From Chloroflexota bacterium (lineage in GTDB: Bacteria; Chloroflexota; Dehalococcoidia; GIF9; AB-539-J10), in the NCBI GenBank assembly GCA_030611015.1, contig JAUWQP010000001.1, forward strand, positions 1 through 62,933: 62,933 bases of DNA, read 5' to 3'. Below the pieces are notes generated by a model. It was not told the DNA's origin. It did not search any database and saw nothing but the letters and a program-made list of their open reading frames with translations. Of the stretch, positions 1-62,933 are shown piece by piece; the stretch's first letter is position 1, and each line of letters begins with the position of its first letter. Both the position numbers and the translations under genes were made by a program.

Positions 1-1055
1 CTCCCAGTCCCACCCAACAACTTTCCAACGACCACATCCTCCTGCGCCGCTTCGCTGAGGAAACAGGCTGTCGCATCTATGAGGTCGGCGACGGCATCTG
101 CCACCAGTTGGTAGCGGAGCAATTTGCTAACCCGGGAGACGTTATCCTTGGCTCAGACTCTCATACTGTTACTGCTGGTGCTTTGGGAGCTTTTGCCACC
201 GGCATGGGTTCCAGCGATGTTGCCGTAGCCTTAGCTCTGGGTAAAACCTGGTTTCGGGTGCCGGAAAGTTTTCTCATTGAGCTCAATGGCGTCTTCCCTC
301 GGGGAGTTTATGCCAAGGACTTAATTCTGTATCTCATTGGCCAGATTGGCGCTGATGGTGCTAATTACAAGGCTTTGGAATTTGGTGGTGATGCCCTGGC
401 CCAGATGACTATGCCGGAGCGTCTCACTATCGCCAATATGGCTGTGGAAGCCGGAGCCAAGGTGGGACTGTTTCCCTGCGATAAAACCACCCGGGACTTC
501 CTCACAGAGCATGGCCGGGGCGACAATTACCAGCCGCTATATCCCGATGCTGAGGCAAATTACGAGCAGGTCATACCTGTGAATCTCGACCAGCTTGAGC
601 CAATGCTCTCGCTTCCCCACGCTGTGGATAACGTCCGTTCAGTGGCTCGAGTAAAAGGGGTCAAAATCCAGCAGGCATTTATTGGCACTTGTACCAATGG
701 ACGTCTAGAGGATTTAGCTGTGGTTGCAGAGATTCTTAAAGGCAAGAAGAGGCATCCCGCTACCAGATTGCTCATAGCGCCGGCTTCGAGGCAGGTGCTC
801 ATTCGAGCTATGAAGGAAGGCTATATCCAGAGCTTAGTTAAAGCTGGAGCCACTATTTTACCGCCGGGTTGCGCTGCTTGCCTCGGTCTTCACCAGGGGG
901 TATTGGGAGATAGCGAGGTTTGCATTTCCACCGCCAATCGTAATTTTAAGGGAAGGATGGGCAACCCAGAGGCTATGATATACTTGGCTAGTCCGGCAAC
1001 AGCCGCCGCCTCAGCCATAAGGGGCGAGATCACTGACCCCAGGGAAGTTACGTGA
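1..1055 (+). CDS. leuC: Aconitase-family dehydratase large subunit (3-isopropylmalate dehydratase type), C-terminal part; 5-prime end lies outside the window
   Basis: The frame stays open back to nt 3 (..GDGICHQLVAEQ..). Aconitase-family motifs GICHQ, GSDSHT, GTCTNGR and PGCAACLG are present. Stop TGA (1053-1055) overlaps the GTG/ATG start of the small subunit. Confidence 0.8.
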   Translation, partial: PSPTQQLSNDHILLRRFAEETGCRIYEVGDGICHQLVAEQFANPGDVILGSDSHTVTAGALGAFATGMGSSDVAVALALGKTWFRVPESFLIELNGVFPRGVYAKDLILYLIGQIGADGANYKALEFGGDALAQMTMPERLTIANMAVEAGAKVGLFPCDKTTRDFLTEHGRGDNYQPLYPDAEANYEQVIPVNLDQLEPMLSLPHAVDNVRSVARVKGVKIQQAFIGTCTNGRLEDLAVVAEILKGKKRHPATRLLIAPASRQVLIRAMKEGYIQSLVKAGATILPPGCAACLGLHQGVLGDSEVCISTANRNFKGRMGNPEAMIYLASPATAAASAIRGEITDPREVT

Positions 1056-1591
1056 TGCCCGATTTGGTGCTTAAAGGTAAAGTCATTAAACTGGGGGATA
1101 ATATCTCCACAGACGATATCATTCCCGGCAGATTTGCTCATTTAAGGAGCAATTTGCCTGAACTCGCCAAACATGTCCTGGAGGATACTGCGCCTGAATT
1201 TGCCTCAAGGGCCAGGACTCTATCAGTAGGTGAAGGCAAAGCAGTCTTAGTGGCAGGCAAAAATCTCGGTCTGGGTTCCAGTCGGGAACATGCCCCGGTA
1301 GTAATCAAAATGTCGGGGGTAGGCGCTATTTTAGCCGAATCGGCAGCCCGCATCTTTTTCCGCAACGCCATAAACCAGGGTTTACCTGTCCTTCTTTGCG
1401 ACACCGATAAAATCGGCGACGGCGATGAGCTGGAGATAAATTTGACAGGTGGTATGATTGCTAATTTGACTTCTGGTATTACATTGAGCTGTAGCAAGAT
1501 GCCGCCGATAATGTCCGCCATCCTTAAAGAGGGCGGGCTTATCCCGTACATACAGAAGCATAAGGACTTTGTCATCACTCGTTCCTCTTAA
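1052..1591 (+). CDS. leuD: Aconitase-family dehydratase small subunit (LeuD type)
   Basis: 179 aa with swivel-domain motifs GDNISTDDIIPG and GKNLGLGSSREHAP. Translationally coupled to the large subunit. Confidence 0.8.
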   Translation: MMPDLVLKGKVIKLGDNISTDDIIPGRFAHLRSNLPELAKHVLEDTAPEFASRARTLSVGEGKAVLVAGKNLGLGSSREHAPVVIKMSGVGAILAESAARIFFRNAINQGLPVLLCDTDKIGDGDELEINLTGGMIANLTSGITLSCSKMPPIMSAILKEGGLIPYIQKHKDFVITRSS

Positions 1592-1598
1592 TTGTCTC

Positions 1599-1627
1599 TT
1601 GACAATTGATACTATATGTGGTATCAT
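1599..1627 (+). promoter_or_regulatory. Sigma-70-type promoter with overlapping inverted-repeat operator upstream of hicA
   Basis: TTGACA (1599-1604), 17-nt spacer, TATCAT (1622-1627). A perfect 6-bp inverted repeat TGATAC/GTATCA (1607-1612 and 1621-1626) overlaps the spacer and -10. Confidence 0.5.
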
Positions 1628-1640
1628 AACCGTGGAATGA

Positions 1641-1904
1641 ATGAATCAACTTGATAAGCTAGTAGAGAAATTCCTAAGAAGACCACCTGAGGTCTTATTT
1701 GATGATGTGGCTAAGGTCTTGGAAGCATTTGGTTATGAGGAGCGCCCGTCGGGAGGAGGCAGTCATCGATTCTTTGCAAAGCCGGGTCATCGAGGCAAAA
1801 CTGTTCCGACAGTAAAAGGGCGGTATGTGAAAAGACGTTATGTGAGCATGATTATAGATAACTTAGAATTGGAGGAATGGCATGAGAAACGACACGGAGC
1901 GTAA
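1641..1904 (+). CDS. hicA: HicA-like toxin (mRNA interferase family)
   Basis: 87 aa with the core GGGSHRFFAKPGH..TVPTVKG.. typical of the HicA/YcfA family. Overlaps the downstream antitoxin gene by 23 nt. Confidence 0.65.
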   Translation: MNQLDKLVEKFLRRPPEVLFDDVAKVLEAFGYEERPSGGGSHRFFAKPGHRGKTVPTVKGRYVKRRYVSMIIDNLELEEWHEKRHGA

Positions 1905-2292
1905 AGATTTAAAATTCTACTTAAACCTGCATTACCCAATTACTATACATTCTGACCCCGATGGCGGTTATGTAGCTGAGATTGAGGAATTACCTGGATG
2001 CATGACCCAAGCTGAGACCATTGACGAGGCTTTTAAAGCTATTGAGGATGCCCGGCAGGTATGGATCAATGGAACTTACGAAATGGGTCAGGATATTCCC
2101 CTGCCTAGAGATATGGAAGAGTATAGTGGGAAGTTCATGGTGCGGATTCCACGAAGTCTTCATCGCAATTTGATTCGTGCTGCTAAACGCGAAGGGGTAA
2201 GCCTAAATCAATATGTTACCAGCTTATTGGCAGCAGGGGTTCAGGGAGCCGTTGTAAAAGAGAAAATGCCTGCTACTCTCTCTAAAGGTTAG
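1882..2292 (+). CDS. hicB: HicB-family antitoxin with C-terminal ribbon-helix-helix-like tail
   Basis: 136 aa with the HicB fold motif DPDGGYVAEIEELPGCMTQAETIDEA. The C-terminal RIPRSLHRNLIRAAKREGVSLNQYV resembles an Arc/RHH DNA-binding segment. Confidence 0.75.
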   Translation: MRNDTERKDLKFYLNLHYPITIHSDPDGGYVAEIEELPGCMTQAETIDEAFKAIEDARQVWINGTYEMGQDIPLPRDMEEYSGKFMVRIPRSLHRNLIRAAKREGVSLNQYVTSLLAAGVQGAVVKEKMPATLSKG

Positions 2293-2356
2293 CCTCTTGC
2301 GGCCGCTTGGGTTTTGAATTCAAGACTAATTAGGTAAAGTTGACTGTAAGCTGATA

Positions 2357-5300
2357 ATGAGTGATAGCTTGAAAGCCTTCAATACTTACATTCTCACTAT
2401 CGAGAAAGAATTAGCTTTGGGCAATGCCACTGAGCATACCCACCGTCCAGCACTCAAAGCGCTGCTCGAATCATTGACTGAAGGTATAGTGGCTACCAAC
2501 GAGCCTCGGCGTATAGAGTGTGGTGCTCCCGACTTCGTCATCACCAGAGGCTTGGCACCTAGAGGCTATGTTGAAGCCAAAGATGTGGGTAAAAGCCTGG
2601 ATGAGGCGGAGCATTCCGAACAACTCCAGCGTTATCGTGATTCACTAACCAACCTTGTCCTGACCGATTATCTTGAGTTTCGCTGGTATGTAGATGGTGA
2701 ACGACGTCTCTCTGCCCGTCTGGGCACGCCAACCAGGGATGGCAGGGTAAGGCGTGACAGGGCGGGAGTAGAAGCTGTTACCTGGCTCTTTGATGATTTC
2801 CTCTCACACCGTGCTGCGCCTGTAGGCACACCCAGGGAGTTAGCCCAACGCATGGCTCGCCTGGCTCATATGATTCGTGACCTTATAATCGCTGCTTTTG
2901 AGAAAGAGCCTGAAAGTGGTTCACTCCACGCTCAATTCGTAGCGTTTAGGGACAATCTTATACCTGACCTTTCTATTGAGCAATTTGCTGATATGTATGC
3001 CCAAACCATCGCCTATGGGCTCTTTGCTGCCCGCTGTAACCAATCTACGGGGACAGGCTTCACTCGTCAGAATGCTGCTTACCTTTTGCCCAAGACCAAC
3101 CCATTTCTGAGAAAGCTCTTTAACCATATCGCCGGTCCCGATTTGGATGACCGCATTGCCTGGCTAGTGGACGACCTGGCACAGCTACTTGCCCAGGCTG
3201 ATATGGAGGCAGTCCTTAAAGACTTTGGTAAACGCACTGCCAAAGAAGACCCTGTAGTGCATTTCTACGAAACTTTCCTTGCTGCCTATGACCCTAAGGT
3301 GCGGGAGATGCGTGGCGTTTACTATACTCCAGAGCCGGTAGTTTCCTATATCGTGCGTTCCATTGACCACTTGCTCAAGACACATTTTGGCAAGCCTCAA
3401 GGGTTGGCAGACCCCAGCGTTCTTATCCTGGACCCGGCAGTAGGCACTGCTACTTTTCTTTATATGGTGATAAATGAAATTCACGATGCCTTGCTGAGTC
3501 AAGGGCAGGCAGGACTCTGGAATGACTATGTGGCTGAAAAGCTCTTGCCCCGTATATTTGGCTTTGAACTTCTTATGGCTCCTTATGCTATGGCTCACTT
3601 AAAGCTAGGACTTTTGCTTAAAGAAACAGGCTATCAATTTGAAAAAAAAGAGCGACTGGGAATTTATCTTACCAACACTCTGGAAGAGGCTTTTAAACAC
3701 TCAGAGGCACTGTTTGCTAACTGGATAACTGAGGAAGCCAACTCCGCCGCTGAAATCAAGAAGGGCAAGCCCATAATGGTGGTGCTGGGAAATCCACCAT
3801 ATTCGGTGAGTTCTCTTAATCGTGGGGAGTGGATTGATACGCTCCTAGAGGATTACAAAAAGGGGCTGCACGAGAAGAAGCTAAACATAGATGACGATTA
3901 TATCAAGTTCATCCGATTCGCTCAGTGGAGGATTGAGCAGACCGGCTATGGAATATTAGGCTTTATCACCAATAACAGCTACCTCGACGGACTTACACAT
4001 CGTCGAATGCGTGAGACTCTGCTTGAAGGGTTTTCCACTATTTACATCCTTAATCTTCATGGTAGTTCACGGAGGGGAGAAAAAGCTCCCGAGAATATCA
4101 AGGACGAAAATGTTTTCGATATACAGCAAGGCGTGGCAGTGGGCATCTTTGTCAAGGAGTCTGCTAAATCTGGACCGGCAAGTGTCCGGTATGCCGACAT
4201 GTGGGGAATACGAGAAAAGAAATATCAGGCGCTCTTTGAGTCAGATGTTGATATGACCGGCTGGCAAGAATTGACGCCAACTGCTCCCTATTTTTTCTTC
4301 GTACCAAAGGATTTCGCTAGGATGGAAGAATATCAGGCTGGAAATAGCATCCGCCAAGTTTTTGCAGTGAGTGGAACAGGAATCAAGACAGAGCGAGACT
4401 CTATTACAATTCACTTCACGGAAGCAAGCTTGAGGGCAGTGCTTGATGATTTTACGAAGCTTGAAGAGTCGGAACTGCGGCGGAAATATCACCTTGAGAA
4501 AGACAGCAGAGATTGGAAAGTATCCAATGCTAAAAGAGATATCATTTCTAGCAGGACTGAGAGGCAATTTATCAGGGTAGTTCACTATAGACCCTTTGAT
4601 ATGCGCCTAACATACTATACAGGAACCACTCGAGGGTTTATAGGTACCCCAGGTCGACTGATGGCTGATTGCTTCCTTCAGCCCAATATTGGGCTTATAG
4701 CAAAAAGGCAAAACAAAAGAGAGCCGTTTTCTTATATTTTTACAACAAAGATTGCCCCTGAGAGCTGCCTATTTGAGAGTGCATATGCTAATAACGTTGT
4801 TTTCCCTCTTTACCTTTACCCTAATAAGCAAGAGATTGCCAGTGGCCTCTATCAGCCAGGGGAGCGCCACCCAAATCTGAACCCTGAGTTTATTAAAGCT
4901 TTCTCAGAAAAATTAGGACTGAAATTTATTAAAGATGGCAAAGGGAATCTCGAAGAAACCTTCGGTCCGGAAGACATCTTCAACTATGCCTATGCTGTTT
5001 TTCATTCACCTACCTACCGCAGCCGCTATGCTGAGTTCTTAAAGATAGATTTTCCTAGATTGCCGCTCACCTCGGGTAAAGAGCTTTTCAAGGCACTGGT
5101 AGCTAAAGGCGGAGAGCTTGTATCACTTCATCTTATGGAGTCTCCCAAGCTCAATAGCCTCATCACCAAATATCCCATTGTTGGTCCGAATCAGGTGGAG
5201 ACAGTTAGGTATGACGAAGCTAACCAGCGAGTCTATATCAACAAGAGCCAGTATTTCGAAGGTGTCCCTCCGGAGGTGTGGAATTTCCACATCGGCGGCT

Positions 5301-5455
5301 ATCAGGTCTGCCAGAAATGGCTCAAGGATAGAAAAAGCAGAATCTTAAGCTATGATGAGTTGACCCATTACCAGAAGGTCGTCGTCGCCCTCAAAGAAAC
5401 CATGCGGCTTATGGCAGAGATAGACACCCTGATTCCATGCTGGCCGGTGGACTGA
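2357..5455 (+). CDS. Type IIG/IIL-like single-polypeptide restriction-modification enzyme (N-terminal PD-ExK nuclease + gamma-class N6-adenine methyltransferase + Type ISP-like C-terminal target-recognition region)
   Basis: 1032 aa. Nuclease motif D59-x13-E73-x-K75 (APDF...YVEAKD). SAM motif DPAVGTATFL. Catalytic NPPY at nt 3791-3802 (residues 479-482). The C-terminal FNYAYAVFHSPTYRSRY and HIGGYQVCQKWLKDRK are typical of the Type ISP/IIG C-terminal domain. I saw no helicase motifs. Confidence 0.75.
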   Translation: MSDSLKAFNTYILTIEKELALGNATEHTHRPALKALLESLTEGIVATNEPRRIECGAPDFVITRGLAPRGYVEAKDVGKSLDEAEHSEQLQRYRDSLTNLVLTDYLEFRWYVDGERRLSARLGTPTRDGRVRRDRAGVEAVTWLFDDFLSHRAAPVGTPRELAQRMARLAHMIRDLIIAAFEKEPESGSLHAQFVAFRDNLIPDLSIEQFADMYAQTIAYGLFAARCNQSTGTGFTRQNAAYLLPKTNPFLRKLFNHIAGPDLDDRIAWLVDDLAQLLAQADMEAVLKDFGKRTAKEDPVVHFYETFLAAYDPKVREMRGVYYTPEPVVSYIVRSIDHLLKTHFGKPQGLADPSVLILDPAVGTATFLYMVINEIHDALLSQGQAGLWNDYVAEKLLPRIFGFELLMAPYAMAHLKLGLLLKETGYQFEKKERLGIYLTNTLEEAFKHSEALFANWITEEANSAAEIKKGKPIMVVLGNPPYSVSSLNRGEWIDTLLEDYKKGLHEKKLNIDDDYIKFIRFAQWRIEQTGYGILGFITNNSYLDGLTHRRMRETLLEGFSTIYILNLHGSSRRGEKAPENIKDENVFDIQQGVAVGIFVKESAKSGPASVRYADMWGIREKKYQALFESDVDMTGWQELTPTAPYFFFVPKDFARMEEYQAGNSIRQVFAVSGTGIKTERDSITIHFTEASLRAVLDDFTKLEESELRRKYHLEKDSRDWKVSNAKRDIISSRTERQFIRVVHYRPFDMRLTYYTGTTRGFIGTPGRLMADCFLQPNIGLIAKRQNKREPFSYIFTTKIAPESCLFESAYANNVVFPLYLYPNKQEIASGLYQPGERHPNLNPEFIKAFSEKLGLKFIKDGKGNLEETFGPEDIFNYAYAVFHSPTYRSRYAEFLKIDFPRLPLTSGKELFKALVAKGGELVSLHLMESPKLNSLITKYPIVGPNQVETVRYDEANQRVYINKSQYFEGVPPEVWNFHIGGYQVCQKWLKDRKSRILSYDELTHYQKVVVALKETMRLMAEIDTLIPCWPVD

Positions 5456-5464
5456 GGAATAAAT

Positions 5465-6916
5465 TTGGCTGATAAAGAATATGGCAAGGTTATAGGAACA
5501 TATCGTGGTAAGGGAAAACTCAAGCTTACTAATGGTAATGAGCTTCCCTGCCACATAACTATCCAGCAAATAGAGACAGGGTTAATTTATATCACCTGTA
5601 GGTTTGCACCAAAGGTAGCGCAAGCTACTTCTACTATCCAATTCATCATGAATTCCTCTCTTCAAGATGTAGCGTGTGTCTATGGTAAGACAAGGGATGG
5701 AATGAACTTTGAGAGCCGACGGAAGCTTCTTATTACACATGCAAAGGTTACCGTGTTTGCTTCTCCAAATAAGCCAGCCATAATGACACTAGTAGCTCAA
5801 GAAGTAGATTTTTGGAAGGAAAACCAATGTCATGTGGAGCAGTATAGGTTCGGTGTGGTGAACTTTGAGTTCATAGGAAATCACCCGGTGAAAACAATTA
5901 TTCAAGATGGCATCAAGCAAGTGGAAAGTTACCACCTAGAGCTAGAACTTAGCACTTCCTGGGGGATAGCCATAGTAAATCCCGTGCCTGATTATAAGGA
6001 TGTGATTGATAGAATAAAGGCACAAAAAAGCATTTCGGTTACATGTGAACTTTTTGCAAGACCATCGGAAGTTACGGAACTACATGAGGTTGCTTCCAAA
6101 GTGGATGAATTATGCCGCCTTCTATCATTAGCTCGGGGCACTAAGATAACTTGGATCAGTGCTGAGGAATGTATGGAAGATGGGAAAGCCCATAGAATCA
6201 TCCTCAGAAATTCTGTCACTTGGCCATTTTCATCCCCTGCCTTGATAGACCCACGGAACCCTCAGGATACAGCCATCTTCATTGAAAAGGTTTACCCAAC
6301 ATATCTTAAACTTCGTGATAGCTACAATCTCAATATCGCTATTGAGCAGTATCTAGACGCTAAACGAGCTACAATGTATCTTGAAACGAGAGCGCTAGCA
6401 GCCGTGTCACTCCTTGACTTCCTTCAAGGACGCTATGCCTCCCAGCGTGGCTTAAGTAAGATTGTCAAGCTCTCTAATAAAGAACAGGAGCAAATCCGGC
6501 TCTGTCTTAAGGGTATCATAGAATCACTCCGCCCGAATATCAACGATGACAAATTTAAAGAAGTGCTAGGCGAGAATACGCTCCAAGAAATGATGGAAAA
6601 GACATCAGAACTGAATCGAAGGTCCTACTTGAACGTGCTGAAACTATGGGTTCATAATTTGAAGCTTGATATATCAGAAGATGAGTTATCAGAAGTGAAG
6701 CGCACTCGCAATGCCCTTGTTCACAATGCCAAATTTAGATCAACTAGTTCTGAAGGCAAAACACGCGAATATTTTCGAATCATTCGGCTTATTGAACAAA
6801 TTTTTCTCAAGTTGCTTGGTTACGATGGCTACTTTATCGATATTAATTTAGACACGCTACAGTTCGATCGTCATATGCTCAATTACACTGGGTCTATCGA
6901 GCAACAGGACGACTGA
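5465..6916 (+). CDS. Uncharacterised 483-aa protein with C-terminal HEPN-like R-x4-H motif (candidate abortive-infection RNase)
   Basis: TTG start lies 9 nt after the R-M stop, with GAGGA upstream. RTRNALVH spans nt 6701-6724, giving R415-N-x3-H420 in a predicted helical C-terminal third. I do not recognise the N-terminal ~200 aa. Confidence 0.45.
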   Translation: MADKEYGKVIGTYRGKGKLKLTNGNELPCHITIQQIETGLIYITCRFAPKVAQATSTIQFIMNSSLQDVACVYGKTRDGMNFESRRKLLITHAKVTVFASPNKPAIMTLVAQEVDFWKENQCHVEQYRFGVVNFEFIGNHPVKTIIQDGIKQVESYHLELELSTSWGIAIVNPVPDYKDVIDRIKAQKSISVTCELFARPSEVTELHEVASKVDELCRLLSLARGTKITWISAEECMEDGKAHRIILRNSVTWPFSSPALIDPRNPQDTAIFIEKVYPTYLKLRDSYNLNIAIEQYLDAKRATMYLETRALAAVSLLDFLQGRYASQRGLSKIVKLSNKEQEQIRLCLKGIIESLRPNINDDKFKEVLGENTLQEMMEKTSELNRRSYLNVLKLWVHNLKLDISEDELSEVKRTRNALVHNAKFRSTSSEGKTREYFRIIRLIEQIFLKLLGYDGYFIDINLDTLQFDRHMLNYTGSIEQQDD

Positions 6917-6944
6917 CGAAACTAATTGCATCAGGAGGCAAGCC

Positions 6945-7310
6945 ATGAAGGTAAAATGTCCTAACTGCGGATTTGATGACGAAGGGAATTTCTGCAGCCG
7001 GTGTGGAGCGCCCTTGCCCAAACCTTCCATTGCAAAAGAGGAAGCTTTGGTTCCTAAAGCTCCCTGGACTGCAAAATGCCCGGTGTGCAAATCAGGTCAT
7101 CTTGAAGAGGTGACGCATAAGAGCCTCTTCGGCCTCAAGACTACCGAGAACCTTAAATGCTCTAACTGCCGAGAGGTTTTCAGCCCGGATGGCAGCAAGA
7201 AAATTCCTTCCAACCCTGAGAATGAAGAAGAAGTCAAAGCCACTATCCCTTTAATGGAATTTGTAGCAAAATTCCTTCTGCGACATGAGGACAATTCACT
7301 CTTAAATTAA
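6945..7310 (+). CDS. Double zinc-ribbon protein, function unknown
   Basis: 121 aa. AGGAGG lies 5-10 nt upstream of the ATG. It has two CxxC...CxxC units (CPNCG..CSRCG and CPVCK..CSNC). Confidence 0.55.
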   Translation: MKVKCPNCGFDDEGNFCSRCGAPLPKPSIAKEEALVPKAPWTAKCPVCKSGHLEEVTHKSLFGLKTTENLKCSNCREVFSPDGSKKIPSNPENEEEVKATIPLMEFVAKFLLRHEDNSLLN

Positions 7311-7363
7311 GACCTCGCCATGAGGAATCAAATAGTTTAAAATAGACTCGGAGCAAAAACTAT

Positions 7364-8437
7364 ATGCATAGAATAACTTTTATTCCTGGCGATGGCATAG
7401 GGCCTGAAGTGGCTGAGGCGACACGGCGGGTGCTGGAAGCTACGGGGGTCGAGTTCCAGTGGGACACTGTTATCATAGGTAGTCAGGCTCAAGATAAGTT
7501 CGGCACACCTCTCCCTGCCCAGGCTCTCCAGTCCATAAGGAAAAACAAAGTCGCCCTTAAGGGACCGGTGACCACACCCATAGGCACTGGCTTCAGGAGC
7601 GTCAATGTCGCTTTGAGGAAGATCTTAGACCTTTATGCCTGTCTTCGTCCCTGCAAGATTTACCCCGGTATAAACACGCCGTTCAGAGACTTGGACATAG
7701 TAGTGATCAGGGAAAATACCGAAGACCTCTATGCCGGTATCGAATTTGCCAGAGGTGATTCAGAGACAAAGCAGTTGCTGGATCTCGTGCATGATGTTAC
7801 TAGAGAAGAGATAAGAAAGGATTCCGCTGTGAGCTTGAAGGTTATATCCCAAACAGCGAGTCGGCGGATTGTCAAATTTGCTTTTGAATATGCCAGACAG
7901 AACGGCAGGAAAAAGGTTACTGCGGTTCACAAGGCTAACATACTCAAATTCTCCGATGGACTTTTCCTGGATACTGCCCGTGAAGTTGCCAAAGAGTACA
8001 ACGACCTAGAATTCAGCGATACGCTGGTGGACGCGACCTGCATGGAGCTGGTCAGGAAGCCTCACATATTTGACGTCCTCGTGCTGCCCAATTTGTACGG
8101 AGACATAATTTCCGACCTCTGTGCCGGGTTGGTCGGTGGCATGGGTGTGGCGCCGGGAGCCAACATCGGAGATGGGGTAGCTATCTTTGAACCTACCCAC
8201 GGCAGTGCCCCCAAATACGCCGGGCAGAATAAAACGAATCCCATGGCCACAATGCTCTCCGGCGCGATGATGCTGCGTCATCTTGGAGAGAAGGATAGCG
8301 CCGATAAGTTGGAAAGTGCTATAGCTGAGGTCATAGCTGAAGGCAGGAATGTCACCTATGATTTGAAGCTCGACCCCGCCACTGCAGTAGGCACCAGCCA
8401 GGTAGCCGACGCCGTAATAGAGATGCTAAAGCGCTAA
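7364..8437 (+). CDS. Isocitrate/3-isopropylmalate dehydrogenase family protein (NAD-IDH/homoisocitrate-DH-like)
   Basis: 357 aa with the motifs GDGIGPEV, GPVTTPIGTGFRSVNVALRK, LRPC, IRENTEDLYAG and NLYGDIISD. Substrate specificity cannot be decided by eye. Confidence 0.8.
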   Translation: MHRITFIPGDGIGPEVAEATRRVLEATGVEFQWDTVIIGSQAQDKFGTPLPAQALQSIRKNKVALKGPVTTPIGTGFRSVNVALRKILDLYACLRPCKIYPGINTPFRDLDIVVIRENTEDLYAGIEFARGDSETKQLLDLVHDVTREEIRKDSAVSLKVISQTASRRIVKFAFEYARQNGRKKVTAVHKANILKFSDGLFLDTAREVAKEYNDLEFSDTLVDATCMELVRKPHIFDVLVLPNLYGDIISDLCAGLVGGMGVAPGANIGDGVAIFEPTHGSAPKYAGQNKTNPMATMLSGAMMLRHLGEKDSADKLESAIAEVIAEGRNVTYDLKLDPATAVGTSQVADAVIEMLKR

Positions 8438-8492
8438 TCCGAACCAGGCGATTGTGGTAAAATTTCGTGTGGCAAGTGCATGATGGGAGGCA
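8384..8492. repeat. Direct repeat copy A (last 17 codons of the dehydrogenase plus about 55 nt downstream)
   Basis: gcagtaggcaccagccaggtagccgac...ggcgattgtggtaaaatttcgtgtggcaag recurs at 9627-9730. Its distal part also recurs at 9573-9606. Confidence 0.8.
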
Positions 8493-8545
8493 CTAACATA
8501 GTGGCGGGTAAATCGGGTTAGGGAAACCTACGTTTCGAATATACC

Positions 8546-8580
8546 GGTGTTAGGCGCAATTGCTACGGGCGCATTAAATA
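8546..8580. repeat. Left arm of imperfect inverted repeat bracketing the methyltransferase ORF
   Basis: ggtgttaggcgcaattgctacgggcgcattaaata matches the reverse complement of 9396-9436. The core aattgctacgggcg is 14/14 identical. Confidence 0.75.
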
Positions 8581-8603
8581 AAACTTTCATGTAAACTCTT
8601 TAA

Positions 8604-9395
8604 ATGATTATTGGCATCATGGGGAAAATACACCATCATTTTTCAAGAATTGCACATAGATATAGAGACCTGAGAACAACTGATTTAGAACCGATTTTAT
8701 TTATTCAAAAGAAATTACAGAGAAAATCAAAAATAATGGCAGCAAATGTTGGCTGTGGTGCTGGAAGATATGACCTAAAGTTGTTCCGCCATCTCGACAA
8801 AAAATTATTTCTCTACTGCATCGACGCAAATGAAGAAATGCTAAAACATTTGAAAGACTTTCTGGCTAAACACGAAATTGGAGATTTTAAAACAATAAAA
8901 GCAGACGCGGAAAAAATACCGCTTGCAGACAATTCCCTCGATTGCATATTCACATTTAATGCGCTTCACCATTTCAAACCTTTGGACTTTTTAAAAGAAT
9001 CTTCACGTATTCTAGAAAACAATGGATATCTGTTTATTTACACCCGATTAAGAAGCCAGAATCGCAGAAATATCTGGGGGAGATATTTCCCTTTGTTTAA
9101 TGAGAAGGAAACTAGGCTCTACGAATTAAATGAATTAAGGAGTTTATTAACAGAAATCCCTCAATTAGAAATTGGAGCCATAGAATATTTCAAATACTCC
9201 CGGCTTGCTTCATTGTATTGGCTCGTAAATCAGGCACAACACCACCATTATTCAACATTTTATTTGTACACCCCAAAAGAGCTTGAACAATCATTAGAGA
9301 AATTTAAACAAAATATCCAGAAAGATTTTGAGGACTTGGAAAAAATAAGTTGGTTTGATGAGAATATTTTATTCGTTATAAGGAAAACAAACTAA
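8604..9395 (+). CDS. Class I SAM-dependent methyltransferase (Methyltransf_11-like; not an obvious DNA methylase)
   Basis: 263 aa. SAM motif VGCGAGRYD, then CIDANEEML, then DNSLDCIFTFNALHHF. Visibly AT-rich: about one-third G+C in the 60 nt I counted by hand, against about 47% in the first 60 nt of the adjacent dehydrogenase gene. Confidence 0.7.
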   Translation: MIIGIMGKIHHHFSRIAHRYRDLRTTDLEPILFIQKKLQRKSKIMAANVGCGAGRYDLKLFRHLDKKLFLYCIDANEEMLKHLKDFLAKHEIGDFKTIKADAEKIPLADNSLDCIFTFNALHHFKPLDFLKESSRILENNGYLFIYTRLRSQNRRNIWGRYFPLFNEKETRLYELNELRSLLTEIPQLEIGAIEYFKYSRLASLYWLVNQAQHHHYSTFYLYTPKELEQSLEKFKQNIQKDFEDLEKISWFDENILFVIRKTN

Positions 9396-9436
9396 TATTT
9401 AAGAATCCGCCCGTAGCAATTCTCCTCGCTAACGCC
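9396..9436. repeat. Right arm of imperfect inverted repeat bracketing the methyltransferase ORF
   Basis: Starts immediately after the TAA stop. Its reverse complement, ggcgttagcgaggagaattgctacgggcggattcttaaata, aligns with 8546-8580. Confidence 0.75.
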
Positions 9437-9572
9437 CGTCGAGGTGCTGCACTTTCGGGCTTCGCCCTCACCACGCCCAACAGCGACTATGTGGTAATCA
9501 CAAGGCGCCTCTCCCTTGACGATTACCAAAAGCATAGAGAGTATAATTAAGGGCAATAGCTAAGAGTAGATA

Positions 9573-9606
9573 GGCGATTGTGGTAAAATTTCTTATGGTA
9601 AGGGCA
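9573..9606. repeat. Direct repeat copy B (post-stop segment only)
   Basis: ggcgattgtggtaaaatttcttatggtaagggca aligns with ggcgattgtggtaaaatttcgtgtggcaagtgca at 8447-8480, with only a few mismatches. Confidence 0.75.
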
Positions 9607-9626
9607 ACACAGGAAAGGCCATCATA

Positions 9627-9730
9627 GCGGTAGGCACCAGCCAGGTCGCCGATGCTGTGATAGAGAAACTAAAGCGTTAATCTGAATTAGGTGGGTATGG
9701 TGAAATTTCGTATGATGAAGGGAAAATAGA
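9627..9730. repeat. Direct repeat copy C, containing an orphan 17-codon relic of the dehydrogenase 3-prime end
   Basis: Translates AVGTSQVADAVIEKLKR-stop, against AVGTSQVADAVIEMLKR-stop in the intact gene. Six codons differ synonymously and one non-synonymously. Similarity continues about 50 nt past the stop. Confidence 0.8.
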
Positions 9731-9786
9731 GAGTTCGACTACTGTTGTACGGCATGCAAAAATAGAGGGAATGGAGAGGTAGAGAT

Positions 9787-10653
9787 ATGGAGCTGTTTTC
9801 TCAAAGAAAAGGGCTCAAGCTAGTCAAAAGCGTTATGCAAGTGGACGGAATGGATAATGATTTGCGCAATGGTCTATGGAATGCATTAGATATTTTTTAC
9901 TGGGATTGCGTAGAGCATATATTGGGACGGCATATTCTCTCCGCAGAAAGGAACAGGCATATAGCTATCCTGGTTAGGCTATTATGGCATATCTATTTTA
10001 AAAAGCCCATTGACACTTTGGACGATGATTGGACTATGGCTCGTCGTGTGATAAGGGAATATTTTTTCAACTGCCACTGGTATGAAGTTTATGACTTTAT
10101 AGAATTTGTTGCTAATAGCTATCCTGATGATTCAGTAAATTCGGAATTTATGGACTTTTGTAATTCTGTCTTGGAACGCGAATTATCCGCATATCGTTTC
10201 GTGGGAGGTAAGATTGCACAGATAACCTCGGAAGAGGAAGTTTCGGAAATTGAAAAGGCTTTAGAAATCTCCGGGCCTTACAAAGCTGTTAAGACTCATT
10301 TAAAAAGAGCTCTGGATTTATTAGCAGATAGGAAGTCTCCCGATTACAGGAATTCAACTAAAGAGTCCATAAGTGCGGTGGAGTCTATTTGTAACCTCAT
10401 AACGAAAGACAAAAAGGCAACATTAGGACAAGCACTGAAGAAAATAGAGGAGAGGGGGATTAGCTTACACCCTGCTTTAGAAAGTGCATTCAGCAATTTA
10501 TATGGATATACAAGTAACGCTGAGGGCATACGCCACGCTTTACTTGATGAACCTAATCTTAGTTTTGAGGATGCAAAATTTATGTTAGTTTCGTGCTCTG
10601 CGTTCGTTAATTATCTTATCACCAAAGCATCAAAGGCAGGAGTTAAAATATGA
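9787..10653 (+). CDS. AbiJ-like abortive-infection protein (AbiJ N-terminal-domain-like + C-terminal Abi_C/HEPN-like helical domain)
   Basis: 288 aa. The N-terminus FSQRKGLK..VMQVDGMDNDLRNGLWN matches the pattern I recall for AbiJ_NTD4 proteins. The C-terminus has NSTKESISAVES and AEGIRHA (R249-H250). Recalled from memory, not searched. Confidence 0.5.
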   Translation: MELFSQRKGLKLVKSVMQVDGMDNDLRNGLWNALDIFYWDCVEHILGRHILSAERNRHIAILVRLLWHIYFKKPIDTLDDDWTMARRVIREYFFNCHWYEVYDFIEFVANSYPDDSVNSEFMDFCNSVLERELSAYRFVGGKIAQITSEEEVSEIEKALEISGPYKAVKTHLKRALDLLADRKSPDYRNSTKESISAVESICNLITKDKKATLGQALKKIEERGISLHPALESAFSNLYGYTSNAEGIRHALLDEPNLSFEDAKFMLVSCSAFVNYLITKASKAGVKI

Positions 10654-10790
10654 CTTGCACGGCAAATAGCACAGCATATACGCTACAGGCTAACAGCTTT
10701 GACCTTTGGGACACTATCCTATCGGCGAATACCGTATACGCTGGAAAAGTTATGCGCCACTGCGGCGTTAATTGTTAAAGGTGATGGTAT

Positions 10791-11723
10791 ATGAATCTTA
10801 CTTTAGTTGAGACACAAACTGTATCGGAATTGGCAGATTTTGTGTACCCTTTCCTACCGGGGAAGCCACATCCATTTGCTGACCAATCTATTTCATTCGC
10901 TGGAATTGCTATTGATTTAGGTTTAAAAAGATTTTGGACTGGCGGGAGCAAACGGCCTGCGATTGCAGCACTTCTTGAAGGAACTCTTTCGCAAGCAAGG
11001 AGTAAGTTTTGCCCTTTAATGATCCAGATTGTAACCCGTGGACTGAAATATCGAGGCACATCAAATCCTATTACAAAGGAGGAGATTGAACAGCTAAACG
11101 AACTCATTAAAAAATTAGGATTTAAAATACCTGAGTTATGGGATCCGCAGTTCCTGCAGGGTTTACCATCAATAAAACCGGAAAAAGACAAGGTTGCTGC
11201 AGCCAAAATGGAGACTCTGAAAAATACTTTGCCACTACTTTTAAACGATCTTCTGAATCTAGAGAAGTTGGCGCCACAAGAAAGAGGCTACGCTTTTGAG
11301 AAGTTCCTTACCACTCTTTTTAATGCTTTCGGTATGCAAGCTCGCTCACCTTTCCGCTTGGTTGGTGAGCAAATTGATGGCAGTATTGAATTTGAAGGAA
11401 ATACATATTTGATTGAGGCGAAATGGCAAAACGCTCTTGTTGGAAATACAGAATTACTTGCATTACACGGTAAAGTTGGGGGTAAAGCCACTTGGTCCAG
11501 AGGTATTTTCATTAGCTATTCAGGTTTCAGTCAGGAAGGGTTAGAGGCATTTTCCAAAGGTCGTCCTACAAATCTAATTGCTGTTACAGGTCAAGACCTG
11601 TACTTCATTCTTGAGGGTGGGATGCCACTTGATCAAATGATACACTTAAAGGCAAGACTTGCTGCCGAAGAAGGAAAGGCTTATGTTCCTGTTCAAGAGT
11701 TGTTGCTTATCAGTTATAAGTAA
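10791..11723 (+). CDS. PD-(D/E)xK restriction-endonuclease-fold protein (Mrr_cat-like C-terminal domain) with unrecognised N-terminal domain
   Basis: 310 aa. ERGYAFEKFL is followed by D196-x12-E209-A-K211 (IDGSIEFEGNTYLIEAKW). I do not recognise the first ~150 aa. Confidence 0.6.
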   Translation: MNLTLVETQTVSELADFVYPFLPGKPHPFADQSISFAGIAIDLGLKRFWTGGSKRPAIAALLEGTLSQARSKFCPLMIQIVTRGLKYRGTSNPITKEEIEQLNELIKKLGFKIPELWDPQFLQGLPSIKPEKDKVAAAKMETLKNTLPLLLNDLLNLEKLAPQERGYAFEKFLTTLFNAFGMQARSPFRLVGEQIDGSIEFEGNTYLIEAKWQNALVGNTELLALHGKVGGKATWSRGIFISYSGFSQEGLEAFSKGRPTNLIAVTGQDLYFILEGGMPLDQMIHLKARLAAEEGKAYVPVQELLLISYK

Positions 11724-11956
11724 AGGTCACCGCGGCAGTGTATTGACGGTTCTCTATATCACCTAAATATCTTCAGCACCTCGCAAACACGCAAGACGTT
11801 ATCAGAAATTTTGGGCATAGATTCATTGGGGAATTCATTATAACCTTTGAGTTAAACGGAGGTGGAATCCCAGGGGAGCATTGGGCTTTCTAACCAGCCG
11901 TCGAGAATTCATTCAGGAACTTTGACTTATCAGGTATTACAAGCTACCATATCATC

Positions 11957-12358
11957 ATGAACACAAAGACTGTACCTAAGCTAACTCTTTTTCCCCTTAC
12001 TGCTGAGGTAAATAAGCAAGGTCATCTCGTTATCGGCGGCTGCGATGTTGTTGACCTGGCTGAGGAATTCGGCACGCCGCTCTATCTTTTCGATGAGTCC
12101 ACCCTCCGCCATAGGTGCCGTGAATTTAGAGACGAGTTCTGCAAGTATTATCCTGACACCCTGGTCATTTATGCCTCTAAAGCCTTCCTGAATCGGGCCT
12201 TGGCTCTCATATTTAAGGAGGAAGGCTTGGGACTCGATGTCGTCTCTGGGGGGGAACTTAGCATCGCCCATTCCGTGGATTTTCCGCTGGACAAGGTCTA
12301 TTTTCACGGCAACAACAAGACGCTGGAAGAATTAAACCTTGCCCTGGACCTAATTTAA
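11957..12358 (+). pseudogene. lysA: Truncated diaminopimelate decarboxylase (N-terminal ~130 aa only)
   Basis: Typical LysA N-terminus (GTPLYLFDESTLRHRCREF, YASKAF, GLGLDVVSGGEL, FHGNNK). The ORF stops at 133 aa, whereas the family is about 400+ aa. holB starts 2 nt later. Confidence 0.7.
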
Positions 12359-12359
12359 C

Positions 12360-13355
12360 ATGTGGCAAGTTATAGGACAGGATAAAATTTTATCTTTGCT
12401 GGATTACAGCCTTAAAACCAATGCGCTAGCCCACGCTTATCTTCTGGTAGGGCCGCGGCATGTGGGCAAAGGGACTTTGGCCATCAATCTGGCTCAAGCT
12501 CTAAACTGCGATAGCCCCGAGCCGCCTTGTGGTCAATGCCGTTCTTGCCAGCGAATCCTGGAGGGCAAGCACGCTGATGTTACCCCTGTTGGCTTGGATT
12601 CTAGAACAGAGATTGGCATTGATAACATTCGAGGGCTTCAACACTTAGCCAACCTGCCACCGTATGAGGGTAAGTGCAAAGTGTTTATCATTGATGGCGC
12701 TGAATATCTATCTACTGAGGCGGCTAATTCTTTGCTCAAGATATTGGAAGAGCCACCGCAAAGGGTAGTTTGGCTTTTACTAGCTGCTGAGGAAGAGCGT
12801 CTTTTACCGACAATTATTTCACGCTGTCAGCGGCTGGAATTAAAGCCTGTGCCATCAGAGCGAGTACAAGAGACACTTGTCAATTCATATAACGTTGATG
12901 CCGATAAAGCGAAGCTTTTGAGTCAATTGTGCCATGGTTGCTTCGGCTGGGCATTGTCCGCTCTGGCAAATGACGCTATATTAGAGCAGCGAGCCCAAAG
13001 GATGGCTACGTTATTCTCCCTATTAACTCCGACAGGTCGAAGCTTAGGACAAAGGTTTGCCTATGCCCAGGAGCTAGCAAGCCAATTCGGCCAGAACCGG
13101 AGAGCAGGGGCAGAAATAATAGAGATTTGGCTCTACTGGTGGCGTGATTTGATGCTCATTAAAAGTGGTTGCAAGGGGTCCATCATCAATGTGGATTATG
13201 AGAAGGCTCTGGAAGAACAAGCCGGAGGGTTAAGTCTGAGCGAGATTAAAGGATTTCTTGCTCATCTTTGCTTGCTACAGGAGGAAATCTCTAAGAATGT
13301 CAACCCCCGTCTAGCATTGGAATGGCTGATGCTCAATTTACCCAGAAAAACCTGA
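12360..13355 (+). CDS. holB: DNA polymerase III subunit delta-prime
   Basis: 331 aa with AHAYLLVGPRHVGKGTLA, the zinc module CGQCRSCQRI, and the LKILEEPP and SRCQ motifs. Confidence 0.85.
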   Translation: MWQVIGQDKILSLLDYSLKTNALAHAYLLVGPRHVGKGTLAINLAQALNCDSPEPPCGQCRSCQRILEGKHADVTPVGLDSRTEIGIDNIRGLQHLANLPPYEGKCKVFIIDGAEYLSTEAANSLLKILEEPPQRVVWLLLAAEEERLLPTIISRCQRLELKPVPSERVQETLVNSYNVDADKAKLLSQLCHGCFGWALSALANDAILEQRAQRMATLFSLLTPTGRSLGQRFAYAQELASQFGQNRRAGAEIIEIWLYWWRDLMLIKSGCKGSIINVDYEKALEEQAGGLSLSEIKGFLAHLCLLQEEISKNVNPRLALEWLMLNLPRKT

Positions 13356-13438
13356 GTGTAAAATCCTGAACGAGCCTGATGACATCGGGGGCGTTGCGGA
13401 GTTTAGAAATTCGAGTCCGGGATTTATAATATATCTCG

Positions 13439-14230
13439 ATGGCTAACATAATTGAAATTAAATTTCGTCCCAGAGGAAAAGTAGTTTACGGTGATGCTGG
13501 TGAGATACCTCTGCAAGTAAACGACTATGTAGTGGTGGATACTGACCATGGTCCAGATGTGGCCAAAGTCGTTAACCTCGCAGCTTCGCCTCACCCACGC
13601 AAGCAGTTAGTGGGGATATTACGCAAGGCTGAGACGGAGGACTTAGAGCAAGCTCGGCGGAACCTGGAACAAGAAGCCTTAAGCAGATGTCAAGAAATGG
13701 CAGCCACGCTTGGTTTAAAGATTAAGCCGCTAGCAGCCCGTTATGATTCCAAAGACGAGCACCTGACCGTATTCTTCAGCGCGCCGGAGAGGGTGGACTT
13801 TCGAAGCTTGCTTTGGAAATTGAGCGGTGCTCTGGAAACACGGGTGCAATTAAGGCAGGCGGGGGCGAGAGACGAGGCTAAGCTGTTGGGTAGCATAGGC
13901 AGGTGCGGCTATCCCTTATGTTGCCAAAATTTCCTCACCAGCTTTGCCTCAGTATCTATTAAGATGGCTAAGGAACAGAGCTTACCCTTGAACCCGGTGA
14001 AGATATCGGGCATCTGTGGAAGGCTCCTCTGCTGCCTGTCATATGAAAGCGAGGAATACGCAGCTATAAAAAAGAAGATGCCTCATCCGAAACAGGAAAT
14101 ATTAACACCCTGGGGTAAAGCCACAGTAATCAGCACCAACTTCTTAAAGGAAACAGTCACAGTACAATTGGAGAACGAAATAGCTAAAGAGCTACCTCTG
14201 GACCAATTAATTCATCCCAAAGAGAAGTAG
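13439..14230 (+). CDS. PSP1 domain protein (YaaT/RicT-like)
   Basis: 263 aa. PSP1 C-terminal pattern with a Cys cluster (GRCGYPLCCQNFL, GICGRLLCCL). The holB-yaaT neighbourhood is typical. Confidence 0.8.
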   Translation: MANIIEIKFRPRGKVVYGDAGEIPLQVNDYVVVDTDHGPDVAKVVNLAASPHPRKQLVGILRKAETEDLEQARRNLEQEALSRCQEMAATLGLKIKPLAARYDSKDEHLTVFFSAPERVDFRSLLWKLSGALETRVQLRQAGARDEAKLLGSIGRCGYPLCCQNFLTSFASVSIKMAKEQSLPLNPVKISGICGRLLCCLSYESEEYAAIKKKMPHPKQEILTPWGKATVISTNFLKETVTVQLENEIAKELPLDQLIHPKEK

Positions 14231-14299
14231 TAGTGTTCTCAGGAAACCAATTAACCCTGGAGCAAATTCACGGGGTAACAGGTGAGTTTTTTTAATTTT

Positions 14300-14425
14300 C
14301 CCCTCTTAAGATAAGAGGGGTTAGGTCCCGACCTGGTCGAGGATGCTCGACATAGTCGGCAGGAGTTATGAAGCAACAATACGGTGCGCCTTGAGATAAC
14401 CCCCTCTATCCCCCTTATCTCAAGG
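14300..14425. repeat. Cluster of perfect hairpins in a convergent intergenic region (not canonical terminators)
   Basis: cccctctta-aga-taagagggg (14300-14320, 9-bp stem). A nested ccgac..gtcgag-gatg-ctcgac..gtcgg structure follows at about 14327-14360. ccttgagataa-15 nt-ttatctcaagg (14389-14425, 11-bp stem). No hairpin is followed by a T-tract on either strand. Confidence 0.6.
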
Positions 14426-14535
14426 GGGATGTCGGAGTAGAGAGACCTTATTTCGAGGGAGGATGTTGAAGGAAGGAGCCCTAATCTTAAGACGGAACTT
14501 GTAGAAAAACTAAACTATTACCTCGTTGGGTCAGG

Positions 14536-15105
14536 TTAATTCAAGGAAGGTAGATATTTTTGCCATTCACCATGATTATTGAGAAGTTGATAGGGAACAT
14601 AGAAGCCATCATTGCGAGGAGAACGCGGCTGACGCAGCAATTTCATCCTTGCTTCATCCGGCGTACGTCCGCCTTTGCGCCTGTTGCAAGGGATGCAGGC
14701 ACTAACCACATTGTCCCAGACGTGCTGCCCACCCCACCGCCGCGGAATAACATGGTCTAAAGTAAGCTCCTTGGTCTGCCGACCACAATACTGGCAGGTG
14801 TATTGATCACGGTTAAATACCTCGAGCCTGCTCAATTTTTTCTGATGGCGAGGACGCCTGACCATATAGACGAGTCGGATTACCGAAGGTATCTGAAATA
14901 CCTCGGTAACGGAGTGAATCTCACCCCTGCTGTTTTCCAGCACTTCAGCTTTGCCACGAAATATCAGCACTACGGCCCGGCGCGTGCGACATAAGTTAAG
15001 GGGCTCATAACTTTGATTAAGCACCAAGACCGGAGACTCTATCGTAGTTATGACCCGCTTATCGAGTTCGCCCTGCAAATTCGGTCCACTGTTTTTCATG
15101 GGCAA
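14536..15105 (-). CDS. HNH endonuclease family protein (McrA-like, conserved ~190-aa type)
   Basis: 189 aa with the HNH core CQYCG..LTLDHVIPRRWGG..WDNVVSACIPCNRRKG. Confidence 0.75.
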   Translation of the reverse strand: MPMKNSGPNLQGELDKRVITTIESPVLVLNQSYEPLNLCRTRRAVVLIFRGKAEVLENSRGEIHSVTEVFQIPSVIRLVYMVRRPRHQKKLSRLEVFNRDQYTCQYCGRQTKELTLDHVIPRRWGGQHVWDNVVSACIPCNRRKGGRTPDEARMKLLRQPRSPRNDGFYVPYQLLNNHGEWQKYLPSLN

Positions 15106-15175
15106 TTAGTTGGCTATTTTAGCAAGCCTTTCTGGCCAGTGCAACAGTTCGAAGATTGCGTTTGCTACACGCTAT

Positions 15176-15391
15176 CTATGCCCTAACCCTGTCCCTTATC
15201 CACTCCCAATCAGGCTCGCCATGCTCGAAGAAAGACTTGAAATTATCCTTCAGCCACTGGTAATAATCATCCTCAACATACTGACAAAAGGCTTCTACAA
15301 GCTGTTCCTTTGAAATATCCTTGGGGAGTTCTATCTCCAGCTCTTTAAGTTTGCAGTCAAGGAATTCTTCGACGTCGTCTCTATCAAGCAT
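15176..15391 (-). CDS. Small highly acidic protein, function unknown (third gene of the R-M cassette)
   Basis: 71 aa; by my count 21 residues are D/E against 10 K/R, and it is Trp-rich (DWEWI). Its start overlaps the stop of the upstream HNH nuclease gene by 8 nt. Confidence 0.45.
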   Translation of the reverse strand: MLDRDDVEEFLDCKLKELEIELPKDISKEQLVEAFCQYVEDDYYQWLKDNFKSFFEHGEPDWEWIRDRVRA

Positions 15392-15989
15392 CTTTAATTC
15401 TCATCGTTGGTCTTGCTATGTGCGTGTTAACGTGGTGTTTGTTATAAACGTCAAACACTTGCTCACAGAATTCAATTATTCTTTTATCGCCTTTGCTAAC
15501 TGCTTGTTCATAAAGCTTTATGAAATATCTCTTTCCTGCTTCTGTCTGGGAGTAGTTTTTCTTAAGAAGATTATGCTCAGTACAGAGGGTCTGCCCATTA
15601 TCAATCGTATTTTTACCACCTTTGTCTTGTGGTCGTACATGATCAGCACAGAGTTCAACCCCATCCTCTCTACTTCTTCCACACACCACACACTTATAGC
15701 CATCTCTCTTGAATATATCTTCCTTCACTTCGGGAGGGAACTCATATAATTCTTTACGTCGAATCATGTCCGGATTGTATCGATAGATACCCTTTTTTAC
15801 CTTTATCAATATACCTTCTTGGTATAATCTACGAATGCTACGCCAAGGATCCCGGGGTTTCCTCCCATATAGTTTAAGATATTGTTCTTCAACCCAATCA
15901 ACGACCGGGTCATGTTTGAGATCCTGTTTAGGATGCTTCTTGAAATACTGCATTATCAAGTCAGCAATAGTGGTTTTGACAGACTTCAT
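15384..15989 (-). CDS. HNH-family Type II restriction endonuclease candidate
   Basis: 201 aa with the HNH core CVVCG..LCADHVRPQDKGGKNTIDNGQTLCTEHN. Its ATG shares one nucleotide with the methylase stop (TAATG). Confidence 0.6.
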   Translation of the reverse strand: MKSVKTTIADLIMQYFKKHPKQDLKHDPVVDWVEEQYLKLYGRKPRDPWRSIRRLYQEGILIKVKKGIYRYNPDMIRRKELYEFPPEVKEDIFKRDGYKCVVCGRSREDGVELCADHVRPQDKGGKNTIDNGQTLCTEHNLLKKNYSQTEAGKRYFIKLYEQAVSKGDKRIIEFCEQVFDVYNKHHVNTHIARPTMRIKDA

Positions 15990-17065
15990 TATCTTGCCTC
16001 CCGAATCAACTTAAATTGCCGGACGCTGGCTTCGTTTATTAGCCTTTGCTTAGCAATATCACAATAATTCTTGTCAATCTCAACGCCGATTCCTTTTCTA
16101 TTTGTCAAAACACAAGCGATTAAGGTTGAGCCACTTCCGAGAAAGGGATCAAGGACAGTATCGCCAACAAAAGCAAAAAGTTTTATACATCGTCTCGGTA
16201 ACTCCACAGGAAATGGCGCAGGATGCCCAATTCTCTTTTTACTCTCACCCATAAAATTCCACACACCATTTGTCCATTTCACGAACTCCTCTTTAGTAAT
16301 ATCAGATTTCCCGTTGTCCTTTATCTTCTTCCATCGATTTTTATAAAGAACAACGATGACTTCAACTGGAGCAATAACATAGGGGGCTGAAGCAGAAAGC
16401 CACGAACCCCAAGCAGTCCGTCTGGAAATATTTTGCTCATTCCAAACAATTGTCGCGTGATATTTCCACCCAACTTCTTTAGCAATTGTTGTGATGTCCG
16501 CACATACACTTTGTTGTCCGCCTTTGTTTTTGTCAAGAGGAATATTTAGACAAAATCTTCCATCTTCCTTCATTAACCTATAGCATTTACTAAGCCACTC
16601 TCTTGTGAAACACAAATAATCCTCGTAGGACATCTTATCGTCATGGGAACTATACTTAATGCCCACATTATACGGAGGAGAAGTAACAACTAAATCAACT
16701 GTCCCTTCTTCAATGTTGCCCATTTTCAGAAAATCGGCATTGTAAATTGATATTGACCCTTGTTGGAAATAAGCTTCAGCCTTGGATATAACCTCATAAA
16801 GAGCAAGGCCTTCGGTTACTGAAGGAACTTCAAGACGCTGGCTTTTCCTTAGAAATTTGTCAAGGTCTTTTTGTTTGAATCGTCTGTGCCCCGTCGAAGT
16901 TTTCTCCGGCGAAAGTAAGCCACGCTTTTCCATACGGTAAATAGTAGACCGACTTACCCCAAGATAGCAGGAGGCCTCGTTTGTGCTGTACATAGCCTTA
17001 TATTCCGTCATAACTGTCATCATAGTCCTTATCTTCCGCATTATTAGTATTGATATTTCTCCCAT
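15989..17065 (-). CDS. Beta-class N4-cytosine/N6-adenine DNA methyltransferase with N-terminal MerR/excisionase-type HTH
   Basis: 358 aa. HTH segment EASCYLGVSRSTIYRMEKRG. Motif IV TSPPY precedes motif I DPFLGSGST, which is the beta permutation. Confidence 0.8.
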   Translation of the reverse strand: MGEISILIMRKIRTMMTVMTEYKAMYSTNEASCYLGVSRSTIYRMEKRGLLSPEKTSTGHRRFKQKDLDKFLRKSQRLEVPSVTEGLALYEVISKAEAYFQQGSISIYNADFLKMGNIEEGTVDLVVTSPPYNVGIKYSSHDDKMSYEDYLCFTREWLSKCYRLMKEDGRFCLNIPLDKNKGGQQSVCADITTIAKEVGWKYHATIVWNEQNISRRTAWGSWLSASAPYVIAPVEVIVVLYKNRWKKIKDNGKSDITKEEFVKWTNGVWNFMGESKKRIGHPAPFPVELPRRCIKLFAFVGDTVLDPFLGSGSTLIACVLTNRKGIGVEIDKNYCDIAKQRLINEASVRQFKLIREAR

Positions 17066-17326
17066 TCACTCCCAGACTTCGTCTTCGGCGAGGTCTTCCT
17101 CCAAGCTTAATTCGTCGGCCTCGTCCTCCATATAATTGAAGGGACCTTCATGGCTGAAGGATTCTTTTCGGCATAAGAAGGGGCGAGAATAGAGCCTACT
17201 TATCTCAGCGCCGCATTCGGGGCATCTTTTCAGCGGTTCATCATTTATCCCTTGCCTGACCTCGAACTTATTCATACACAGCTTGCAGTGAGCACCGTTT
17301 TTTGATTTATATTCATAAATTGACAT
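17066..17326 (-). CDS. FmdB-family (CxxC_CxxC_SSSS) zinc-ribbon protein
   Basis: 86 aa: MSIYEYKS..CKLC..F.....D..LKRCPECG, followed by an acidic tail. Confidence 0.7.
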   Translation of the reverse strand: MSIYEYKSKNGAHCKLCMNKFEVRQGINDEPLKRCPECGAEISRLYSRPFLCRKESFSHEGPFNYMEDEADELSLEEDLAEDEVWE

Positions 17327-17370
17327 CGCACCCTCCCCTCATCCTCCCCCTTCGAGGAAGAGGAGACTCA

Positions 17371-20028
17371 TTATTTCCCGCAGCAATGCTTGTATTTCTT
17401 GCCTGAGCCGCACGGGCAGGGGTCATTCCGCCCAACCTTTTTGCCAACCGGAACCGCCTCCTGCTTCTTTTGTGGAGTTTCTTTGGCAATACCTACGTGG
17501 TAAATGCTATGGGCAACGTCATGCTGAATGCCAGCTAAGAGGGCTTCAAAAGAGGCATGACCTTCCCTCTTATACACCATCAGTGGCTGTTCGTGACCGA
17601 CAGCCCGCAGACCTATCCCCTGACGCAAATGCCCCATTTCAGTAAGGTGGTTCATCCATAACCGGTCAATAACTCTCAACATTACCAGTCGCTCGGCTAT
17701 GCGCATATTATCAGGACCCAGCTCCTGCTCCCGCTGGTTATAAAGCTCAATGGCATAATCAGTCAACTTTTTTGCGATTTGCTCGTCGTTGAGTTCGGAG
17801 AGCCCATCGCTTCTGAACTGCGGGGGCAGGGGGAAGATAGTGGATACATCCTCAAGTAAACTGGATAGGTTAGATTGCTCTTCACCCTCTCCTTCTTCCT
17901 CTCCCTTGAAGGGAGCGGAAAGGTGAGGGCTGCTGAGATGTCTGGCTACGAGACTTTGGATTTCGTCCTGAACCATAGATGTTATATTTGCTTTAAGGTC
18001 AGCGCCGCTGAGGATTTTTCTCCTCTCGGCGTAAATTACCTCGCGGTGCTTGTTAATAACATCGTCATATTCCACCAGGTGTTTACGGATACTGAAATTG
18101 TGTCCTTCGGTCTGGCCCTGGGCATTGGTCATAGCCTTATTGACTATGGGATGCTCAATCGGCGTGTCTTCTCCCATACCCGCCCACTGCATAAGTCCCT
18201 TAACACGGTCACCGCCAAAGCGGCGAACAATCTCGTCCTCTAAGGAAGCATAAAAACGAGAACTGCCCGGGTCTCCTTGTCTTCCTGCCCGTCCCCGGAG
18301 CTGATTATCAATGCGCCTGGCTTCGTGGTGCTCGGTACCTATGATGTGAAGTCCGCCCAGCTCAACCACCTCATTATGCTCCTCCCGCCATTCTACTTCA
18401 CCACGCTCCTCAGGGTTGCCCCCCAGGATAATATCCACACCCCGCCCAGCCATATTTGTGGCCACGGTTTCCGCTCCGAGCCGCCCGGCTTGAGCAATTA
18501 TGGCAGCCTCTTTTTCATGATGCTTGGCATTCAACACTTGATGGGGGACTCCATTTCTCCTCAGGAGGTCAGACAAATATTCTGATTTCTCAATGGAGGT
18601 TGTGCCGATAAGAATTGGCCTTCCCTGGTCGTGCAATTGCTTGATTTCTTTGGCTACGGCAGCAAACTTGGTTTTCTCGTCCTTGTAAATCTGGTCAGGG
18701 TGCTCCGTGCGCTTCAAGGGCTTGTTTGTGGGTATGACCACCACTTCCAACTTATAAATCTCGTGAAATTCCTCAGCTTCAGTGGCCGCAGTTCCAGTCA
18801 TGCCCGCCAGCTTTTGATACATACGGAAGTAGTTTTGAAAGGTAATGGTAGCCAAGGTATCTGATTCTCGCTGGATCTTTACCCTCTCTTTAGCCTCGAT
18901 GGCTTGATGCAGTCCCTCAGCATACCTCCTGCCACACATCAATCTGCCAGTGAATTCATCCCCGATGATGCCCTGTCCCTCCTTAACCACATAGTCCTTG
19001 TCCTTCTTGAACAAGGCACGAGCCTTAAGGGCACTCTCCAGATATGGAGTGAGCAGGCGATTAGACTCGTCATAAAGGTCAGGTGCTTTAAGCAAGCCTT
19101 CCTTCTTCAGCATCTTCTCCACCCTGGTCATGCCAGTCTCGGTAAAGTTGGCAGCACGCGTACGCTCATCAATAGAGTAATCCTCATCCTTTTTGAGATG
19201 TTCAACCAAATGGGCAAAGGTGTAATACCTCTTGGTTGCTTCCTCGGCAGCACCGCTAATGATGAGTGGCGTGCGGGCTTCATCAATCAGGATGTTATCA
19301 ACCTCATCAACAATGGCATAGTTCAAGGGACGTTGGACACATTGAGACAAATCCCAGACCATATTATCTCTGAGGTAATCGAAGCCAAACTCGTTATTGG
19401 TGCCGTAAGTTATATCCGCTCCATAAGCCTGACGGCGGGCTTCTTGAGGGTGATGGGGGGGGTAGGGAATAGTATGCAAATTTTTCCACTTCGGGTCTCC
19501 TGAATCAAGATCAGGATTATAAATATAAGATGGGAAGGGGTTATCGGGCGTTTGCATTGCAGTAATAGCTGCCACGCTTACACCCAGGGCGTGGTAAACA
19601 GGGCCCATCCAGTGGCAGTCCCGCCTGGCAAGATAGTCATTGACGGTAACCAGATGGCTGCCTTGTCCGGTAAGTGCATTGAGGTAGAGGGGCAAGGTAG
19701 CGACCAGGGTTTTCCCCTCACCAGTTTTCATCTCGGCTATCTTCCCCTGATGAAGGACGATTCCCCCCATTAACTGGACATCAAAATGCCGCTGTCTTAT
19801 GGTCCGCTTGGCTGCTTCTCTGACAGCAGCGTAAGCCTCCGGCAAAATCTCGTCCAGGTCTTCCCCATCGGTTAGCCGGGCCTTAAATTCGTCGGTTTTC
19901 GCCCGAAGCTCGTCGTCGGTGAGCTTTTCGAACTCAGGCTCCAACGAGTTTATTTGAGACACCAGAGGCTGAAGGCGTTTCAGTTCTTTCTCGTTGGAAT
20001 CAATCAGATTGCTAAGCCACTTAAGCAT
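17371..20028 (-). CDS. secA: Preprotein translocase ATPase SecA
   Basis: 885 aa. Walker [31 protein letters not shown], and the C-terminal zinc-binding tail [14 protein letters not shown]. Confidence 0.95.
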
Positions 20029-20077
20029 TTTCGGCTATCAGCCCTCAGCTTTTAGTTAGCTGCTGACTACTCCATTA

Positions 20078-21019
20078 TCACTCAAACATCGCCCCCACTG
20101 ATAAGCCGGTGTGAATGCGATGAATGGCTTCGCCGATAAGCGAAGCTATAGGCAAGACGGTGATCTTGTCCAGTTTCTTTTCGCCATTGACAGGTATGGT
20201 ATCGGTACCGACTACCTCTTTCACCGGGCTGGCGGCTATCCTCTGGATAGCGGGACCAGAGAAAACGGGGTGGGTGCAGCAGGCATAAACCTCAGTAACT
20301 CCATGTTCCAAAAGGGTATTCACCACCCCGACCAGAGACCCAGCGGTATCAATCTCATCATCAACCGTCAGGGCACGCATTCCCTCAACCTCGCCAATTA
20401 TGTTGAGGGTTTCAGTTGCATCGACATTTCCCAAGCGCCTCTTTTCAATGATAGCCAAGGGGGCTCCAAGTTTGGCAGCCATGTCGCGGGCTACCTTGGT
20501 AATACCAATATCAGTAGCAACCACTACCAGGTTATCCAGAGCCTTTTTCTTGAAATACTGAGCCAGGATGGGTCGAGTGGTGAGCTCATCCACAGGTATG
20601 GTGAAGAATCCTTGAATTTGTGGAGCGTGGAGGTCTACGGTGAGCAACCTATTAGCTCCAGCAGTAGTAATCAGGTCGGCAATCAAGCGAGCAGTGATAG
20701 GAACCCTGGGTTGGTCTTTTTTGTCAGTTCGGCTATAGCCATAATAGGGAACGACAGCGGTAATGCGCCCCGCTGAAGCTCGCCTGAAGGCATCGAGCAT
20801 GATAAGCAACTCGACCAGGCTTTTGTTAACTGGAGAGCAGATGGGCTGGATGACAAAAACGTCTCGTTCTCGGACATTCTCGAGGATGCGCACAAAAATA
20901 TTTTCATTACTAAACTCAAAGACCTCAACCTCCCCCAAGGGTATGCCCAAATAATCACACACAGCCATTGCTAAAGCGGGGTGAGCAGTGCCGCTGAACA
21001 CTTTTAATTCGTCCATCAT
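20078..21019 (-). CDS. prs: Ribose-phosphate pyrophosphokinase
   Basis: 313 aa with PYYGYSRTDKK, the DLHAPQIQGFF motif, and the PRPP-binding loop VDDEIDTAGS. Confidence 0.9.
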   Translation of the reverse strand: MMDELKVFSGTAHPALAMAVCDYLGIPLGEVEVFEFSNENIFVRILENVRERDVFVIQPICSPVNKSLVELLIMLDAFRRASAGRITAVVPYYGYSRTDKKDQPRVPITARLIADLITTAGANRLLTVDLHAPQIQGFFTIPVDELTTRPILAQYFKKKALDNLVVVATDIGITKVARDMAAKLGAPLAIIEKRRLGNVDATETLNIIGEVEGMRALTVDDEIDTAGSLVGVVNTLLEHGVTEVYACCTHPVFSGPAIQRIAASPVKEVVGTDTIPVNGEKKLDKITVLPIASLIGEAIHRIHTGLSVGAMFE

Positions 21020-21145
21020 TACCTCTTCGTTGTCTGAATACTAACTTGATTATAGCATGAAATCAGCGTTGTTTTCTGGGAAGGGTTAGCAAAAGCAAGT
21101 AGAGAAATTAATCCAAGTAAAGGAATTAAGCGGGGAAGAGATATC

Positions 21146-22402
21146 TCATGCCAGCCCAGGAATGGGAAACTGTTGACACATCTCCCGTACTTCTTGGCGG
21201 GCTTGTTCTTGGACACGCTTATCCCCCGAAGAAGAAAGCACTTTGCCAATGAGAGCAGCAATGCGCTTCATCTCTTCTGTGTCAAAACCTCTCGTGGTCA
21301 CCGCCGGGGTACCCAGCCTTATACCGCTGGTAATCTTTGGTGGCTTGGGGTCAAAAGGAATAGCGTTTCTATTGACCGAGATGCCCACTGCCCCTAGAGC
21401 TTCTTCAGCGACCTTGCCGCTTATCCCCTGAAGGGAAAGGGCAACAAGGACAAGGTGGTTGTCTGTGCCGCCAGAAACAATACGCAGCCCCTGTCTCTGA
21501 AGTTCAGAAGCCAGGACACGAGCATTCTTCAGCACCGACTTCTGGTAATCAACAAACTCGGGTTGCATAGCTTCAAAGAAGCACACGGCTTTGGCAGCGA
21601 TGATATGCATGGAAGGGCCACCCTGCATCCCGGGGAAAACTGCAGAATCAATGGTTGGGGCAAGTTCTTTATCACACAAAATAAAGCCACCTCTGGGTCC
21701 TCGCAAGGTCTTCTGCGTGGTGGCAGTACTAACTTGAGCATAGGGCACAGAAGAGGGATGAAGTCCGGCGGCTATTATTCCAGCTATGTGAGCCATGTCA
21801 GCCAATAACCTAGCACCCGCATTATCAGCTATATAGCGAAGCCTCTCAAAATCAATAATCCGAGAATAGCTGCTCGCCCCAGCTATTATCAGCTTAGGTT
21901 TATGCTCCAGAGCTAACCTCTCAATTTCATCGTAGTCGAGCATTTCGGTTTTGGGGTCAACACCGTAAGAGATAAAGTGATACCATTTTCCAGAGAAATT
22001 GACCTCAGCGCCATGGGTGAGATGCCCGCCATGGCGGAGACTCATCCCCATAACAGTATCTTCGTGTTCCAATAGAATTGAATAGGCGGCCATGTTGGCT
22101 TGACTGCCACTATGTGCCTGGACATTAGCATGTTCGGCTTTAAAGAGCTTCTTGGCCCTTTCAATAGCCAGATTTTCGATTTCGTCTATGTAAACACAAC
22201 CGCCATAATAACGATGCCCGGGGTATCCTTCAGCATATTTATCAGTTAGCAGAGAGCTTTGGGCTTCAAGTACTGCCCGGCTAGCATGGTTCTCGGAGGC
22301 AATGAGATTTATGGTGCTTGCTAGTCTCTCTGCCTCCAGGCTCAGGATTTGAGCTACTTCGCTATCACGTTGTGCCAAGGAAGATGCCTTCGCGGTTTTC
22401 AC
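21146..22402 (-). CDS. glyA: Serine hydroxymethyltransferase
   Basis: 418 aa with [20 protein letters not shown], and the PLP-lysine region [13 protein letters not shown] (a variant of [12 protein letters not shown]). Confidence 0.9.
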
Positions 22403-22527
22403 ATTTGTACCGTAATAGTACTTAATATTTTATTTCTGGTCAATAACAAAATCCAATGAAAATAGATGCCAACAGGGGCTTTTTGCTTCTCCTGGTCTGT
22501 GGTTCATATGCTATCCCACTCGTGATC

Positions 22528-23889
22528 CTATGCACATGGTTTTCCTGTGGCTGACAATCGGGGAGGGCGTGTAAACATTATTAGCACTATGGCTAAGAGG
22601 GTGGCCACAATGAAAGCGATGAAGGCTGAGTTGTAGCTTCCGGTTGTATCGAATATGTAACCTGTGATATATGGGCCCGCTGCGAAGCCAAGTGACTGAA
22701 ATGCCCATAATCCGCCATAGATAGCCGCGAAAGAATCCAGACCAAAATACTCCCTCACTATCAGCGGTTCCAAAACGAACAAGCCGCCCATGGCCATACC
22801 AAAAATCGCTAGAAACGCAGGAACGCTGGCCTGCGTTTCTAGGAAAATAAGCACCAGCAGCCCGACCACCTGAAACATGAAGCACAGGGCAGCTATATAT
22901 TTCACTGGTACCCTGTCAGACAGATAGCCGGTGATTATCCTGCCTAGAACGCTGACCCCGATTGTACTGCCGAGGATGGTTGAAGCCACTTGGTTGCTAA
23001 ATCCTTGCCCCACAAAGAAAGGCACGGCATGGGCGAGTACCGAAGCAGTGCCCACAAAAACCATCATAAAGCTTATGGTGAGAATCCAGAGAGTTGATGT
23101 CTGCAAAGCCTTGGGAAGAGTCCATCTTGGTATTTGGATATTGCTGGCAGGCATAGGCGTCCTTTGATGTTTTTCTTGGACAGTGTGCTTTTCACCATCA
23201 GGCAACATACCAATATCACCTGGATTATTCTTGATGACCAGTGCTATGAGCGGGACAAGGACAAAGCAAATTGTCACGCCAAGGATATGGTATGTCCACC
23301 GCCAGTCCAGCAAGGATATAAGATATGCCGTTAATGGCAGCATGACCATGCCTCCCAGCCCATATCCAGCCACCGAGATTCCTATGGCGAGACCTTTCCT
23401 CTTTTCGAACCAGTGGGATACCAGGGTTAATACAGGAATGCTTAAGATAGCCATCTGTCCGGCAGCCGCGACAAAATACAGAGCGTAGAAATAATAAATG
23501 GAGAATGTAAAACCCAAGCAGGCAAAGGAGATGCCCATGAGAAGAGCTCCCAGGACCATTATTCTTTTGGCACCGTATCTATTTACCCACGTCCCCAATA
23601 ACGGACCTATAAGGCCTACCAAACTCATTATGGACATGCTCAGTGATATCTGCGCTCTGTTCCATCCAAACTCATTTATCAGCGGAGTAAAGAAAGCTCC
23701 AAAACTGTAAAAGCCTATCCCACCAGACAGCAGCAAGGTAATAACCGAAACTACTACTATCCACCATCCATAGAAGGGCTTAAATGTTCTTGGCACAGAA
23801 TACTCCTGGTCCTTATTATACATTTTGAAGCTAATAATTGGTAACATCCTTCGTGGCGGTCTTGAAGTGATGTTAATCTTAGGTAGCAT
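22528..23889 (-). CDS. MFS transporter (oxalate/formate-antiporter-like)
   Basis: About 12 predicted hydrophobic spans. The true start is probably internal (MYNKDQ..), since the first ~22 aa look non-native. Confidence 0.7.
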   Translation of the reverse strand: MLPKINITSRPPRRMLPIISFKMYNKDQEYSVPRTFKPFYGWWIVVVSVITLLLSGGIGFYSFGAFFTPLINEFGWNRAQISLSMSIMSLVGLIGPLLGTWVNRYGAKRIMVLGALLMGISFACLGFTFSIYYFYALYFVAAAGQMAILSIPVLTLVSHWFEKRKGLAIGISVAGYGLGGMVMLPLTAYLISLLDWRWTYHILGVTICFVLVPLIALVIKNNPGDIGMLPDGEKHTVQEKHQRTPMPASNIQIPRWTLPKALQTSTLWILTISFMMVFVGTASVLAHAVPFFVGQGFSNQVASTILGSTIGVSVLGRIITGYLSDRVPVKYIAALCFMFQVVGLLVLIFLETQASVPAFLAIFGMAMGGLFVLEPLIVREYFGLDSFAAIYGGLWAFQSLGFAAGPYITGYIFDTTGSYNSAFIAFIVATLLAIVLIMFTRPPRLSATGKPCA

Positions 23890-23980
23890 GTCAAAGAGCT
23901 GGCATTTCCCCGAGATTTTCTTCTTCCATCCTCCTTGACCAGCACTATGCCCACCGTGTCAGAACTAATCACCATTAACA

Positions 23981-24009
23981 TTGACAGAATGTGTTTGTAG
24001 TGATAAATT
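23981..24009 (+). promoter_or_regulatory. Sigma-70-type promoter of the hrcA-grpE-dnaK operon
   Basis: TTGACA (23981-23986), 17 nt, TAAATT (24004-24009), immediately upstream of CIRCE. Confidence 0.5.
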
Positions 24010-24016
24010 AATTTAG

Positions 24017-24043
24017 TTAGCAATTAAAAGGGAAGAGTGCTAA
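24017..24043 (+). promoter_or_regulatory. CIRCE operator (HrcA binding site)
   Basis: TTAGCAATT-N9-GAGTGCTAA against the consensus TTAGCACTC-N9-GAGTGCTAA (right arm 9/9, left arm 7/9). It abuts the hrcA ATG. Confidence 0.8.
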
Positions 24044-25060
24044 ATGGACGTAAGGGAAAGAAGAGAAACTGTTCTCAGGGTGATAATTGAAGATTACATC
24101 ACTGGAACGGTACCAGTAGCTTCAAAGGCCATTGTGGAAAAGTACGGCTTGAAGGTAAGCCCGGCTACCATCCGCAACGATACAGTATATCTGGAACGAG
24201 AAGGATATATTATCCACCCTCACCATTCAGCCGGAAGTGTACCAACTGATAAGGCTTACCGCTATTATGTGGAATCAATAGGGGAAGAAATTGAACTTTC
24301 CCCTGCTGAGCAGCATCTAATTCATCAAATATCCCAGGAGGCAAAAGAGGAGCTAGAGCAATGGCTAAAGACGGTGGCAGCGCTTCTGGCACGCCTTGTT
24401 CACAACCTGGTTGTGATAACCACTCCTAAGGCAACACGCTGTCGCTTCAAGCATCTCGATTTGGTAGCCTTGCAGGATTTCATGGCTTTGCTGGTCGTAG
24501 TTTTGTATGAAGCAAAAGTTAGACGGCAGGTCCTGTCTTTCAATAGAAAGGTTAGCCAGGATGAGCTAACTAAGCTAGCTAATAAGCTTACTTTCTTTTA
24601 TGCCGGGATGACCAGCAGCGAGATCCTGGCTAAAAAAGAAGGCCTCTCTCCTGAAGAAAGTCAAATATCTGAATGTTTAGTAGCAATGATAGCGGCCGAA
24701 GACAAGCTAGAATATGGTGAACCTTATCTTGAAGGACTACGTTTGCTGCTAAGCCAACCAGAGTTTACCAACAGTCCTAGAATGCTCAGTATCTTAGAAG
24801 TGCTGGAAGGTGAGGATTGGCTTAGAAATATATTTTGTCAGGAATTTAGCAAAAGGGGGATGAAAGTAGTCATTGGTGGAGAAAACCCAGAGCCAGCATT
24901 ACAGGACTTGAGTTTGATAGCCAGCAAGTATGGAGTACCTGATAAGGCCAGTGGTATTGTGGGAGTGATTGGCCCAAAGCGAATGGACTACGCCAAGACT
25001 ATCTCCTCACTCACCTGCTTCTCAACATTGCTAAGCAACTCAGTGGTTGAATATACTTGA
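24044..25060 (+). CDS. hrcA: Heat-inducible transcription repressor HrcA
   Basis: 338 aa with the N-terminal winged-helix pattern (RERRETVLRVIIEDYI..PVASKAIV...SPATIRND). CIRCE lies upstream and grpE-dnaK downstream. Confidence 0.9.
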   Translation: MDVRERRETVLRVIIEDYITGTVPVASKAIVEKYGLKVSPATIRNDTVYLEREGYIIHPHHSAGSVPTDKAYRYYVESIGEEIELSPAEQHLIHQISQEAKEELEQWLKTVAALLARLVHNLVVITTPKATRCRFKHLDLVALQDFMALLVVVLYEAKVRRQVLSFNRKVSQDELTKLANKLTFFYAGMTSSEILAKKEGLSPEESQISECLVAMIAAEDKLEYGEPYLEGLRLLLSQPEFTNSPRMLSILEVLEGEDWLRNIFCQEFSKRGMKVVIGGENPEPALQDLSLIASKYGVPDKASGIVGVIGPKRMDYAKTISSLTCFSTLLSNSVVEYT

Positions 25061-25640
25061 AGGAGGGCTACTGTTGGCTGAGAATGACAAGGCAGTTGAA
25101 GCAGAAATTGAACAAGTTGAGGATATAGAGACGTTACAACAAGCTCTAGCTGAGGAGAAGGAAAAGGCAGAAAAATATTTGGCCAATTGGCAAAGATGCC
25201 AGGCGGATTTTGTTAATTATAAACAACGTGCTGCGCAAGAAAAAGGGGAGGTTATTGAGTTTGCCAATAGCATGCTTATCTGTAACCTGCTGCCTGTCAT
25301 AGATGACTTGGAGAGAGCTTTTGCTTCAGTTCCTGCTGAGCTCAATAAATCAAACTGGACTGAAGGTATCAAGCTCATTTATAATAAACTCAAGACAACT
25401 CTGGAGACACAAGGACTAACCGAGATTAAAGCTCGGGGAGAGCCCTTTGATCCTCGCTTGCATGAAGCTGTAATGCAGCAGGAAGGGGAGGAGGGGATGG
25501 TTGTTGAGGAAACACAAAAAGGCTATAAATTTAAAGAAAGGGTAATTCGTCCTAGCCTCGTGATAGTTGGTAAGGGAAATGAAAGAGAAACAACAGAGCA
25601 AACAACTCCGAAGGAGGAGCGAAAATGGGAAGAGCAATAG
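25047..25640 (+). CDS. grpE: Nucleotide exchange factor GrpE
   Basis: GrpE pattern ([32 protein letters not shown]). The true start may be the TTG near 25073, after AGGAGGG. Confidence 0.9.
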
Positions 25641-27520
25641 GAATTGATTTAGGTACTACATTAAGCGCAGCAGCGGTGATAGAGGGAGGCGACCCTAAGA
25701 TCATACCCAGTGCTGAAGGCGGCAATCTCGTTCCTTCAATGGTAGCGATAGGTAAAGGTGGGGAAAGATTGGTAGGAGAGTTAGCCAAGCGCCAGGCAAT
25801 AGTCAACCCTGAGAATACTATATTCAGCATAAAGCGCCTTATCGGGCGTAAATTTAAGACCTCCACTATTCAGAACGATATGAAGCGCCTACCATATAAG
25901 ATTACCGGGGTTCCCAATGGCGATTGCCGGGTGGTAATGGGGGGTAAGGAGTACAGTCCCCAGGAAATATCAGCCATGATATTGCAGAAGTTGAAGGCTG
26001 ATGCTGAGGCTTATCTTGGAGAGGAAGTCACCGATGCTGCGATCACCGTGCCAGCCTATTTCAACGATAGCCAGCGAAATGCCACCAAAGATGCCGGTAC
26101 CATAGCCGGACTTAACGTCTTGCGTATTATTAACGAGCCTACAGCATCCTCACTGGCTTATGGTTTGGATAAGAAAAAAGAGGAAACTATTGCCGTCTAC
26201 GACCTTGGTGGTGGCACTTTCGATATTTCCATCCTTGACATAGGTGAGGGTACCTTCCAGGTTAAGTCAACCAATGGCGATACCCACCTCGGTGGTGATG
26301 ATATCGACCAGAGAATTATGGATTGGGTATGTGATGAATTCAAGAAGGAGCAAGGCATCGACCTGAGGCAGGACAAGATGGCATTACAGCGATTAAGAGA
26401 TGCCAGTGAAAAGGCGAAGAAGGAGCTATCCACGGTAGTGCAGACAGAGATAAGCCTCCCCTTTATTACTGCCGATGCCAGCGGGCCCAAGCATCTTAGC
26501 ATGACATTAACTCGAGCCAAGCTGGAACAACTATCCGCTGATTTGATAGAAAAGAGCCTTGGCCCTTGCCGACAGGCGCTGAAGGATGCCGGGCTCACAA
26601 CAAACCAAATCAATAATGTAATTCTTGTCGGTGGTCAGACAAGGATGCCCAAAGTTCAGGATACCTTAAAGCAGTTCTTTGGCCGGGAGCCGGTCAAGGG
26701 GGTCAATCCCGATGAGGCAGTAGCTTTGGGTGCTGCCATTCAGGCTGGGGTGCTTAAGGGTGAAGTAGGAGAAGTCGTCCTTCTCGATGTCACTCCACTC
26801 ACTCTGGGAATAGAGACGCTGGGAGGAGTAGCGACACCGCTTATTTCTCGTAACACTACTATACCCACACAGAAGAGCCAGATTTTCAGCACTGCCAGTA
26901 ACAACCAGCCAAGCGTTGAAATACACGTTCTTCAAGGAGAACGGCCCATGGCTGCCGACAACCGAACATTGGGACGATTTATGCTCGATGGCATCCTGCC
27001 GGCGCCACGGGGTATGCCCCAGATTGAGGTGAATTTCGATATAGATGCCAATGGCATTCTTAATGTTAGCGCTCTTGATAAGGGCACAGGGAAAGAACAA
27101 AAAATTACCATTACTGCCTCCAGCGGATTGGGTAAAGAGGAAGTGGAGAAGATGAGGCGGGAGGCTGAGCAACATGCTGCTGAGGATGCTAAACGTAAAG
27201 ATGAAGTAGAGGTGCGCAATTCTGCCGACAGCCTGGCTTACACCGCAGAAAAAACTCTCCGTGACCACGGAGATAAGATACCCGCCGATGTAAAACAGGA
27301 CATAGATGGCAAGATAGCCAGTGTGAAGTCGGCTCTTCAAGGACAGGACGTAAACGCCATTCGTAATGCTATGCAGGAGCTATCGCAGGTCATGCAGAAG
27401 GTTGGGGCATCGGTGTACCAGCAACCAGAACAGCCGCCACCTGGCGAACAAGGAGCTGGTGAACAGGGACCTGGCGGTGAAGACGACGGCACGGTGGAAG
27501 GGAAGTTCCGCGAGGTCTAA
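25625..27520 (+). CDS. dnaK: Chaperone DnaK (Hsp70)
   Basis: 631 aa with [16 protein letters not shown] and [11 protein letters not shown]. Confidence 0.95.
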
Positions 27521-27585
27521 ACAATAAATATTAGCACCTAGTTCCCGGAAATTGGCGACGCGAAATCGCATTTCTCCCAAGGAGC

Positions 27586-29196
27586 ATGATGGTAACGTTT
27601 GAGCTAGAACAATTCGCCATAACTGCCGACAGAATCTGGCTAAAGGCGCGAGAAGAAAAGCGGTTGACTCATAATCCCTCTGACGAGGAACTGAGAGGGC
27701 TTGTGGAAAAACAGCCGGGGGTTAGGAAAACGATTTATGGAAACTTTGTCGCCCGAAGTGAGCCTACTTCCAGGTCAGCAATGTTCACCAAAAACAGTGT
27801 TGACCATCCTTTTGGCAAGGATGAACTAAAGCTATTGGTAAACTGTGAAAAGGCTTTGGGCAAGGAAAGATTGATTTCCCTAGACAGAATTGTAGGCAAT
27901 GAGAATAGTAACACCACAGTCAGGTTAATTGTTCCTGAGCGGTTTGCCCATGTCGCCTACGGGGGCAAGAACCTTTTTATACCCCCAAAGGGGGAAGTCA
28001 AAAAACCAACCTATTACATCTTATTCTTCGCTGACGAGGCTTTTGAAACTAACCAGTCGAAGCCGCTCCTCGAGAGAGATATCACCATCAGATTGGCTAT
28101 GCTGGATGACGGAAGGTTTGTCAAGATAATCAGGAATGGTAACTACATAGGTGAATATAAGAAGGGAGTTTTCGCCGCTGAGGATTGGGTAGCTAAGACG
28201 AGAAGGGGAGGCATCTTCTTACATGCTGGCTGTAGAGAGGATTACCTTCAATCAGCACACGGGGACTATCGGATGGCGAGGACGTTACTTGTAGCATTAA
28301 GTGGCAACGGGAAAACAACTACAACCTGTAGAATCTTGGCCAGAAAAGGGAAGGAGAAATCCTGGCTTATTCAGGACGACGGGGGGACTCTCATGCCCGA
28401 TGGTTCCTTTCATGGCTTTGAAGCCCGGGGGATATTTGTAAAAACAGAGGGTGTGAACCCCGGGGAGCAAACCGAAATATTTTACGGACTGTTGAAACCG
28501 GAAACTGTCTGTGAAAATGTTTACGTAACCGAAGACGGAGATTTTGACCTTTTCAATTTCGAAAGAACATCCAATGGCAGAGCAGTGGTATTAAGAAGAG
28601 ATTTTATGCATACCAGTCCCTATATCGATGTGGATAGGATTGACAATTTGATTCTCATCACCAGGGGGCCACTGATTCCGGCAATATCAAAGCTAACCCG
28701 GGAACAAGCATCAGCCTTGATGGTGCTGGGACAGGCAATGGAATCCTCGGCTGGTGATCCAACCCAGGCAGGGAAAATTAGAAGCGAGTTTTTCTACGAC
28801 CCCTTTGTCGCCGGAGACCTGGCCGAGCATGCTAATATATTTTATGAGATAATAAAAGGTATTCCCAACCTAAATTACTATTTGATAAATACTGGAGGAA
28901 TAGGAGAAGGGGAATATTACAAAGATGTAAGATTGGAATTCACCATGGCAATACTCGATTCTTTACTGAGAGGAGGTTTAGAGGATTGGGTAGATTCCCC
29001 CACGGGCTTTAAGGTGCCTAGGGCGATAAGATATGTAGATGATATTTACTTGCATCCTGAGAAACTTTACTCCACAATTGAATTTGAAGAAAAGCAGAGG
29101 AAACTTAACAAAATTAGATACAAATCAGTGAAAGAACTCGGAGACTCCTTACATCCTGATATAAGAAAGATTTTTAGCAAGCCCAACGTCGCATAG
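27586..29196 (+). CDS. Divergent ATP-dependent phosphoenolpyruvate carboxykinase-family protein
   Basis: 536 aa. The kinase-1a-like loop is LSGNGKTTT (canonical LSGTGKTT). The kinase-2-like motif is LIQDDGG (canonical LIGDDEH). Family-level call only. Confidence 0.5.
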   Translation: MMVTFELEQFAITADRIWLKAREEKRLTHNPSDEELRGLVEKQPGVRKTIYGNFVARSEPTSRSAMFTKNSVDHPFGKDELKLLVNCEKALGKERLISLDRIVGNENSNTTVRLIVPERFAHVAYGGKNLFIPPKGEVKKPTYYILFFADEAFETNQSKPLLERDITIRLAMLDDGRFVKIIRNGNYIGEYKKGVFAAEDWVAKTRRGGIFLHAGCREDYLQSAHGDYRMARTLLVALSGNGKTTTTCRILARKGKEKSWLIQDDGGTLMPDGSFHGFEARGIFVKTEGVNPGEQTEIFYGLLKPETVCENVYVTEDGDFDLFNFERTSNGRAVVLRRDFMHTSPYIDVDRIDNLILITRGPLIPAISKLTREQASALMVLGQAMESSAGDPTQAGKIRSEFFYDPFVAGDLAEHANIFYEIIKGIPNLNYYLINTGGIGEGEYYKDVRLEFTMAILDSLLRGGLEDWVDSPTGFKVPRAIRYVDDIYLHPEKLYSTIEFEEKQRKLNKIRYKSVKELGDSLHPDIRKIFSKPNVA

Positions 29197-29280
29197 TAGA
29201 ACTGCAAGTCTCACGCGGTCCGTGTGGAATTTTGGTCTAGAATAGCTGTCCCGACGAAGTCGGGATAAGGAGGACAAGAA

Positions 29281-29649
29281 GTGGTAGAGTTCGCTGAACT
29301 TTATGAAAGGTTAAAGAAGGAGAAAGCAGAGCTGTTAGAGAAGCTGGAACAGTTGAGAACTCTCGGTCAACCATCGGCAGAGAGAAAAGTAGGCAGTCCA
29401 TTCGGCAAAAGGGAAGAGGGAGCCGATGAAGCCTCCGAGCTAGAGAAAAGACTGGCCCTGGTAAAAAGGCTGGAAGAGTCTCTTAATGATATTGAGCATG
29501 CCTTACAAAAATATGAAGCCGGCACTTATGGATTATGCGATGACTGTGGGCGGGCTATAGAGCAAGCTCGCCTTGAAGCTATACCTCAAGCAAGCTTATG
29601 TCTAAGATGTAAGGCAAGCCGAGCAAAGGATGTAAAAGGTGCAAGATAA
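29281..29649 (+). CDS. DksA/TraR-family C4 zinc-finger protein
   Basis: 122 aa with a coiled-coil N-terminus and CDDCG..17 aa..CLRC. GTG start follows AAGGAGG. Confidence 0.75.
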   Translation: MVEFAELYERLKKEKAELLEKLEQLRTLGQPSAERKVGSPFGKREEGADEASELEKRLALVKRLEESLNDIEHALQKYEAGTYGLCDDCGRAIEQARLEAIPQASLCLRCKASRAKDVKGAR

Positions 29650-30220
29650 TGGGTCTCCCAGTAAATTGGTGACCAGCAAAGTAACGGATTTCGTGGGTGA
29701 AGATAAATCAAAGGTCTCTCCAGGTAAGTATAGGAGCAAATTAAGGTTACTTCTTATTGTCACTGCCCTGGTGGTTATCCTTGACCAACTGAGCAAGCTA
29801 TGGATCGCCGCCAATCGACCTCCAACTCATTTGGAGCTTTTGCCAGGCTTTATCAATTTAGTTTTCGTTAAAAATTATGGCGTTGTCTTTGGTTTGCTTT
29901 CCGGCCACACAGAGCTTCGCATCGCTCTCAGCGTAGCTGGTTCCGTCATTATCCTGGTGTTTCTCCATTACCACCCCCCGACTACCACCTTAGGTACGTT
30001 GTCCTTGGCTTTGATTCTGGGCGGTGGCGTAGGTAACCTAATAGACCGCATCCGTCTTGGCTACGTAATCGATTTTATCAGTTTCCAGCTCTTCCGCTGG
30101 CCCGCCTTCAACATCGCTGACGCAGCTTTAACAGTGGGTCTCTTTGCTCTCATCTATTACTTTTATAAGTCGAGGGTATTTAGAAAAGCACATGAACGCC
30201 ACCTCAAGCCCCAAGATTAA
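29639..30220 (+). CDS. lspA: Lipoprotein signal peptidase II
   Basis: ILDQLSKLWI, the VKNYGVVFG and GGGVGNLIDR motifs, and FNIADAALTVG. The true start is probably downstream of 29639. Confidence 0.85.
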   Translation: MQDNGSPSKLVTSKVTDFVGEDKSKVSPGKYRSKLRLLLIVTALVVILDQLSKLWIAANRPPTHLELLPGFINLVFVKNYGVVFGLLSGHTELRIALSVAGSVIILVFLHYHPPTTTLGTLSLALILGGGVGNLIDRIRLGYVIDFISFQLFRWPAFNIADAALTVGLFALIYYFYKSRVFRKAHERHLKPQD

Positions 30221-31112
30221 GACGTTGCAATTCAACTCGTCCGTTCCCAATATCCGCCTCGATAAGTATTTGACCCAGGTCCTTCCACAATTCTCGCGCG
30301 CCTATTTACAGAAATTAATCGGGCAAGGTTGTATTTTAGTCAACGGGCAAAAAGCAAAAGTAAACCAGAGGTTAAACAAAGCCGACAGAATAACAGTTGA
30401 GCTTCCTCCCTCGCCTGCTCATCCTTTGGCTGAACCAATCCCTTTAGCTATAGTCTATGAAGATAAAGACATATTAGTCATAGATAAACCCGCAGGGTTG
30501 ACGGTTCACCCTGCCCCGGGGCATCCCAGCCATACTTTGGTCAACGCCGTCTTAGCTCATTGTCCCAGCCTGGCTACGAGCAACGAGCTGATGCGCCCCG
30601 GCCTAATTCACAGACTAGATAAAGATACATCGGGGCTCATAGTCATTGCCAAAAGCGACTTTGCCCGGGAATATTTAGCCGCACAGTTCAAAAACCGCAC
30701 TGTAACCAAAGGATATCTTGTCCTTGTTAAAGGAAGGCTGTCCCCGGAGCATGGGATAATTGAAGCACCTATCGGGCGAGATCCTCGTAGCAGACGGAGA
30801 ATGGCAATAGTAGAAACAGGAAAAGAGGCTAGCACTCAATATCGAGTCCAAAAATATCTGGATACCTACACTTTAGTCGAAGTCACCCCCCTAACAGGGC
30901 GCACACATCAAATCAGAGTACACCTGTCAGCTATCGGCTATCCGGTCGTCGGTGACCCCGTTTACGGAATAAAATCGGCGCATCTTAACAGGCAATTTAT
31001 TCATGCCTATCGTCTTGGCTTTCGCTTGCCGTCAACCGAGCAATACCAGGAATTTACCTCACCCCTACCTATAGACTTGGAGCAAGCTTTAGAATACTTG
31101 TGCAGGTCATAG
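30144..31112 (+). CDS. rluD: 23S rRNA pseudouridine synthase, RluD/RluA family
   Basis: S4 domain (RLDKYL) and catalytic HRLDKDTSGLIVIAK. The likely true start is the ATG at 30192 (MNATSS..). Confidence 0.85.
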   Translation: MLSSITFISRGYLEKHMNATSSPKIKTLQFNSSVPNIRLDKYLTQVLPQFSRAYLQKLIGQGCILVNGQKAKVNQRLNKADRITVELPPSPAHPLAEPIPLAIVYEDKDILVIDKPAGLTVHPAPGHPSHTLVNAVLAHCPSLATSNELMRPGLIHRLDKDTSGLIVIAKSDFAREYLAAQFKNRTVTKGYLVLVKGRLSPEHGIIEAPIGRDPRSRRRMAIVETGKEASTQYRVQKYLDTYTLVEVTPLTGRTHQIRVHLSAIGYPVVGDPVYGIKSAHLNRQFIHAYRLGFRLPSTEQYQEFTSPLPIDLEQALEYLCRS

Positions 31113-31212
31113 TTGCCTTTTTCAAGCGCAGGGTTTTCGAATCACTATTCAGATGAACAAGCACAGTGTCTTGCCAGGAGAAGCCTTTGTTTGGTATGAT
31201 TGGGGAGATAAA

Positions 31213-31881
31213 ATGGACAAACTAGAGTTAAAGGTTACCAACCGAGAGATTCTCGGCAAAAAAGTCAAGCATTTGCGCCGCCAGGGAATTACTCCGGTGC
31301 ATCTTTTCGGGCACGCTATCGAGTCTCTAGCACTACAGTGCGACACTGTTCAGATTGAGCGAGTATTATCTCAAGCTGAACAAACAGGACTTATTAGCCT
31401 CAAGCTAGATAACGAGAAAAGGCCGAGGACCGTCATGGTTCGCGCATTCGATAGAGATTGGCGGAAGGGGCAACTGATCCATGTAGATTTTTATCAGGTC
31501 AAACTGAGAGAAAAGCTAAAGTTAGAGGTCCCTGTTGTCTTAGTCGGCGAAGCGCCAGCCCTGAAGTCTAAGGACAATATGCTGGAACATGAGCTTGACA
31601 CTTTGACTATCGAGTGTTTGCCGGCAAAAATCCCCACTAACATAGAGGTGGACATCAGTTCCTTCACCGAGCCGGGGCAAGCGATAAGGGTCAAGGATAT
31701 CATCCTGGGTGAGGATATTGCCACTCTTAACGACCCAGAGTTGGTTGTGGCAAAAATTAGTTGGCGACCTGTGGGAAAGATAGAAGAGGAAGTGGCAGAG
31801 GAACTAGTAGAAGTGACAGAGAAAGCGGTTGAAGCTCCTGAAGAAGCTACGCCAGATAAAGAAAAATCAGAGGAAACATAA
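31213..31881 (+). CDS. rplY: Ribosomal protein L25 / general stress protein Ctc
   Basis: I chose the start at MDKLELKV, which follows GGGGAG. The tracked ORF begins at 31153. L25 pattern (R...GK...RR.G..P) with an acidic C-terminal extension. Confidence 0.8.
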   Translation: MDKLELKVTNREILGKKVKHLRRQGITPVHLFGHAIESLALQCDTVQIERVLSQAEQTGLISLKLDNEKRPRTVMVRAFDRDWRKGQLIHVDFYQVKLREKLKLEVPVVLVGEAPALKSKDNMLEHELDTLTIECLPAKIPTNIEVDISSFTEPGQAIRVKDIILGEDIATLNDPELVVAKISWRPVGKIEEEVAEELVEVTEKAVEAPEEATPDKEKSEET

Positions 31882-31932
31882 TCGTCCAGCTTACCTGCCA
31901 ATTGCTTCCGTATCTGTGTGGGTACACTGGAT

Positions 31933-31961
31933 TTGCTTGGCTGGCAAATCCCTGATATAAT
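31933..31961 (+). promoter_or_regulatory. Near-consensus sigma-70 promoter of the riboswitch-tup-moa transcript
   Basis: TTGCTT (31933-31938), exactly 17 nt, TATAAT (31956-31961). Confidence 0.6.
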
Positions 31962-31977
31962 ACCCGAAATTAAATGT

Positions 31978-32096
31978 TAACTCTCTCCGAGCTGTCTTGC
32001 CTAAAGAGAGTCCATGGCAAGCAGCCGGTGGGCTGAAAAGCCTTGAGGGCACAGATAGAAATGTCCGTGCCTCCCGTGCTTGGAAAGGAGGGAATA
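31978..32096 (+). promoter_or_regulatory. Probable molybdenum/tungsten-cofactor (Moco RNA motif) riboswitch
   Basis: Contains the blocks I recall as conserved in the Moco motif: CUCCGAGC, GCCUCCC and GGAAAGGAG. Supporting helices: CUCUCC/GGAGGG (P1), ugucuugcc/ggcaagca, and ggcac/gugcc. It lies upstream of tungstate uptake and moaAC genes. Confidence 0.65.
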
Positions 32097-32114
32097 TGAA
32101 GCTTGATTTTTGGG

Positions 32115-32146
32115 CAACACCGTTTTTGTGACGGTGTTTTTTTATT
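32115..32146 (+). terminator. Intrinsic terminator (riboswitch expression platform)
   Basis: Stem aacaccg (32116-32122) pairs with cggtgtt (32132-32138), followed by a run of T residues. Confidence 0.65.
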
Positions 32147-32244
32147 CCCGCTTGTTGCTTCCTTATTACCCGCCGGGCGTTTGATGAACTTAAATTGAGA
32201 ATGGGGGGTAGAAGTAGGGAGCACATTTAAGGCTTCGGCAATTC

Positions 32245-33198
32245 ATGTCTTTTAGAAAGGTTTCTAGAGATAAAAGGAGGTTTTTACTGACAAGAATTTT
32301 GCTTAAGATAGCTTCAATTGTTTTGGTTTTGACATTGCTTGTAACAGTTCTCGGCTGTAGCGAGCAAACAGAAGTACTAAGGGTAGCAACCACTACCAGC
32401 CTTTACGACACCGGCTTGTGGGATTATCTGGAGGGCATATTTGAAGATAGATATAACGACGACTTGCAGATAACAGCTAAAGGCACTGGTATGGCTTTGC
32501 AGTTGGGTATGAATGGTGATGTGGATGTGGTTACTGTCCATGACCCCGTTCAAGAGGCAGCATTCATAGACGGTGGTTACGCTCTTAACGCAACAGTAGA
32601 TGGCAACTCCACGGCGCGGGTCACCTGGGCTTATAACTACTTCATCATCGTAGGCCCGGAGTCTGACCCCGCAGGCGTTGGTAACTTAACTGGTAGCTTG
32701 GCTCCAGAAGAAGCCTTCCAAAAAATCCAGCAAGAGGGGGCGCTTGACCCGGATAACGTTAAATCCGTCTCTCGAGGGGATAACTCGGGAACTCACGGCA
32801 AAGAAAAAGCCATCTGGGCATCAGGCGGCTATAATTATACAGAGGATATTCAAGGCGATGGAGCGGCTGCTGGCTGGTATATCGAAGCCGGGACAGGCAT
32901 GGGGGCAACACTGGAGATGGCTGACGAGCTAATGGCTTACGCCCTGACAGACAAGGGAACCTTCCTTGCTTATCAAGGCGACTTGGATTTGGTACCCTTG
33001 GTAGAGGAAGGGGATATTATGCTCAATGTCTATACGGTTATCATCTGCAAGAACGGTGTCAATTCTGGGATGGCTCAAAATCTGGTAACTTTCCTCAGGG
33101 CAGATGATATCCAGACTTTAATCGCCGGATTTGGCGTGCCAGAATATGGAGAAACGCTATTCTACCACTGGGATCCAGAGATTTGTGGGTTGCCCTAA
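32245..33198 (+). CDS. tupA: Tungstate/molybdate ABC transporter substrate-binding lipoprotein (TupA type)
   Basis: 317 aa. Signal peptide with lipobox LGC. TupA-like motifs ATTTSLYDTGL and SRGDNSGTHGKE. Confidence 0.75.
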   Translation: MSFRKVSRDKRRFLLTRILLKIASIVLVLTLLVTVLGCSEQTEVLRVATTTSLYDTGLWDYLEGIFEDRYNDDLQITAKGTGMALQLGMNGDVDVVTVHDPVQEAAFIDGGYALNATVDGNSTARVTWAYNYFIIVGPESDPAGVGNLTGSLAPEEAFQKIQQEGALDPDNVKSVSRGDNSGTHGKEKAIWASGGYNYTEDIQGDGAAAGWYIEAGTGMGATLEMADELMAYALTDKGTFLAYQGDLDLVPLVEEGDIMLNVYTVIICKNGVNSGMAQNLVTFLRADDIQTLIAGFGVPEYGETLFYHWDPEICGLP

Positions 33199-33215
33199 CT
33201 ACTAGGAGGTATGAC

Positions 33216-33347
33216 ATGCCGGTAATAGCAGCGATAGTGAAGTGTAAGAAGTGCGGTACTGAAGTAAGGTCAGACTGGAAGTTTTATACTAACTGCGCTG
33301 ACAAAATTACCTGCACTGGCAAGTACGAAGCCTGTGCCAAGAAATAG
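33216..33347 (+). CDS. Small 43-aa six-cysteine ORF (zinc-ribbon-like), not in the supplied ORF track
   Basis: AGGAGG (33204-33209) lies 6 nt before the ATG. Translation: MPVIAAIVKCKKCGTEVRSDWKFYTNCADKITCTGKYEACAKK. It sits between tupA and tupB. Confidence 0.4.
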   Translation: MPVIAAIVKCKKCGTEVRSDWKFYTNCADKITCTGKYEACAKK

Positions 33348-33370
33348 CAGATTAAAGCAGGTAAGAGCAA

Positions 33371-34057
33371 TTGACTGAAATATGGGACGGCCTTACCAAG
33401 GCCATAGAACTCCTAATCTCCCTTGACCCGGAGGTGATGGAGGTAGTGGGAAGGTCCTTGGGGATTTCGGGGACAGCGTGTCTTCTGGCCTCTCTGATCT
33501 GCCTACCACTGGGGAGTCTAATACACTTCCATCACTTCCGGGGGAAGAGGGCCTTAATAAATATCATCCAGACGCTGTTCAGCGTGCCCACAGTTCTTGT
33601 TGGTTTGCTTATTCTTGTGCTATTTTCCCGGGCTGGGCCACTGGGTGAGTTTGGCATACTTTTTACTCCCCCTGTCATGGTGATTGGCCAGATGATATTA
33701 ATCATTCCCCTGCTGCTTGGTTTGACTATTTCCGCGTTGAGCGGTGTAAGTAGGGAGATTGTGGATACCGCTACCTCTCTTGGTGCCAGCGGCTTTCAGG
33801 CCGTCCTTCTTGTGTTGAAGGAGGCAAGGTATGCTGTGCTGGCTGCTGTGATAATGGGTTTTGGCAGGGCTATCTCAGAGGTGGGATGTGCTCTGATGGT
33901 CGGTGGCAATATCAGGGGAGCCACCAGGGTAATTACCACATCAATAGCATTAGAGACATCCAAGGGTGAGTTAGCATTGGCAATAGCACTAGGTATAATT
34001 CTTTTGTCCCTGGCACTTATCATTAACATCGTCTTGAATAGGCTGCAGCAGAGGTAA
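33371..34057 (+). CDS. tupB: Tungstate/molybdate ABC transporter permease
   Basis: 228 aa, multi-span, with an ABC permease EAA-like loop (ATSLGASGFQ). Confidence 0.75.
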   Translation: MTEIWDGLTKAIELLISLDPEVMEVVGRSLGISGTACLLASLICLPLGSLIHFHHFRGKRALINIIQTLFSVPTVLVGLLILVLFSRAGPLGEFGILFTPPVMVIGQMILIIPLLLGLTISALSGVSREIVDTATSLGASGFQAVLLVLKEARYAVLAAVIMGFGRAISEVGCALMVGGNIRGATRVITTSIALETSKGELALAIALGIILLSLALIINIVLNRLQQR

Positions 34058-34060
34058 GGC

Positions 34061-35152
34061 ATGTCTTTAATAGAAGTAACGGGGCTAAACCACAGATATG
34101 GTGAACGGGCGATACTGGAGAATATCAACCTTAACGTTGATAGAGGCGAAGTGTTTGCTTTAATCGGGCCCACTGGGGCTGGCAAAACAACACTTTTACG
34201 TATTATAGACCTGCTGGAAGTTCCTGGCGCGGGGGAAATCTATTTTGATGGCAGATGCATCCCGCGGTCAGGGAAACAAAGATTGGAGATACGTCGTCGG
34301 ATGTCATTTATACACCAGAAACCTCAGGTATTTAATTTAAGTGTCTATGACAACGTTGCCTGTGGCTTAAGATGGAGGGGAGAGAAAAAGAACAGGATTG
34401 ACGGGAAGGTTGACCATATTTTGGAAATGATTGGGTTAGAAGGCTATAAGAATAGAAACGCCCGGACACTTTCCGGTGGCGAAGCGCAGAGAGTAGCTTT
34501 AGCCAGGTCCCTGGTGCTCGAACCTGAGGTGTTGTTATTGGACGAGCCGACAGCTAACCTTGACCCTGTTTCCACGGCAAAGATTGAGCAGTTAATTTCA
34601 TATATTGCCAGGCAACGTAACACTACCATGATAATGGCAACGCATGATATGTCTCAAGGGCAGCAACTTGCTGACAGGATGGGGGTGCTTCTTGATGGCA
34701 GACTTGTCCAAACAGGCAATGTCACCGACATATTCCGTTCGCCCCAAAACGAAAAGGTGGCTCATTTTGTCGGTATGGAGAACCTCATAGAAGGTATAAT
34801 AATTACAAACAACGAAGGTATCGCCACGGTAAATATAGGTGGCAATGCCATACAGGCAGTTTCCAGCTATCCGGTCGGAAAGGAAGTATATGCTTGCATC
34901 AGGCCTGAAGATATCACCTTAGCTTTATCTAGCATCCAAAGTTCGGCAAGGAATTCCTTTCAGGCCGAGGTTACCAAAGTAACCTTACTTGGACCGCTTA
35001 GCCGCGTGGAAATAAATTGTGGCTTTCGCCTAATAGCCTTGGTCACCAAAATATCAGCAGAAGATTTGAATGTACAGGTAGGCACGGAAGTCTATGCTAC
35101 TTTCAAAGCTACCGGCGTGCATATTATTGAAAGGAAATTAGCCAATGACTAA
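34061..35152 (+). CDS. tupC: ABC transporter ATP-binding protein with C-terminal TOBE/Mop-like domain
   Basis: Walker A GPTGAGKTT, signature LSGGEAQR, Walker B LLLDEP. About 120 aa of C-terminal extension is typical of molybdate/tungstate importers. Confidence 0.8.
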   Translation: MSLIEVTGLNHRYGERAILENINLNVDRGEVFALIGPTGAGKTTLLRIIDLLEVPGAGEIYFDGRCIPRSGKQRLEIRRRMSFIHQKPQVFNLSVYDNVACGLRWRGEKKNRIDGKVDHILEMIGLEGYKNRNARTLSGGEAQRVALARSLVLEPEVLLLDEPTANLDPVSTAKIEQLISYIARQRNTTMIMATHDMSQGQQLADRMGVLLDGRLVQTGNVTDIFRSPQNEKVAHFVGMENLIEGIIITNNEGIATVNIGGNAIQAVSSYPVGKEVYACIRPEDITLALSSIQSSARNSFQAEVTKVTLLGPLSRVEINCGFRLIALVTKISAEDLNVQVGTEVYATFKATGVHIIERKLAND

Positions 35153-36131
35153 AAATCTTGATCCTTTCGGACGGAACATAAATTACCTCCGAATTTCAGT
35201 TACCGACCGTTGCAACCTGCGCTGTATCTATTGCATGCCACTCGAAGGTGTTCCTCAGATGTCGCATAGTGAACTCCTCTCCTACGAGGAGATTCAGACT
35301 GTTGTCCGAGCAGCAGCAGAGCTGGGTATCAACAGGATTAGGCTCACTGGTGGCGAGCCCCTGGTCAGAGCTGAGTTACCCGAGCTCGTTCGTATGCTAT
35401 CTCGAATTGAAGGCATTGAAGAACTTTCGTTGACGACAAATGGGGTGTTTCTCAAGAAATATGCTCTGGAACTTAAGCAAGCGGGCTTGTCTAGAGTCAA
35501 TGTGAGTCTGGACACGCTTAAAGCCGATACATTTCGATACATAACCCGTCTTGGAGAATTGCAGGGCGTCCTTGAAGGTATTGAGGCAGCAAAGAAGGCT
35601 GGCTTCGAACCGGTGAAGACAAATACAGTGGTCATGCGGGGCATAAACGATGATGAGATACTGGATTTTGCCAAGATGACCTATGAAGACGGATGGCATG
35701 TCCGATTCATCGAGCTTATGCCCTTCAAAGGTGTAGCAGAGTTTGTACCTTCTATTGAATTGCGACAACATATTAGTCTGCTTGGCAAGCTTGAGCCCTG
35801 TGCGTCCATAACTGGTAATGGACCTGCTATGTACTACCGCTTACCTGGAGCCAGGGGCACTATAGGCTTTATCAGCCCCCTCACCGAGACTTCCTTTTGC
35901 TCCCGCTGTAACCGAATGCGACTTACCTCAGATGGCAAGCTACGCCCCTGCCTCCTAAGAGAAGATGAGATTGACTTAAAACTGCCGCTACGCTCCGATG
36001 AAATCGGAGCCTCGATGAAGGAGCTAAAACGCCTCATTCTGAAGGCAGTTGCTTCCAAGCCGGAGCATCATCACCTGAATGAAGGCGTTGCTAGGCTGGT
36101 AAATCGAAAAATGCCACAGATTGGAGGCTAA
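35145..36131 (+). CDS. moaA: GTP 3',8-cyclase MoaA (radical SAM)
   Basis: CNLRCIYC radical-SAM motif, C-terminal CSRCNRMRLTSDGKLRPCL cluster, and a terminal GG. Confidence 0.9.
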   Translation: MTKNLDPFGRNINYLRISVTDRCNLRCIYCMPLEGVPQMSHSELLSYEEIQTVVRAAAELGINRIRLTGGEPLVRAELPELVRMLSRIEGIEELSLTTNGVFLKKYALELKQAGLSRVNVSLDTLKADTFRYITRLGELQGVLEGIEAAKKAGFEPVKTNTVVMRGINDDEILDFAKMTYEDGWHVRFIELMPFKGVAEFVPSIELRQHISLLGKLEPCASITGNGPAMYYRLPGARGTIGFISPLTETSFCSRCNRMRLTSDGKLRPCLLREDEIDLKLPLRSDEIGASMKELKRLILKAVASKPEHHHLNEGVARLVNRKMPQIGG

Positions 36132-36133
36132 AA

Positions 36134-36598
36134 ATGGAGTTAGGACAAATTCACATGATAGACGTTACCCGGAAAAAAGAAACAGAACGCCAGGCGGTAG
36201 CCAAAGGCAAGGTGCAGATGAAGCCTGCCACCTTAGAACTTATCCGTAAAGGTGAACTAAAAAAAGGAGATGCCTTAGCCGTGGCAAAGACGGCTGGAAT
36301 CATGGCTGCCAAAGAAACACACCGCCTCATACCCCTCTGTCACCCTCTCCATCTCACCCACATTGCAATTGAATTTCATCTGACTGAAGACGACTCCGAC
36401 TTCGTCGGAGTTGAGATCACTGCCAGCGCTAAGGGAGTAGAAAAAACGGGATTTGAAATGGAAGCGCTAGTAGCGGTATCTGTAAGCGCTCTGACTGTTT
36501 ATGACATGTGTAAGGCAGTGGACGAGAGCATGACCATTGGAGAGATTCGCTTGGTAAGGAAGAGTGGAGGTAAAAGCGGGCTTTATCTAGCCGACTAA
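36134..36598 (+). CDS. moaC: Cyclic pyranopterin monophosphate synthase MoaC
   Basis: 154 aa with MIDV..K, IPLCHPL, GVEMEAL-like GFEMEAL, and YDMCKAVD. Confidence 0.9.
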   Translation: MELGQIHMIDVTRKKETERQAVAKGKVQMKPATLELIRKGELKKGDALAVAKTAGIMAAKETHRLIPLCHPLHLTHIAIEFHLTEDDSDFVGVEITASAKGVEKTGFEMEALVAVSVSALTVYDMCKAVDESMTIGEIRLVRKSGGKSGLYLAD

Positions 36599-37042
36599 CT
36601 CCTCCAGTACCATCTTAACCGCTTCAGGAATCGCTCTCTCTATCTCGGGCGTGCATTTTTCGCTAAAACTAGCAATGTCTTTGGCCTCCACAGCAAATAT
36701 AGTGATTTTTTGGGGCATCACTAAGTTAAGCATCTTCCCCAATTCCAGAGCGGTAACCAGGTTTATTTGATGAGGTGAAGAAAGATGTTTGGCAAAGGAA
36801 AAATCTTCAGGCTTCATACGATATATCTGGCCGGCTTTCCCTTTTTTGGTTTGGATAGCATCAATGATAATGACTTGATCATAGCCTACAATAGAATCTA
36901 AAAGGCTAAGGCCAGCTGCACTTGTTTCAGCTACAGTTACTTGCGGGCTGTTGAATTGGTTCGCCACCTCGTGCGCCACCTTAATCCCTACACCATCATC
37001 AGATAAAATAGGATTCCCCAGCCCTAAAACCAGGGTTTTCAT
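36587..37042 (-). CDS. [NiFe]-hydrogenase maturation endopeptidase
   Basis: 151 aa with the N-terminal LVLGLGNPILSDDGVG motif, directly downstream of a large subunit. Its 3-prime end overlaps moaC by 12 nt (convergent). Confidence 0.85.
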   Translation of the reverse strand: MKTLVLGLGNPILSDDGVGIKVAHEVANQFNSPQVTVAETSAAGLSLLDSIVGYDQVIIIDAIQTKKGKAGQIYRMKPEDFSFAKHLSSPHQINLVTALELGKMLNLVMPQKITIFAVEAKDIASFSEKCTPEIERAIPEAVKMVLEELVG

Positions 37043-37064
37043 TTCGATTTGCGAGAACTTGTTA

Positions 37065-38531
37065 TTAGATGCCTTGGCTCAGTTTTTTAAGCTCATTGCC
37101 CTGGGCGTCATAGATGGTCACTTCCAGAGGCGATTGCCCAGGGAGAGAGTGAGTGGCACAGGCAAGGCAGAGGTCATAGGGACGCCATGCCATCTCGATG
37201 CGGTTGAGCAAACCCTCGGTTATCTCTTTACCAGGTTTTATCAGGTCTACGGCTGCCTTTTTGATAGACATGGAGATAGCCGCGTGGTTATTGGTAGTGC
37301 CCACGATCAGGTTACACTTCTTTATGATCCCTCTTTCATCAGTTATGTAATGATGGGTAAGAGTACCTCGAGGTGCTTCAACAATGCCCACTCCTTCATC
37401 AGGCGTCGCCGTCGGTATGTTGCGAATATCCGGGCTGGTTATCTCCGGATCTCGAACAAGCTCCACCATTCTTTCAGCGGCGTAAAGAAGTTCAATCAGG
37501 CGTGCCCAGTGGGTTGCCAGAGTATAGTGGGCTGGCTTGCCACCGAGGGTGGAATACATCTTTTCATATTCTTCCTGAGCTAGAGGAGTTGCCATACCAT
37601 CGGCAGCATTTAGCCGTGATTGAGGTGTGCATCGATAAACTCCACTATCCTTGCCGTCAACAAAACCTTTCCAGCCGACTTTCTTAAGATAGGGGAACTT
37701 GAGGTATGTCCAGGGCTCGACATGTTCCGCCACATGCTCCAGATAGTCCCGAGGGGCATACTTACAGAACTCTTTGCCCTCAGGGTCAACCACACGAACT
37801 TTGCCATCGTAGAAATTGACCTTATTATTTTCATCAACCAACCCCATATAATAAGTCCGGTGGGTAAAAGTATCGCTCAGCACCATGTCCAAATACTCTT
37901 TGTTCTTTAGCACAATGTCATCAAAGACTTTGAGCGATAATTTGCCGAACTCCACCGACGATTTGGCTATTTCTTCTATCTTTGCCCTTTCCTCTTCATT
38001 TATGGCTTTGCTTACACCGCCGGGCAATCCGAAGCAGGGGTGTATTGGACGCCCGCCAATTGTCTGGATAACCCAGTGATTGTCGTGACGGGTTTTGATT
38101 ACAGCGCCTCCCAGCTCCAGCCCCACTTTAGCAATTACTCCGAGGATGTTGCGCTCAGCAGGAGGGGCATCCGGACCCATAACGAAATCGGGGGCAGCAA
38201 GGATATAAAAGTGAGTAGTATGGTCAGTTACGTAGAACGCGCTATAAAGAAGCTCACGCAGCTTTTTGGCTGTGCTGGTTGGTTCAACATGGAACAGGGC
38301 GTCTAAGGTTTTGGTTGACGCCATATGGTGGGCTTCAGGGCAGACGCCGCAGATACGCTGAGTTATCTGGGGCATATCCTCGGCCGGTCGGCCCTCGGAA
38401 AATTTCTCGAAACCCCTGAGTTCGGGAACCTGGAAATAAGTATTGGCTACCCCACCATCGTCATTGAGGAAGATGGCAATTTTACCGTGCCCTTCAAGTC
38501 GGGTGATGGGGTCTATCATTATTTTTTTCAT
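37065..38531 (-). CDS. mvhA: [NiFe]-hydrogenase large subunit, Mvh/Vhu (group 3c) type, copy 1
   Basis: 488 aa. Ni-Fe ligand pairs RICGVCPEAHH (N-terminal) and DLCLACATH (C-terminal). Operon order is D-G-A. Confidence 0.85.
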   Translation of the reverse strand: MKKIMIDPITRLEGHGKIAIFLNDDGGVANTYFQVPELRGFEKFSEGRPAEDMPQITQRICGVCPEAHHMASTKTLDALFHVEPTSTAKKLRELLYSAFYVTDHTTHFYILAAPDFVMGPDAPPAERNILGVIAKVGLELGGAVIKTRHDNHWVIQTIGGRPIHPCFGLPGGVSKAINEEERAKIEEIAKSSVEFGKLSLKVFDDIVLKNKEYLDMVLSDTFTHRTYYMGLVDENNKVNFYDGKVRVVDPEGKEFCKYAPRDYLEHVAEHVEPWTYLKFPYLKKVGWKGFVDGKDSGVYRCTPQSRLNAADGMATPLAQEEYEKMYSTLGGKPAHYTLATHWARLIELLYAAERMVELVRDPEITSPDIRNIPTATPDEGVGIVEAPRGTLTHHYITDERGIIKKCNLIVGTTNNHAAISMSIKKAAVDLIKPGKEITEGLLNRIEMAWRPYDLCLACATHSLPGQSPLEVTIYDAQGNELKKLSQGI

Positions 38532-39487
38532 TTTATCCTCGCCCTCCTGAGTAGTGAATCTGGCAGACTGTAGCGGTAAAAAGTGCCTGCTGGGTCGGGA
38601 ATATCGTCAATTATCCTTTGAATCTCCTCGGGGTCATTGGAGTCAATGATAGACGAGAGAGCACTCAAAAAATAAGCCCCCTGATCAATTACTCCTTCCA
38701 CTGGTCCATAACAGCCGGTGCAGGGCATGTTAGCCTGAGGGCAGAGAGCGCCACAGCCGCCCCGAGTAGCTATGCCGTAGCACAACAATCCCTGCTCAAG
38801 CAGACATCTTTCCGGGTCAGGTACTATTTCGTAAGGTCGATAGAATTTTTTGATTTTCTTTTCCTCTTTCTTACGAGGACACTCATCACAAACAGCCTTT
38901 ACCGCGTGACTTATGACAGTCCCTTTCGGTGGTAACTTGCCTGTAATCAAAGCTTCAAGGGCAAGCCAGGTTGTCTTCTCCTCCGGAGGACAACCGGGAA
39001 CGAAATAATCCACGTCCACGGTTTGGGCCAGAGTCTTAACCGTATCATAGAACTCAGGGAGCTCAAGTTCGCCCTCGGGCACCTTAACTTTCGTCTGAGG
39101 GAAAATTTTCCCAGGATTATCAGTCGTTGGGGTTTCTATGTAGACGCGCTCGAAGGTCGTTTTTCGGTCATAAAAATTAGACAGTCCTGGGATACAGCCT
39201 TCATAAGAACAAGAGCCATAAGCGATCATTATTTTAGATTTGGCTCGTAAGAGTTTGGCAACATGCTCATTCTCCGAAGTCCTGATAGCACCATTAAATA
39301 GACAGGCATCAATACTTTTATCTGGCATCTTCTCTACATCAGCATACTTGAAATCCACGCCTATTGGCCAGAACACGATGTCGGCGGCCTCGGCTAGCTT
39401 CAAAATCTTTTCGCCTATTGCTAGGGTGGCGATGTCACAACCACCACAACTAGCCGCCCAATAAAGAGCTATCTTAAGTTTAGCCAT
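38528..39487 (-). CDS. mvhG: [NiFe]-hydrogenase small subunit, Mvh/Vhu type, copy 1
   Basis: 319 aa with the proximal cluster motif ASCGGCD and further Cys clusters (GCPP, CGALCP..CTGC). Confidence 0.85.
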
Positions 39488-39923
39488 GCTTTGCCTCCTT
39501 AGAACTTTGCTTTAAATGGCCTAATGTACTTGGCCCAAGGTTTTTTATGGATTGAGTAAAACTATTAGCCACCTCAGCAAATCTTGCTCCTTCAGACGCA
39601 GAAACCCACTCCAGCCGAAGTCTTTCTTCCCCTACCCCAAACTGTTTCAACATTTTCTTGAGCAGCGGGATGCGGCGTAGTGTCTTGTAATTTCCTTCAA
39701 TGTAGTGGCAGTCGCCAGGATGGCAACCAAGGACTAACACGCCATCAGCGCCAACGCTAAGCGCTTTAAGGATAAAGAGAGGGCTCACCCTGCCGCTACA
39801 CATCACCCTTATTACCCTTATAGCAGGATGGTATTGGATTCTGGAAGTGCCTGCCAGATCGGCACCGGCATAAGAACACCAATTACAGCAAAAAGCTACT
39901 ATTTTAGGTTCAAAGTTGTCCAT
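39480..39923 (-). CDS. mvhD: MvhD/FlpD-like [2Fe-2S] hydrogenase delta subunit, copy 1
   Basis: 147 aa with [30 protein letters not shown]. Confidence 0.85.
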
Positions 39924-40081
39924 CTAGCCCCCTGATTAAACAGAAAGGGTAGTTCCAATCCACCCTTACTTGCCAGCCTGATAACACGAGCTCGTAATGG
40001 TAGCACGTCTATCGAAAAAAGGCACTTCCTATCGTGTGCTCCATCAGGGATTCACGCTCTAGGTGGAAAGCAGCGGCAATC

Positions 40082-40465
40082 CTATTGCTCTACCCCGGCC
40101 TTTTTAAGAAATTCCTCTACCTTGGCCACCAAGTCCTTTGGTTTGATGGGTTTGACAATGTACTCAGACACCTCAAATGGAAAAGGTTGACCCAGTGACT
40201 CTGAGAAGCTGGTCAACGCCAGGACAGGAATCTTGGTAAGCGATGGGTCCTTACGGAATTGGTCGGCAAATGTAAAACCATCCGCCACCGGCATCAAAAT
40301 ATCCAGAACGACTAAATCAGGTTTCTCTTTTCTTGCCTTTTCCAAACCTTCCTGCCCATTGTAGGCCACAATCACCTCGTAAGCTTTACTTTCCAGAGCC
40401 CCGCTCATGACTTTCACAAGATCAACATCATCGTCAACGAGTAGAATCTTCGGCCTTTGTTTCAT
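40082..40465 (-). CDS. Single-domain response regulator (CheY-like receiver)
   Basis: 127 aa with ILLVDDD, phospho-acceptor DLVVLDILMP, and LTS..K. Confidence 0.85.
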   Translation of the reverse strand: MKQRPKILLVDDDVDLVKVMSGALESKAYEVIVAYNGQEGLEKARKEKPDLVVLDILMPVADGFTFADQFRKDPSLTKIPVLALTSFSESLGQPFPFEVSEYIVKPIKPKDLVAKVEEFLKKAGVEQ

Positions 40466-40510
40466 ATTTAATCACCTCCTTAGTTATTCATTCTGAGACC
40501 CTACATGCGT

Positions 40511-41758
40511 TTATTCTGCCTTGGCTTCCGTCCCCAACGTCCGCATTTGCGGCAGAGTAAAAGTAAATTTGCTCCCCTTGCCAGTCTCGGGACAGGGACT
40601 CTCAGTCCAGATTTTCCCTCCGTGAGCCTCAATTATTCGCTTCGATATGGATAACCCTAATCCGGTTCCTTTCTTTCCTACGTTGCTCCCTCTGAAAAAC
40701 TCGTCAAAAACTCGTGGTAGCTCACCAGGCAGTATGCCGATTCCAGAATCCATTATTTCAATTGCTATCTCGTTATCATATTCCTTCACCCTTACAAGTA
40801 CCATGCCTTCACGCGTATAATTAATAGCATTACTTATCAGGTTATCCAATACTTGTTGCAGCCGCCGCTTTGATGCATAAATTTTAGGCGAACTTTCGGG
40901 TAGTTCAACCTTCAATACTATACCCTTCTTCCGTGCCACATTATCGGAACCTTCCACTGCTTGTTTAACCACCTCGTTCAAAGAAAGTTCCGCCATCTCG
41001 CGCTCAATCTGGCCAGCTGCGATACGAGGTATGTCCAGCAGATCGGTAATCAGTGTCAGAAGCTCATCAATTCTCCTGGTGCCCCTTTGCATCAGGTCCT
41101 TTTGCCCTTCAGTAATCTCTCCGGTGTATCCATCCAGTATATAGGATAATAAGCTCTGGGTAGCAACCAGCGGTGATTGGAGATCATGAGCGACAACACT
41201 GAGAAAGCGAACAAACTGTCGTCTCTCCTCTTCCAGCTTGTCTACTTCAGTAAAACACTGTTCAAGCCTCCTCGCATTCTCCGAGGCAATAGCACCTAGA
41301 TTGGCAACCGCCTGCACAAAATATACCTCATCAGCCGTAAAGTCGTGCTGCTTTGCAGTATACACCCTTATCACCCCCACTACGTCTTTCCTGAATAGCA
41401 CTGGTGCCGAAAGCATAGACGTTATCCCCTCTCGTTTAGCCCGTTCCCTATACTGGACTCTCTCATCCTCGGTTGCGTTCAATATGGCAACTGGCTCCCC
41501 TTTCAACACCTGTGGAATACTTTTGTCGGCAGACAACGGGCCCTTGCGGACATACCAGTCGCTCAATCCATAGGTTGCTGCCTGAAGCAAGTCTTTCCGG
41601 TCCGGGGTAAGGAGCATTAATGTGCACCCTTTAACATCCAATGCCTTGGCAACAGTTTCCACAATAGTGTTGAGCACGTTCTCATGTGTACCAGCCGAAT
41701 TTACCACAGCTGCTATTTCGTAAAGGCTGCGGTAGTATCTCTGCGTCAGCCTCACCAT
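40511..41758 (-). CDS. Cytoplasmic GAF-domain sensor histidine kinase
   Basis: 415 aa with no hydrophobic spans. N-terminal GAF-like region, H-box VVAHDLQSPL, N-box and G-boxes (DSGIGI, GTGLGLS). Confidence 0.85.
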   Translation of the reverse strand: MVRLTQRYYRSLYEIAAVVNSAGTHENVLNTIVETVAKALDVKGCTLMLLTPDRKDLLQAATYGLSDWYVRKGPLSADKSIPQVLKGEPVAILNATEDERVQYRERAKREGITSMLSAPVLFRKDVVGVIRVYTAKQHDFTADEVYFVQAVANLGAIASENARRLEQCFTEVDKLEEERRQFVRFLSVVAHDLQSPLVATQSLLSYILDGYTGEITEGQKDLMQRGTRRIDELLTLITDLLDIPRIAAGQIEREMAELSLNEVVKQAVEGSDNVARKKGIVLKVELPESSPKIYASKRRLQQVLDNLISNAINYTREGMVLVRVKEYDNEIAIEIMDSGIGILPGELPRVFDEFFRGSNVGKKGTGLGLSISKRIIEAHGGKIWTESPCPETGKGSKFTFTLPQMRTLGTEAKAE

Positions 41759-41892
41759 TGTCTTACTTCAGCACATATAACACTATCACAATGCAGTTGA
41801 AACCTATGCTCTACGTTACTATTATACTATGAAACTATCTACACGCCCATCGCTATACCACTCTAACTCCAAACCAAGTCATCCACTCTAGA

Positions 41893-43374
41893 TTATAGCC
41901 TCTGCAAAGTGCGTATCAAGTCGCCTCGGTGGTCTCTTATATTCACCGTCAGCGGCATCTGGCCGGGCAGGGCATGAGTCGCACAAGCCAGACACGGATC
42001 ATATGCTCGGAAAGCCATCTCCACCATATTGAGGAAACCTTCCTTGACTTGAGGACCCTTCACAAATTCCCTAGCGGCCTTTTTCACAGACAAACATATG
42101 GGGGCGGCATTGTGCTGGGTTGCCACGATAAGATTCACCTTTGTAGCTTTTCCCTCAGCATCAGCTTCATAATGGTGGATTAACGTTCCCCGCGATGCCT
42201 CAACACAACCAATGCCAACCTTGTCCAGCTTAAGGTCCATATTGCGTATATCCTTGCTGGTCAGCAGAGGGTCATTAGCAATCCTCTGCATATGCTCTGC
42301 AGCCTGGAAAGCTTCAATCAACCTTGCCCAATGGTAAGCGAGAGTATGGTGACTCGGTTTGCCGCCCAATATATCAAACATCGTCTCATATTCTCTCTGT
42401 GCCAGAGGTGTTAGCATACTATCGGCTACGTTTAGTCTTGCCAGGGGCCCTACACGGTACAATGATGTTGCCTCACCTTCATTCAAGCCCCTCCAACCTA
42501 TCTTCCTCAAGTACGTTAGCTTTACATACGTCCATGGTTCAACCCACTCCCCTATGTGATCAACATAGTCGTGATAATCAAATAGGGCATATTCCTCACC
42601 TCCAGGACCAACTACCCTGCACTTACCTTCGTAAAAATTCAACCGGTTGTTCTCATCGACCAGTCCCATATAATAGGTGTTCAGTTTGTAAGCGTCATTC
42701 AGGACCATGTTCAGATATTCTTTATTATCTAGTACAACCTGCTTGAATAACTCCAGCGAAAACTGGCAAAATTCGACACAGAAATCGGCTGTCTCGCGAA
42801 TCCATTTCCTGTCCTCCTCGGTGATTCTCGTGGAGACTCCGCCGGGCAAGCCACCCTCGGGATGGGCAGGCTTGCTGGCAATGTGCCGTATTATCTCACG
42901 ACACCGCTTCCTTGCCTCTATGACCTTACCACCGATTTCCAGTCCCACCTTCTGCACCACACCGAGAATATTCCGTTGCGCCGGGTCGGCAGCTGGACCA
43001 AGCACGAAATCGGGCGAGGAAAGTATATAGAAGTGCAACAAATGGTCTTCTATTATGAAGGCATTGTAATGGAGTTGCCGTATCAGCTTGGCAGTGGGTG
43101 TTGGCTCCACCCCGTACAGATCATCCAGCGCTTTTACCGACGCCATATTGTGGGGGGTTGGGCAAACGCCACAGATGTTGGGCATAATCCTTGGCAACTC
43201 CTCCACAGGCCTACCCAGGCAAAAAACCTCAAACCCTCTAAGCTCCACCACCTGCCAGTAAGCATCTTCTACGTTGCCCTTATCATCCAGGAAAATCTCG
43301 ATCTTCCCGTGTCCCTCAAGTCTGGTTATCGGGTTTATCGTAATCCGTTTGCTCACATTACACCTCTTTACCAT
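41893..43374 (-). CDS. mvhA: [NiFe]-hydrogenase large subunit, Mvh/Vhu type, copy 2
   Basis: 493 aa with NICGVCPTPHN and DPCLACATH. Clear paralogue of 37065-38531, with roughly half of positions identical by eye. Confidence 0.85.
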   Translation of the reverse strand: MVKRCNVSKRITINPITRLEGHGKIEIFLDDKGNVEDAYWQVVELRGFEVFCLGRPVEELPRIMPNICGVCPTPHNMASVKALDDLYGVEPTPTAKLIRQLHYNAFIIEDHLLHFYILSSPDFVLGPAADPAQRNILGVVQKVGLEIGGKVIEARKRCREIIRHIASKPAHPEGGLPGGVSTRITEEDRKWIRETADFCVEFCQFSLELFKQVVLDNKEYLNMVLNDAYKLNTYYMGLVDENNRLNFYEGKCRVVGPGGEEYALFDYHDYVDHIGEWVEPWTYVKLTYLRKIGWRGLNEGEATSLYRVGPLARLNVADSMLTPLAQREYETMFDILGGKPSHHTLAYHWARLIEAFQAAEHMQRIANDPLLTSKDIRNMDLKLDKVGIGCVEASRGTLIHHYEADAEGKATKVNLIVATQHNAAPICLSVKKAAREFVKGPQVKEGFLNMVEMAFRAYDPCLACATHALPGQMPLTVNIRDHRGDLIRTLQRL

Positions 43375-43379
43375 CTAGT

Positions 43380-44348
43380 CTATTTCTCAACCCGCTTTTT
43401 CTGCAACATCGAGGCAGGGACTGAGAATCGGTAGAGATATCCCACAGGGTCAACGAACTGGTTCACAACTGTCGCTACCTCTTCATCGCTCTCTGCATCC
43501 AGGATTGATGCCATGGCCGAGATGAATTTAGCCCCGGAATCTTCGACCCCCTCCACAGGGCCAAAGCACCCCCGGCACGGCATATTGATACTCATGCAGG
43601 CCTCTCCACAGCCATCACGAGTAGCCGGGCCCAGACAGATTATGCCCTGAGCCAGAAAACAGGTATCGGGATCAGCCTCCACCTCATGAATCCTCCTGAT
43701 TTCCTTTATTGATATCTTATCCGGCTTCGATTGGTTACGCTTACAGCTATCACATAGGGCTCTATGCGGTGCTAAGATTGAGCCTTTGGGAGGAAGTTTG
43801 TCTTCCAGAACCGCGCTCACAGCATACATCACCGAATATGGCGGGGGAGGGCATCCAGGCAGGTAATAATCGACATCAATGACGTCATTCAATGCGTAAA
43901 CGCGGTCATAGAATTCGGGCAGAGTAAGCACTTTTCCATTGACACTAGAGGTTGTCTGGGGATAGTTACCATTGGGGTTAACTACAGTTGGGGCATCGCG
44001 ATAGACCCAGCTGAAGATATCTTCCTTTGTAGTAAGATTAGCCAATCCGGGGGTTCCTCCAAGGCAAGCGCAGGAACCGAAGGCAAGAATCAGTTGCGAC
44101 TTCTCCCTTAGCAGCTTCGCTATCTCTTCTTGTTCGGAGTTTCTGACATGTCCATTGACCAGACTCAGCGCAATTTCACCATTCTTCATCCCTTTGAGGC
44201 TATCATACTTGAAGTCCATCGCTACCGGCCACAGAATTATATCAACCGCCGCCGCCACACGAAGGAGTACTTCATTCATATCAACAACCGCCTCGTCACA
44301 GCCGCCGCATGACCCCAACCAGCAAATTGCAATCTTGGGTTTGGCCAT
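43380..44348 (-). CDS. mvhG: [NiFe]-hydrogenase small subunit, copy 2
   Basis: 322 aa with GSCGGCD, GCPPP and CGEAC..CRGC. Confidence 0.85.
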   Translation of the reverse strand: MAKPKIAICWLGSCGGCDEAVVDMNEVLLRVAAAVDIILWPVAMDFKYDSLKGMKNGEIALSLVNGHVRNSEQEEIAKLLREKSQLILAFGSCACLGGTPGLANLTTKEDIFSWVYRDAPTVVNPNGNYPQTTSSVNGKVLTLPEFYDRVYALNDVIDVDYYLPGCPPPPYSVMYAVSAVLEDKLPPKGSILAPHRALCDSCKRNQSKPDKISIKEIRRIHEVEADPDTCFLAQGIICLGPATRDGCGEACMSINMPCRGCFGPVEGVEDSGAKFISAMASILDAESDEEVATVVNQFVDPVGYLYRFSVPASMLQKKRVEK

Positions 44349-44349
44349 C

Positions 44350-44814
44350 TCATTTCCCTCCTCTAGCTTTGATTGTCTCTTTTGGCTTCTTCTCTATCAT
44401 CGAACCCTTTTTCAGCGGACCCAGTTTTGCCAATTCCTGCCGCATCTCTTCCACCAACCTGGGGATTCTGTTGCCTTCAGGGTCCCTAGATAGTTCTATC
44501 CTAATCCTTTCCTTCTCTATACCAACAGATCCTAACAGCCTGCGAACTAAATACACTCTCTTCTTTGCCTCGTAGTTGCCATCTTGATAGTGACAGTCCC
44601 CTTCCGGGCAACCGAGTATCAGAATTCCGTCGGCCCCTGCTTTGAATGCCTCGAGCATATGCGTGGCATCAATTTTCCCCGTGCAAATTAGTGGCATCCA
44701 GTTATCTATCTTGCTTGAGAGCGTATCTTCATCTCTCAGATAGCCCCAGCTAAATTTGCAGGAAAAACACACTAATTTAGGTTTATATTCACTCAATGCC
44801 ATCCTCCTAAACAA
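44350..44814 (-). CDS. mvhD: MvhD/FlpD-like subunit, copy 2
   Basis: 154 aa with FSCKFS, ICTGKI, GADGILILGCPEGDCHY. Confidence 0.8.
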   Translation of the reverse strand: MFRRMALSEYKPKLVCFSCKFSWGYLRDEDTLSSKIDNWMPLICTGKIDATHMLEAFKAGADGILILGCPEGDCHYQDGNYEAKKRVYLVRRLLGSVGIEKERIRIELSRDPEGNRIPRLVEEMRQELAKLGPLKKGSMIEKKPKETIKARGGK

Positions 44815-46624
44815 AATTTTGGCTTGGACACTGCGTCAAAGAGGAGTACAACTCATCTATCCTTTCCGCTGTGTTATCATCGACCATTCTTCTTGCTTCA
44901 GACGGGCAAGCCGCAACGCACATGCCACAGGACTTACATCTGAATATATCCGTTTCGGATACGATTTTTTCACCAGAGCTAATCAAATGAGCAGAATAAT
45001 AATTGCAGACATAAACACAATGGCCACAACCACTACACCTTGCTTCATCTACCTCAACTGGACTCAAAGATTTCTGAAAACCAATCGAGATGCATGCTTT
45101 GCAAGACAGACATGGCCCGCAAGTAACACATCTTCTCGCTTCTTCTATCGCCTCTTTGAGTGTAAAGCCCTGCTCAAAAATCTTGAAGTGCATTCTGTCC
45201 TCTGGCGGCATCCAGGGCACCTCGGGCTCACGCTTATAGTCTCTCCTCCGAGGAATTTGATATCCCTCATAATCTCTTCTTCGCCCCTCCCTCATGTCCA
45301 CCCCCCGTAGATATCTGTCAACTGATTCAGCAGCCACAAGCCCCTCACCCATAGCTTCAACCATAAAGCCGACTCTTCTAACGTCACCGCCTACAAATAC
45401 CCAAGGCTTGTTCACGCCCTGCAATGTTAGATGGTCAACATCAAATCTACCACATTCATCCAGAAGGTCTTCCTTCTGAAGGAGGGACCTATCAGGAGCC
45501 TGCCCTACTGTGATTATGAGTATATCCCCCTCCAAGTCTATACAGTCCGCACAATCAAATTTGGGATTGAACCCTTCCTCGTCAAAGACGCTGACGCAAG
45601 CCGGGCAGTTGATTCCCCTAAATCTGCCCCTCTCTCCGATGATTCTTCTCACACCACGGCTATAGATTATTTTTATGCCCTCCTCCCAAGCCCCACGGAT
45701 TTCCTGCTCGTCGGCAGGTATACCATCTCTATGGTCTTTATCATTACGTTCCAGAGCTACGACAGTGACCTCTGCGCCGTGCCTCTTAGCTGACCTGGCC
45801 ACATCAAAGGCTACATTTCCACCCCCCATGACAATGGCTCTTTTGCCTTTGAAATAATCTGGGGTGATATTATTGTGACTGACTTCATACAGATAAGTGT
45901 GACCATACATAACACCGGCCAGGTCCTGCCCCTCCAAAGATTGTCCCTCAAAAGTCAGCACCCTGGGAAATGGCAGCCCGGTTGCGAGGAAGACTGCCTT
46001 ATAGCCATCGTTCTTCAGTCGCTCCAGTGTCAAATCCCCCACCCCCAGCTTGCTGTTATACCTGACGTCTATGCCAGCAATTCTAACGAGGTTCTCAACC
46101 GTAGTCTGAAGAACATCCTTGGGCAAGCGATAATCCGGGACCAGCCACAGTGCTCCGCCGAGCCGGTCAGAAGCTTCGAAGACCGTTGCGTTATAGCCCC
46201 TCTTGCCTAAATGGTATGCACACATCAGCCCACCCGGGCCACCACCTATGATAGCCACCGCTTCCTTATTCTTAACTATCTCAAATTCCCCCACTTCCTT
46301 TAGATGATCCGTATACACATCCGACAAGAATCTCTTAAGGAGCCTCCTCTTAATTGCACCCCCCTTTTTAAGATAGTTGCACTCCAGTTCACAAATTCCA
46401 CAGATGTAACCGCAAATGTTAAAGAATGGATTTCTTTCATAGAGGTAATCGCTAATCTGGATTATACCTTCTCTTGCCGAATCCATATCTTCAGGGAGAA
46501 GAGAAATCAGCACGTTTGTCCGTTGGATATCCTCATTTATCGGGCATTTGATCTCACAGGGGGGAAGACATTGTCTTACTGCCGTCTCCACATGTGCAAC
46601 TCCCGTGGCTTCAGTTTTCCACAT
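44807..46624 (-). CDS. GltD/NfnB-like FAD/NAD(P)-binding oxidoreductase fused to C-terminal polyferredoxin
   Basis: 605 aa. N-terminal Cys clusters, dinucleotide fold VAIIGGGPGGLMCAYHL..VFEA..LGG...VPDYRLPKDVL, and C-terminal CSGCGHCVYVC and CKSCGMCVAACP. Overlaps mvhD copy 2 by 8 nt. Confidence 0.7.
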   Translation of the reverse strand: MWKTEATGVAHVETAVRQCLPPCEIKCPINEDIQRTNVLISLLPEDMDSAREGIIQISDYLYERNPFFNICGYICGICELECNYLKKGGAIKRRLLKRFLSDVYTDHLKEVGEFEIVKNKEAVAIIGGGPGGLMCAYHLGKRGYNATVFEASDRLGGALWLVPDYRLPKDVLQTTVENLVRIAGIDVRYNSKLGVGDLTLERLKNDGYKAVFLATGLPFPRVLTFEGQSLEGQDLAGVMYGHTYLYEVSHNNITPDYFKGKRAIVMGGGNVAFDVARSAKRHGAEVTVVALERNDKDHRDGIPADEQEIRGAWEEGIKIIYSRGVRRIIGERGRFRGINCPACVSVFDEEGFNPKFDCADCIDLEGDILIITVGQAPDRSLLQKEDLLDECGRFDVDHLTLQGVNKPWVFVGGDVRRVGFMVEAMGEGLVAAESVDRYLRGVDMREGRRRDYEGYQIPRRRDYKREPEVPWMPPEDRMHFKIFEQGFTLKEAIEEARRCVTCGPCLSCKACISIGFQKSLSPVEVDEARCSGCGHCVYVCNYYSAHLISSGEKIVSETDIFRCKSCGMCVAACPSEARRMVDDNTAERIDELYSSLTQCPSQNFV

Positions 46625-46810
46625 ATTTAACCTCCTTGTATAGATTGAGATTCAAAATGAAGTTATATACTGGATCCCAGTTTAACAACGACTCATTGCT
46701 ACAATTTTCCAAGCATGCAATAGTAGATTCTCACTGACTTGCAACATAAGCCGCTACGAACAAGCAAAGCAATTATAACCATTTTCGGTTAAGAGAAGCA
46801 ATACACCTAT

Positions 46811-46839
46811 TTGCATCGGGTAAAGTTAGGTGGTATAAT
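46811..46839 (+). promoter_or_regulatory. Near-consensus sigma-70 promoter of the hox-type operon
   Basis: TTGCAT (46811-46816), exactly 17 nt, TATAAT (46834-46839). This leaves a leader of about 140-160 nt. Confidence 0.55.
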
Positions 46840-46983
46840 TGCGCGGCTTCATGAGCTACATTTAGCCCAACTAGATATGCGAGTCCCTCCTTTTAGACTA
46901 GTGCCTGCGCGACTAGAGCCAAAATCCAGAGGGATGTCATTTAGCACATCCCTGTTAGACTACTTCATGAACACAAATCAGTC

Positions 46984-47514
46984 ATGTTTCAGGAGGTGAT
47001 ATTGAAGCAACCAGCAAAAACTGAACCAACCAAAGAAAAGGAAAGGGAAGCTATAGACAGTAAAACATGGCAGCAAATTAAAGAAATAATAGAAGCTACC
47101 GAGGGACAAGCGGGGGCGCCAATCAGGGTATTGCAAAAGGCGCAGAGACTCATTGGCTATCTACCGCGTGAGGTCCTGGAAACAATATCCAGGGAAATGA
47201 GAATCCCTCTGAGCGAGCTGTATGGAATAACGAGCTTCTATTCGTTTTTCTCGATGGTGCCAAAAGGCAAGTATGTCATTCAGGTGTGCCTGGGCACCAG
47301 TTGCTACGTCAAGGGGGGACAGAGAATCCTCGATGCTTTCAAGAAAGATTTTGACCTCGAGTCTGGTGGAATCGCATCTGACGGCAAATTCTCATTGGAG
47401 ACGGTGAGATGCCTTGGCTGCTGCGGCCTATCTCCGGTGTTAGCCATCAACGAGGATATACATAGGAGAGTGAAGCCCAGCCAGCTAAAAGCTATCCTGA
47501 GTTCGTATCGATAG
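46984..47514 (+). CDS. hoxE: NuoE/HoxE-like [2Fe-2S] diaphorase subunit
   Basis: Thioredoxin-like 2Fe-2S pattern (CLGTSC...CLGCC). The true start may be the in-frame TTG at 47002, 5 nt after AGGAGG. Confidence 0.8.
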   Translation: MFQEVILKQPAKTEPTKEKEREAIDSKTWQQIKEIIEATEGQAGAPIRVLQKAQRLIGYLPREVLETISREMRIPLSELYGITSFYSFFSMVPKGKYVIQVCLGTSCYVKGGQRILDAFKKDFDLESGGIASDGKFSLETVRCLGCCGLSPVLAINEDIHRRVKPSQLKAILSSYR

Positions 47515-47527
47515 GAGAGTACGTACA

Positions 47528-50500
47528 ATGAAACGACTTGCGTCGGTAGAGGAATTAACCAAGCTTAGAGACCAAATTCGCAAGAAACTGTCACAACGAG
47601 AAAAGAAGACCCAGGTAAAGGTTCATCTTGGAACATGCGGTATATCTTCAGGCGCAAACAAAGTTCTTGAAGCTTTTCAACGAGAGATCGAAAGCCGTAA
47701 CTTAGCAGATGTCACCATATTAAAGGCAGCCTGCATTGGCTTGTGCGACCGAGAGCCAGTAGTCACAATTGTTCATCCCATAAAAGGCGAGACTACTTAT
47801 TATGACCTCTCCGAGGACAAAGTTCCAAAGATCGTCGAGGAGCACCTCATTAAAGATAAGATAGTGGACGAATGGAAACTGAACCCCGATGACCCCTTGC
47901 TCAAGCTGCAAGAGATAAGAATAATGCATAACCAGGACCTCGACCCGATGAGCATCGAAGAATACATCGCCCGAGACGGCTATCAAGCGCTGGCTAAAGC
48001 ACTGACCCAGATGAAGCCGGAGGACGTTATCGCAGAAATGGGAAAGGCTGGCTTGAGAGGCCGAGGAGGAGCAGGTTTCCCAACAGCTACGAAGTGGACA
48101 TTTGTCCGCAATGCTCAGGGCGATGAAAAATACGTTGTCTGCAACGGTGACGAAGGTGACCCCGGCGCCTATATGAACCGAGCTGTTCTCGAAGGTAACC
48201 CACATTCAATAGTCGAGGGTATGGCCATAGGAGCCTATGCCATAGGCAATGTGCGCCAAGGTTATGCATACGTCCGCGCTGAATATCCCCTCGCTATCGA
48301 AACATTAAGTCACGCTATAAACCAGGCCCGAAAATATGGCCTGCTGGGTAAAAACATCCTGGGAACCAGCTTTGAATTCGACCTGGATATATTCCCGGGG
48401 GCCGGTGCCTTTGTCTGCGGCGAAGAAACAGCTCTCCTGATCTCAATCGAAGGAAAACGAGGAAACCCTCGCCAGCGACCACCTTTTCCAGCCAACAAAG
48501 GGCTTTTCGACAAACCAACCACGCTCAACAACGTGGAAACCTGGTCAAACGTCCCACAGATAATCTGGAAAGGAGCTGAATGGTTTGGCAGCGTGGGCAC
48601 GGCAACCAGCAAGGGCACAAAGACCTTGTGTCTGGTTGGCAAGGTGAAGAACACCGGCCTGGTTGAAGTCCCTCTGGGTACTAGCCTGGGCAAGATTGTA
48701 TTTGATATCGGCGGCGGTATACCGAATGGAAAGAAGTACAGGGCAGTACAGATAGGTGGCCCATCAGGCGGCGTCATCCCTATCGAGCACTTAAATACCC
48801 CCGTCGACTATGAGGCTGTCACCGCACTGGGAGCTATCATGGGCTCGGGCGGACTAGTGGTAATGGATGAGGATAGTTGCATGGTCGACGTCGCCAAGTT
48901 CTTTCTCCAATTTACCAGGGACGAGTCTTGCGGGAAATGCACTCCCTGCCGTGCCGGAATACCCAAGATGCTTGAACTCCTGACCAAGATCACAGACGGC
49001 AAAGGCACGATGGAAGATCTCGCAATACTAGAAGAGCTGGGTGAAATGGTCGGTTCGGCCTCTATCTGTGGCCTGGGACAAACAGCACCCAACCCAGTGC
49101 TGACCACACTTCGGCATTTTAGAGAGGAATATGAAGCACATATCATAGACAAGAGGTGCCCGGCTGTGGTCTGCCAGGCTCTATTCAAGGCACCATGTCA
49201 GCATGCATGTCCTGTTGGCCTAGATGTCCCGGGATATATTGCCCTCATAAAAGCGGGCGAATTCGAGAAAGCCTATGACACCATTATGCAACGGCTTCCA
49301 TTCCCGTTGAGTGTTGGACGCGTATGTCACCATCCCTGCGAAGGCAAATGCCGACGAACTCAAATCGAGGAACCTATTGCAATCAGGCACCTGAAGAGAT
49401 TCGCCGCTGACTATGCATTTGACCACGGACTTGAATGCATCCCTCAGATAAGAGAGAAGAGGAAAGAAAAGGTAGCGATCATAGGCGCCGGTCCTGCAGG
49501 ACTATCAGCAGCCTGGGACCTTGCCAGAGAAGGCTTCCAGGTTACCATGTTTGAAGCCCTGCCCGTGGCTGGTGGCATGCTGGCAGTAGGCATACCTGAA
49601 TACCGCCTCCCAAAGAACATTCTCAATAGAGAGATCGAAACGGTGAAAAAGTTGGGGGTTGATATAAGACTTAACTCACCCGTAAACGATGTCGAATCCC
49701 TGCTGCAAGACGGTTACCATGCGGTATTTATCGCCACCGGTGCCCATAAAGGCGACAAGATGGGCATCCCCGGTGAAGACCTGAATGGAGTCTTTGACGC
49801 CATTGACTTCTTGAGAGAGGTAAATCTGGGGAAAGATATTGAAGTAGGACAAAAGGTGGCTGTCGTTGGAGGTGGCAACTCTGCCATCTATGCCGCTGGA
49901 GTAGCCCTGAGAAAGGGCGCTAAAGAAGTGCATATTCTCTATCGAAGAGAAAAGAGAGATATGCCGGCAATAGTCGAAGAGATCGAGGCCGCTGAAGAGG
50001 AAGGCATACATATTCACTGTCTAACAGCGCCGGTCAAGATCGTGGGCAAGAGCGGCAAAGTCGAAGGAGTCAAGTGCATCCGCATGGAACCAAGGGAGTT
50101 TGACAGGAGTGGCAGAAAGACCCCTCACCAGATCAAGGGTTCCGAATACACTATGAATGTCGATATGGTTATCGAAGCTACAGGACAGAGACCCGATACT
50201 TCATTCCTTAGAAGAGATGGGATAAGCGCAACGAAACGAGGAACGATAGTAGCCGACCCGAGAACTCTAGCTACCGGACGTAAAGGAGTTTTCGCCGGCG
50301 GAGATGTATATACGGGCGCAGCCACAGTAATCGAAGCGATAGCTGCAGGACAGAGGGCAGCCTGCTCAATAAGACGGTATCTTCAAGGAGAAGAACTCAC
50401 GCCATTGGTCGAGCGCAACGGCTATGAACCTATAGATGTGCCTTCTGTGATGCCCACTGACGAACAACTTGAAGAAAAGTATCGGCTAAAGATTGGCGAG

Positions 50501-50617
50501 ATTCTCGCCGCTGACAGGATAACTTCCTTTAAGGAAGTAGTCTTGCCTTACAGCGCGAAGGAGGCAATAGAAGAAGCCAGCCGATGTCTAAGATGTGACC
50601 TTGAAGCAGGAGAATAG
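47528..50617 (+). CDS. hoxF: NuoF/HoxF-like FMN/NAD(H) subunit fused to a C-terminal GltD/NfnB-like FAD/NAD(P)H module
   Basis: 1029 aa. N-terminal Trx-like 2Fe-2S, then GLRGRGGAGFPT, GDEGDPGAY, ESCGKCTPCR, SICGLGQ. From about residue 545 the GltD-type part begins: CQHACPV, VCHHPCEGKCRR, VAIIGAGPAGLSAAWDL, GIPEYRLPK. Confidence 0.8.
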   Translation: MKRLASVEELTKLRDQIRKKLSQREKKTQVKVHLGTCGISSGANKVLEAFQREIESRNLADVTILKAACIGLCDREPVVTIVHPIKGETTYYDLSEDKVPKIVEEHLIKDKIVDEWKLNPDDPLLKLQEIRIMHNQDLDPMSIEEYIARDGYQALAKALTQMKPEDVIAEMGKAGLRGRGGAGFPTATKWTFVRNAQGDEKYVVCNGDEGDPGAYMNRAVLEGNPHSIVEGMAIGAYAIGNVRQGYAYVRAEYPLAIETLSHAINQARKYGLLGKNILGTSFEFDLDIFPGAGAFVCGEETALLISIEGKRGNPRQRPPFPANKGLFDKPTTLNNVETWSNVPQIIWKGAEWFGSVGTATSKGTKTLCLVGKVKNTGLVEVPLGTSLGKIVFDIGGGIPNGKKYRAVQIGGPSGGVIPIEHLNTPVDYEAVTALGAIMGSGGLVVMDEDSCMVDVAKFFLQFTRDESCGKCTPCRAGIPKMLELLTKITDGKGTMEDLAILEELGEMVGSASICGLGQTAPNPVLTTLRHFREEYEAHIIDKRCPAVVCQALFKAPCQHACPVGLDVPGYIALIKAGEFEKAYDTIMQRLPFPLSVGRVCHHPCEGKCRRTQIEEPIAIRHLKRFAADYAFDHGLECIPQIREKRKEKVAIIGAGPAGLSAAWDLAREGFQVTMFEALPVAGGMLAVGIPEYRLPKNILNREIETVKKLGVDIRLNSPVNDVESLLQDGYHAVFIATGAHKGDKMGIPGEDLNGVFDAIDFLREVNLGKDIEVGQKVAVVGGGNSAIYAAGVALRKGAKEVHILYRREKRDMPAIVEEIEAAEEEGIHIHCLTAPVKIVGKSGKVEGVKCIRMEPREFDRSGRKTPHQIKGSEYTMNVDMVIEATGQRPDTSFLRRDGISATKRGTIVADPRTLATGRKGVFAGGDVYTGAATVIEAIAAGQRAACSIRRYLQGEELTPLVERNGYEPIDVPSVMPTDEQLEEKYRLKIGEILAADRITSFKEVVLPYSAKEAIEEASRCLRCDLEAGE

Positions 50618-50619
50618 AC

Positions 50620-52611
50620 ATGAAAGAAATAACGCTTACAATCAATGGCAAGCAGGTTAAAGGCAGAGAAGGTGATACTGTTCTTGAGGTATGTGAGGCT
50701 AATAATATATACGTTCCAACTTTATGCCACTTAAAAGGAATTGCTGATGTAGGTGCCTGCCGCATGTGTGTGGTTGATATCGAAAGAGAAAGGCGCCCTG
50801 TACCTGCCTGCACTTATCCAGCACGAGATGGTCTGGTAGTACAGACGCACAACGAAAAACTGGAGAAATACCGCCGGCTGATTCTGGAATTGATGTTTAC
50901 AGAACGCAACCATCTGTGCGCCCAGTGCGTGGCCAGCGGCGATTGTGAACTGCAGAATCTTGCCTACGAATACCAGATGGACAATGTCCGCTATCCATAT
51001 TCCTGGCCTGCATTGCCTCTAGACTCAGTAAACGATTATCTTGTTATTGACCATAATCGCTGTATTTTATGTGGCAGATGCATCAGGACTTGCGACGAAA
51101 TTGTAGGCGTTCACACACTGGACTTCGGACATCGCGGTTGGAAAGTCATGGTCGTCGCCGACCTCAATCAACCTTTAGGAGCATCATCCTGCATTTCCTG
51201 CGGAGCTTGTTTTCAAGTCTGCCCCACGGGTGCCATTTTCTCCAAAAACAGCGCCTATAAAGGAAAACCCGAAGAGTGCCGAAAGGTAAACAGCATATGT
51301 CCAATATGTGGGGTCGGCTGCAAAATTGAAGCACTGGTTAAGGACAACAGGCTTATCAGAATTGACAGCCCTGACCTGAGCAACAAGCGCGGTATACTTT
51401 GTCACAAAGGACGTTTCACTCCCCTGTACAATAAAAACGAACGAGTCAAGACAGCACTGGTAAGAAATAGTCGCGGTAAGCTCGAGCCACGGCCATTACC
51501 TGAAGCAATAGACATAGTCACCACGAAGCTTGCCGAACTGAAAGCTCAATACGGGAATAACAGCATAGCTGGCATAGCATCAAGCCAGGCCAGCAACGAC
51601 TCCCTTAAGGCCTTCAAAGAATTCCTAGCCGGTACAATCGGCAGTGACTTAATCGACGCTCTCGATGGGGATGCCTACAGAACTATTATCAAGGGCATAA
51701 ACGATCCTAGAGCTCAGGGAGGTTTGGATATCGAAACCTCGCTAGAAGAGATACTCAAGGCTGATTGCATAATCGTAGTAGGAGCCAATCCCCTTGAAAG
51801 CCATCCTGTGGCTGGTTCTTATATCGCCAGAGCAGCAAGACGGAACAAGGCAACACTCGTCGTCATCGACCCGGCGCAAAATGCCTTCCCTTACCATGCT
51901 ACACTATGGTTAAAACCAAAGGAAGGCAATGAGCAATTGGCCCTGGACGTCCTATCCAAAGCCGTCATAGATAAAGGCGCCAAGAGAGACTCTACCCGGA
52001 CAAACGAAATAGCAGCATACCTCAAGGATATTAATGTGAAGAAAAGCATTCAGCAAGCTGGGATAGGCACTGATGACCTTCTTGAGGCTGCAGATATGCT
52101 CAGCAAGGCCAAACACAGCGTCATAATCTACGGGGAAGGCATTCTACGACACAAGAATCACAGACTGATAACATCTCTTCTCAATTTGGCGGCTGTCGCC
52201 AGCAGTCAAGACAAAGAGAAACCACGAATTATTTCTCTAAAACCTAAGGGGAACAGCCGTGGCGCCTGGGATATGGGAATAGCCAATTCATCGCAATCAC
52301 TCATAAAGAACCTGACGAGCAACAACATAAAGGCTTTATACTTACTTCTGTCTGATGACTATGTTGACGCATCAGAATTGCCCAACCTTAGCACAGAATT
52401 GGAATTCATAGTTATTCAGTCAAGTTATCTCTCATCTGCAACATCGAAAGCCGACGTCGTATTACCATCGCCAATCTGGACAGAGGCAGGGGAAGAATAC
52501 ATTACACTGGATGGTATAGCCAAATCGACCTCGCGCCTCGTCAAGCCATCTGATGGCATCAAAGCAGATGCAGAGATATTGCGCGAAATTTCACAACAGA
52601 TGAAGAAATAG
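50620..52611 (+). CDS. hoxU: HoxU/NuoG-like Fe-S subunit with C-terminal molybdopterin-oxidoreductase-like (apparently degenerate) domain
   Basis: 663 aa. 2Fe-2S (C..GACRMC), a His-ligated cluster (HLCAQCVASGDC), and 2x4Fe-4S (CILCGRCIRTC, CISCGACFQVCP). Next is an MopB-type cluster, CPICGVGC..C. The segment where formate dehydrogenases carry ..C/U-H.. reads SNDSLKAFKEFLAGTIGSDLID. Confidence 0.7.
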   Translation: MKEITLTINGKQVKGREGDTVLEVCEANNIYVPTLCHLKGIADVGACRMCVVDIERERRPVPACTYPARDGLVVQTHNEKLEKYRRLILELMFTERNHLCAQCVASGDCELQNLAYEYQMDNVRYPYSWPALPLDSVNDYLVIDHNRCILCGRCIRTCDEIVGVHTLDFGHRGWKVMVVADLNQPLGASSCISCGACFQVCPTGAIFSKNSAYKGKPEECRKVNSICPICGVGCKIEALVKDNRLIRIDSPDLSNKRGILCHKGRFTPLYNKNERVKTALVRNSRGKLEPRPLPEAIDIVTTKLAELKAQYGNNSIAGIASSQASNDSLKAFKEFLAGTIGSDLIDALDGDAYRTIIKGINDPRAQGGLDIETSLEEILKADCIIVVGANPLESHPVAGSYIARAARRNKATLVVIDPAQNAFPYHATLWLKPKEGNEQLALDVLSKAVIDKGAKRDSTRTNEIAAYLKDINVKKSIQQAGIGTDDLLEAADMLSKAKHSVIIYGEGILRHKNHRLITSLLNLAAVASSQDKEKPRIISLKPKGNSRGAWDMGIANSSQSLIKNLTSNNIKALYLLLSDDYVDASELPNLSTELEFIVIQSSYLSSATSKADVVLPSPIWTEAGEEYITLDGIAKSTSRLVKPSDGIKADAEILREISQQMKK

Positions 52612-52636
52612 CAATTGAAAAGAAGGAGTTTCTAAC

Positions 52637-53173
52637 ATGACAAAGGTCAAGGTAGCTACAATCTGGTTGGAAGCTTGTGCTGGCTGTCATATGTCATTCC
52701 TTGATATTGATGAGGCGATAATCGATCTAGCTGATATGGTCGAATTCACCAGGACTCCTATAACGGACATAAAGGACTTCCCCCAGGTAGACGTCGGCAT
52801 TGTAGAAGGCTCTGTCGGCAACACTGAAGAGGAAGAGGTGCTCAAGGAACTCAGGGCTCACTGCAAAATCCTTATGGCCTGGGGGGATTGCGCCTGCTTC
52901 GGTGGTGTGTGTGCCATGCGCAACACTTTCGATAAAGAAGAGGTTCTCAGGCGAGGATATATCGAGACTGAAAGTACCTCCAAAGGCAAGATACCCTGCC
53001 CGCCTGGTGTCCCGGCACTCCTTGACCAAGTGAAACCAGCGAATCATGTAGTAAAGGTAGACTGCTATGTTCCAGGCTGTCCACCAGAAGCTGGAGCTAT
53101 CTTATATGCGTTAAAAGAGCTGCTGGCAGGTAGAATCCCGGTTCTGCCCAGCGATATGATGCGCTTCGACTAG
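52637..53173 (+). CDS. hoxY: [NiFe]-hydrogenase small subunit, short Hox (group 3d-like) type
   Basis: 178 aa with EACAGCHMS, GDCACFGG and GCPP. Confidence 0.85.
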   Translation: MTKVKVATIWLEACAGCHMSFLDIDEAIIDLADMVEFTRTPITDIKDFPQVDVGIVEGSVGNTEEEEVLKELRAHCKILMAWGDCACFGGVCAMRNTFDKEEVLRRGYIETESTSKGKIPCPPGVPALLDQVKPANHVVKVDCYVPGCPPEAGAILYALKELLAGRIPVLPSDMMRFD

Positions 53174-53187
53174 AAAGAGGTGAAGAC

Positions 53188-54624
53188 ATGGCTACTGAAG
53201 TTAGCAAAACTATCGAAATAAACCCCGTTAGCCGGATTGAAGGACACGGCAAGGTAACAATACAACTGGACGATTCAGGGAATGTAGCCGACGCCAAATT
53301 TCATGTAACACAATTTCGAGGCTTTGAAAAGTTCTGCGAAGGCAGAGTTTTCTGGGAGATGCCGGTAATAACGCCCAGAATCTGCGGCATCTGCCCTGTG
53401 AGCCACCATTTAAGCGCAGCCAAAGCCTGTGATGAGATTTTGGGAGTTGAACTAACCCGCCCAGCTAAACTCTTGCGTGAATTGATGCATATGGGGCAGA
53501 TCCTTCAATCCCACGCCCTTCATTTTTTCTACCTTGCCAGTCCAGATTTACTTCTCGGCATGGACGCTGAACCGGCAAAGAGAAATGTAATCGGTTTGAT
53601 TGCTGAGAATCCTGACATCGCTGTTAAAGGTGTCAAGCTTCGCAGCTTTGGTCAGACAATAATCCAAAAGCTGGGTGGTAAGAAAATCCACCCTAACGGC
53701 GCTGTACCTGGCGGCATGAACACAGCTCTGTCCACCGCTGACAGAGACCATTTCTTGAAGCAGCTTGATTGGGCTATCGCCGATGCTCAGGCCGCTATAG
53801 GCATAATCAAGAGTTACTATGAAAAAGACAAAGAGTTTGTGTGTACCTGCGCCAGTTTTCCCACAGGCTATCTCGGGCTGGTGGATGAACACAACAACTT
53901 GGAACTCTACAACGGTCAATTGAGGTTAATTGACCAAAAAGGAAGAGTCCTTGAAGACCAGTTCAATCCATCCAATTACCTCGATATAATCAGGGAACAT
54001 GTGGAGGATTGGTCTTATCTCAAGTTCCCCTTTTATAAGAGGATGGGCTATCCCAGGGGTACTTACCGAGTAGGCCCGCTTGCCCGGCTTAACGTTAGTC
54101 AGGGAATATCAACTCCTTTAGCCAATGCTGAACTCAAGAACTTCAAGAAATTGGGCAACAATGGCATAGTAGAGGGTTCATTATACTATCATTACGCCCG
54201 CCTCATAGAACTGCTTTATTCCATCGAAAGGATCCAGCAGCTACTGGAGGACAAGGACATACGTTCGACTGACCTGATAGTCACCTCAAACAAGTACAAT
54301 GAGCAGGGCGTTGGCGTGCTCGAAGCACCGAGGGGCACTTTATTCCATCACTACTGGGTAGACGACACTGGCAAAATCAAGAAAGTCAACCTCATAGTAG
54401 CCACAGGCAACAACAATGCTGCCATGAACAAGGCAGTATACGAGGTAGCCAGAACGCACATAAAGAACAACAAGATAACCGAAGGTATACTCAACCGAGT
54501 TGAGGTGGCTATCCGTTGCTATGACCCTTGTCTATCATGCTCAACACATGCCTTGGGTCAAATGCCTTTCAACATTCAGGTCGTATCACGTGACGGTGAA
54601 ATAATAAAAGAGATAATAAGGTAG
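53188..54624 (+). CDS. hoxH: [NiFe]-hydrogenase large subunit, Hox (group 3d-like) type
   Basis: 478 aa with [11 protein letters not shown] and DPCLSCSTH. Confidence 0.85.
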
Positions 54625-54755
54625 TATCCTGTGTTTACTCTGTACATCGGTGCGACACAACAGCGATACTCTCAAGCCCAGAACAGTATGGCACCGTGAT
54701 GCCATTACACTGATGTTTGCAGATGACTACAGTGGATAATCTATCTATACGATGA

Positions 54756-56162
54756 CTACTCGGTACTACCCCTCAAATATTCGTCTATATCGGTAGCTGC
54801 CCGCCGTGCTGCCCCCATGGCGCTAATAACAGTGGCGGCCCCCGTAGCCATATCCCCCCCACACCAGACTCTCTCCTTGCTTGTCCTACCACTGGCCTCA
54901 TCAGTCAGTATGGTACCCCACTTAGTGAGTTCAAGTCCCTTGGTTGTTGAGGGAATAATCGGGTTAGGCCTTGTGCCCAGAGCAGGAATGGCAGTATCTA
55001 TCTCCATAATGAACTCAGAGCCTGGCTTTCGAATAGGCCGCGGCCGGCCACTTTCATCGGGCTCACCCAATTCCATTTCATGTAACTCCACTGCCCTGAC
55101 TCTACTCCGTTCATCACCAAGAAACCTGCTGGGATTGGTCAAAAGATTGAAAATCACTCCCTCTTCTTCAGCGTTTTCCCTCTCCTCAAGCCTGGCAGGC
55201 ATCTCCGCTTTGGAGCGCCGATAGATAATATACACTTCTTCTGCTCCGAGTCTCAAGGCACATCTGGAAGCATCCATAGCTACATTCCCGGCGCCAAATA
55301 CTGCTACCCGCTTCCCTACTTGTATGGGAGTATCATACTCCGGAAAAAGATATGCCTTCATCAGATTTGTCCGAGTAAGAAACTCGTTAGCAGAATAAAT
55401 ACCACTAAGATTCTCCCCAGGTATATTCAGGAACATTGGCGCCCCAGCCCCGGGAGATAAGAAAACGGCGTCAAAGCCATTTTCCAGAAGTTCATCTACG
55501 ATAGCTATTTTTCCGATAACATGATTGAGCTTAATTTCCACACCCAGCGACTTCACATAATCAACTTCACCCTGAACGATTACCTTGGGTAGCCTAAACT
55601 CGGGGATGCCATACATCAGCACGCCACCGGCAATATGAAGTGCTTCAAAAATAATAACCTCATATCCCAGCTTGGCCAGGTCAGCGGCACAGGTTAGACC
55701 TGCTGGCCCACAGCCGACTACAGCCACCCGTTTACCAGTTGGTTTGGGCGGCTCTGCCTTCGGGTTCAGCGCTCCCCTATTAGCCCGCTCCCAATCAGCC
55801 ACGTAACGCTCCAGGCGTCCGATGGCACTGGGTGCTCCTTTCTTAGCTAACGAGCATGCTTGTTCACACTGTGTCTCTTGTGGGCAGACCCGCCCGCAGA
55901 TACCGGGCAGGCTGTTCTTATCCTTGAGTATCCTTACCGCTTCGGGCATATTATCATCAAGGACAGCCTTGATAAAAGCGGGAATATCTACCTCCACCGG
56001 GCAGCCATCAATGCAGGGATGCTTGGGACACTGGAGACAACGGCTTGCCTCGGCTTTAGCCTGCTCGGCGCTGTAACCCAAGGCAACCTCGCTAAAGTTT
56101 TTGCCCCGCGTCTTGGGCTCCTGCTTTATCATTGGCTCCCTGTTGAGATTCGCCTTAACCAT
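54756..56162 (-). CDS. nfnB: NfnB/SudA/GltD-type NADPH-binding FAD iron-sulfur oxidoreductase
   Basis: 468 aa with CLQCPKHPCIDGCPV, CGRVCPQETQCE, VAVVGCGPAGLTCAADL and GIPEFRLPK. Confidence 0.8.
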   Translation of the reverse strand: MVKANLNREPMIKQEPKTRGKNFSEVALGYSAEQAKAEASRCLQCPKHPCIDGCPVEVDIPAFIKAVLDDNMPEAVRILKDKNSLPGICGRVCPQETQCEQACSLAKKGAPSAIGRLERYVADWERANRGALNPKAEPPKPTGKRVAVVGCGPAGLTCAADLAKLGYEVIIFEALHIAGGVLMYGIPEFRLPKVIVQGEVDYVKSLGVEIKLNHVIGKIAIVDELLENGFDAVFLSPGAGAPMFLNIPGENLSGIYSANEFLTRTNLMKAYLFPEYDTPIQVGKRVAVFGAGNVAMDASRCALRLGAEEVYIIYRRSKAEMPARLEERENAEEEGVIFNLLTNPSRFLGDERSRVRAVELHEMELGEPDESGRPRPIRKPGSEFIMEIDTAIPALGTRPNPIIPSTTKGLELTKWGTILTDEASGRTSKERVWCGGDMATGAATVISAMGAARRAATDIDEYLRGSTE

Positions 56163-56183
56163 GTATGTTGCTTAGGCCTCCAT

Positions 56184-57047
56184 TCAACAACGCTTGTCCA
56201 TCTGAGCCTGCCACTGCTCAAAAGAGCGTTTTTCCTCATCAAGATAAATACGCTGCCGGACCAAGAGCAAGTCCCAGTCTACCTGATGCCCGTCAAAATC
56301 AGGCCCATCCACGCAGGTAAACCTGGTTACGCCACCAACGGATACACGGCAGCAGCCACACATCCCGGTGCCATCAACCATTATTGGATTCAGGCTAACA
56401 ATAGTTTTCACCCCGAAAGGCTGGGTGGTCAGGGCACAGAACTTCATCATGATGGTCGGGCCAATGGCAATGACTCGGTCAACCTTCTCCTCACTCTCAA
56501 GCAGCTCCTTCAGTGGCTCAGTTACTACCCCTTTGCGACCATAAGTGCCATCATCGGTAGTAACTATTAGCTGGTGGCTGACACTGCGTAGTTTATCTTC
56601 CCAGAAGAGCAAGTTCTTGCTCCGTGCCCCCAAAATGGAGATAATCTTGTTTCCCTTCTCCTTCAGTGCCTTGGCAATAGGCGTTATTGACGCAGCACCA
56701 ACCCCTCCCGCCACACAGACTATAGTACCAAATTTGTCAATATGCGATGGTACACCAAGGGGACCAACAAAGTCGGCAATGGAGTCACCGGCTTTCAGCA
56801 ACGCCAGCCTGAAGGTTGTCGCTCCCGCTTCCAGAAACACCAGGGTAACACTGCCTTCCTTCCCATTCCAGTCAGCAAGCGTCAGAGGAATACGCTCGCC
56901 TCTTTCATCAATCCTGATGACAACAAACTGCCCCGCCAGCGCTTTTCTAGCAATTGCCGGTGCTTCGATTTTGAACAAATGAATTTTCGTCCCTAAAGTC
57001 TCTCTAGAAATAATCCGAAACATTTGGTGAACTCCATCCCAATTCAT
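56184..57047 (-). CDS. nfnA: NfnA/SudB-type FAD/NAD(H)-binding [2Fe-2S] subunit
   Basis: 287 aa with a ferredoxin-reductase fold (GQFVVIRI, GPLG, VAGGVGAA) and a C-terminal Cys cluster CGCCRV. Confidence 0.8.
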   Translation of the reverse strand: MNWDGVHQMFRIISRETLGTKIHLFKIEAPAIARKALAGQFVVIRIDERGERIPLTLADWNGKEGSVTLVFLEAGATTFRLALLKAGDSIADFVGPLGVPSHIDKFGTIVCVAGGVGAASITPIAKALKEKGNKIISILGARSKNLLFWEDKLRSVSHQLIVTTDDGTYGRKGVVTEPLKELLESEEKVDRVIAIGPTIMMKFCALTTQPFGVKTIVSLNPIMVDGTGMCGCCRVSVGGVTRFTCVDGPDFDGHQVDWDLLLVRQRIYLDEEKRSFEQWQAQMDKRC

Positions 57048-58727
57048 TTAGCTAAATAAAGCTTCTACCTGAGCTAGAATTTGCTCATCAGTGAAGTGGT
57101 GCATAGAAATGGCTCCTGAAGGGCAGGCAGCACCGCAGGTGCCACAACCTTTGCATACTGCTTCATTGACATGGGACACTCTCTTCCCATCTCTCGGCTG
57201 AAGCTCGATAGCTTTAAAGGGACACAAGACTTCGCAAATCCCACAGCCTGAGCATTCCTCCTCATTGACGAATGCATTTATCGCCTCAGCCTTTACATAT
57301 CCCATTCTCAGGGGACCGGCTGCTTTTGAAGCAGCAGCATAGGCTTGAGAAATTCCTTCAGTTACATCTGTGGGCCAGCGTGCTGAGCCACAGATGTAAA
57401 TTCCATCCATGGCGAACTCTACAGGGCGGAGCTTTAAGTGTGCTTCCAGGAAGAAACCAAACTCGTCTAAGGAAACTTTAAGCATTTTGGAGATATTTTG
57501 GTTATCCTCGGCAGGGATAAGGGGAGTAGTTAAAACAAGCATATCACAGGGAAGTTCTATTTCCTTTCTCCATAGTTCATGGTACACCTTTATTCTTTCA
57601 ACCTTCCCATCTCCGATAACTTCGGGAGGCTTTTCTAAGCTATATCTAATGAATCTGACCCCCAGCTCCATGGCTCTTCGATAATAGCTCTCAAAATCCA
57701 CACCATATGTCATGAGGTCTCGGTGCAATATCCAGACCCTTGCCTTTGGATTCGATTCTTTAATAAGCGAGGCGTTTTTAATCGCCGTCATGCAGCAGAT
57801 TCTGCTGCAATAGGTTCTCTCAGGAACCCGGGCTCCTACACAATTGATCATCACAACATTCTGCCCTACGGGTTTCCCCTTTTTCGTATGCTCCTCTAAC
57901 TCCAGTTGAGTAAGTACATTAGTCATCTTTCCATAGCCATATTGACCCGTCGGTTTTAATGCCTCAGCTCCGGTGGCTAATATAATAGTACCCACATTGA
58001 ATTGGTTCTCCTCTCCCTTCCCATCCAGACTGACATCGAAGTTGCCTATAAATCCAGTTACTTGCTTTACTTTAGACGAGAGATAAGTGTGAATCTTGGG
58101 ATGGTTTTTAACCTGTTCAACAAGTAATTTGATTAACTTCGCTGCTTCCTGGTTCGCTTGAAAAAGTTTATGAATACTACAAAGAGTCCCTCCAAACTCT
58201 GGTTCCTTTTCCACTAAATGAACATCAAAATCCTGCCTGGCCAGGTTTAAGGCTGCCTCCATTCCAACAATTCCTCCACCAATCACCAATGCCGAAGGAG
58301 CCACCTTCATTTCAATCTCCTCCAGTGGCTCCAGCAACCTGGATTTGGCCACTCCCATCCTTATAAGGTCTTTAGCCTTTTCTGTAGCCTTCTCGAGCTC
58401 ACGCATATGCACCCAGGAGCATTGGTCTCTTATGTTGACAAACTCGAAAAGGTATTTGTTCAAACCCGCTTCCTCACAAGCAGCTCGAAAGAGCGGCTCA
58501 TGGGTTCTGGGAGTACAGGAAGCTACTATGACCCGATTCAGGTTGTATTCCTTGATCCCTTTTTTGATTGCTGAAATCCCTTCCTCAGAGCAGGTGAATA
58601 GATTGCGCTCAGCATGCACTACGTTTGGTAGCTGCTTAACATATTCAACAACTTCTGGGACGTTGACGTATGCCCCGATATTTATGCCACAATGACAAAC
58701 AAAAACTCCGATACGAGGTTCTTCCAC
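57048..58727 (-). CDS. hdrA: HdrA-like flavoprotein (N-terminal Cys domain + FAD domain + C-terminal 2x[4Fe-4S]); no inserted ferredoxin domain evident
   Basis: 559 aa with GTG start. RIGVFVCHCGINIG, ASCTPRTHE, IRDQCSWVH, VIGGGIVGMEAALNLA, CSGCGICEVLCP, CKGCGTCGAACP. Confidence 0.75.
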   Translation of the reverse strand: MEEPRIGVFVCHCGINIGAYVNVPEVVEYVKQLPNVVHAERNLFTCSEEGISAIKKGIKEYNLNRVIVASCTPRTHEPLFRAACEEAGLNKYLFEFVNIRDQCSWVHMRELEKATEKAKDLIRMGVAKSRLLEPLEEIEMKVAPSALVIGGGIVGMEAALNLARQDFDVHLVEKEPEFGGTLCSIHKLFQANQEAAKLIKLLVEQVKNHPKIHTYLSSKVKQVTGFIGNFDVSLDGKGEENQFNVGTIILATGAEALKPTGQYGYGKMTNVLTQLELEEHTKKGKPVGQNVVMINCVGARVPERTYCSRICCMTAIKNASLIKESNPKARVWILHRDLMTYGVDFESYYRRAMELGVRFIRYSLEKPPEVIGDGKVERIKVYHELWRKEIELPCDMLVLTTPLIPAEDNQNISKMLKVSLDEFGFFLEAHLKLRPVEFAMDGIYICGSARWPTDVTEGISQAYAAASKAAGPLRMGYVKAEAINAFVNEEECSGCGICEVLCPFKAIELQPRDGKRVSHVNEAVCKGCGTCGAACPSGAISMHHFTDEQILAQVEALFS

Positions 58728-58728
58728 C

Positions 58729-61461
58729 TTACTTGCCCCCTGCTATAGCTTCAGCAACTCTGCCCGCTGCCCCCGAGGCCTGGGTTACAGAATCCGGGAT
58801 ATCCCGTGGACTATGGACATAGCCACAGGCAAAAATGCCCGGCCTTGTAGTATCCAGTGGTTGCAGCAATTTATCTGGAACCTCTACAAAGCCATCCTCG
58901 TTTAACTCTATACCTAGTATTTTCGCCAATTCCTTGGTGATTTGAGGAACCATAGCTTGGGCAAGAACCACCAGTTCCGCTTCAAAGTTCTTTATTTCTC
59001 CGCTGGTGGTTTCCTCATACCAAATAATAGGGTTATCATTCTCAGGGTTAACTTCGATCCTGCCAGGGCGACTCCTGATAAAAGTCACGTTGTATTCCTT
59101 TTTAGCCCTGGCGATGTATTCCTGGAACCTTTTACCCACAGCTCTCATATCCATGTAAAAAATGGTGGATTTGGTTCCTGGATGATGCTCGAAAGCCAGC
59201 ATTGCCTCCTTGGTGGCGTGCATACAGCAGACACTGGAGCAATAAGCTTTATTCCTGAAATCGCGAGAGCCGACACATTGGATAAACGCTATATTCTCAG
59301 GTATCCTGCCATCCGAAGGACGCCTAAGTTCTCCCATAGTAGGTCCAGAGGCTGCAGTCAATCTCTCAAATTCCATGGCAGTAATCACGTTCTTGATCTT
59401 CCCATAGCCGTATTCTGTCAGTGACGAAACATCGTATAAGCCCAGTCCCGAGGCGATGATTATCGCGCCCACCTCCAGTGCAATGGTCTCATTTTTCATC
59501 GTATAGACTATCGCTTTGGGCTCACATCGCCGCTCACATTCATGGCATTCTATGCATCCTTCTATTTGTCCGGCAAGACAGCTTGAGGCTTCCTCTGTGG
59601 CTTCTTCTAAGGAATACCCCAGAGCTACTTCACGAAAGTCCTTTGTCCTCTCCTTAACAGGTTCCTCCCGCATCTTCACTTTATTTCTGGAAGGAACGCG
59701 CTTCTTGAGGTCCTTTATCTCTTCCTCGGACAGCTTCTCGGGTTCCTTCCCTAGTTCTTCACCCTCGATAGGTTGTCCAGTCAAGTACTGGTGAATAGAG
59801 CGGGCTGTCTTTTTCCCTGCTGCAATAGCATCAATCACGAAGGCAGGTCCAGTCACCACATCGCCTCCGGCGAATACTCCTTCAATATTAGTGGCCCCGG
59901 TCTTGTCATCGATTTCTATCGTGCCCCTCTTGGAAAGTGAAACTCCCAGCTCTTTAACAAAATCTGTTTCTGGAGCCTGACCTAATGCCGCAATCACTGT
60001 ATCCACAGCAATGGTGAATTCAGAACCCTTGACGGGAACGGGGCGCGGACGACCACTAGTGTCTGGTTCCCCAAGTTTCATCCGCACACACTCCATCCTG
60101 GCAAGTTTTTTGTTCTCCGACAAGAATCGGCTTGGAGTAGTCAGGAACTCTATCTTTATCCCTTCCTCTTCTGCCGCCGTTACTTCTTCCCCGGAAGCCG
60201 GCATCTCAGCGCGGGAACGACGGTAAACAATGGTTACCTCCTTCGCTCCTAGACGCCTTGCAGTGCGGGCACAATCTACAGCTGTATTGCCTCCACCAAT
60301 CACAGCCACCTTATTTCCAATATCTACCTTCTCCCCGAGATTCGCAGCACGGAGAAATTCTATTCCCTCTATTACTCCCGGAATATCTCCACCATCCACT
60401 CCCAGTCTCATGACGCCGTGTGCTCCAACGCCGAGAAAAACGGCACCGTAGGTCTTTTTCAATTCTTCGAGGGTAATATCTTTACCAACCTGGATGCCCG
60501 TCTTGATCTCCACGCCAAGCTTCTGGATATAGCCTATCTCCTGGCGTAAAATATCCTTGGGAAGGCGATATTCGGGTATGCCAACACGAAGCATACCTCC
60601 GGGTTCAGGAAGGGCTTCAAAGATAGTTACATTGTGACCCTTTAGGGCAAGGTCACTAGCAGCGGCAAGACCTGCCGGACCTGCACCCACAATCGCTACC
60701 CTTTTGTCTGTTTTGGCCACAACCGGCACCTCAAGTTCTTCAATATTCCACTGGTCTGAGGGAACTCTCTTAAGGTCACGGATACAAATTGGCTCATCTA
60801 TTTGCCCGCGATTGCAGGCTTCCTGGCAAGGAGCATAGCACACCCGCCCAACACATGCAGGCAGGGGATTTGTCTCTCTTATAAGCTTATAAGCCTCTTT
60901 GAACTGTCCTTCTGCAATGAGCTTGATATAACCGGGCACATTAGTATGAACTGGACAGGCATCCATACAAGCCGCTTTGCAGGGGCGCTCTTCCCTTCTA
61001 TCTATAACGCATTTCTTGGGAACAGCCTGAGGAAACAGCATGTATATAGCTTTTCTCTTTCCAATCCCCTGATCGAATTCGTTTGGCAGAATGACAGGGC
61101 AGCCTTCAATACAAAGGCCGCACCCTGTACATTTGTTCCAATCGACAAAAGATGACTTTTCCTTTACCTTGACCTTGAATTTCCCTGCTTCTCCAGCAAC
61201 TTTTTCCACTTCACAATAAGTCAAAAGCTCTATGTTACTATGTGTACTCGCCTCTATCATCTTGGGGGCAAGGATACACATGGCACAGTCATTAGTGGGG
61301 AAGGTCTTATCCAGTTGTGCCATTCTTCCCCCGATACTGGGCGACTTTTCCACCAAATATACCTTAAAGCCCATATTAGCCAGGTCAAGTGAGGACTGAA
61401 TCCCAGCGATGCCACCACCGATTACTAGTACCGATTTACGTCCATTTTCGCTGTTACTCAT
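58729..61461 (-). CDS. HdrA-type FAD domain carrying an internal GltD/NfnB-like NAD(P)H module (chimeric flavoprotein)
   Basis: 910 aa. HdrA N-part VLVIGGGIAGIQSSLDLA..FPTNDCAMCIL..CTGCGLCIEGCP. GltD block CKAACMDACPV, VCYAPCQEAC, VAIVGAGPAGLAAASDL, GIPEYRLPKD. HdrA resumes at CIECHECERRCEP..FIQCVGSRD..YCSSVCCMHA. Confidence 0.75.
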   Translation of the reverse strand: MSNSENGRKSVLVIGGGIAGIQSSLDLANMGFKVYLVEKSPSIGGRMAQLDKTFPTNDCAMCILAPKMIEASTHSNIELLTYCEVEKVAGEAGKFKVKVKEKSSFVDWNKCTGCGLCIEGCPVILPNEFDQGIGKRKAIYMLFPQAVPKKCVIDRREERPCKAACMDACPVHTNVPGYIKLIAEGQFKEAYKLIRETNPLPACVGRVCYAPCQEACNRGQIDEPICIRDLKRVPSDQWNIEELEVPVVAKTDKRVAIVGAGPAGLAAASDLALKGHNVTIFEALPEPGGMLRVGIPEYRLPKDILRQEIGYIQKLGVEIKTGIQVGKDITLEELKKTYGAVFLGVGAHGVMRLGVDGGDIPGVIEGIEFLRAANLGEKVDIGNKVAVIGGGNTAVDCARTARRLGAKEVTIVYRRSRAEMPASGEEVTAAEEEGIKIEFLTTPSRFLSENKKLARMECVRMKLGEPDTSGRPRPVPVKGSEFTIAVDTVIAALGQAPETDFVKELGVSLSKRGTIEIDDKTGATNIEGVFAGGDVVTGPAFVIDAIAAGKKTARSIHQYLTGQPIEGEELGKEPEKLSEEEIKDLKKRVPSRNKVKMREEPVKERTKDFREVALGYSLEEATEEASSCLAGQIEGCIECHECERRCEPKAIVYTMKNETIALEVGAIIIASGLGLYDVSSLTEYGYGKIKNVITAMEFERLTAASGPTMGELRRPSDGRIPENIAFIQCVGSRDFRNKAYCSSVCCMHATKEAMLAFEHHPGTKSTIFYMDMRAVGKRFQEYIARAKKEYNVTFIRSRPGRIEVNPENDNPIIWYEETTSGEIKNFEAELVVLAQAMVPQITKELAKILGIELNEDGFVEVPDKLLQPLDTTRPGIFACGYVHSPRDIPDSVTQASGAAGRVAEAIAGGK

Positions 61462-62624
61462 TACTTTGATACGGTTGCCCCTTCCTTAATAGCATTTGCC
61501 ACTAGGTTTGCCAAATCCATAACTTCAATACTTGGCATTGACCGCTTTTCCTCACCCTTGTCTATCATGGCACATCTGAAATGCGTCTGACATTTAGGAC
61601 AAGCAGTTATGAGCAACTCTGCCCCGGTTTCCGTCGCCTCACACAGCCTTTCGGCCCTTAGCATGTTCGAATACGAGTCGCAGTTCGTCCAAGCACTGGT
61701 GCCACAGCAAATGGATTCCAATCCACTATGTCTCATCTCAACCAATTCTATGCCGGGAATTGACTCGAGCACCTTCCGAGGGGCATCATACACACCTAAA
61801 TGCCTTCCTAATCGACAAGGGTCCTGATAGGTGACCTTCTTATTGATTTCCTTAAATTTCACTCCGTTTTGCCCTATCTTCTCCGCCAAGAATTCGGAGA
61901 TATGCTGCACTTCGCAACCCAAATCTACATAATTGGGGTAGTCCAGTTTGAATGTGCGATAACCCTCGGGGCACGAAAAAACTATTTCCTTGACCCCTGC
62001 CTCTTTAATCTGGGCGGCATTGTGCTCAGCCAACTTCTTAAATGTCTCTATGTCGCCAGTCCAAAGCGCATCATGACCACAGCATTTCTCATCAGGAAGC
62101 AGCTTGGGCTTTATTCCCAGAAGATTCAAGACTTTCAAGCTTGCCTCAGTGATATCAAGAGCTCTAAACTCGATGTCCTCAAAGATGGGCTCAAAATATG
62201 GGGCACATCCTACCCAGAGAAGAACATCGCTGTTTTCTGAAACACTATACTCCTTGGAAAGCCATTCCAATCTCTTTTGCTTAATAGTAGGGCTGGTCAT
62301 AAGTCTCGCCAGAGATTGCAGTTGTCCAGAGTGGGCACAAATTCCATGTTGCCCATTGTCTTGGGCTATACTTCTGGCTTTCCGCACGAAGATGGGAAAG
62401 TCAACATCACTGGGACATTCCTGTTGACAAGTATAGCAAGTAAGGCAGGAAAAGAGCTCCTTATTGAACACCAGCTCATCCTCGAAGCCCAGAAGAGCAT
62501 TCTCAATCAGCATTCGTGGAGAGAAAGCTGGGTCGTATCTCGCAATAGGGCATATACTTGTACACTTACCACACTCCAGGCAGTAGTAAGTATTGGTTTC
62601 TTGAATAATATCTTCTAAATTCAA
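61461..62624 (-). CDS. hdrD: HdrD-like protein (HdrC-type 2x[4Fe-4S] fused to HdrB-type CCG domains)
   Basis: 387 aa with CLECGKCTSICP and CLTCYTCQQECP, then CCG-domain motifs (EKCCGHD, DPCRLGRH, ICCGTS, CPKC). Confidence 0.75.
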   Translation of the reverse strand: MNLEDIIQETNTYYCLECGKCTSICPIARYDPAFSPRMLIENALLGFEDELVFNKELFSCLTCYTCQQECPSDVDFPIFVRKARSIAQDNGQHGICAHSGQLQSLARLMTSPTIKQKRLEWLSKEYSVSENSDVLLWVGCAPYFEPIFEDIEFRALDITEASLKVLNLLGIKPKLLPDEKCCGHDALWTGDIETFKKLAEHNAAQIKEAGVKEIVFSCPEGYRTFKLDYPNYVDLGCEVQHISEFLAEKIGQNGVKFKEINKKVTYQDPCRLGRHLGVYDAPRKVLESIPGIELVEMRHSGLESICCGTSAWTNCDSYSNMLRAERLCEATETGAELLITACPKCQTHFRCAMIDKGEEKRSMPSIEVMDLANLVANAIKEGATVSK

Positions 62625-62933
62625 ACCGCTACCTTCTCCTTTCTTAAAGATGAAAAAGGTGAGGGCCCGAGCTTCTTAAGCTGTTCGACAAATTCCTTGA
62701 CTACTCTGGCAAACACCGTGCCCTCGGAAGTAGATATCATCTCACGCCTCAGCCTTTCGTCCTCCAATCCGAGGATATGCATCAGCTTACTTACCTTGGC
62801 AAACATGGCATCGCACTTTACCGGTCCATCTATATAATGGCAATCTGTATAGTGACACCCGGAGACTATAACGCCGTCAGCTCCCTCTTCAAAGGCTCTG
62901 AGGATATAATCTGGATTTATCATCCCGCTACAC
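62621..62933 (-). CDS. mvhD: MvhD/FlpD-like subunit, copy 3 (5-prime end outside the window)
   Basis: The frame stays open to the window edge (..CSGMINPDYILRAFEEGADGVIVSGCHYTDCHY). Overlaps the hdrD-like start by 4 nt. Confidence 0.75.
   Translation of the reverse strand, partial: CSGMINPDYILRAFEEGADGVIVSGCHYTDCHYIDGPVKCDAMFAKVSKLMHILGLEDERLRREMISTSEGTVFARVVKEFVEQLKKLGPSPFSSLRKEKVAV

Follow-up and report, generated by a model that had tools for sequence, protein, structure and literature searches.

HdrL, the 'hdrA::gltD' fusion named in 2009 (PMC2702500), joins an HdrA-type FAD domain to a GltD-type NAD(P)H/FAD domain in a soluble protein with mvhD and hdrCB-type genes alongside, and bifurcation or confurcation with a nicotinamide cofactor has been proposed for it. 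The literature describes HdrL as NADH-binding; within it we found HdrL detected in proteomes only and no biochemically characterized member. For ANME archaea, HdrA proteins bearing an NfnB-like insertion were reported by bioinformatics in 2022, as were asymmetric HdrA pairs (PMC9012536). In ANME-1 HdrA9-11, the NfnB-related insertion spans about 470–500 residues, breaks the inserted ferredoxin domain and was suggested as a possible second bifurcation site, while insertion and asymmetric pairing lay on different paralogues (PMC9012536).

The MetFV-HdrABC-MvhD methylene-tetrahydrofolate reductase of Moorella thermoacetica, the sole biochemically studied member of its kind, is a bacterial HdrABC-MvhD complex that oxidizes a nicotinamide cofactor directly (donor NADH; two FAD listed for HdrA), and its hdrCB-hdrA-mvhD genes are clustered with the partner enzyme (PMC5861303). 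The class II benzoyl-CoA reductase BamBCDEFGHI was the first complex in which two distinct bifurcation modules were reported, and its BamE subunit is a structurally solved, fused HdrA dimer with one bifurcating FAD only (bioRxiv 10.64898/2026.04.10.717634). Its second module is of the HydBC type, not the Nfn type. In StnABC/NfnABC (Bfu-type; 8OH5, 9BOV, 9N5U), the GltD domain is a non-bifurcating NADPH module that feeds another bifurcating flavin (PMC10482914). The NfnAB/NfnSL enzymes of Thermotoga maritima and Pyrococcus furiosus (4YLF, 5JCA) are specified by two adjacent genes that are encoded alone.

The 62,933-nt stretch of DNA that we analyzed (the window) ends inside an operon of an uncultured Dehalococcoidia bacterium in which nfnAB are the last two genes, unlike their solitary counterparts, behind a set of hdr genes. 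Six minus-strand open reading frames (mvhD, hdrCB2, hdrL, hdrA, nfnA and nfnB) were confirmed at the coordinates, and with the domains and tight packing, that the first-pass annotation had given to a six-gene operon, and they are probably one co-transcribed unit. The full unit, however, is larger. Because the end of the window cuts mvhD (62621..62933), the operon runs on past it: only the 3′ 103 codons are present, matching PF02662 at positions 35–123 of 123 only, with the frame open (reading CSG) before the supposed start Met. These codons align to the last 103 residues of MvhD from relative L087, a 151-aa protein that is 48 residues longer at its N-terminus. In the closest relatives, the gene order is hdrCB1, hdrA::gltD, mvhD, hdrCB2, hdrL, hdrA, nfnA and nfnB, and it is the same in L087, L088 and L089 (HdrL 99%, 94% and 87% identical to that of the window, respectively). 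All three have hdrCB1 (382–385 aa) and hdrA::gltD (1121–1122 aa) upstream of mvhD, so that, unlike described HdrL clusters, the operon of the closest relatives adds a second GltD-bearing HdrA (1121 aa) together with a separate hdrCB. A terminator hairpin and a sigma-70-like promoter precede hdrCB1 in L087 and L088, the two relatives whose sequence was read there. Judged by this gene order, the window holds the downstream three-quarters of an eight-gene operon, and the original list of parts was incomplete owing to the truncation.

The junctions along the operon measure −4, −1, +1, about +24 and +21 nt. mvhD and hdrCB2 overlap by 4 nt (gTTTGA, with AGGAG 10 nt upstream) and hdrCB2 and hdrL by 1 nt (TAATG), whereas a single nucleotide separates hdrL from hdrA (TAA-G-GTG), whose GTG start is backed by a MEEPRIGV sequence matching the N-terminus of 5odc_A. 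These spacings, and the 21 nt between nfnA and nfnB, stand as first reported, but the description of hdrA and nfnA as abutting requires an ATG at 57047. The homology of NfnA to PRK06222, NfnA and NfnS begins at its residue Met9, GGAG lies 9 nt upstream of the ATG at 57023, and the gene calls in relatives give 279 aa; the true start is probably this second ATG (279 aa), with a gap of 24 nt. An internal promoter or terminator at this junction had been named as what would separate the transcripts. Computed from sequence, the junction has no stable structure (z = +0.30), and neither promoter-like sites (11 found against 10.0 expected) nor terminator-like sites (6 found against 6.7 expected) are enriched inside the operon. 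At the operon's end, the 131 nt that separate nfnB from the convergent hoxH-like gene (54625..54755) have only modest structure (z = −1.51), and a consensus terminator was not found in them.

Upstream in the window part of the operon, mvhD encodes the MvhD-type [2Fe-2S] adaptor, and hdrCB2 (61461..62624, minus strand) a soluble HdrD-like fusion of HdrC and HdrB types, as first annotated, with a 2x[4Fe-4S] HdrC-type part (Fer4 dicluster families; HdrC matches among PDB chains) and two CCG domains (two PF02754 stretches). Its start is a TTG that overlaps the mvhD stop. Both proteins have likenesses in the benzoyl-CoA reductase: BamF is MvhD-like, and BamD is HdrBC/HdrD-like with one canonical and one reduced non-cubane cluster. 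hdrCB2 is the presumed site of the high-potential, disulfide-type reaction. Its C-terminal CCG domain has the full five Cys, but its N-terminal CCG domain has four, a pattern kept in seven orthologues, and the high-potential site may therefore differ from that of HdrB.

The hdrL gene (58729..61461, minus strand; 910 aa) and the hdrA gene (57048..58727, minus strand; 559 aa) had been read as two different HdrA-type flavoproteins; our comparisons instead identify them as the split form of a single HdrL of about 1475 aa, not as independent paralogues. [quoted passage not shown] It retains Cys59/Cys62 and Lys751, equivalent to Cys194/Cys197 and Lys409 of 5odc_A. The 559-aa protein, aligned to 5odc_A 1–235 and 309–650, comprises the N-terminal Cys-cluster domain, an FAD domain with a conserved Lys317 and the C-terminal 2x[4Fe-4S] ferredoxin domain; neither the inserted ferredoxin domain nor the DCxxC (Cys197) motif is present. 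It is collinear with residues ~940–1490 of fused HdrL proteins (1476–1495 aa), and in the fused HdrL of loci L006, L010 and L019 the equivalent of the 910-aa protein (48–51% identity) comes before that of the 559-aa protein (45–50%). Fused proteins of ~1475 aa from Syntrophales, Smithella and Clostridia MAGs are likewise collinear with the window pair, and a single protein of about 1470–1500 aa is the commonest form in 80 loci from other phyla. The window protein differs from the HdrL described earlier in being split and in having no selenocysteine. Relatives of the 910-aa protein form more than 120 clusters at ≥79% identity, the named ones being Dehalococcoidia or Chloroflexota MAGs.

The domains of the two halves are complementary: the Cys197 equivalent occurs in the 910-aa half only, as does the inserted ferredoxin domain with the GltD module in it. 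Asymmetric HdrA heterodimers were proposed in ANME archaea from the same complementary-domain pattern (PMC9012536), and the two halves would form an obligate asymmetric HdrA heterodimer. Unlike the ANME proteins, the window pair joins insertion and asymmetry. The Lys whose hydrogen bond to flavin N5 is seen in the solved structure of HdrA is retained in both halves, in contrast to BamE, with Gln at its second FAD; consequently, the sequence does not single out the bifurcating FAD of the pair.

The GltD/NfnB-like module (59566..60993, minus strand; about residues 157–632 of HdrL; FAD, 2x[4Fe-4S] and NAD(P)H sites) sits inside the inserted ferredoxin domain of HdrA. Its best PDB matches are the StnC-like chains 9bov_A, 9n5u_A and 8oh5_C, with NfnB (4ylf_B) behind. 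Lys231 occupies the ligand position of the proximal [4Fe-4S] cluster beside the flavin, where it aligns with K170 of StnC and with the Glu of NfnB (PMC10482914). This Lys, as in the non-bifurcating StnC, makes the insert probably an NADPH entry or exit module and not a third bifurcation site; it likewise argues here against the bifurcating role suggested for the ANME insert. The choice of NADPH over NADH is suggested by similarity to NADPH enzymes, including a YRRS motif like that of NADPH-binding relatives. Unlike in StnABC/NfnABC, the receiving bifurcation module is HdrA-type and not HydBC/NuoEF-type.

The last two genes encode, as had been proposed, a canonical NfnAB pair with the sequence marks of a bifurcating enzyme. 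The small, PyrK-like subunit NfnA (56184..57047, minus strand; FAD, NAD(H) site, [2Fe-2S]) matches PRK06222 at 416.9 bits, the small subunit of P. furiosus NfnI (5jca_S) at 363.7 bits and T. maritima 4ylf_A at 289.8 bits. The large, GltD-like subunit NfnB (54756..56162, minus strand; bifurcating FAD, 2x[4Fe-4S], NADP(H) site) matches TIGR01316 at 574.7 bits and T. maritima NfnB (4ylf_B) over its full length at 579.5 bits. The [2Fe-2S] motif is conserved, as are the Arg of GIPEFRLPK (T. maritima R187, at flavin N5) and the proximal-cluster Glu of IGRLER (PMC6405883, PMC10482914), and nfnB is the only Glu-type GltD module within the window. Unlike its characterized counterparts, nfnB is a mosaic: its 3′ part (54834..55733, minus strand) is recombinant relative to the nearest relative, with 63–70% nucleotide identity to L088. 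Most of hdrL and hdrA is 96–99% identical to L088, with short dips to 86–93%, and identity just downstream of nfnB (the intergenic stretch and the first part of hoxH) is 94–100%.

The first-pass annotation envisaged one complex with two bifurcation modules that would link H2, NADH and NADPH to ferredoxin and a disulfide-type acceptor. In such a complex, NfnAB would dock on a core of HdrL, HdrA, HdrCB and MvhD, and Fe-S clusters would wire the FADs of NfnB and HdrA together. The tight packing of the operon is consistent with this, BamBCDEFGHI provides a precedent for two bifurcation modules in one complex, and a survey of relatives recovered the gene order: nfnAB directly follows hdrL-hdrA in seven (L001, L087, L088, L089, L090, L093 and L114) and follows it after one extra hdr module in L085, making at least eight Dehalococcoidia contigs, while HdrL clusters end in nfnAB in three Desulfobacterota MAGs (L006, L009 and L012; Syntrophales/Syntrophobacterales). 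Other relatives have fdhAB (L084) or a MetV-like gene (L086; PF12225, directly after hdrA) in the place of nfnAB, which is absent in L004. Because methanogens and Moorella have members of these families physically attached to HdrA complexes (PMC5861303), the position of nfnAB alone could argue for docking. However, NfnA and NfnB equal the free-standing, crystallized enzymes in length and domains and carry no extra docking domain; the pair has no preceding MvhD adaptor of its own, whereas fdhAB in L084 does; part of nfnB was swapped for a diverged allele, with the hdr genes remaining 96–99% identical; other genes separate hdrL from nfnAB in L085 and L006; and close NfnB relatives lie mostly outside hdr clusters (among 33 assessable, hdr genes were upstream in 2, nuoEFG/Bfu-like genes in 6 and neither in 25). 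These comparisons mark NfnAB as a replaceable, separable cassette. We found nothing that indicates a single Hdr-Nfn complex, and we regard it as unlikely.

The same mobility would suit a housekeeping cassette that tends to land 3′ of redox operons of different kinds and shares no more than a transcript with them, its adjacency carrying no specific function: the 33 upstream contexts, the mosaic nfnB and the varied genes after hdrA among relatives all point that way. Yet relatives ranging from 99% to about 85% in HdrL identity keep the hdrL-hdrA-nfnA-nfnB order, Desulfobacterota show the association independently, and the contexts joined are all NAD(P)H/ferredoxin-linked bifurcating systems, as coupling through a shared pool would have it; functionless adjacency is thus improbable. 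Even less credible is that the pair is no transhydrogenase but an NAD(P)H:Fe-S input/output module of the Hdr core, like FlxA in FlxABCD-HdrABC and as PyrK-like subunits beside HdrL may be in other phyla. PyrK-like genes (28–30% identical to NfnA) do follow HdrL-MvhD in L011, L015, L032, L044, L046, L064 and L067, and such a gene directly precedes nfnAB in L006, L009 and L012. The window pair, however, is far closer over its full length to characterized NfnAB than to PyrK-like proteins, matches the NCBIfam models above their cut-offs and retains two residues that are specific to bifurcating NfnB, the Arg and the cluster-ligand Glu.

The annotation had also connected the operon to H2 through neighboring MvhAG copies. 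Two such cassettes exist, mvhDGA (41893–44814) and mvhD-mvhG-mvhA-hycI (36587..39923, minus strand, by Pfam; mvhD at 39480–39923). In five relatives (L001, L089, L090, L093 and L114; 147/319/488–489/151–157 aa) the mvhDGA-hycI cassette comes immediately after nfnB, which makes a link to H2 plausible, but in the window genome this cassette is displaced from nfnB by about 15 kb.

We favor, with modest confidence, an operon of NADPH-linked, Hdr-type bifurcating modules co-expressed with a free-standing NfnAB transhydrogenase. Its component types are all known already, among them the hdrA::gltD fusion, NfnB-like insertions and asymmetric pairs, and our full-text literature search found no published description of nfnAB placed within an hdr operon. 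The operon has neither metF nor metV, in contrast to the Moorella enzyme, and neither an AOR-type tungsten subunit nor a NuoEFG-type module, in contrast to BamBCDEFGHI. The GltD FAD with its Fe-S chain would carry electrons between NADP(H) and an HdrA-type FAD. That HdrA-type flavin would bifurcate or confurcate them between HdrCB, acting on a substrate of the disulfide type or another of high potential, and a second arm in which the C-terminal ferredoxin domain and MvhD lead to ferredoxin or an Mvh-type hydrogenase. NfnAB would act as a separate heterodimer that interconverts NADPH with NADH and reduced ferredoxin, and co-transcription would serve co-regulation rather than supercomplex assembly. 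The Hdr modules and central metabolism of this bacterium would thereby share one balanced NADPH/ferredoxin pool.

Six minus-strand genes were found by ORF calling exactly where the first-pass annotation had placed them (54756-62933), and profile searches assigned a product to each. From the 5′ end, they are an mvhD fragment (62621-62933), hdrCB2 (61461-62624; two [4Fe-4S] motifs and two CCG stretches), hdrL (58729-61461; 910 aa, both ends matching HdrA and the middle matching GltD/NfnB), hdrA (57048-58727; HdrA-type, 559 aa), nfnA (56184-57047; PyrK-type, PRK06222 at 416.9 bits, above the cut-off of 220) and nfnB (54756-56162; GltD-type, TIGR01316 at 574.7 bits, above the cut-off of 471.75). 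The hdrL and hdrA products are called HdrL910 and HdrA559 here. The tight junctions described previously were confirmed at mvhD/hdrCB (a 4-nt overlap, with a TTG start for hdrCB and AGGAG 10 nt upstream), hdrCB/hdrL (TAATG), hdrL/hdrA (TAA-G-GTG, with 1 nt between the genes) and nfnA/nfnB (a 21-nt gap, with GGAGG before nfnB). The GTG start of hdrA is supported because its N-terminus, MEEPRIGV, is shared with the crystallised HdrA (5odc_A). The hdrA and nfnA genes, formerly read as abutting, are probably separated by a 24-nt gap, with nfnA starting at Met9, because NfnA homology begins there, GGAG precedes that ATG and the relatives are called at 279 aa.

Within the operon, consensus scans showed no excess of internal signals (11 promoter-like matches versus 10.0 expected by chance, and 6 terminator-like matches versus 6.7), and the hdrA/nfnA junction folds no better than shuffled sequence (z = +0.30). 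An internal promoter or terminator between hdrA and nfnA was rejected on these grounds. A sigma-54-like −24/−12 match with one mismatch (TGGCACCTGCGGTGCT, 57129-57144, minus strand) lies in the 3′ end of hdrA, 82-97 nt upstream of nfnA, and is kept in two of the closest relatives, L087 and L088. Its conservation is accounted for by its location within the codons of a CxxCxxC ferredoxin motif, and the window's four sigma-54-like matches are not above chance (2.38 expected); the site was therefore rejected as evidence of an internal promoter, although it may conceivably act as one.

The operon had been taken to consist of six genes with mvhD first. Instead, the window end truncates mvhD: no stop codon closes the frame ahead of the supposed start, the fragment covers only positions 35-123 of the Pfam model, and the near-identical MvhD of L087 extends 48 residues further at its N-terminus. 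Exact-protein look-ups found three close relatives (L087, L088 and L089, with HdrL identities of 99, 94 and 87%, respectively), which all have the gene order hdrCB1 (382-385 aa), hdrA::gltD (1121-1122 aa), mvhD, hdrCB2, hdrL (910-919 aa), hdrA (559 aa), nfnA (279 aa) and nfnB. Because this order adds hdrCB1 and hdrA::gltD, the six window genes are the 3′ part of an operon of eight. The hdrA::gltD product, HdrA1121, whose gene lies outside the window, has all four HdrA domains and carries its GltD insertion at the position where HdrL has one. Upstream of hdrCB1, the sequences of L087 and L088 contain a strong hairpin terminator and a sigma-70-like promoter (TTGCCT or TTGCCG, a 17-18 nt spacer and TATACT). 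A sigma-54 promoter for the whole operon was rejected; L087 has a single perfect site (2340-2355), and it lies ahead of a response-regulator gene and not of hdrCB1.

The operon is common in uncultured Dehalococcoidia, with HdrL910 matching more than 120 database protein clusters at an identity of at least 79%, the few named ones being Dehalococcoidia or Chloroflexota MAGs. A scan of species-representative genomes with generic HdrA motifs returned HdrL relatives from many phyla and only two close Dehalococcoidia loci. The contig record name ZINK19 suggests that L088 may originate from Baltic Sea sediment. Upstream of the hdr genes, a histidine kinase and a sigma-54 activator are encoded in several loci (L087, 1-3457; L088, 1-3551; L089, 1-3207; L001, 1-1385; L084, 1-3451), with a further response regulator in L084 and L087-L089. 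In L001, L084 and L087, the kinase includes a domain resembling the large subunit of [FeFe] hydrogenase (Fe_hyd_lg_C + FeS + HisKA + HATPase); the L088 and L089 loci end within the kinase gene, so that the HisKA + HATPase part alone is visible. These genes may provide H2- or redox-sensing control.

By sequence comparison, the last two genes of the operon encode a canonical NfnAB. The adjacent PyrK-like small subunit and GltD-like large subunit have full-length similarity to characterised enzymes, with NfnB residues 8-466 aligning with T. maritima NfnB (4ylf_B, 579.5 bits) and NfnA residues 8-282 with the P. furiosus NfnI small subunit (5jca_S, 363.7 bits). Conserved residues include the Arg of GIPEFRLPK in NfnB (T. 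maritima R187), which hydrogen-bonds N5 of the bifurcating FAD, and the Glu of AIGRLERYV, the fourth ligand of the proximal [4Fe-4S] cluster (PMC6405883, PMC10482914); the [2Fe-2S] motif is also conserved. Both subunits have the lengths of the free-standing enzymes and contain no additional domain.

The 910-aa and 559-aa proteins, which the first-pass annotation considered two different HdrA flavoproteins, are the halves of a split HdrL, as revealed by collinear alignment to fused HdrL. We examined 80 loci with HdrL910 relatives from species-representative genomes, labelling ORFs by BLASTP against the window proteins; the taxa include Syntrophales, Syntrophobacterales, Desulfobacterales, Clostridia, Acidobacteriota, Anaerolineae and Bathyarchaeia, and the commonest form is a single protein of ~1470-1500 aa. 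The fused proteins of L006, L010 and L019 align to HdrL910 from their N-terminus (start 7-29) to residues 901-921 (48-51% identity) and to HdrA559 over residues ~940-1490 (45-50% identity). The combined length, 910 + 559 = 1469, fits that of the fused form, and the window pair is of the HdrL type. As in the HdrL of sulfate reducers and syntrophs, an HdrA-type FAD and a GltD-type NAD(P)H/FAD/two-[4Fe-4S] unit share one polypeptide (the GltD part at ~157-632 of HdrL910, within HdrA-homologous flanks) and mvhD is co-located, two genes upstream; unlike the known form, where a single chain of that fused length holds two HdrA-like units, the window form is divided between two genes. Split versions like the window's are present in L004, L005 and L080. 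The HdrL type was named in 2009, and HdrABC/HdrL has been detected in Syntrophobacter fumaroxidans proteomes (PMC5947623).

When compared with a 656-aa HdrA and the crystallised 5odc_A, the two halves carry complementary domains. [quoted passage not shown] HdrL910 has the inserted ferredoxin domain, split by the GltD module, and the DCxxC motif (Cys194/Cys197; here DCAMC, C59/C62), both absent from HdrA559, where NQEAAK replaces the motif; the FAD domain is present in each. The alignment thereby shows an N-terminal Fe-S domain in a protein without Cys197. Tandem or fused HdrA paralogues of ANME have the same complementary pattern, which Chadwick et al. took to indicate that asymmetric heterodimers are obligate, since each N-terminal cluster in the solved structure is completed by Cys197 of the partner protomer; ANME-1 HdrA proteins also have a ~500-residue NfnB-like insertion in the inserted ferredoxin domain (PMC9012536). 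We infer from this domain content that HdrL910 and HdrA559 would form an asymmetric heterodimer, an idea that a naturally split HdrL makes easy to test via its two genes.

In contrast, methanogen HdrABC-MvhADG has a four-domain, ~650-aa homodimeric HdrA, and neither window protein has all four domains. In class II benzoyl-CoA reductase, BamE is likewise an HdrA dimer in fused form, with only one bifurcating FAD (cryo-EM preprint, bioRxiv 10.64898/2026.04.10.717634). That system includes an AOR-type tungsten BamB and NuoEFG-like BamGHI, and the operon has no such genes, either in its window part or in L087-L089. The lysine that hydrogen-bonds flavin N5 in HdrA is kept in both halves (K751 in HdrL and K317 in HdrA559), so the bifurcating flavin cannot be assigned from sequence. 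In HdrCB2, the C-terminal CCG motif is complete and the N-terminal one has SCPEGY instead of CxxC, a replacement conserved in orthologues; the comparison is with methanogen-type HdrB, which has two complete CCG motifs with five Cys each for two non-cubane clusters.

Two marks distinguish StnC from NfnB: the Arg geometry near N5, which is not readable from sequence, and the fourth ligand of the proximal [4Fe-4S] cluster, a Glu in bifurcating NfnB and a Lys (K170) in non-bifurcating StnC (PMC10482914). In the GltD insert of HdrL910, Lys231 (IRDLKRV) aligns with StnC K170 and is invariant in 11 homologues, whereas the window NfnB has Glu at that position, as does T. maritima NfnB. The insert's best solved relatives are StnC-like chains (9bov_A, 468.7 bits; 9n5u_A, 449.1 bits; 8oh5_C, 394.9 bits), which are about equal to or ahead of NfnB 4ylf_B (394.8 bits). 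A third bifurcation site was rejected on the Lys ligand and the StnC-like similarity, and the insert is best read as a plain NAD(P)H entry/exit module. Its YRRS motif matches NADPH-binding relatives and suggests specificity for NADPH, which we word cautiously because older literature calls HdrL NADH-binding. Lys-type GltD modules are also found in the HdrA1121 insert of L087, a 605-aa GltD-ferredoxin protein (44807-46624) and a NuoF::GltD fusion (47528-50617).

In methanogen HdrABC-MvhADG, whose substrate is CoM-S-S-CoB, mvhA and mvhG belong to the same unit; the window operon, from a Dehalococcoidia bacterium, lacks mvhAG. The earlier suggestion that H2 enters via neighbouring MvhAG holds in that two copies are nearby, though neither is within the operon. 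One is an mvhD-mvhG-mvhA-hycI cassette (36587-39923, minus strand; 147, 319, 488 and 151 aa) located ~15 kb from the operon on the same strand; the other is a second mvhDGA set (41893-44814, minus strand) behind the GltD-ferredoxin gene. In L001, L089, L090, L093 and L114, the mvhD-mvhG-mvhA-hycI cassette directly follows nfnB. H2 is a plausible donor or product. A rearrangement or insertion lies between nfnB and the cassette in the window genome, as in L088, and L088 has the same convergent Hox-like genes beyond its operon as the window.

Further redox genes occupy this region. A convergent five-gene operon (46984-54624, plus strand) encodes a 176-aa NuoE-like protein, a 1029-aa NuoF::GltD fusion (Lys-type GltD module, YRRE motif), a 663-aa NuoG-like protein that carries a molybdopterin domain, and both [NiFe]-hydrogenase subunits (small, 178 aa; large, 478 aa). 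This gene set resembles a bifurcating module of the HydBC/Bfu type combined with an NADP(H) module and a [NiFe] hydrogenase that is group-3-like. On the minus strand (41893-46624), the 605-aa GltD-like protein, which has a C-terminal ferredoxin domain and lacks the YRR motif of NADPH-binding relatives, precedes mvhD, mvhG and mvhA; a similar gene adjoins mvhDGA in L086. Upstream of mvhD-mvhG-mvhA-hycI, and also on the minus strand, are genes for a histidine kinase of the GAF type (40511-41758) and for a response regulator (40082-40465; whole region 36587-41758). A molybdate/tungstate-type ABC transporter (binding protein, permease and TOBE ATPase), followed by moaA and moaC (32245-36598, plus strand), adjoins hydrogenase and molybdopterin-protein genes. 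A defence/restriction island of lower G+C content (0.41-0.45; 2357-11723 and 15384-17065) encodes a 1032-aa Type ISP restriction-modification protein, a protein of 483 aa that matches no Pfam family, a methyltransferase, an Mrr-like nuclease and a protein with an AbiJ N-terminal domain. Between these genes lie leuCD-like (108-1591) and isopropylmalate/isocitrate dehydrogenase (7364-8437) genes, and an HNH nuclease and N4/N6 DNA methylase pair is found beyond them.

Across the relatives, nfnAB directly follows hdrL-hdrA in L001, L087, L088, L089, L090, L093 and L114, follows an extra hdrA-mvhD::hdrCB module in L085, and ends the cluster in three Desulfobacterota MAGs (L006, L009 and L012). A Pfam run gave the L006 order as HdrL (1476 aa), MvhD, FrhB-like, HdrC, HdrB, Fe-S protein, PyrK-like, NfnA and NfnB. 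In this Syntrophales MAG, the genes between the fused HdrL-MvhD and NfnAB (FrhB-like Fe-S, HdrC, HdrB, Fer4_22 and PyrK-like FAD/NAD; 14919-19306) form a Flx-like set; L009 and L012 have a similar ORF layout, and PyrK-like genes follow HdrL-MvhD in seven other loci from various phyla. Other genes take the nfnAB position elsewhere: mvhD with molybdopterin FdhA-like and FrhB/FdhB-like genes in L084 (14471-18139) and a MetV-like gene in L086 (10421-11068; PF12225, methylene-tetrahydrofolate reductase C-terminal family), both with a 79% identical HdrL, and mvhD alone in L004.

At the nucleotide level, the window and L088, its nearest full-length relative, are 96-99% identical over most of hdrL and hdrA, 63-70% in nfnB (55733-54834, with flanks at 90-100%) and again 94-100% in the spacer and the start of hoxH. 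Because identity drops sharply between high-identity flanks, part of nfnB has been replaced, which indicates allelic replacement or gene conversion by a diverged allele. We also scanned metagenome contigs for NfnB relatives; 33 of those recovered had 4 kb or more of sequence upstream, and the genes there were hdr in 2, NuoEFG/Bfu-like in 6 and neither in 25. No MvhD adaptor precedes the window nfnAB, while the fdhAB of L084 has its own mvhD.

These observations bear on how the two enzymes are connected. The first-pass annotation proposed one physical Hdr-Nfn complex; in other organisms, HdrA complexes bind FdhAB and MetFV physically (PMC5861303), and nfnAB therefore occupies a position where partners occur. 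The cassette swaps, the mosaic nfnB, the hdr linkage of 2 in 33 relatives and the missing MvhD adaptor point the other way; consequently, we prefer to see NfnAB as a free-standing enzyme that shares its regulation with the Hdr modules, and consider a physical supercomplex unlikely. Adjacency of hdr and nfn without a specific functional link would agree with the same swaps and upstream counts, but nfnAB recurs behind hdrL-hdrA in the relatives and ends clusters in Desulfobacterota, and we regard such an accident of position as improbable. An Nfn pair with a non-transhydrogenase role, as an NAD(P)H:Fe-S input or output module of the Hdr core, would have a parallel in the PyrK-like genes that follow HdrL-MvhD in other phyla, but would have to be reconciled with full-length similarity to the characterised enzymes and the conserved flavin and cluster residues; we judge it very unlikely.

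Taken as a whole, we lean towards Hdr modules and a free-standing NfnAB that are co-transcribed and coupled through shared pools. NADP(H) would exchange electrons with the HdrA-type bifurcating FAD via the GltD FAD and an Fe-S chain; one arm would lead to HdrCB2, and the other would use the C-terminal ferredoxin domain and then MvhD to reach ferredoxin or a hydrogenase. NfnAB would balance NADPH against NADH and ferredoxin. A two-stage bifurcation ratchet, possibly in one supercomplex, would instead place the Hdr stage and NfnAB in series, and we find it doubtful. The Hdr stage would use NADP+ as its low-potential acceptor, driven by disulfide reduction and fed by low-pressure H2 (Mvh) or another donor, and NfnAB would re-bifurcate NADPH to reduced ferredoxin and NADH. 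NADP+ is proposed as acceptor because the inserted ferredoxin domain, where electrons leave for ferredoxin in the methanogen enzyme (PMC9012536), is the domain that houses the GltD module.

The components are of known kinds: HdrL (2009), the HdrA NfnB-like insertion and asymmetric pairs (2022, in silico), fused HdrA dimers (2026 preprint, structure), StnC-type GltD (2023) and NfnAB (2010 onward). HdrL-type proteins are found in many anaerobic phyla and, to our knowledge, none has been biochemically characterised; we likewise know of no biochemically studied member of this operon type. Searches of the full-text literature turned up no account of an hdr operon that ends in nfnAB, of two GltD-bearing Hdr modules in tandem, or of a split HdrL in Dehalococcoidia. 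The operon probably sets Nfn-type and Hdr-type bifurcating enzymes under one promoter. If the ratchet were true, two bifurcating flavins in series would raise electrons from weak donors to the ferredoxin level in energy-starved subsurface Dehalococcoidia. If the enzymes are only co-regulated, the arrangement would be an ordinary, tidy case of operon-level redox balancing; if they work in series or together, it would show how organisms at the thermodynamic limit connect their H2, NADH, NADPH, ferredoxin and thiol/disulfide pools.
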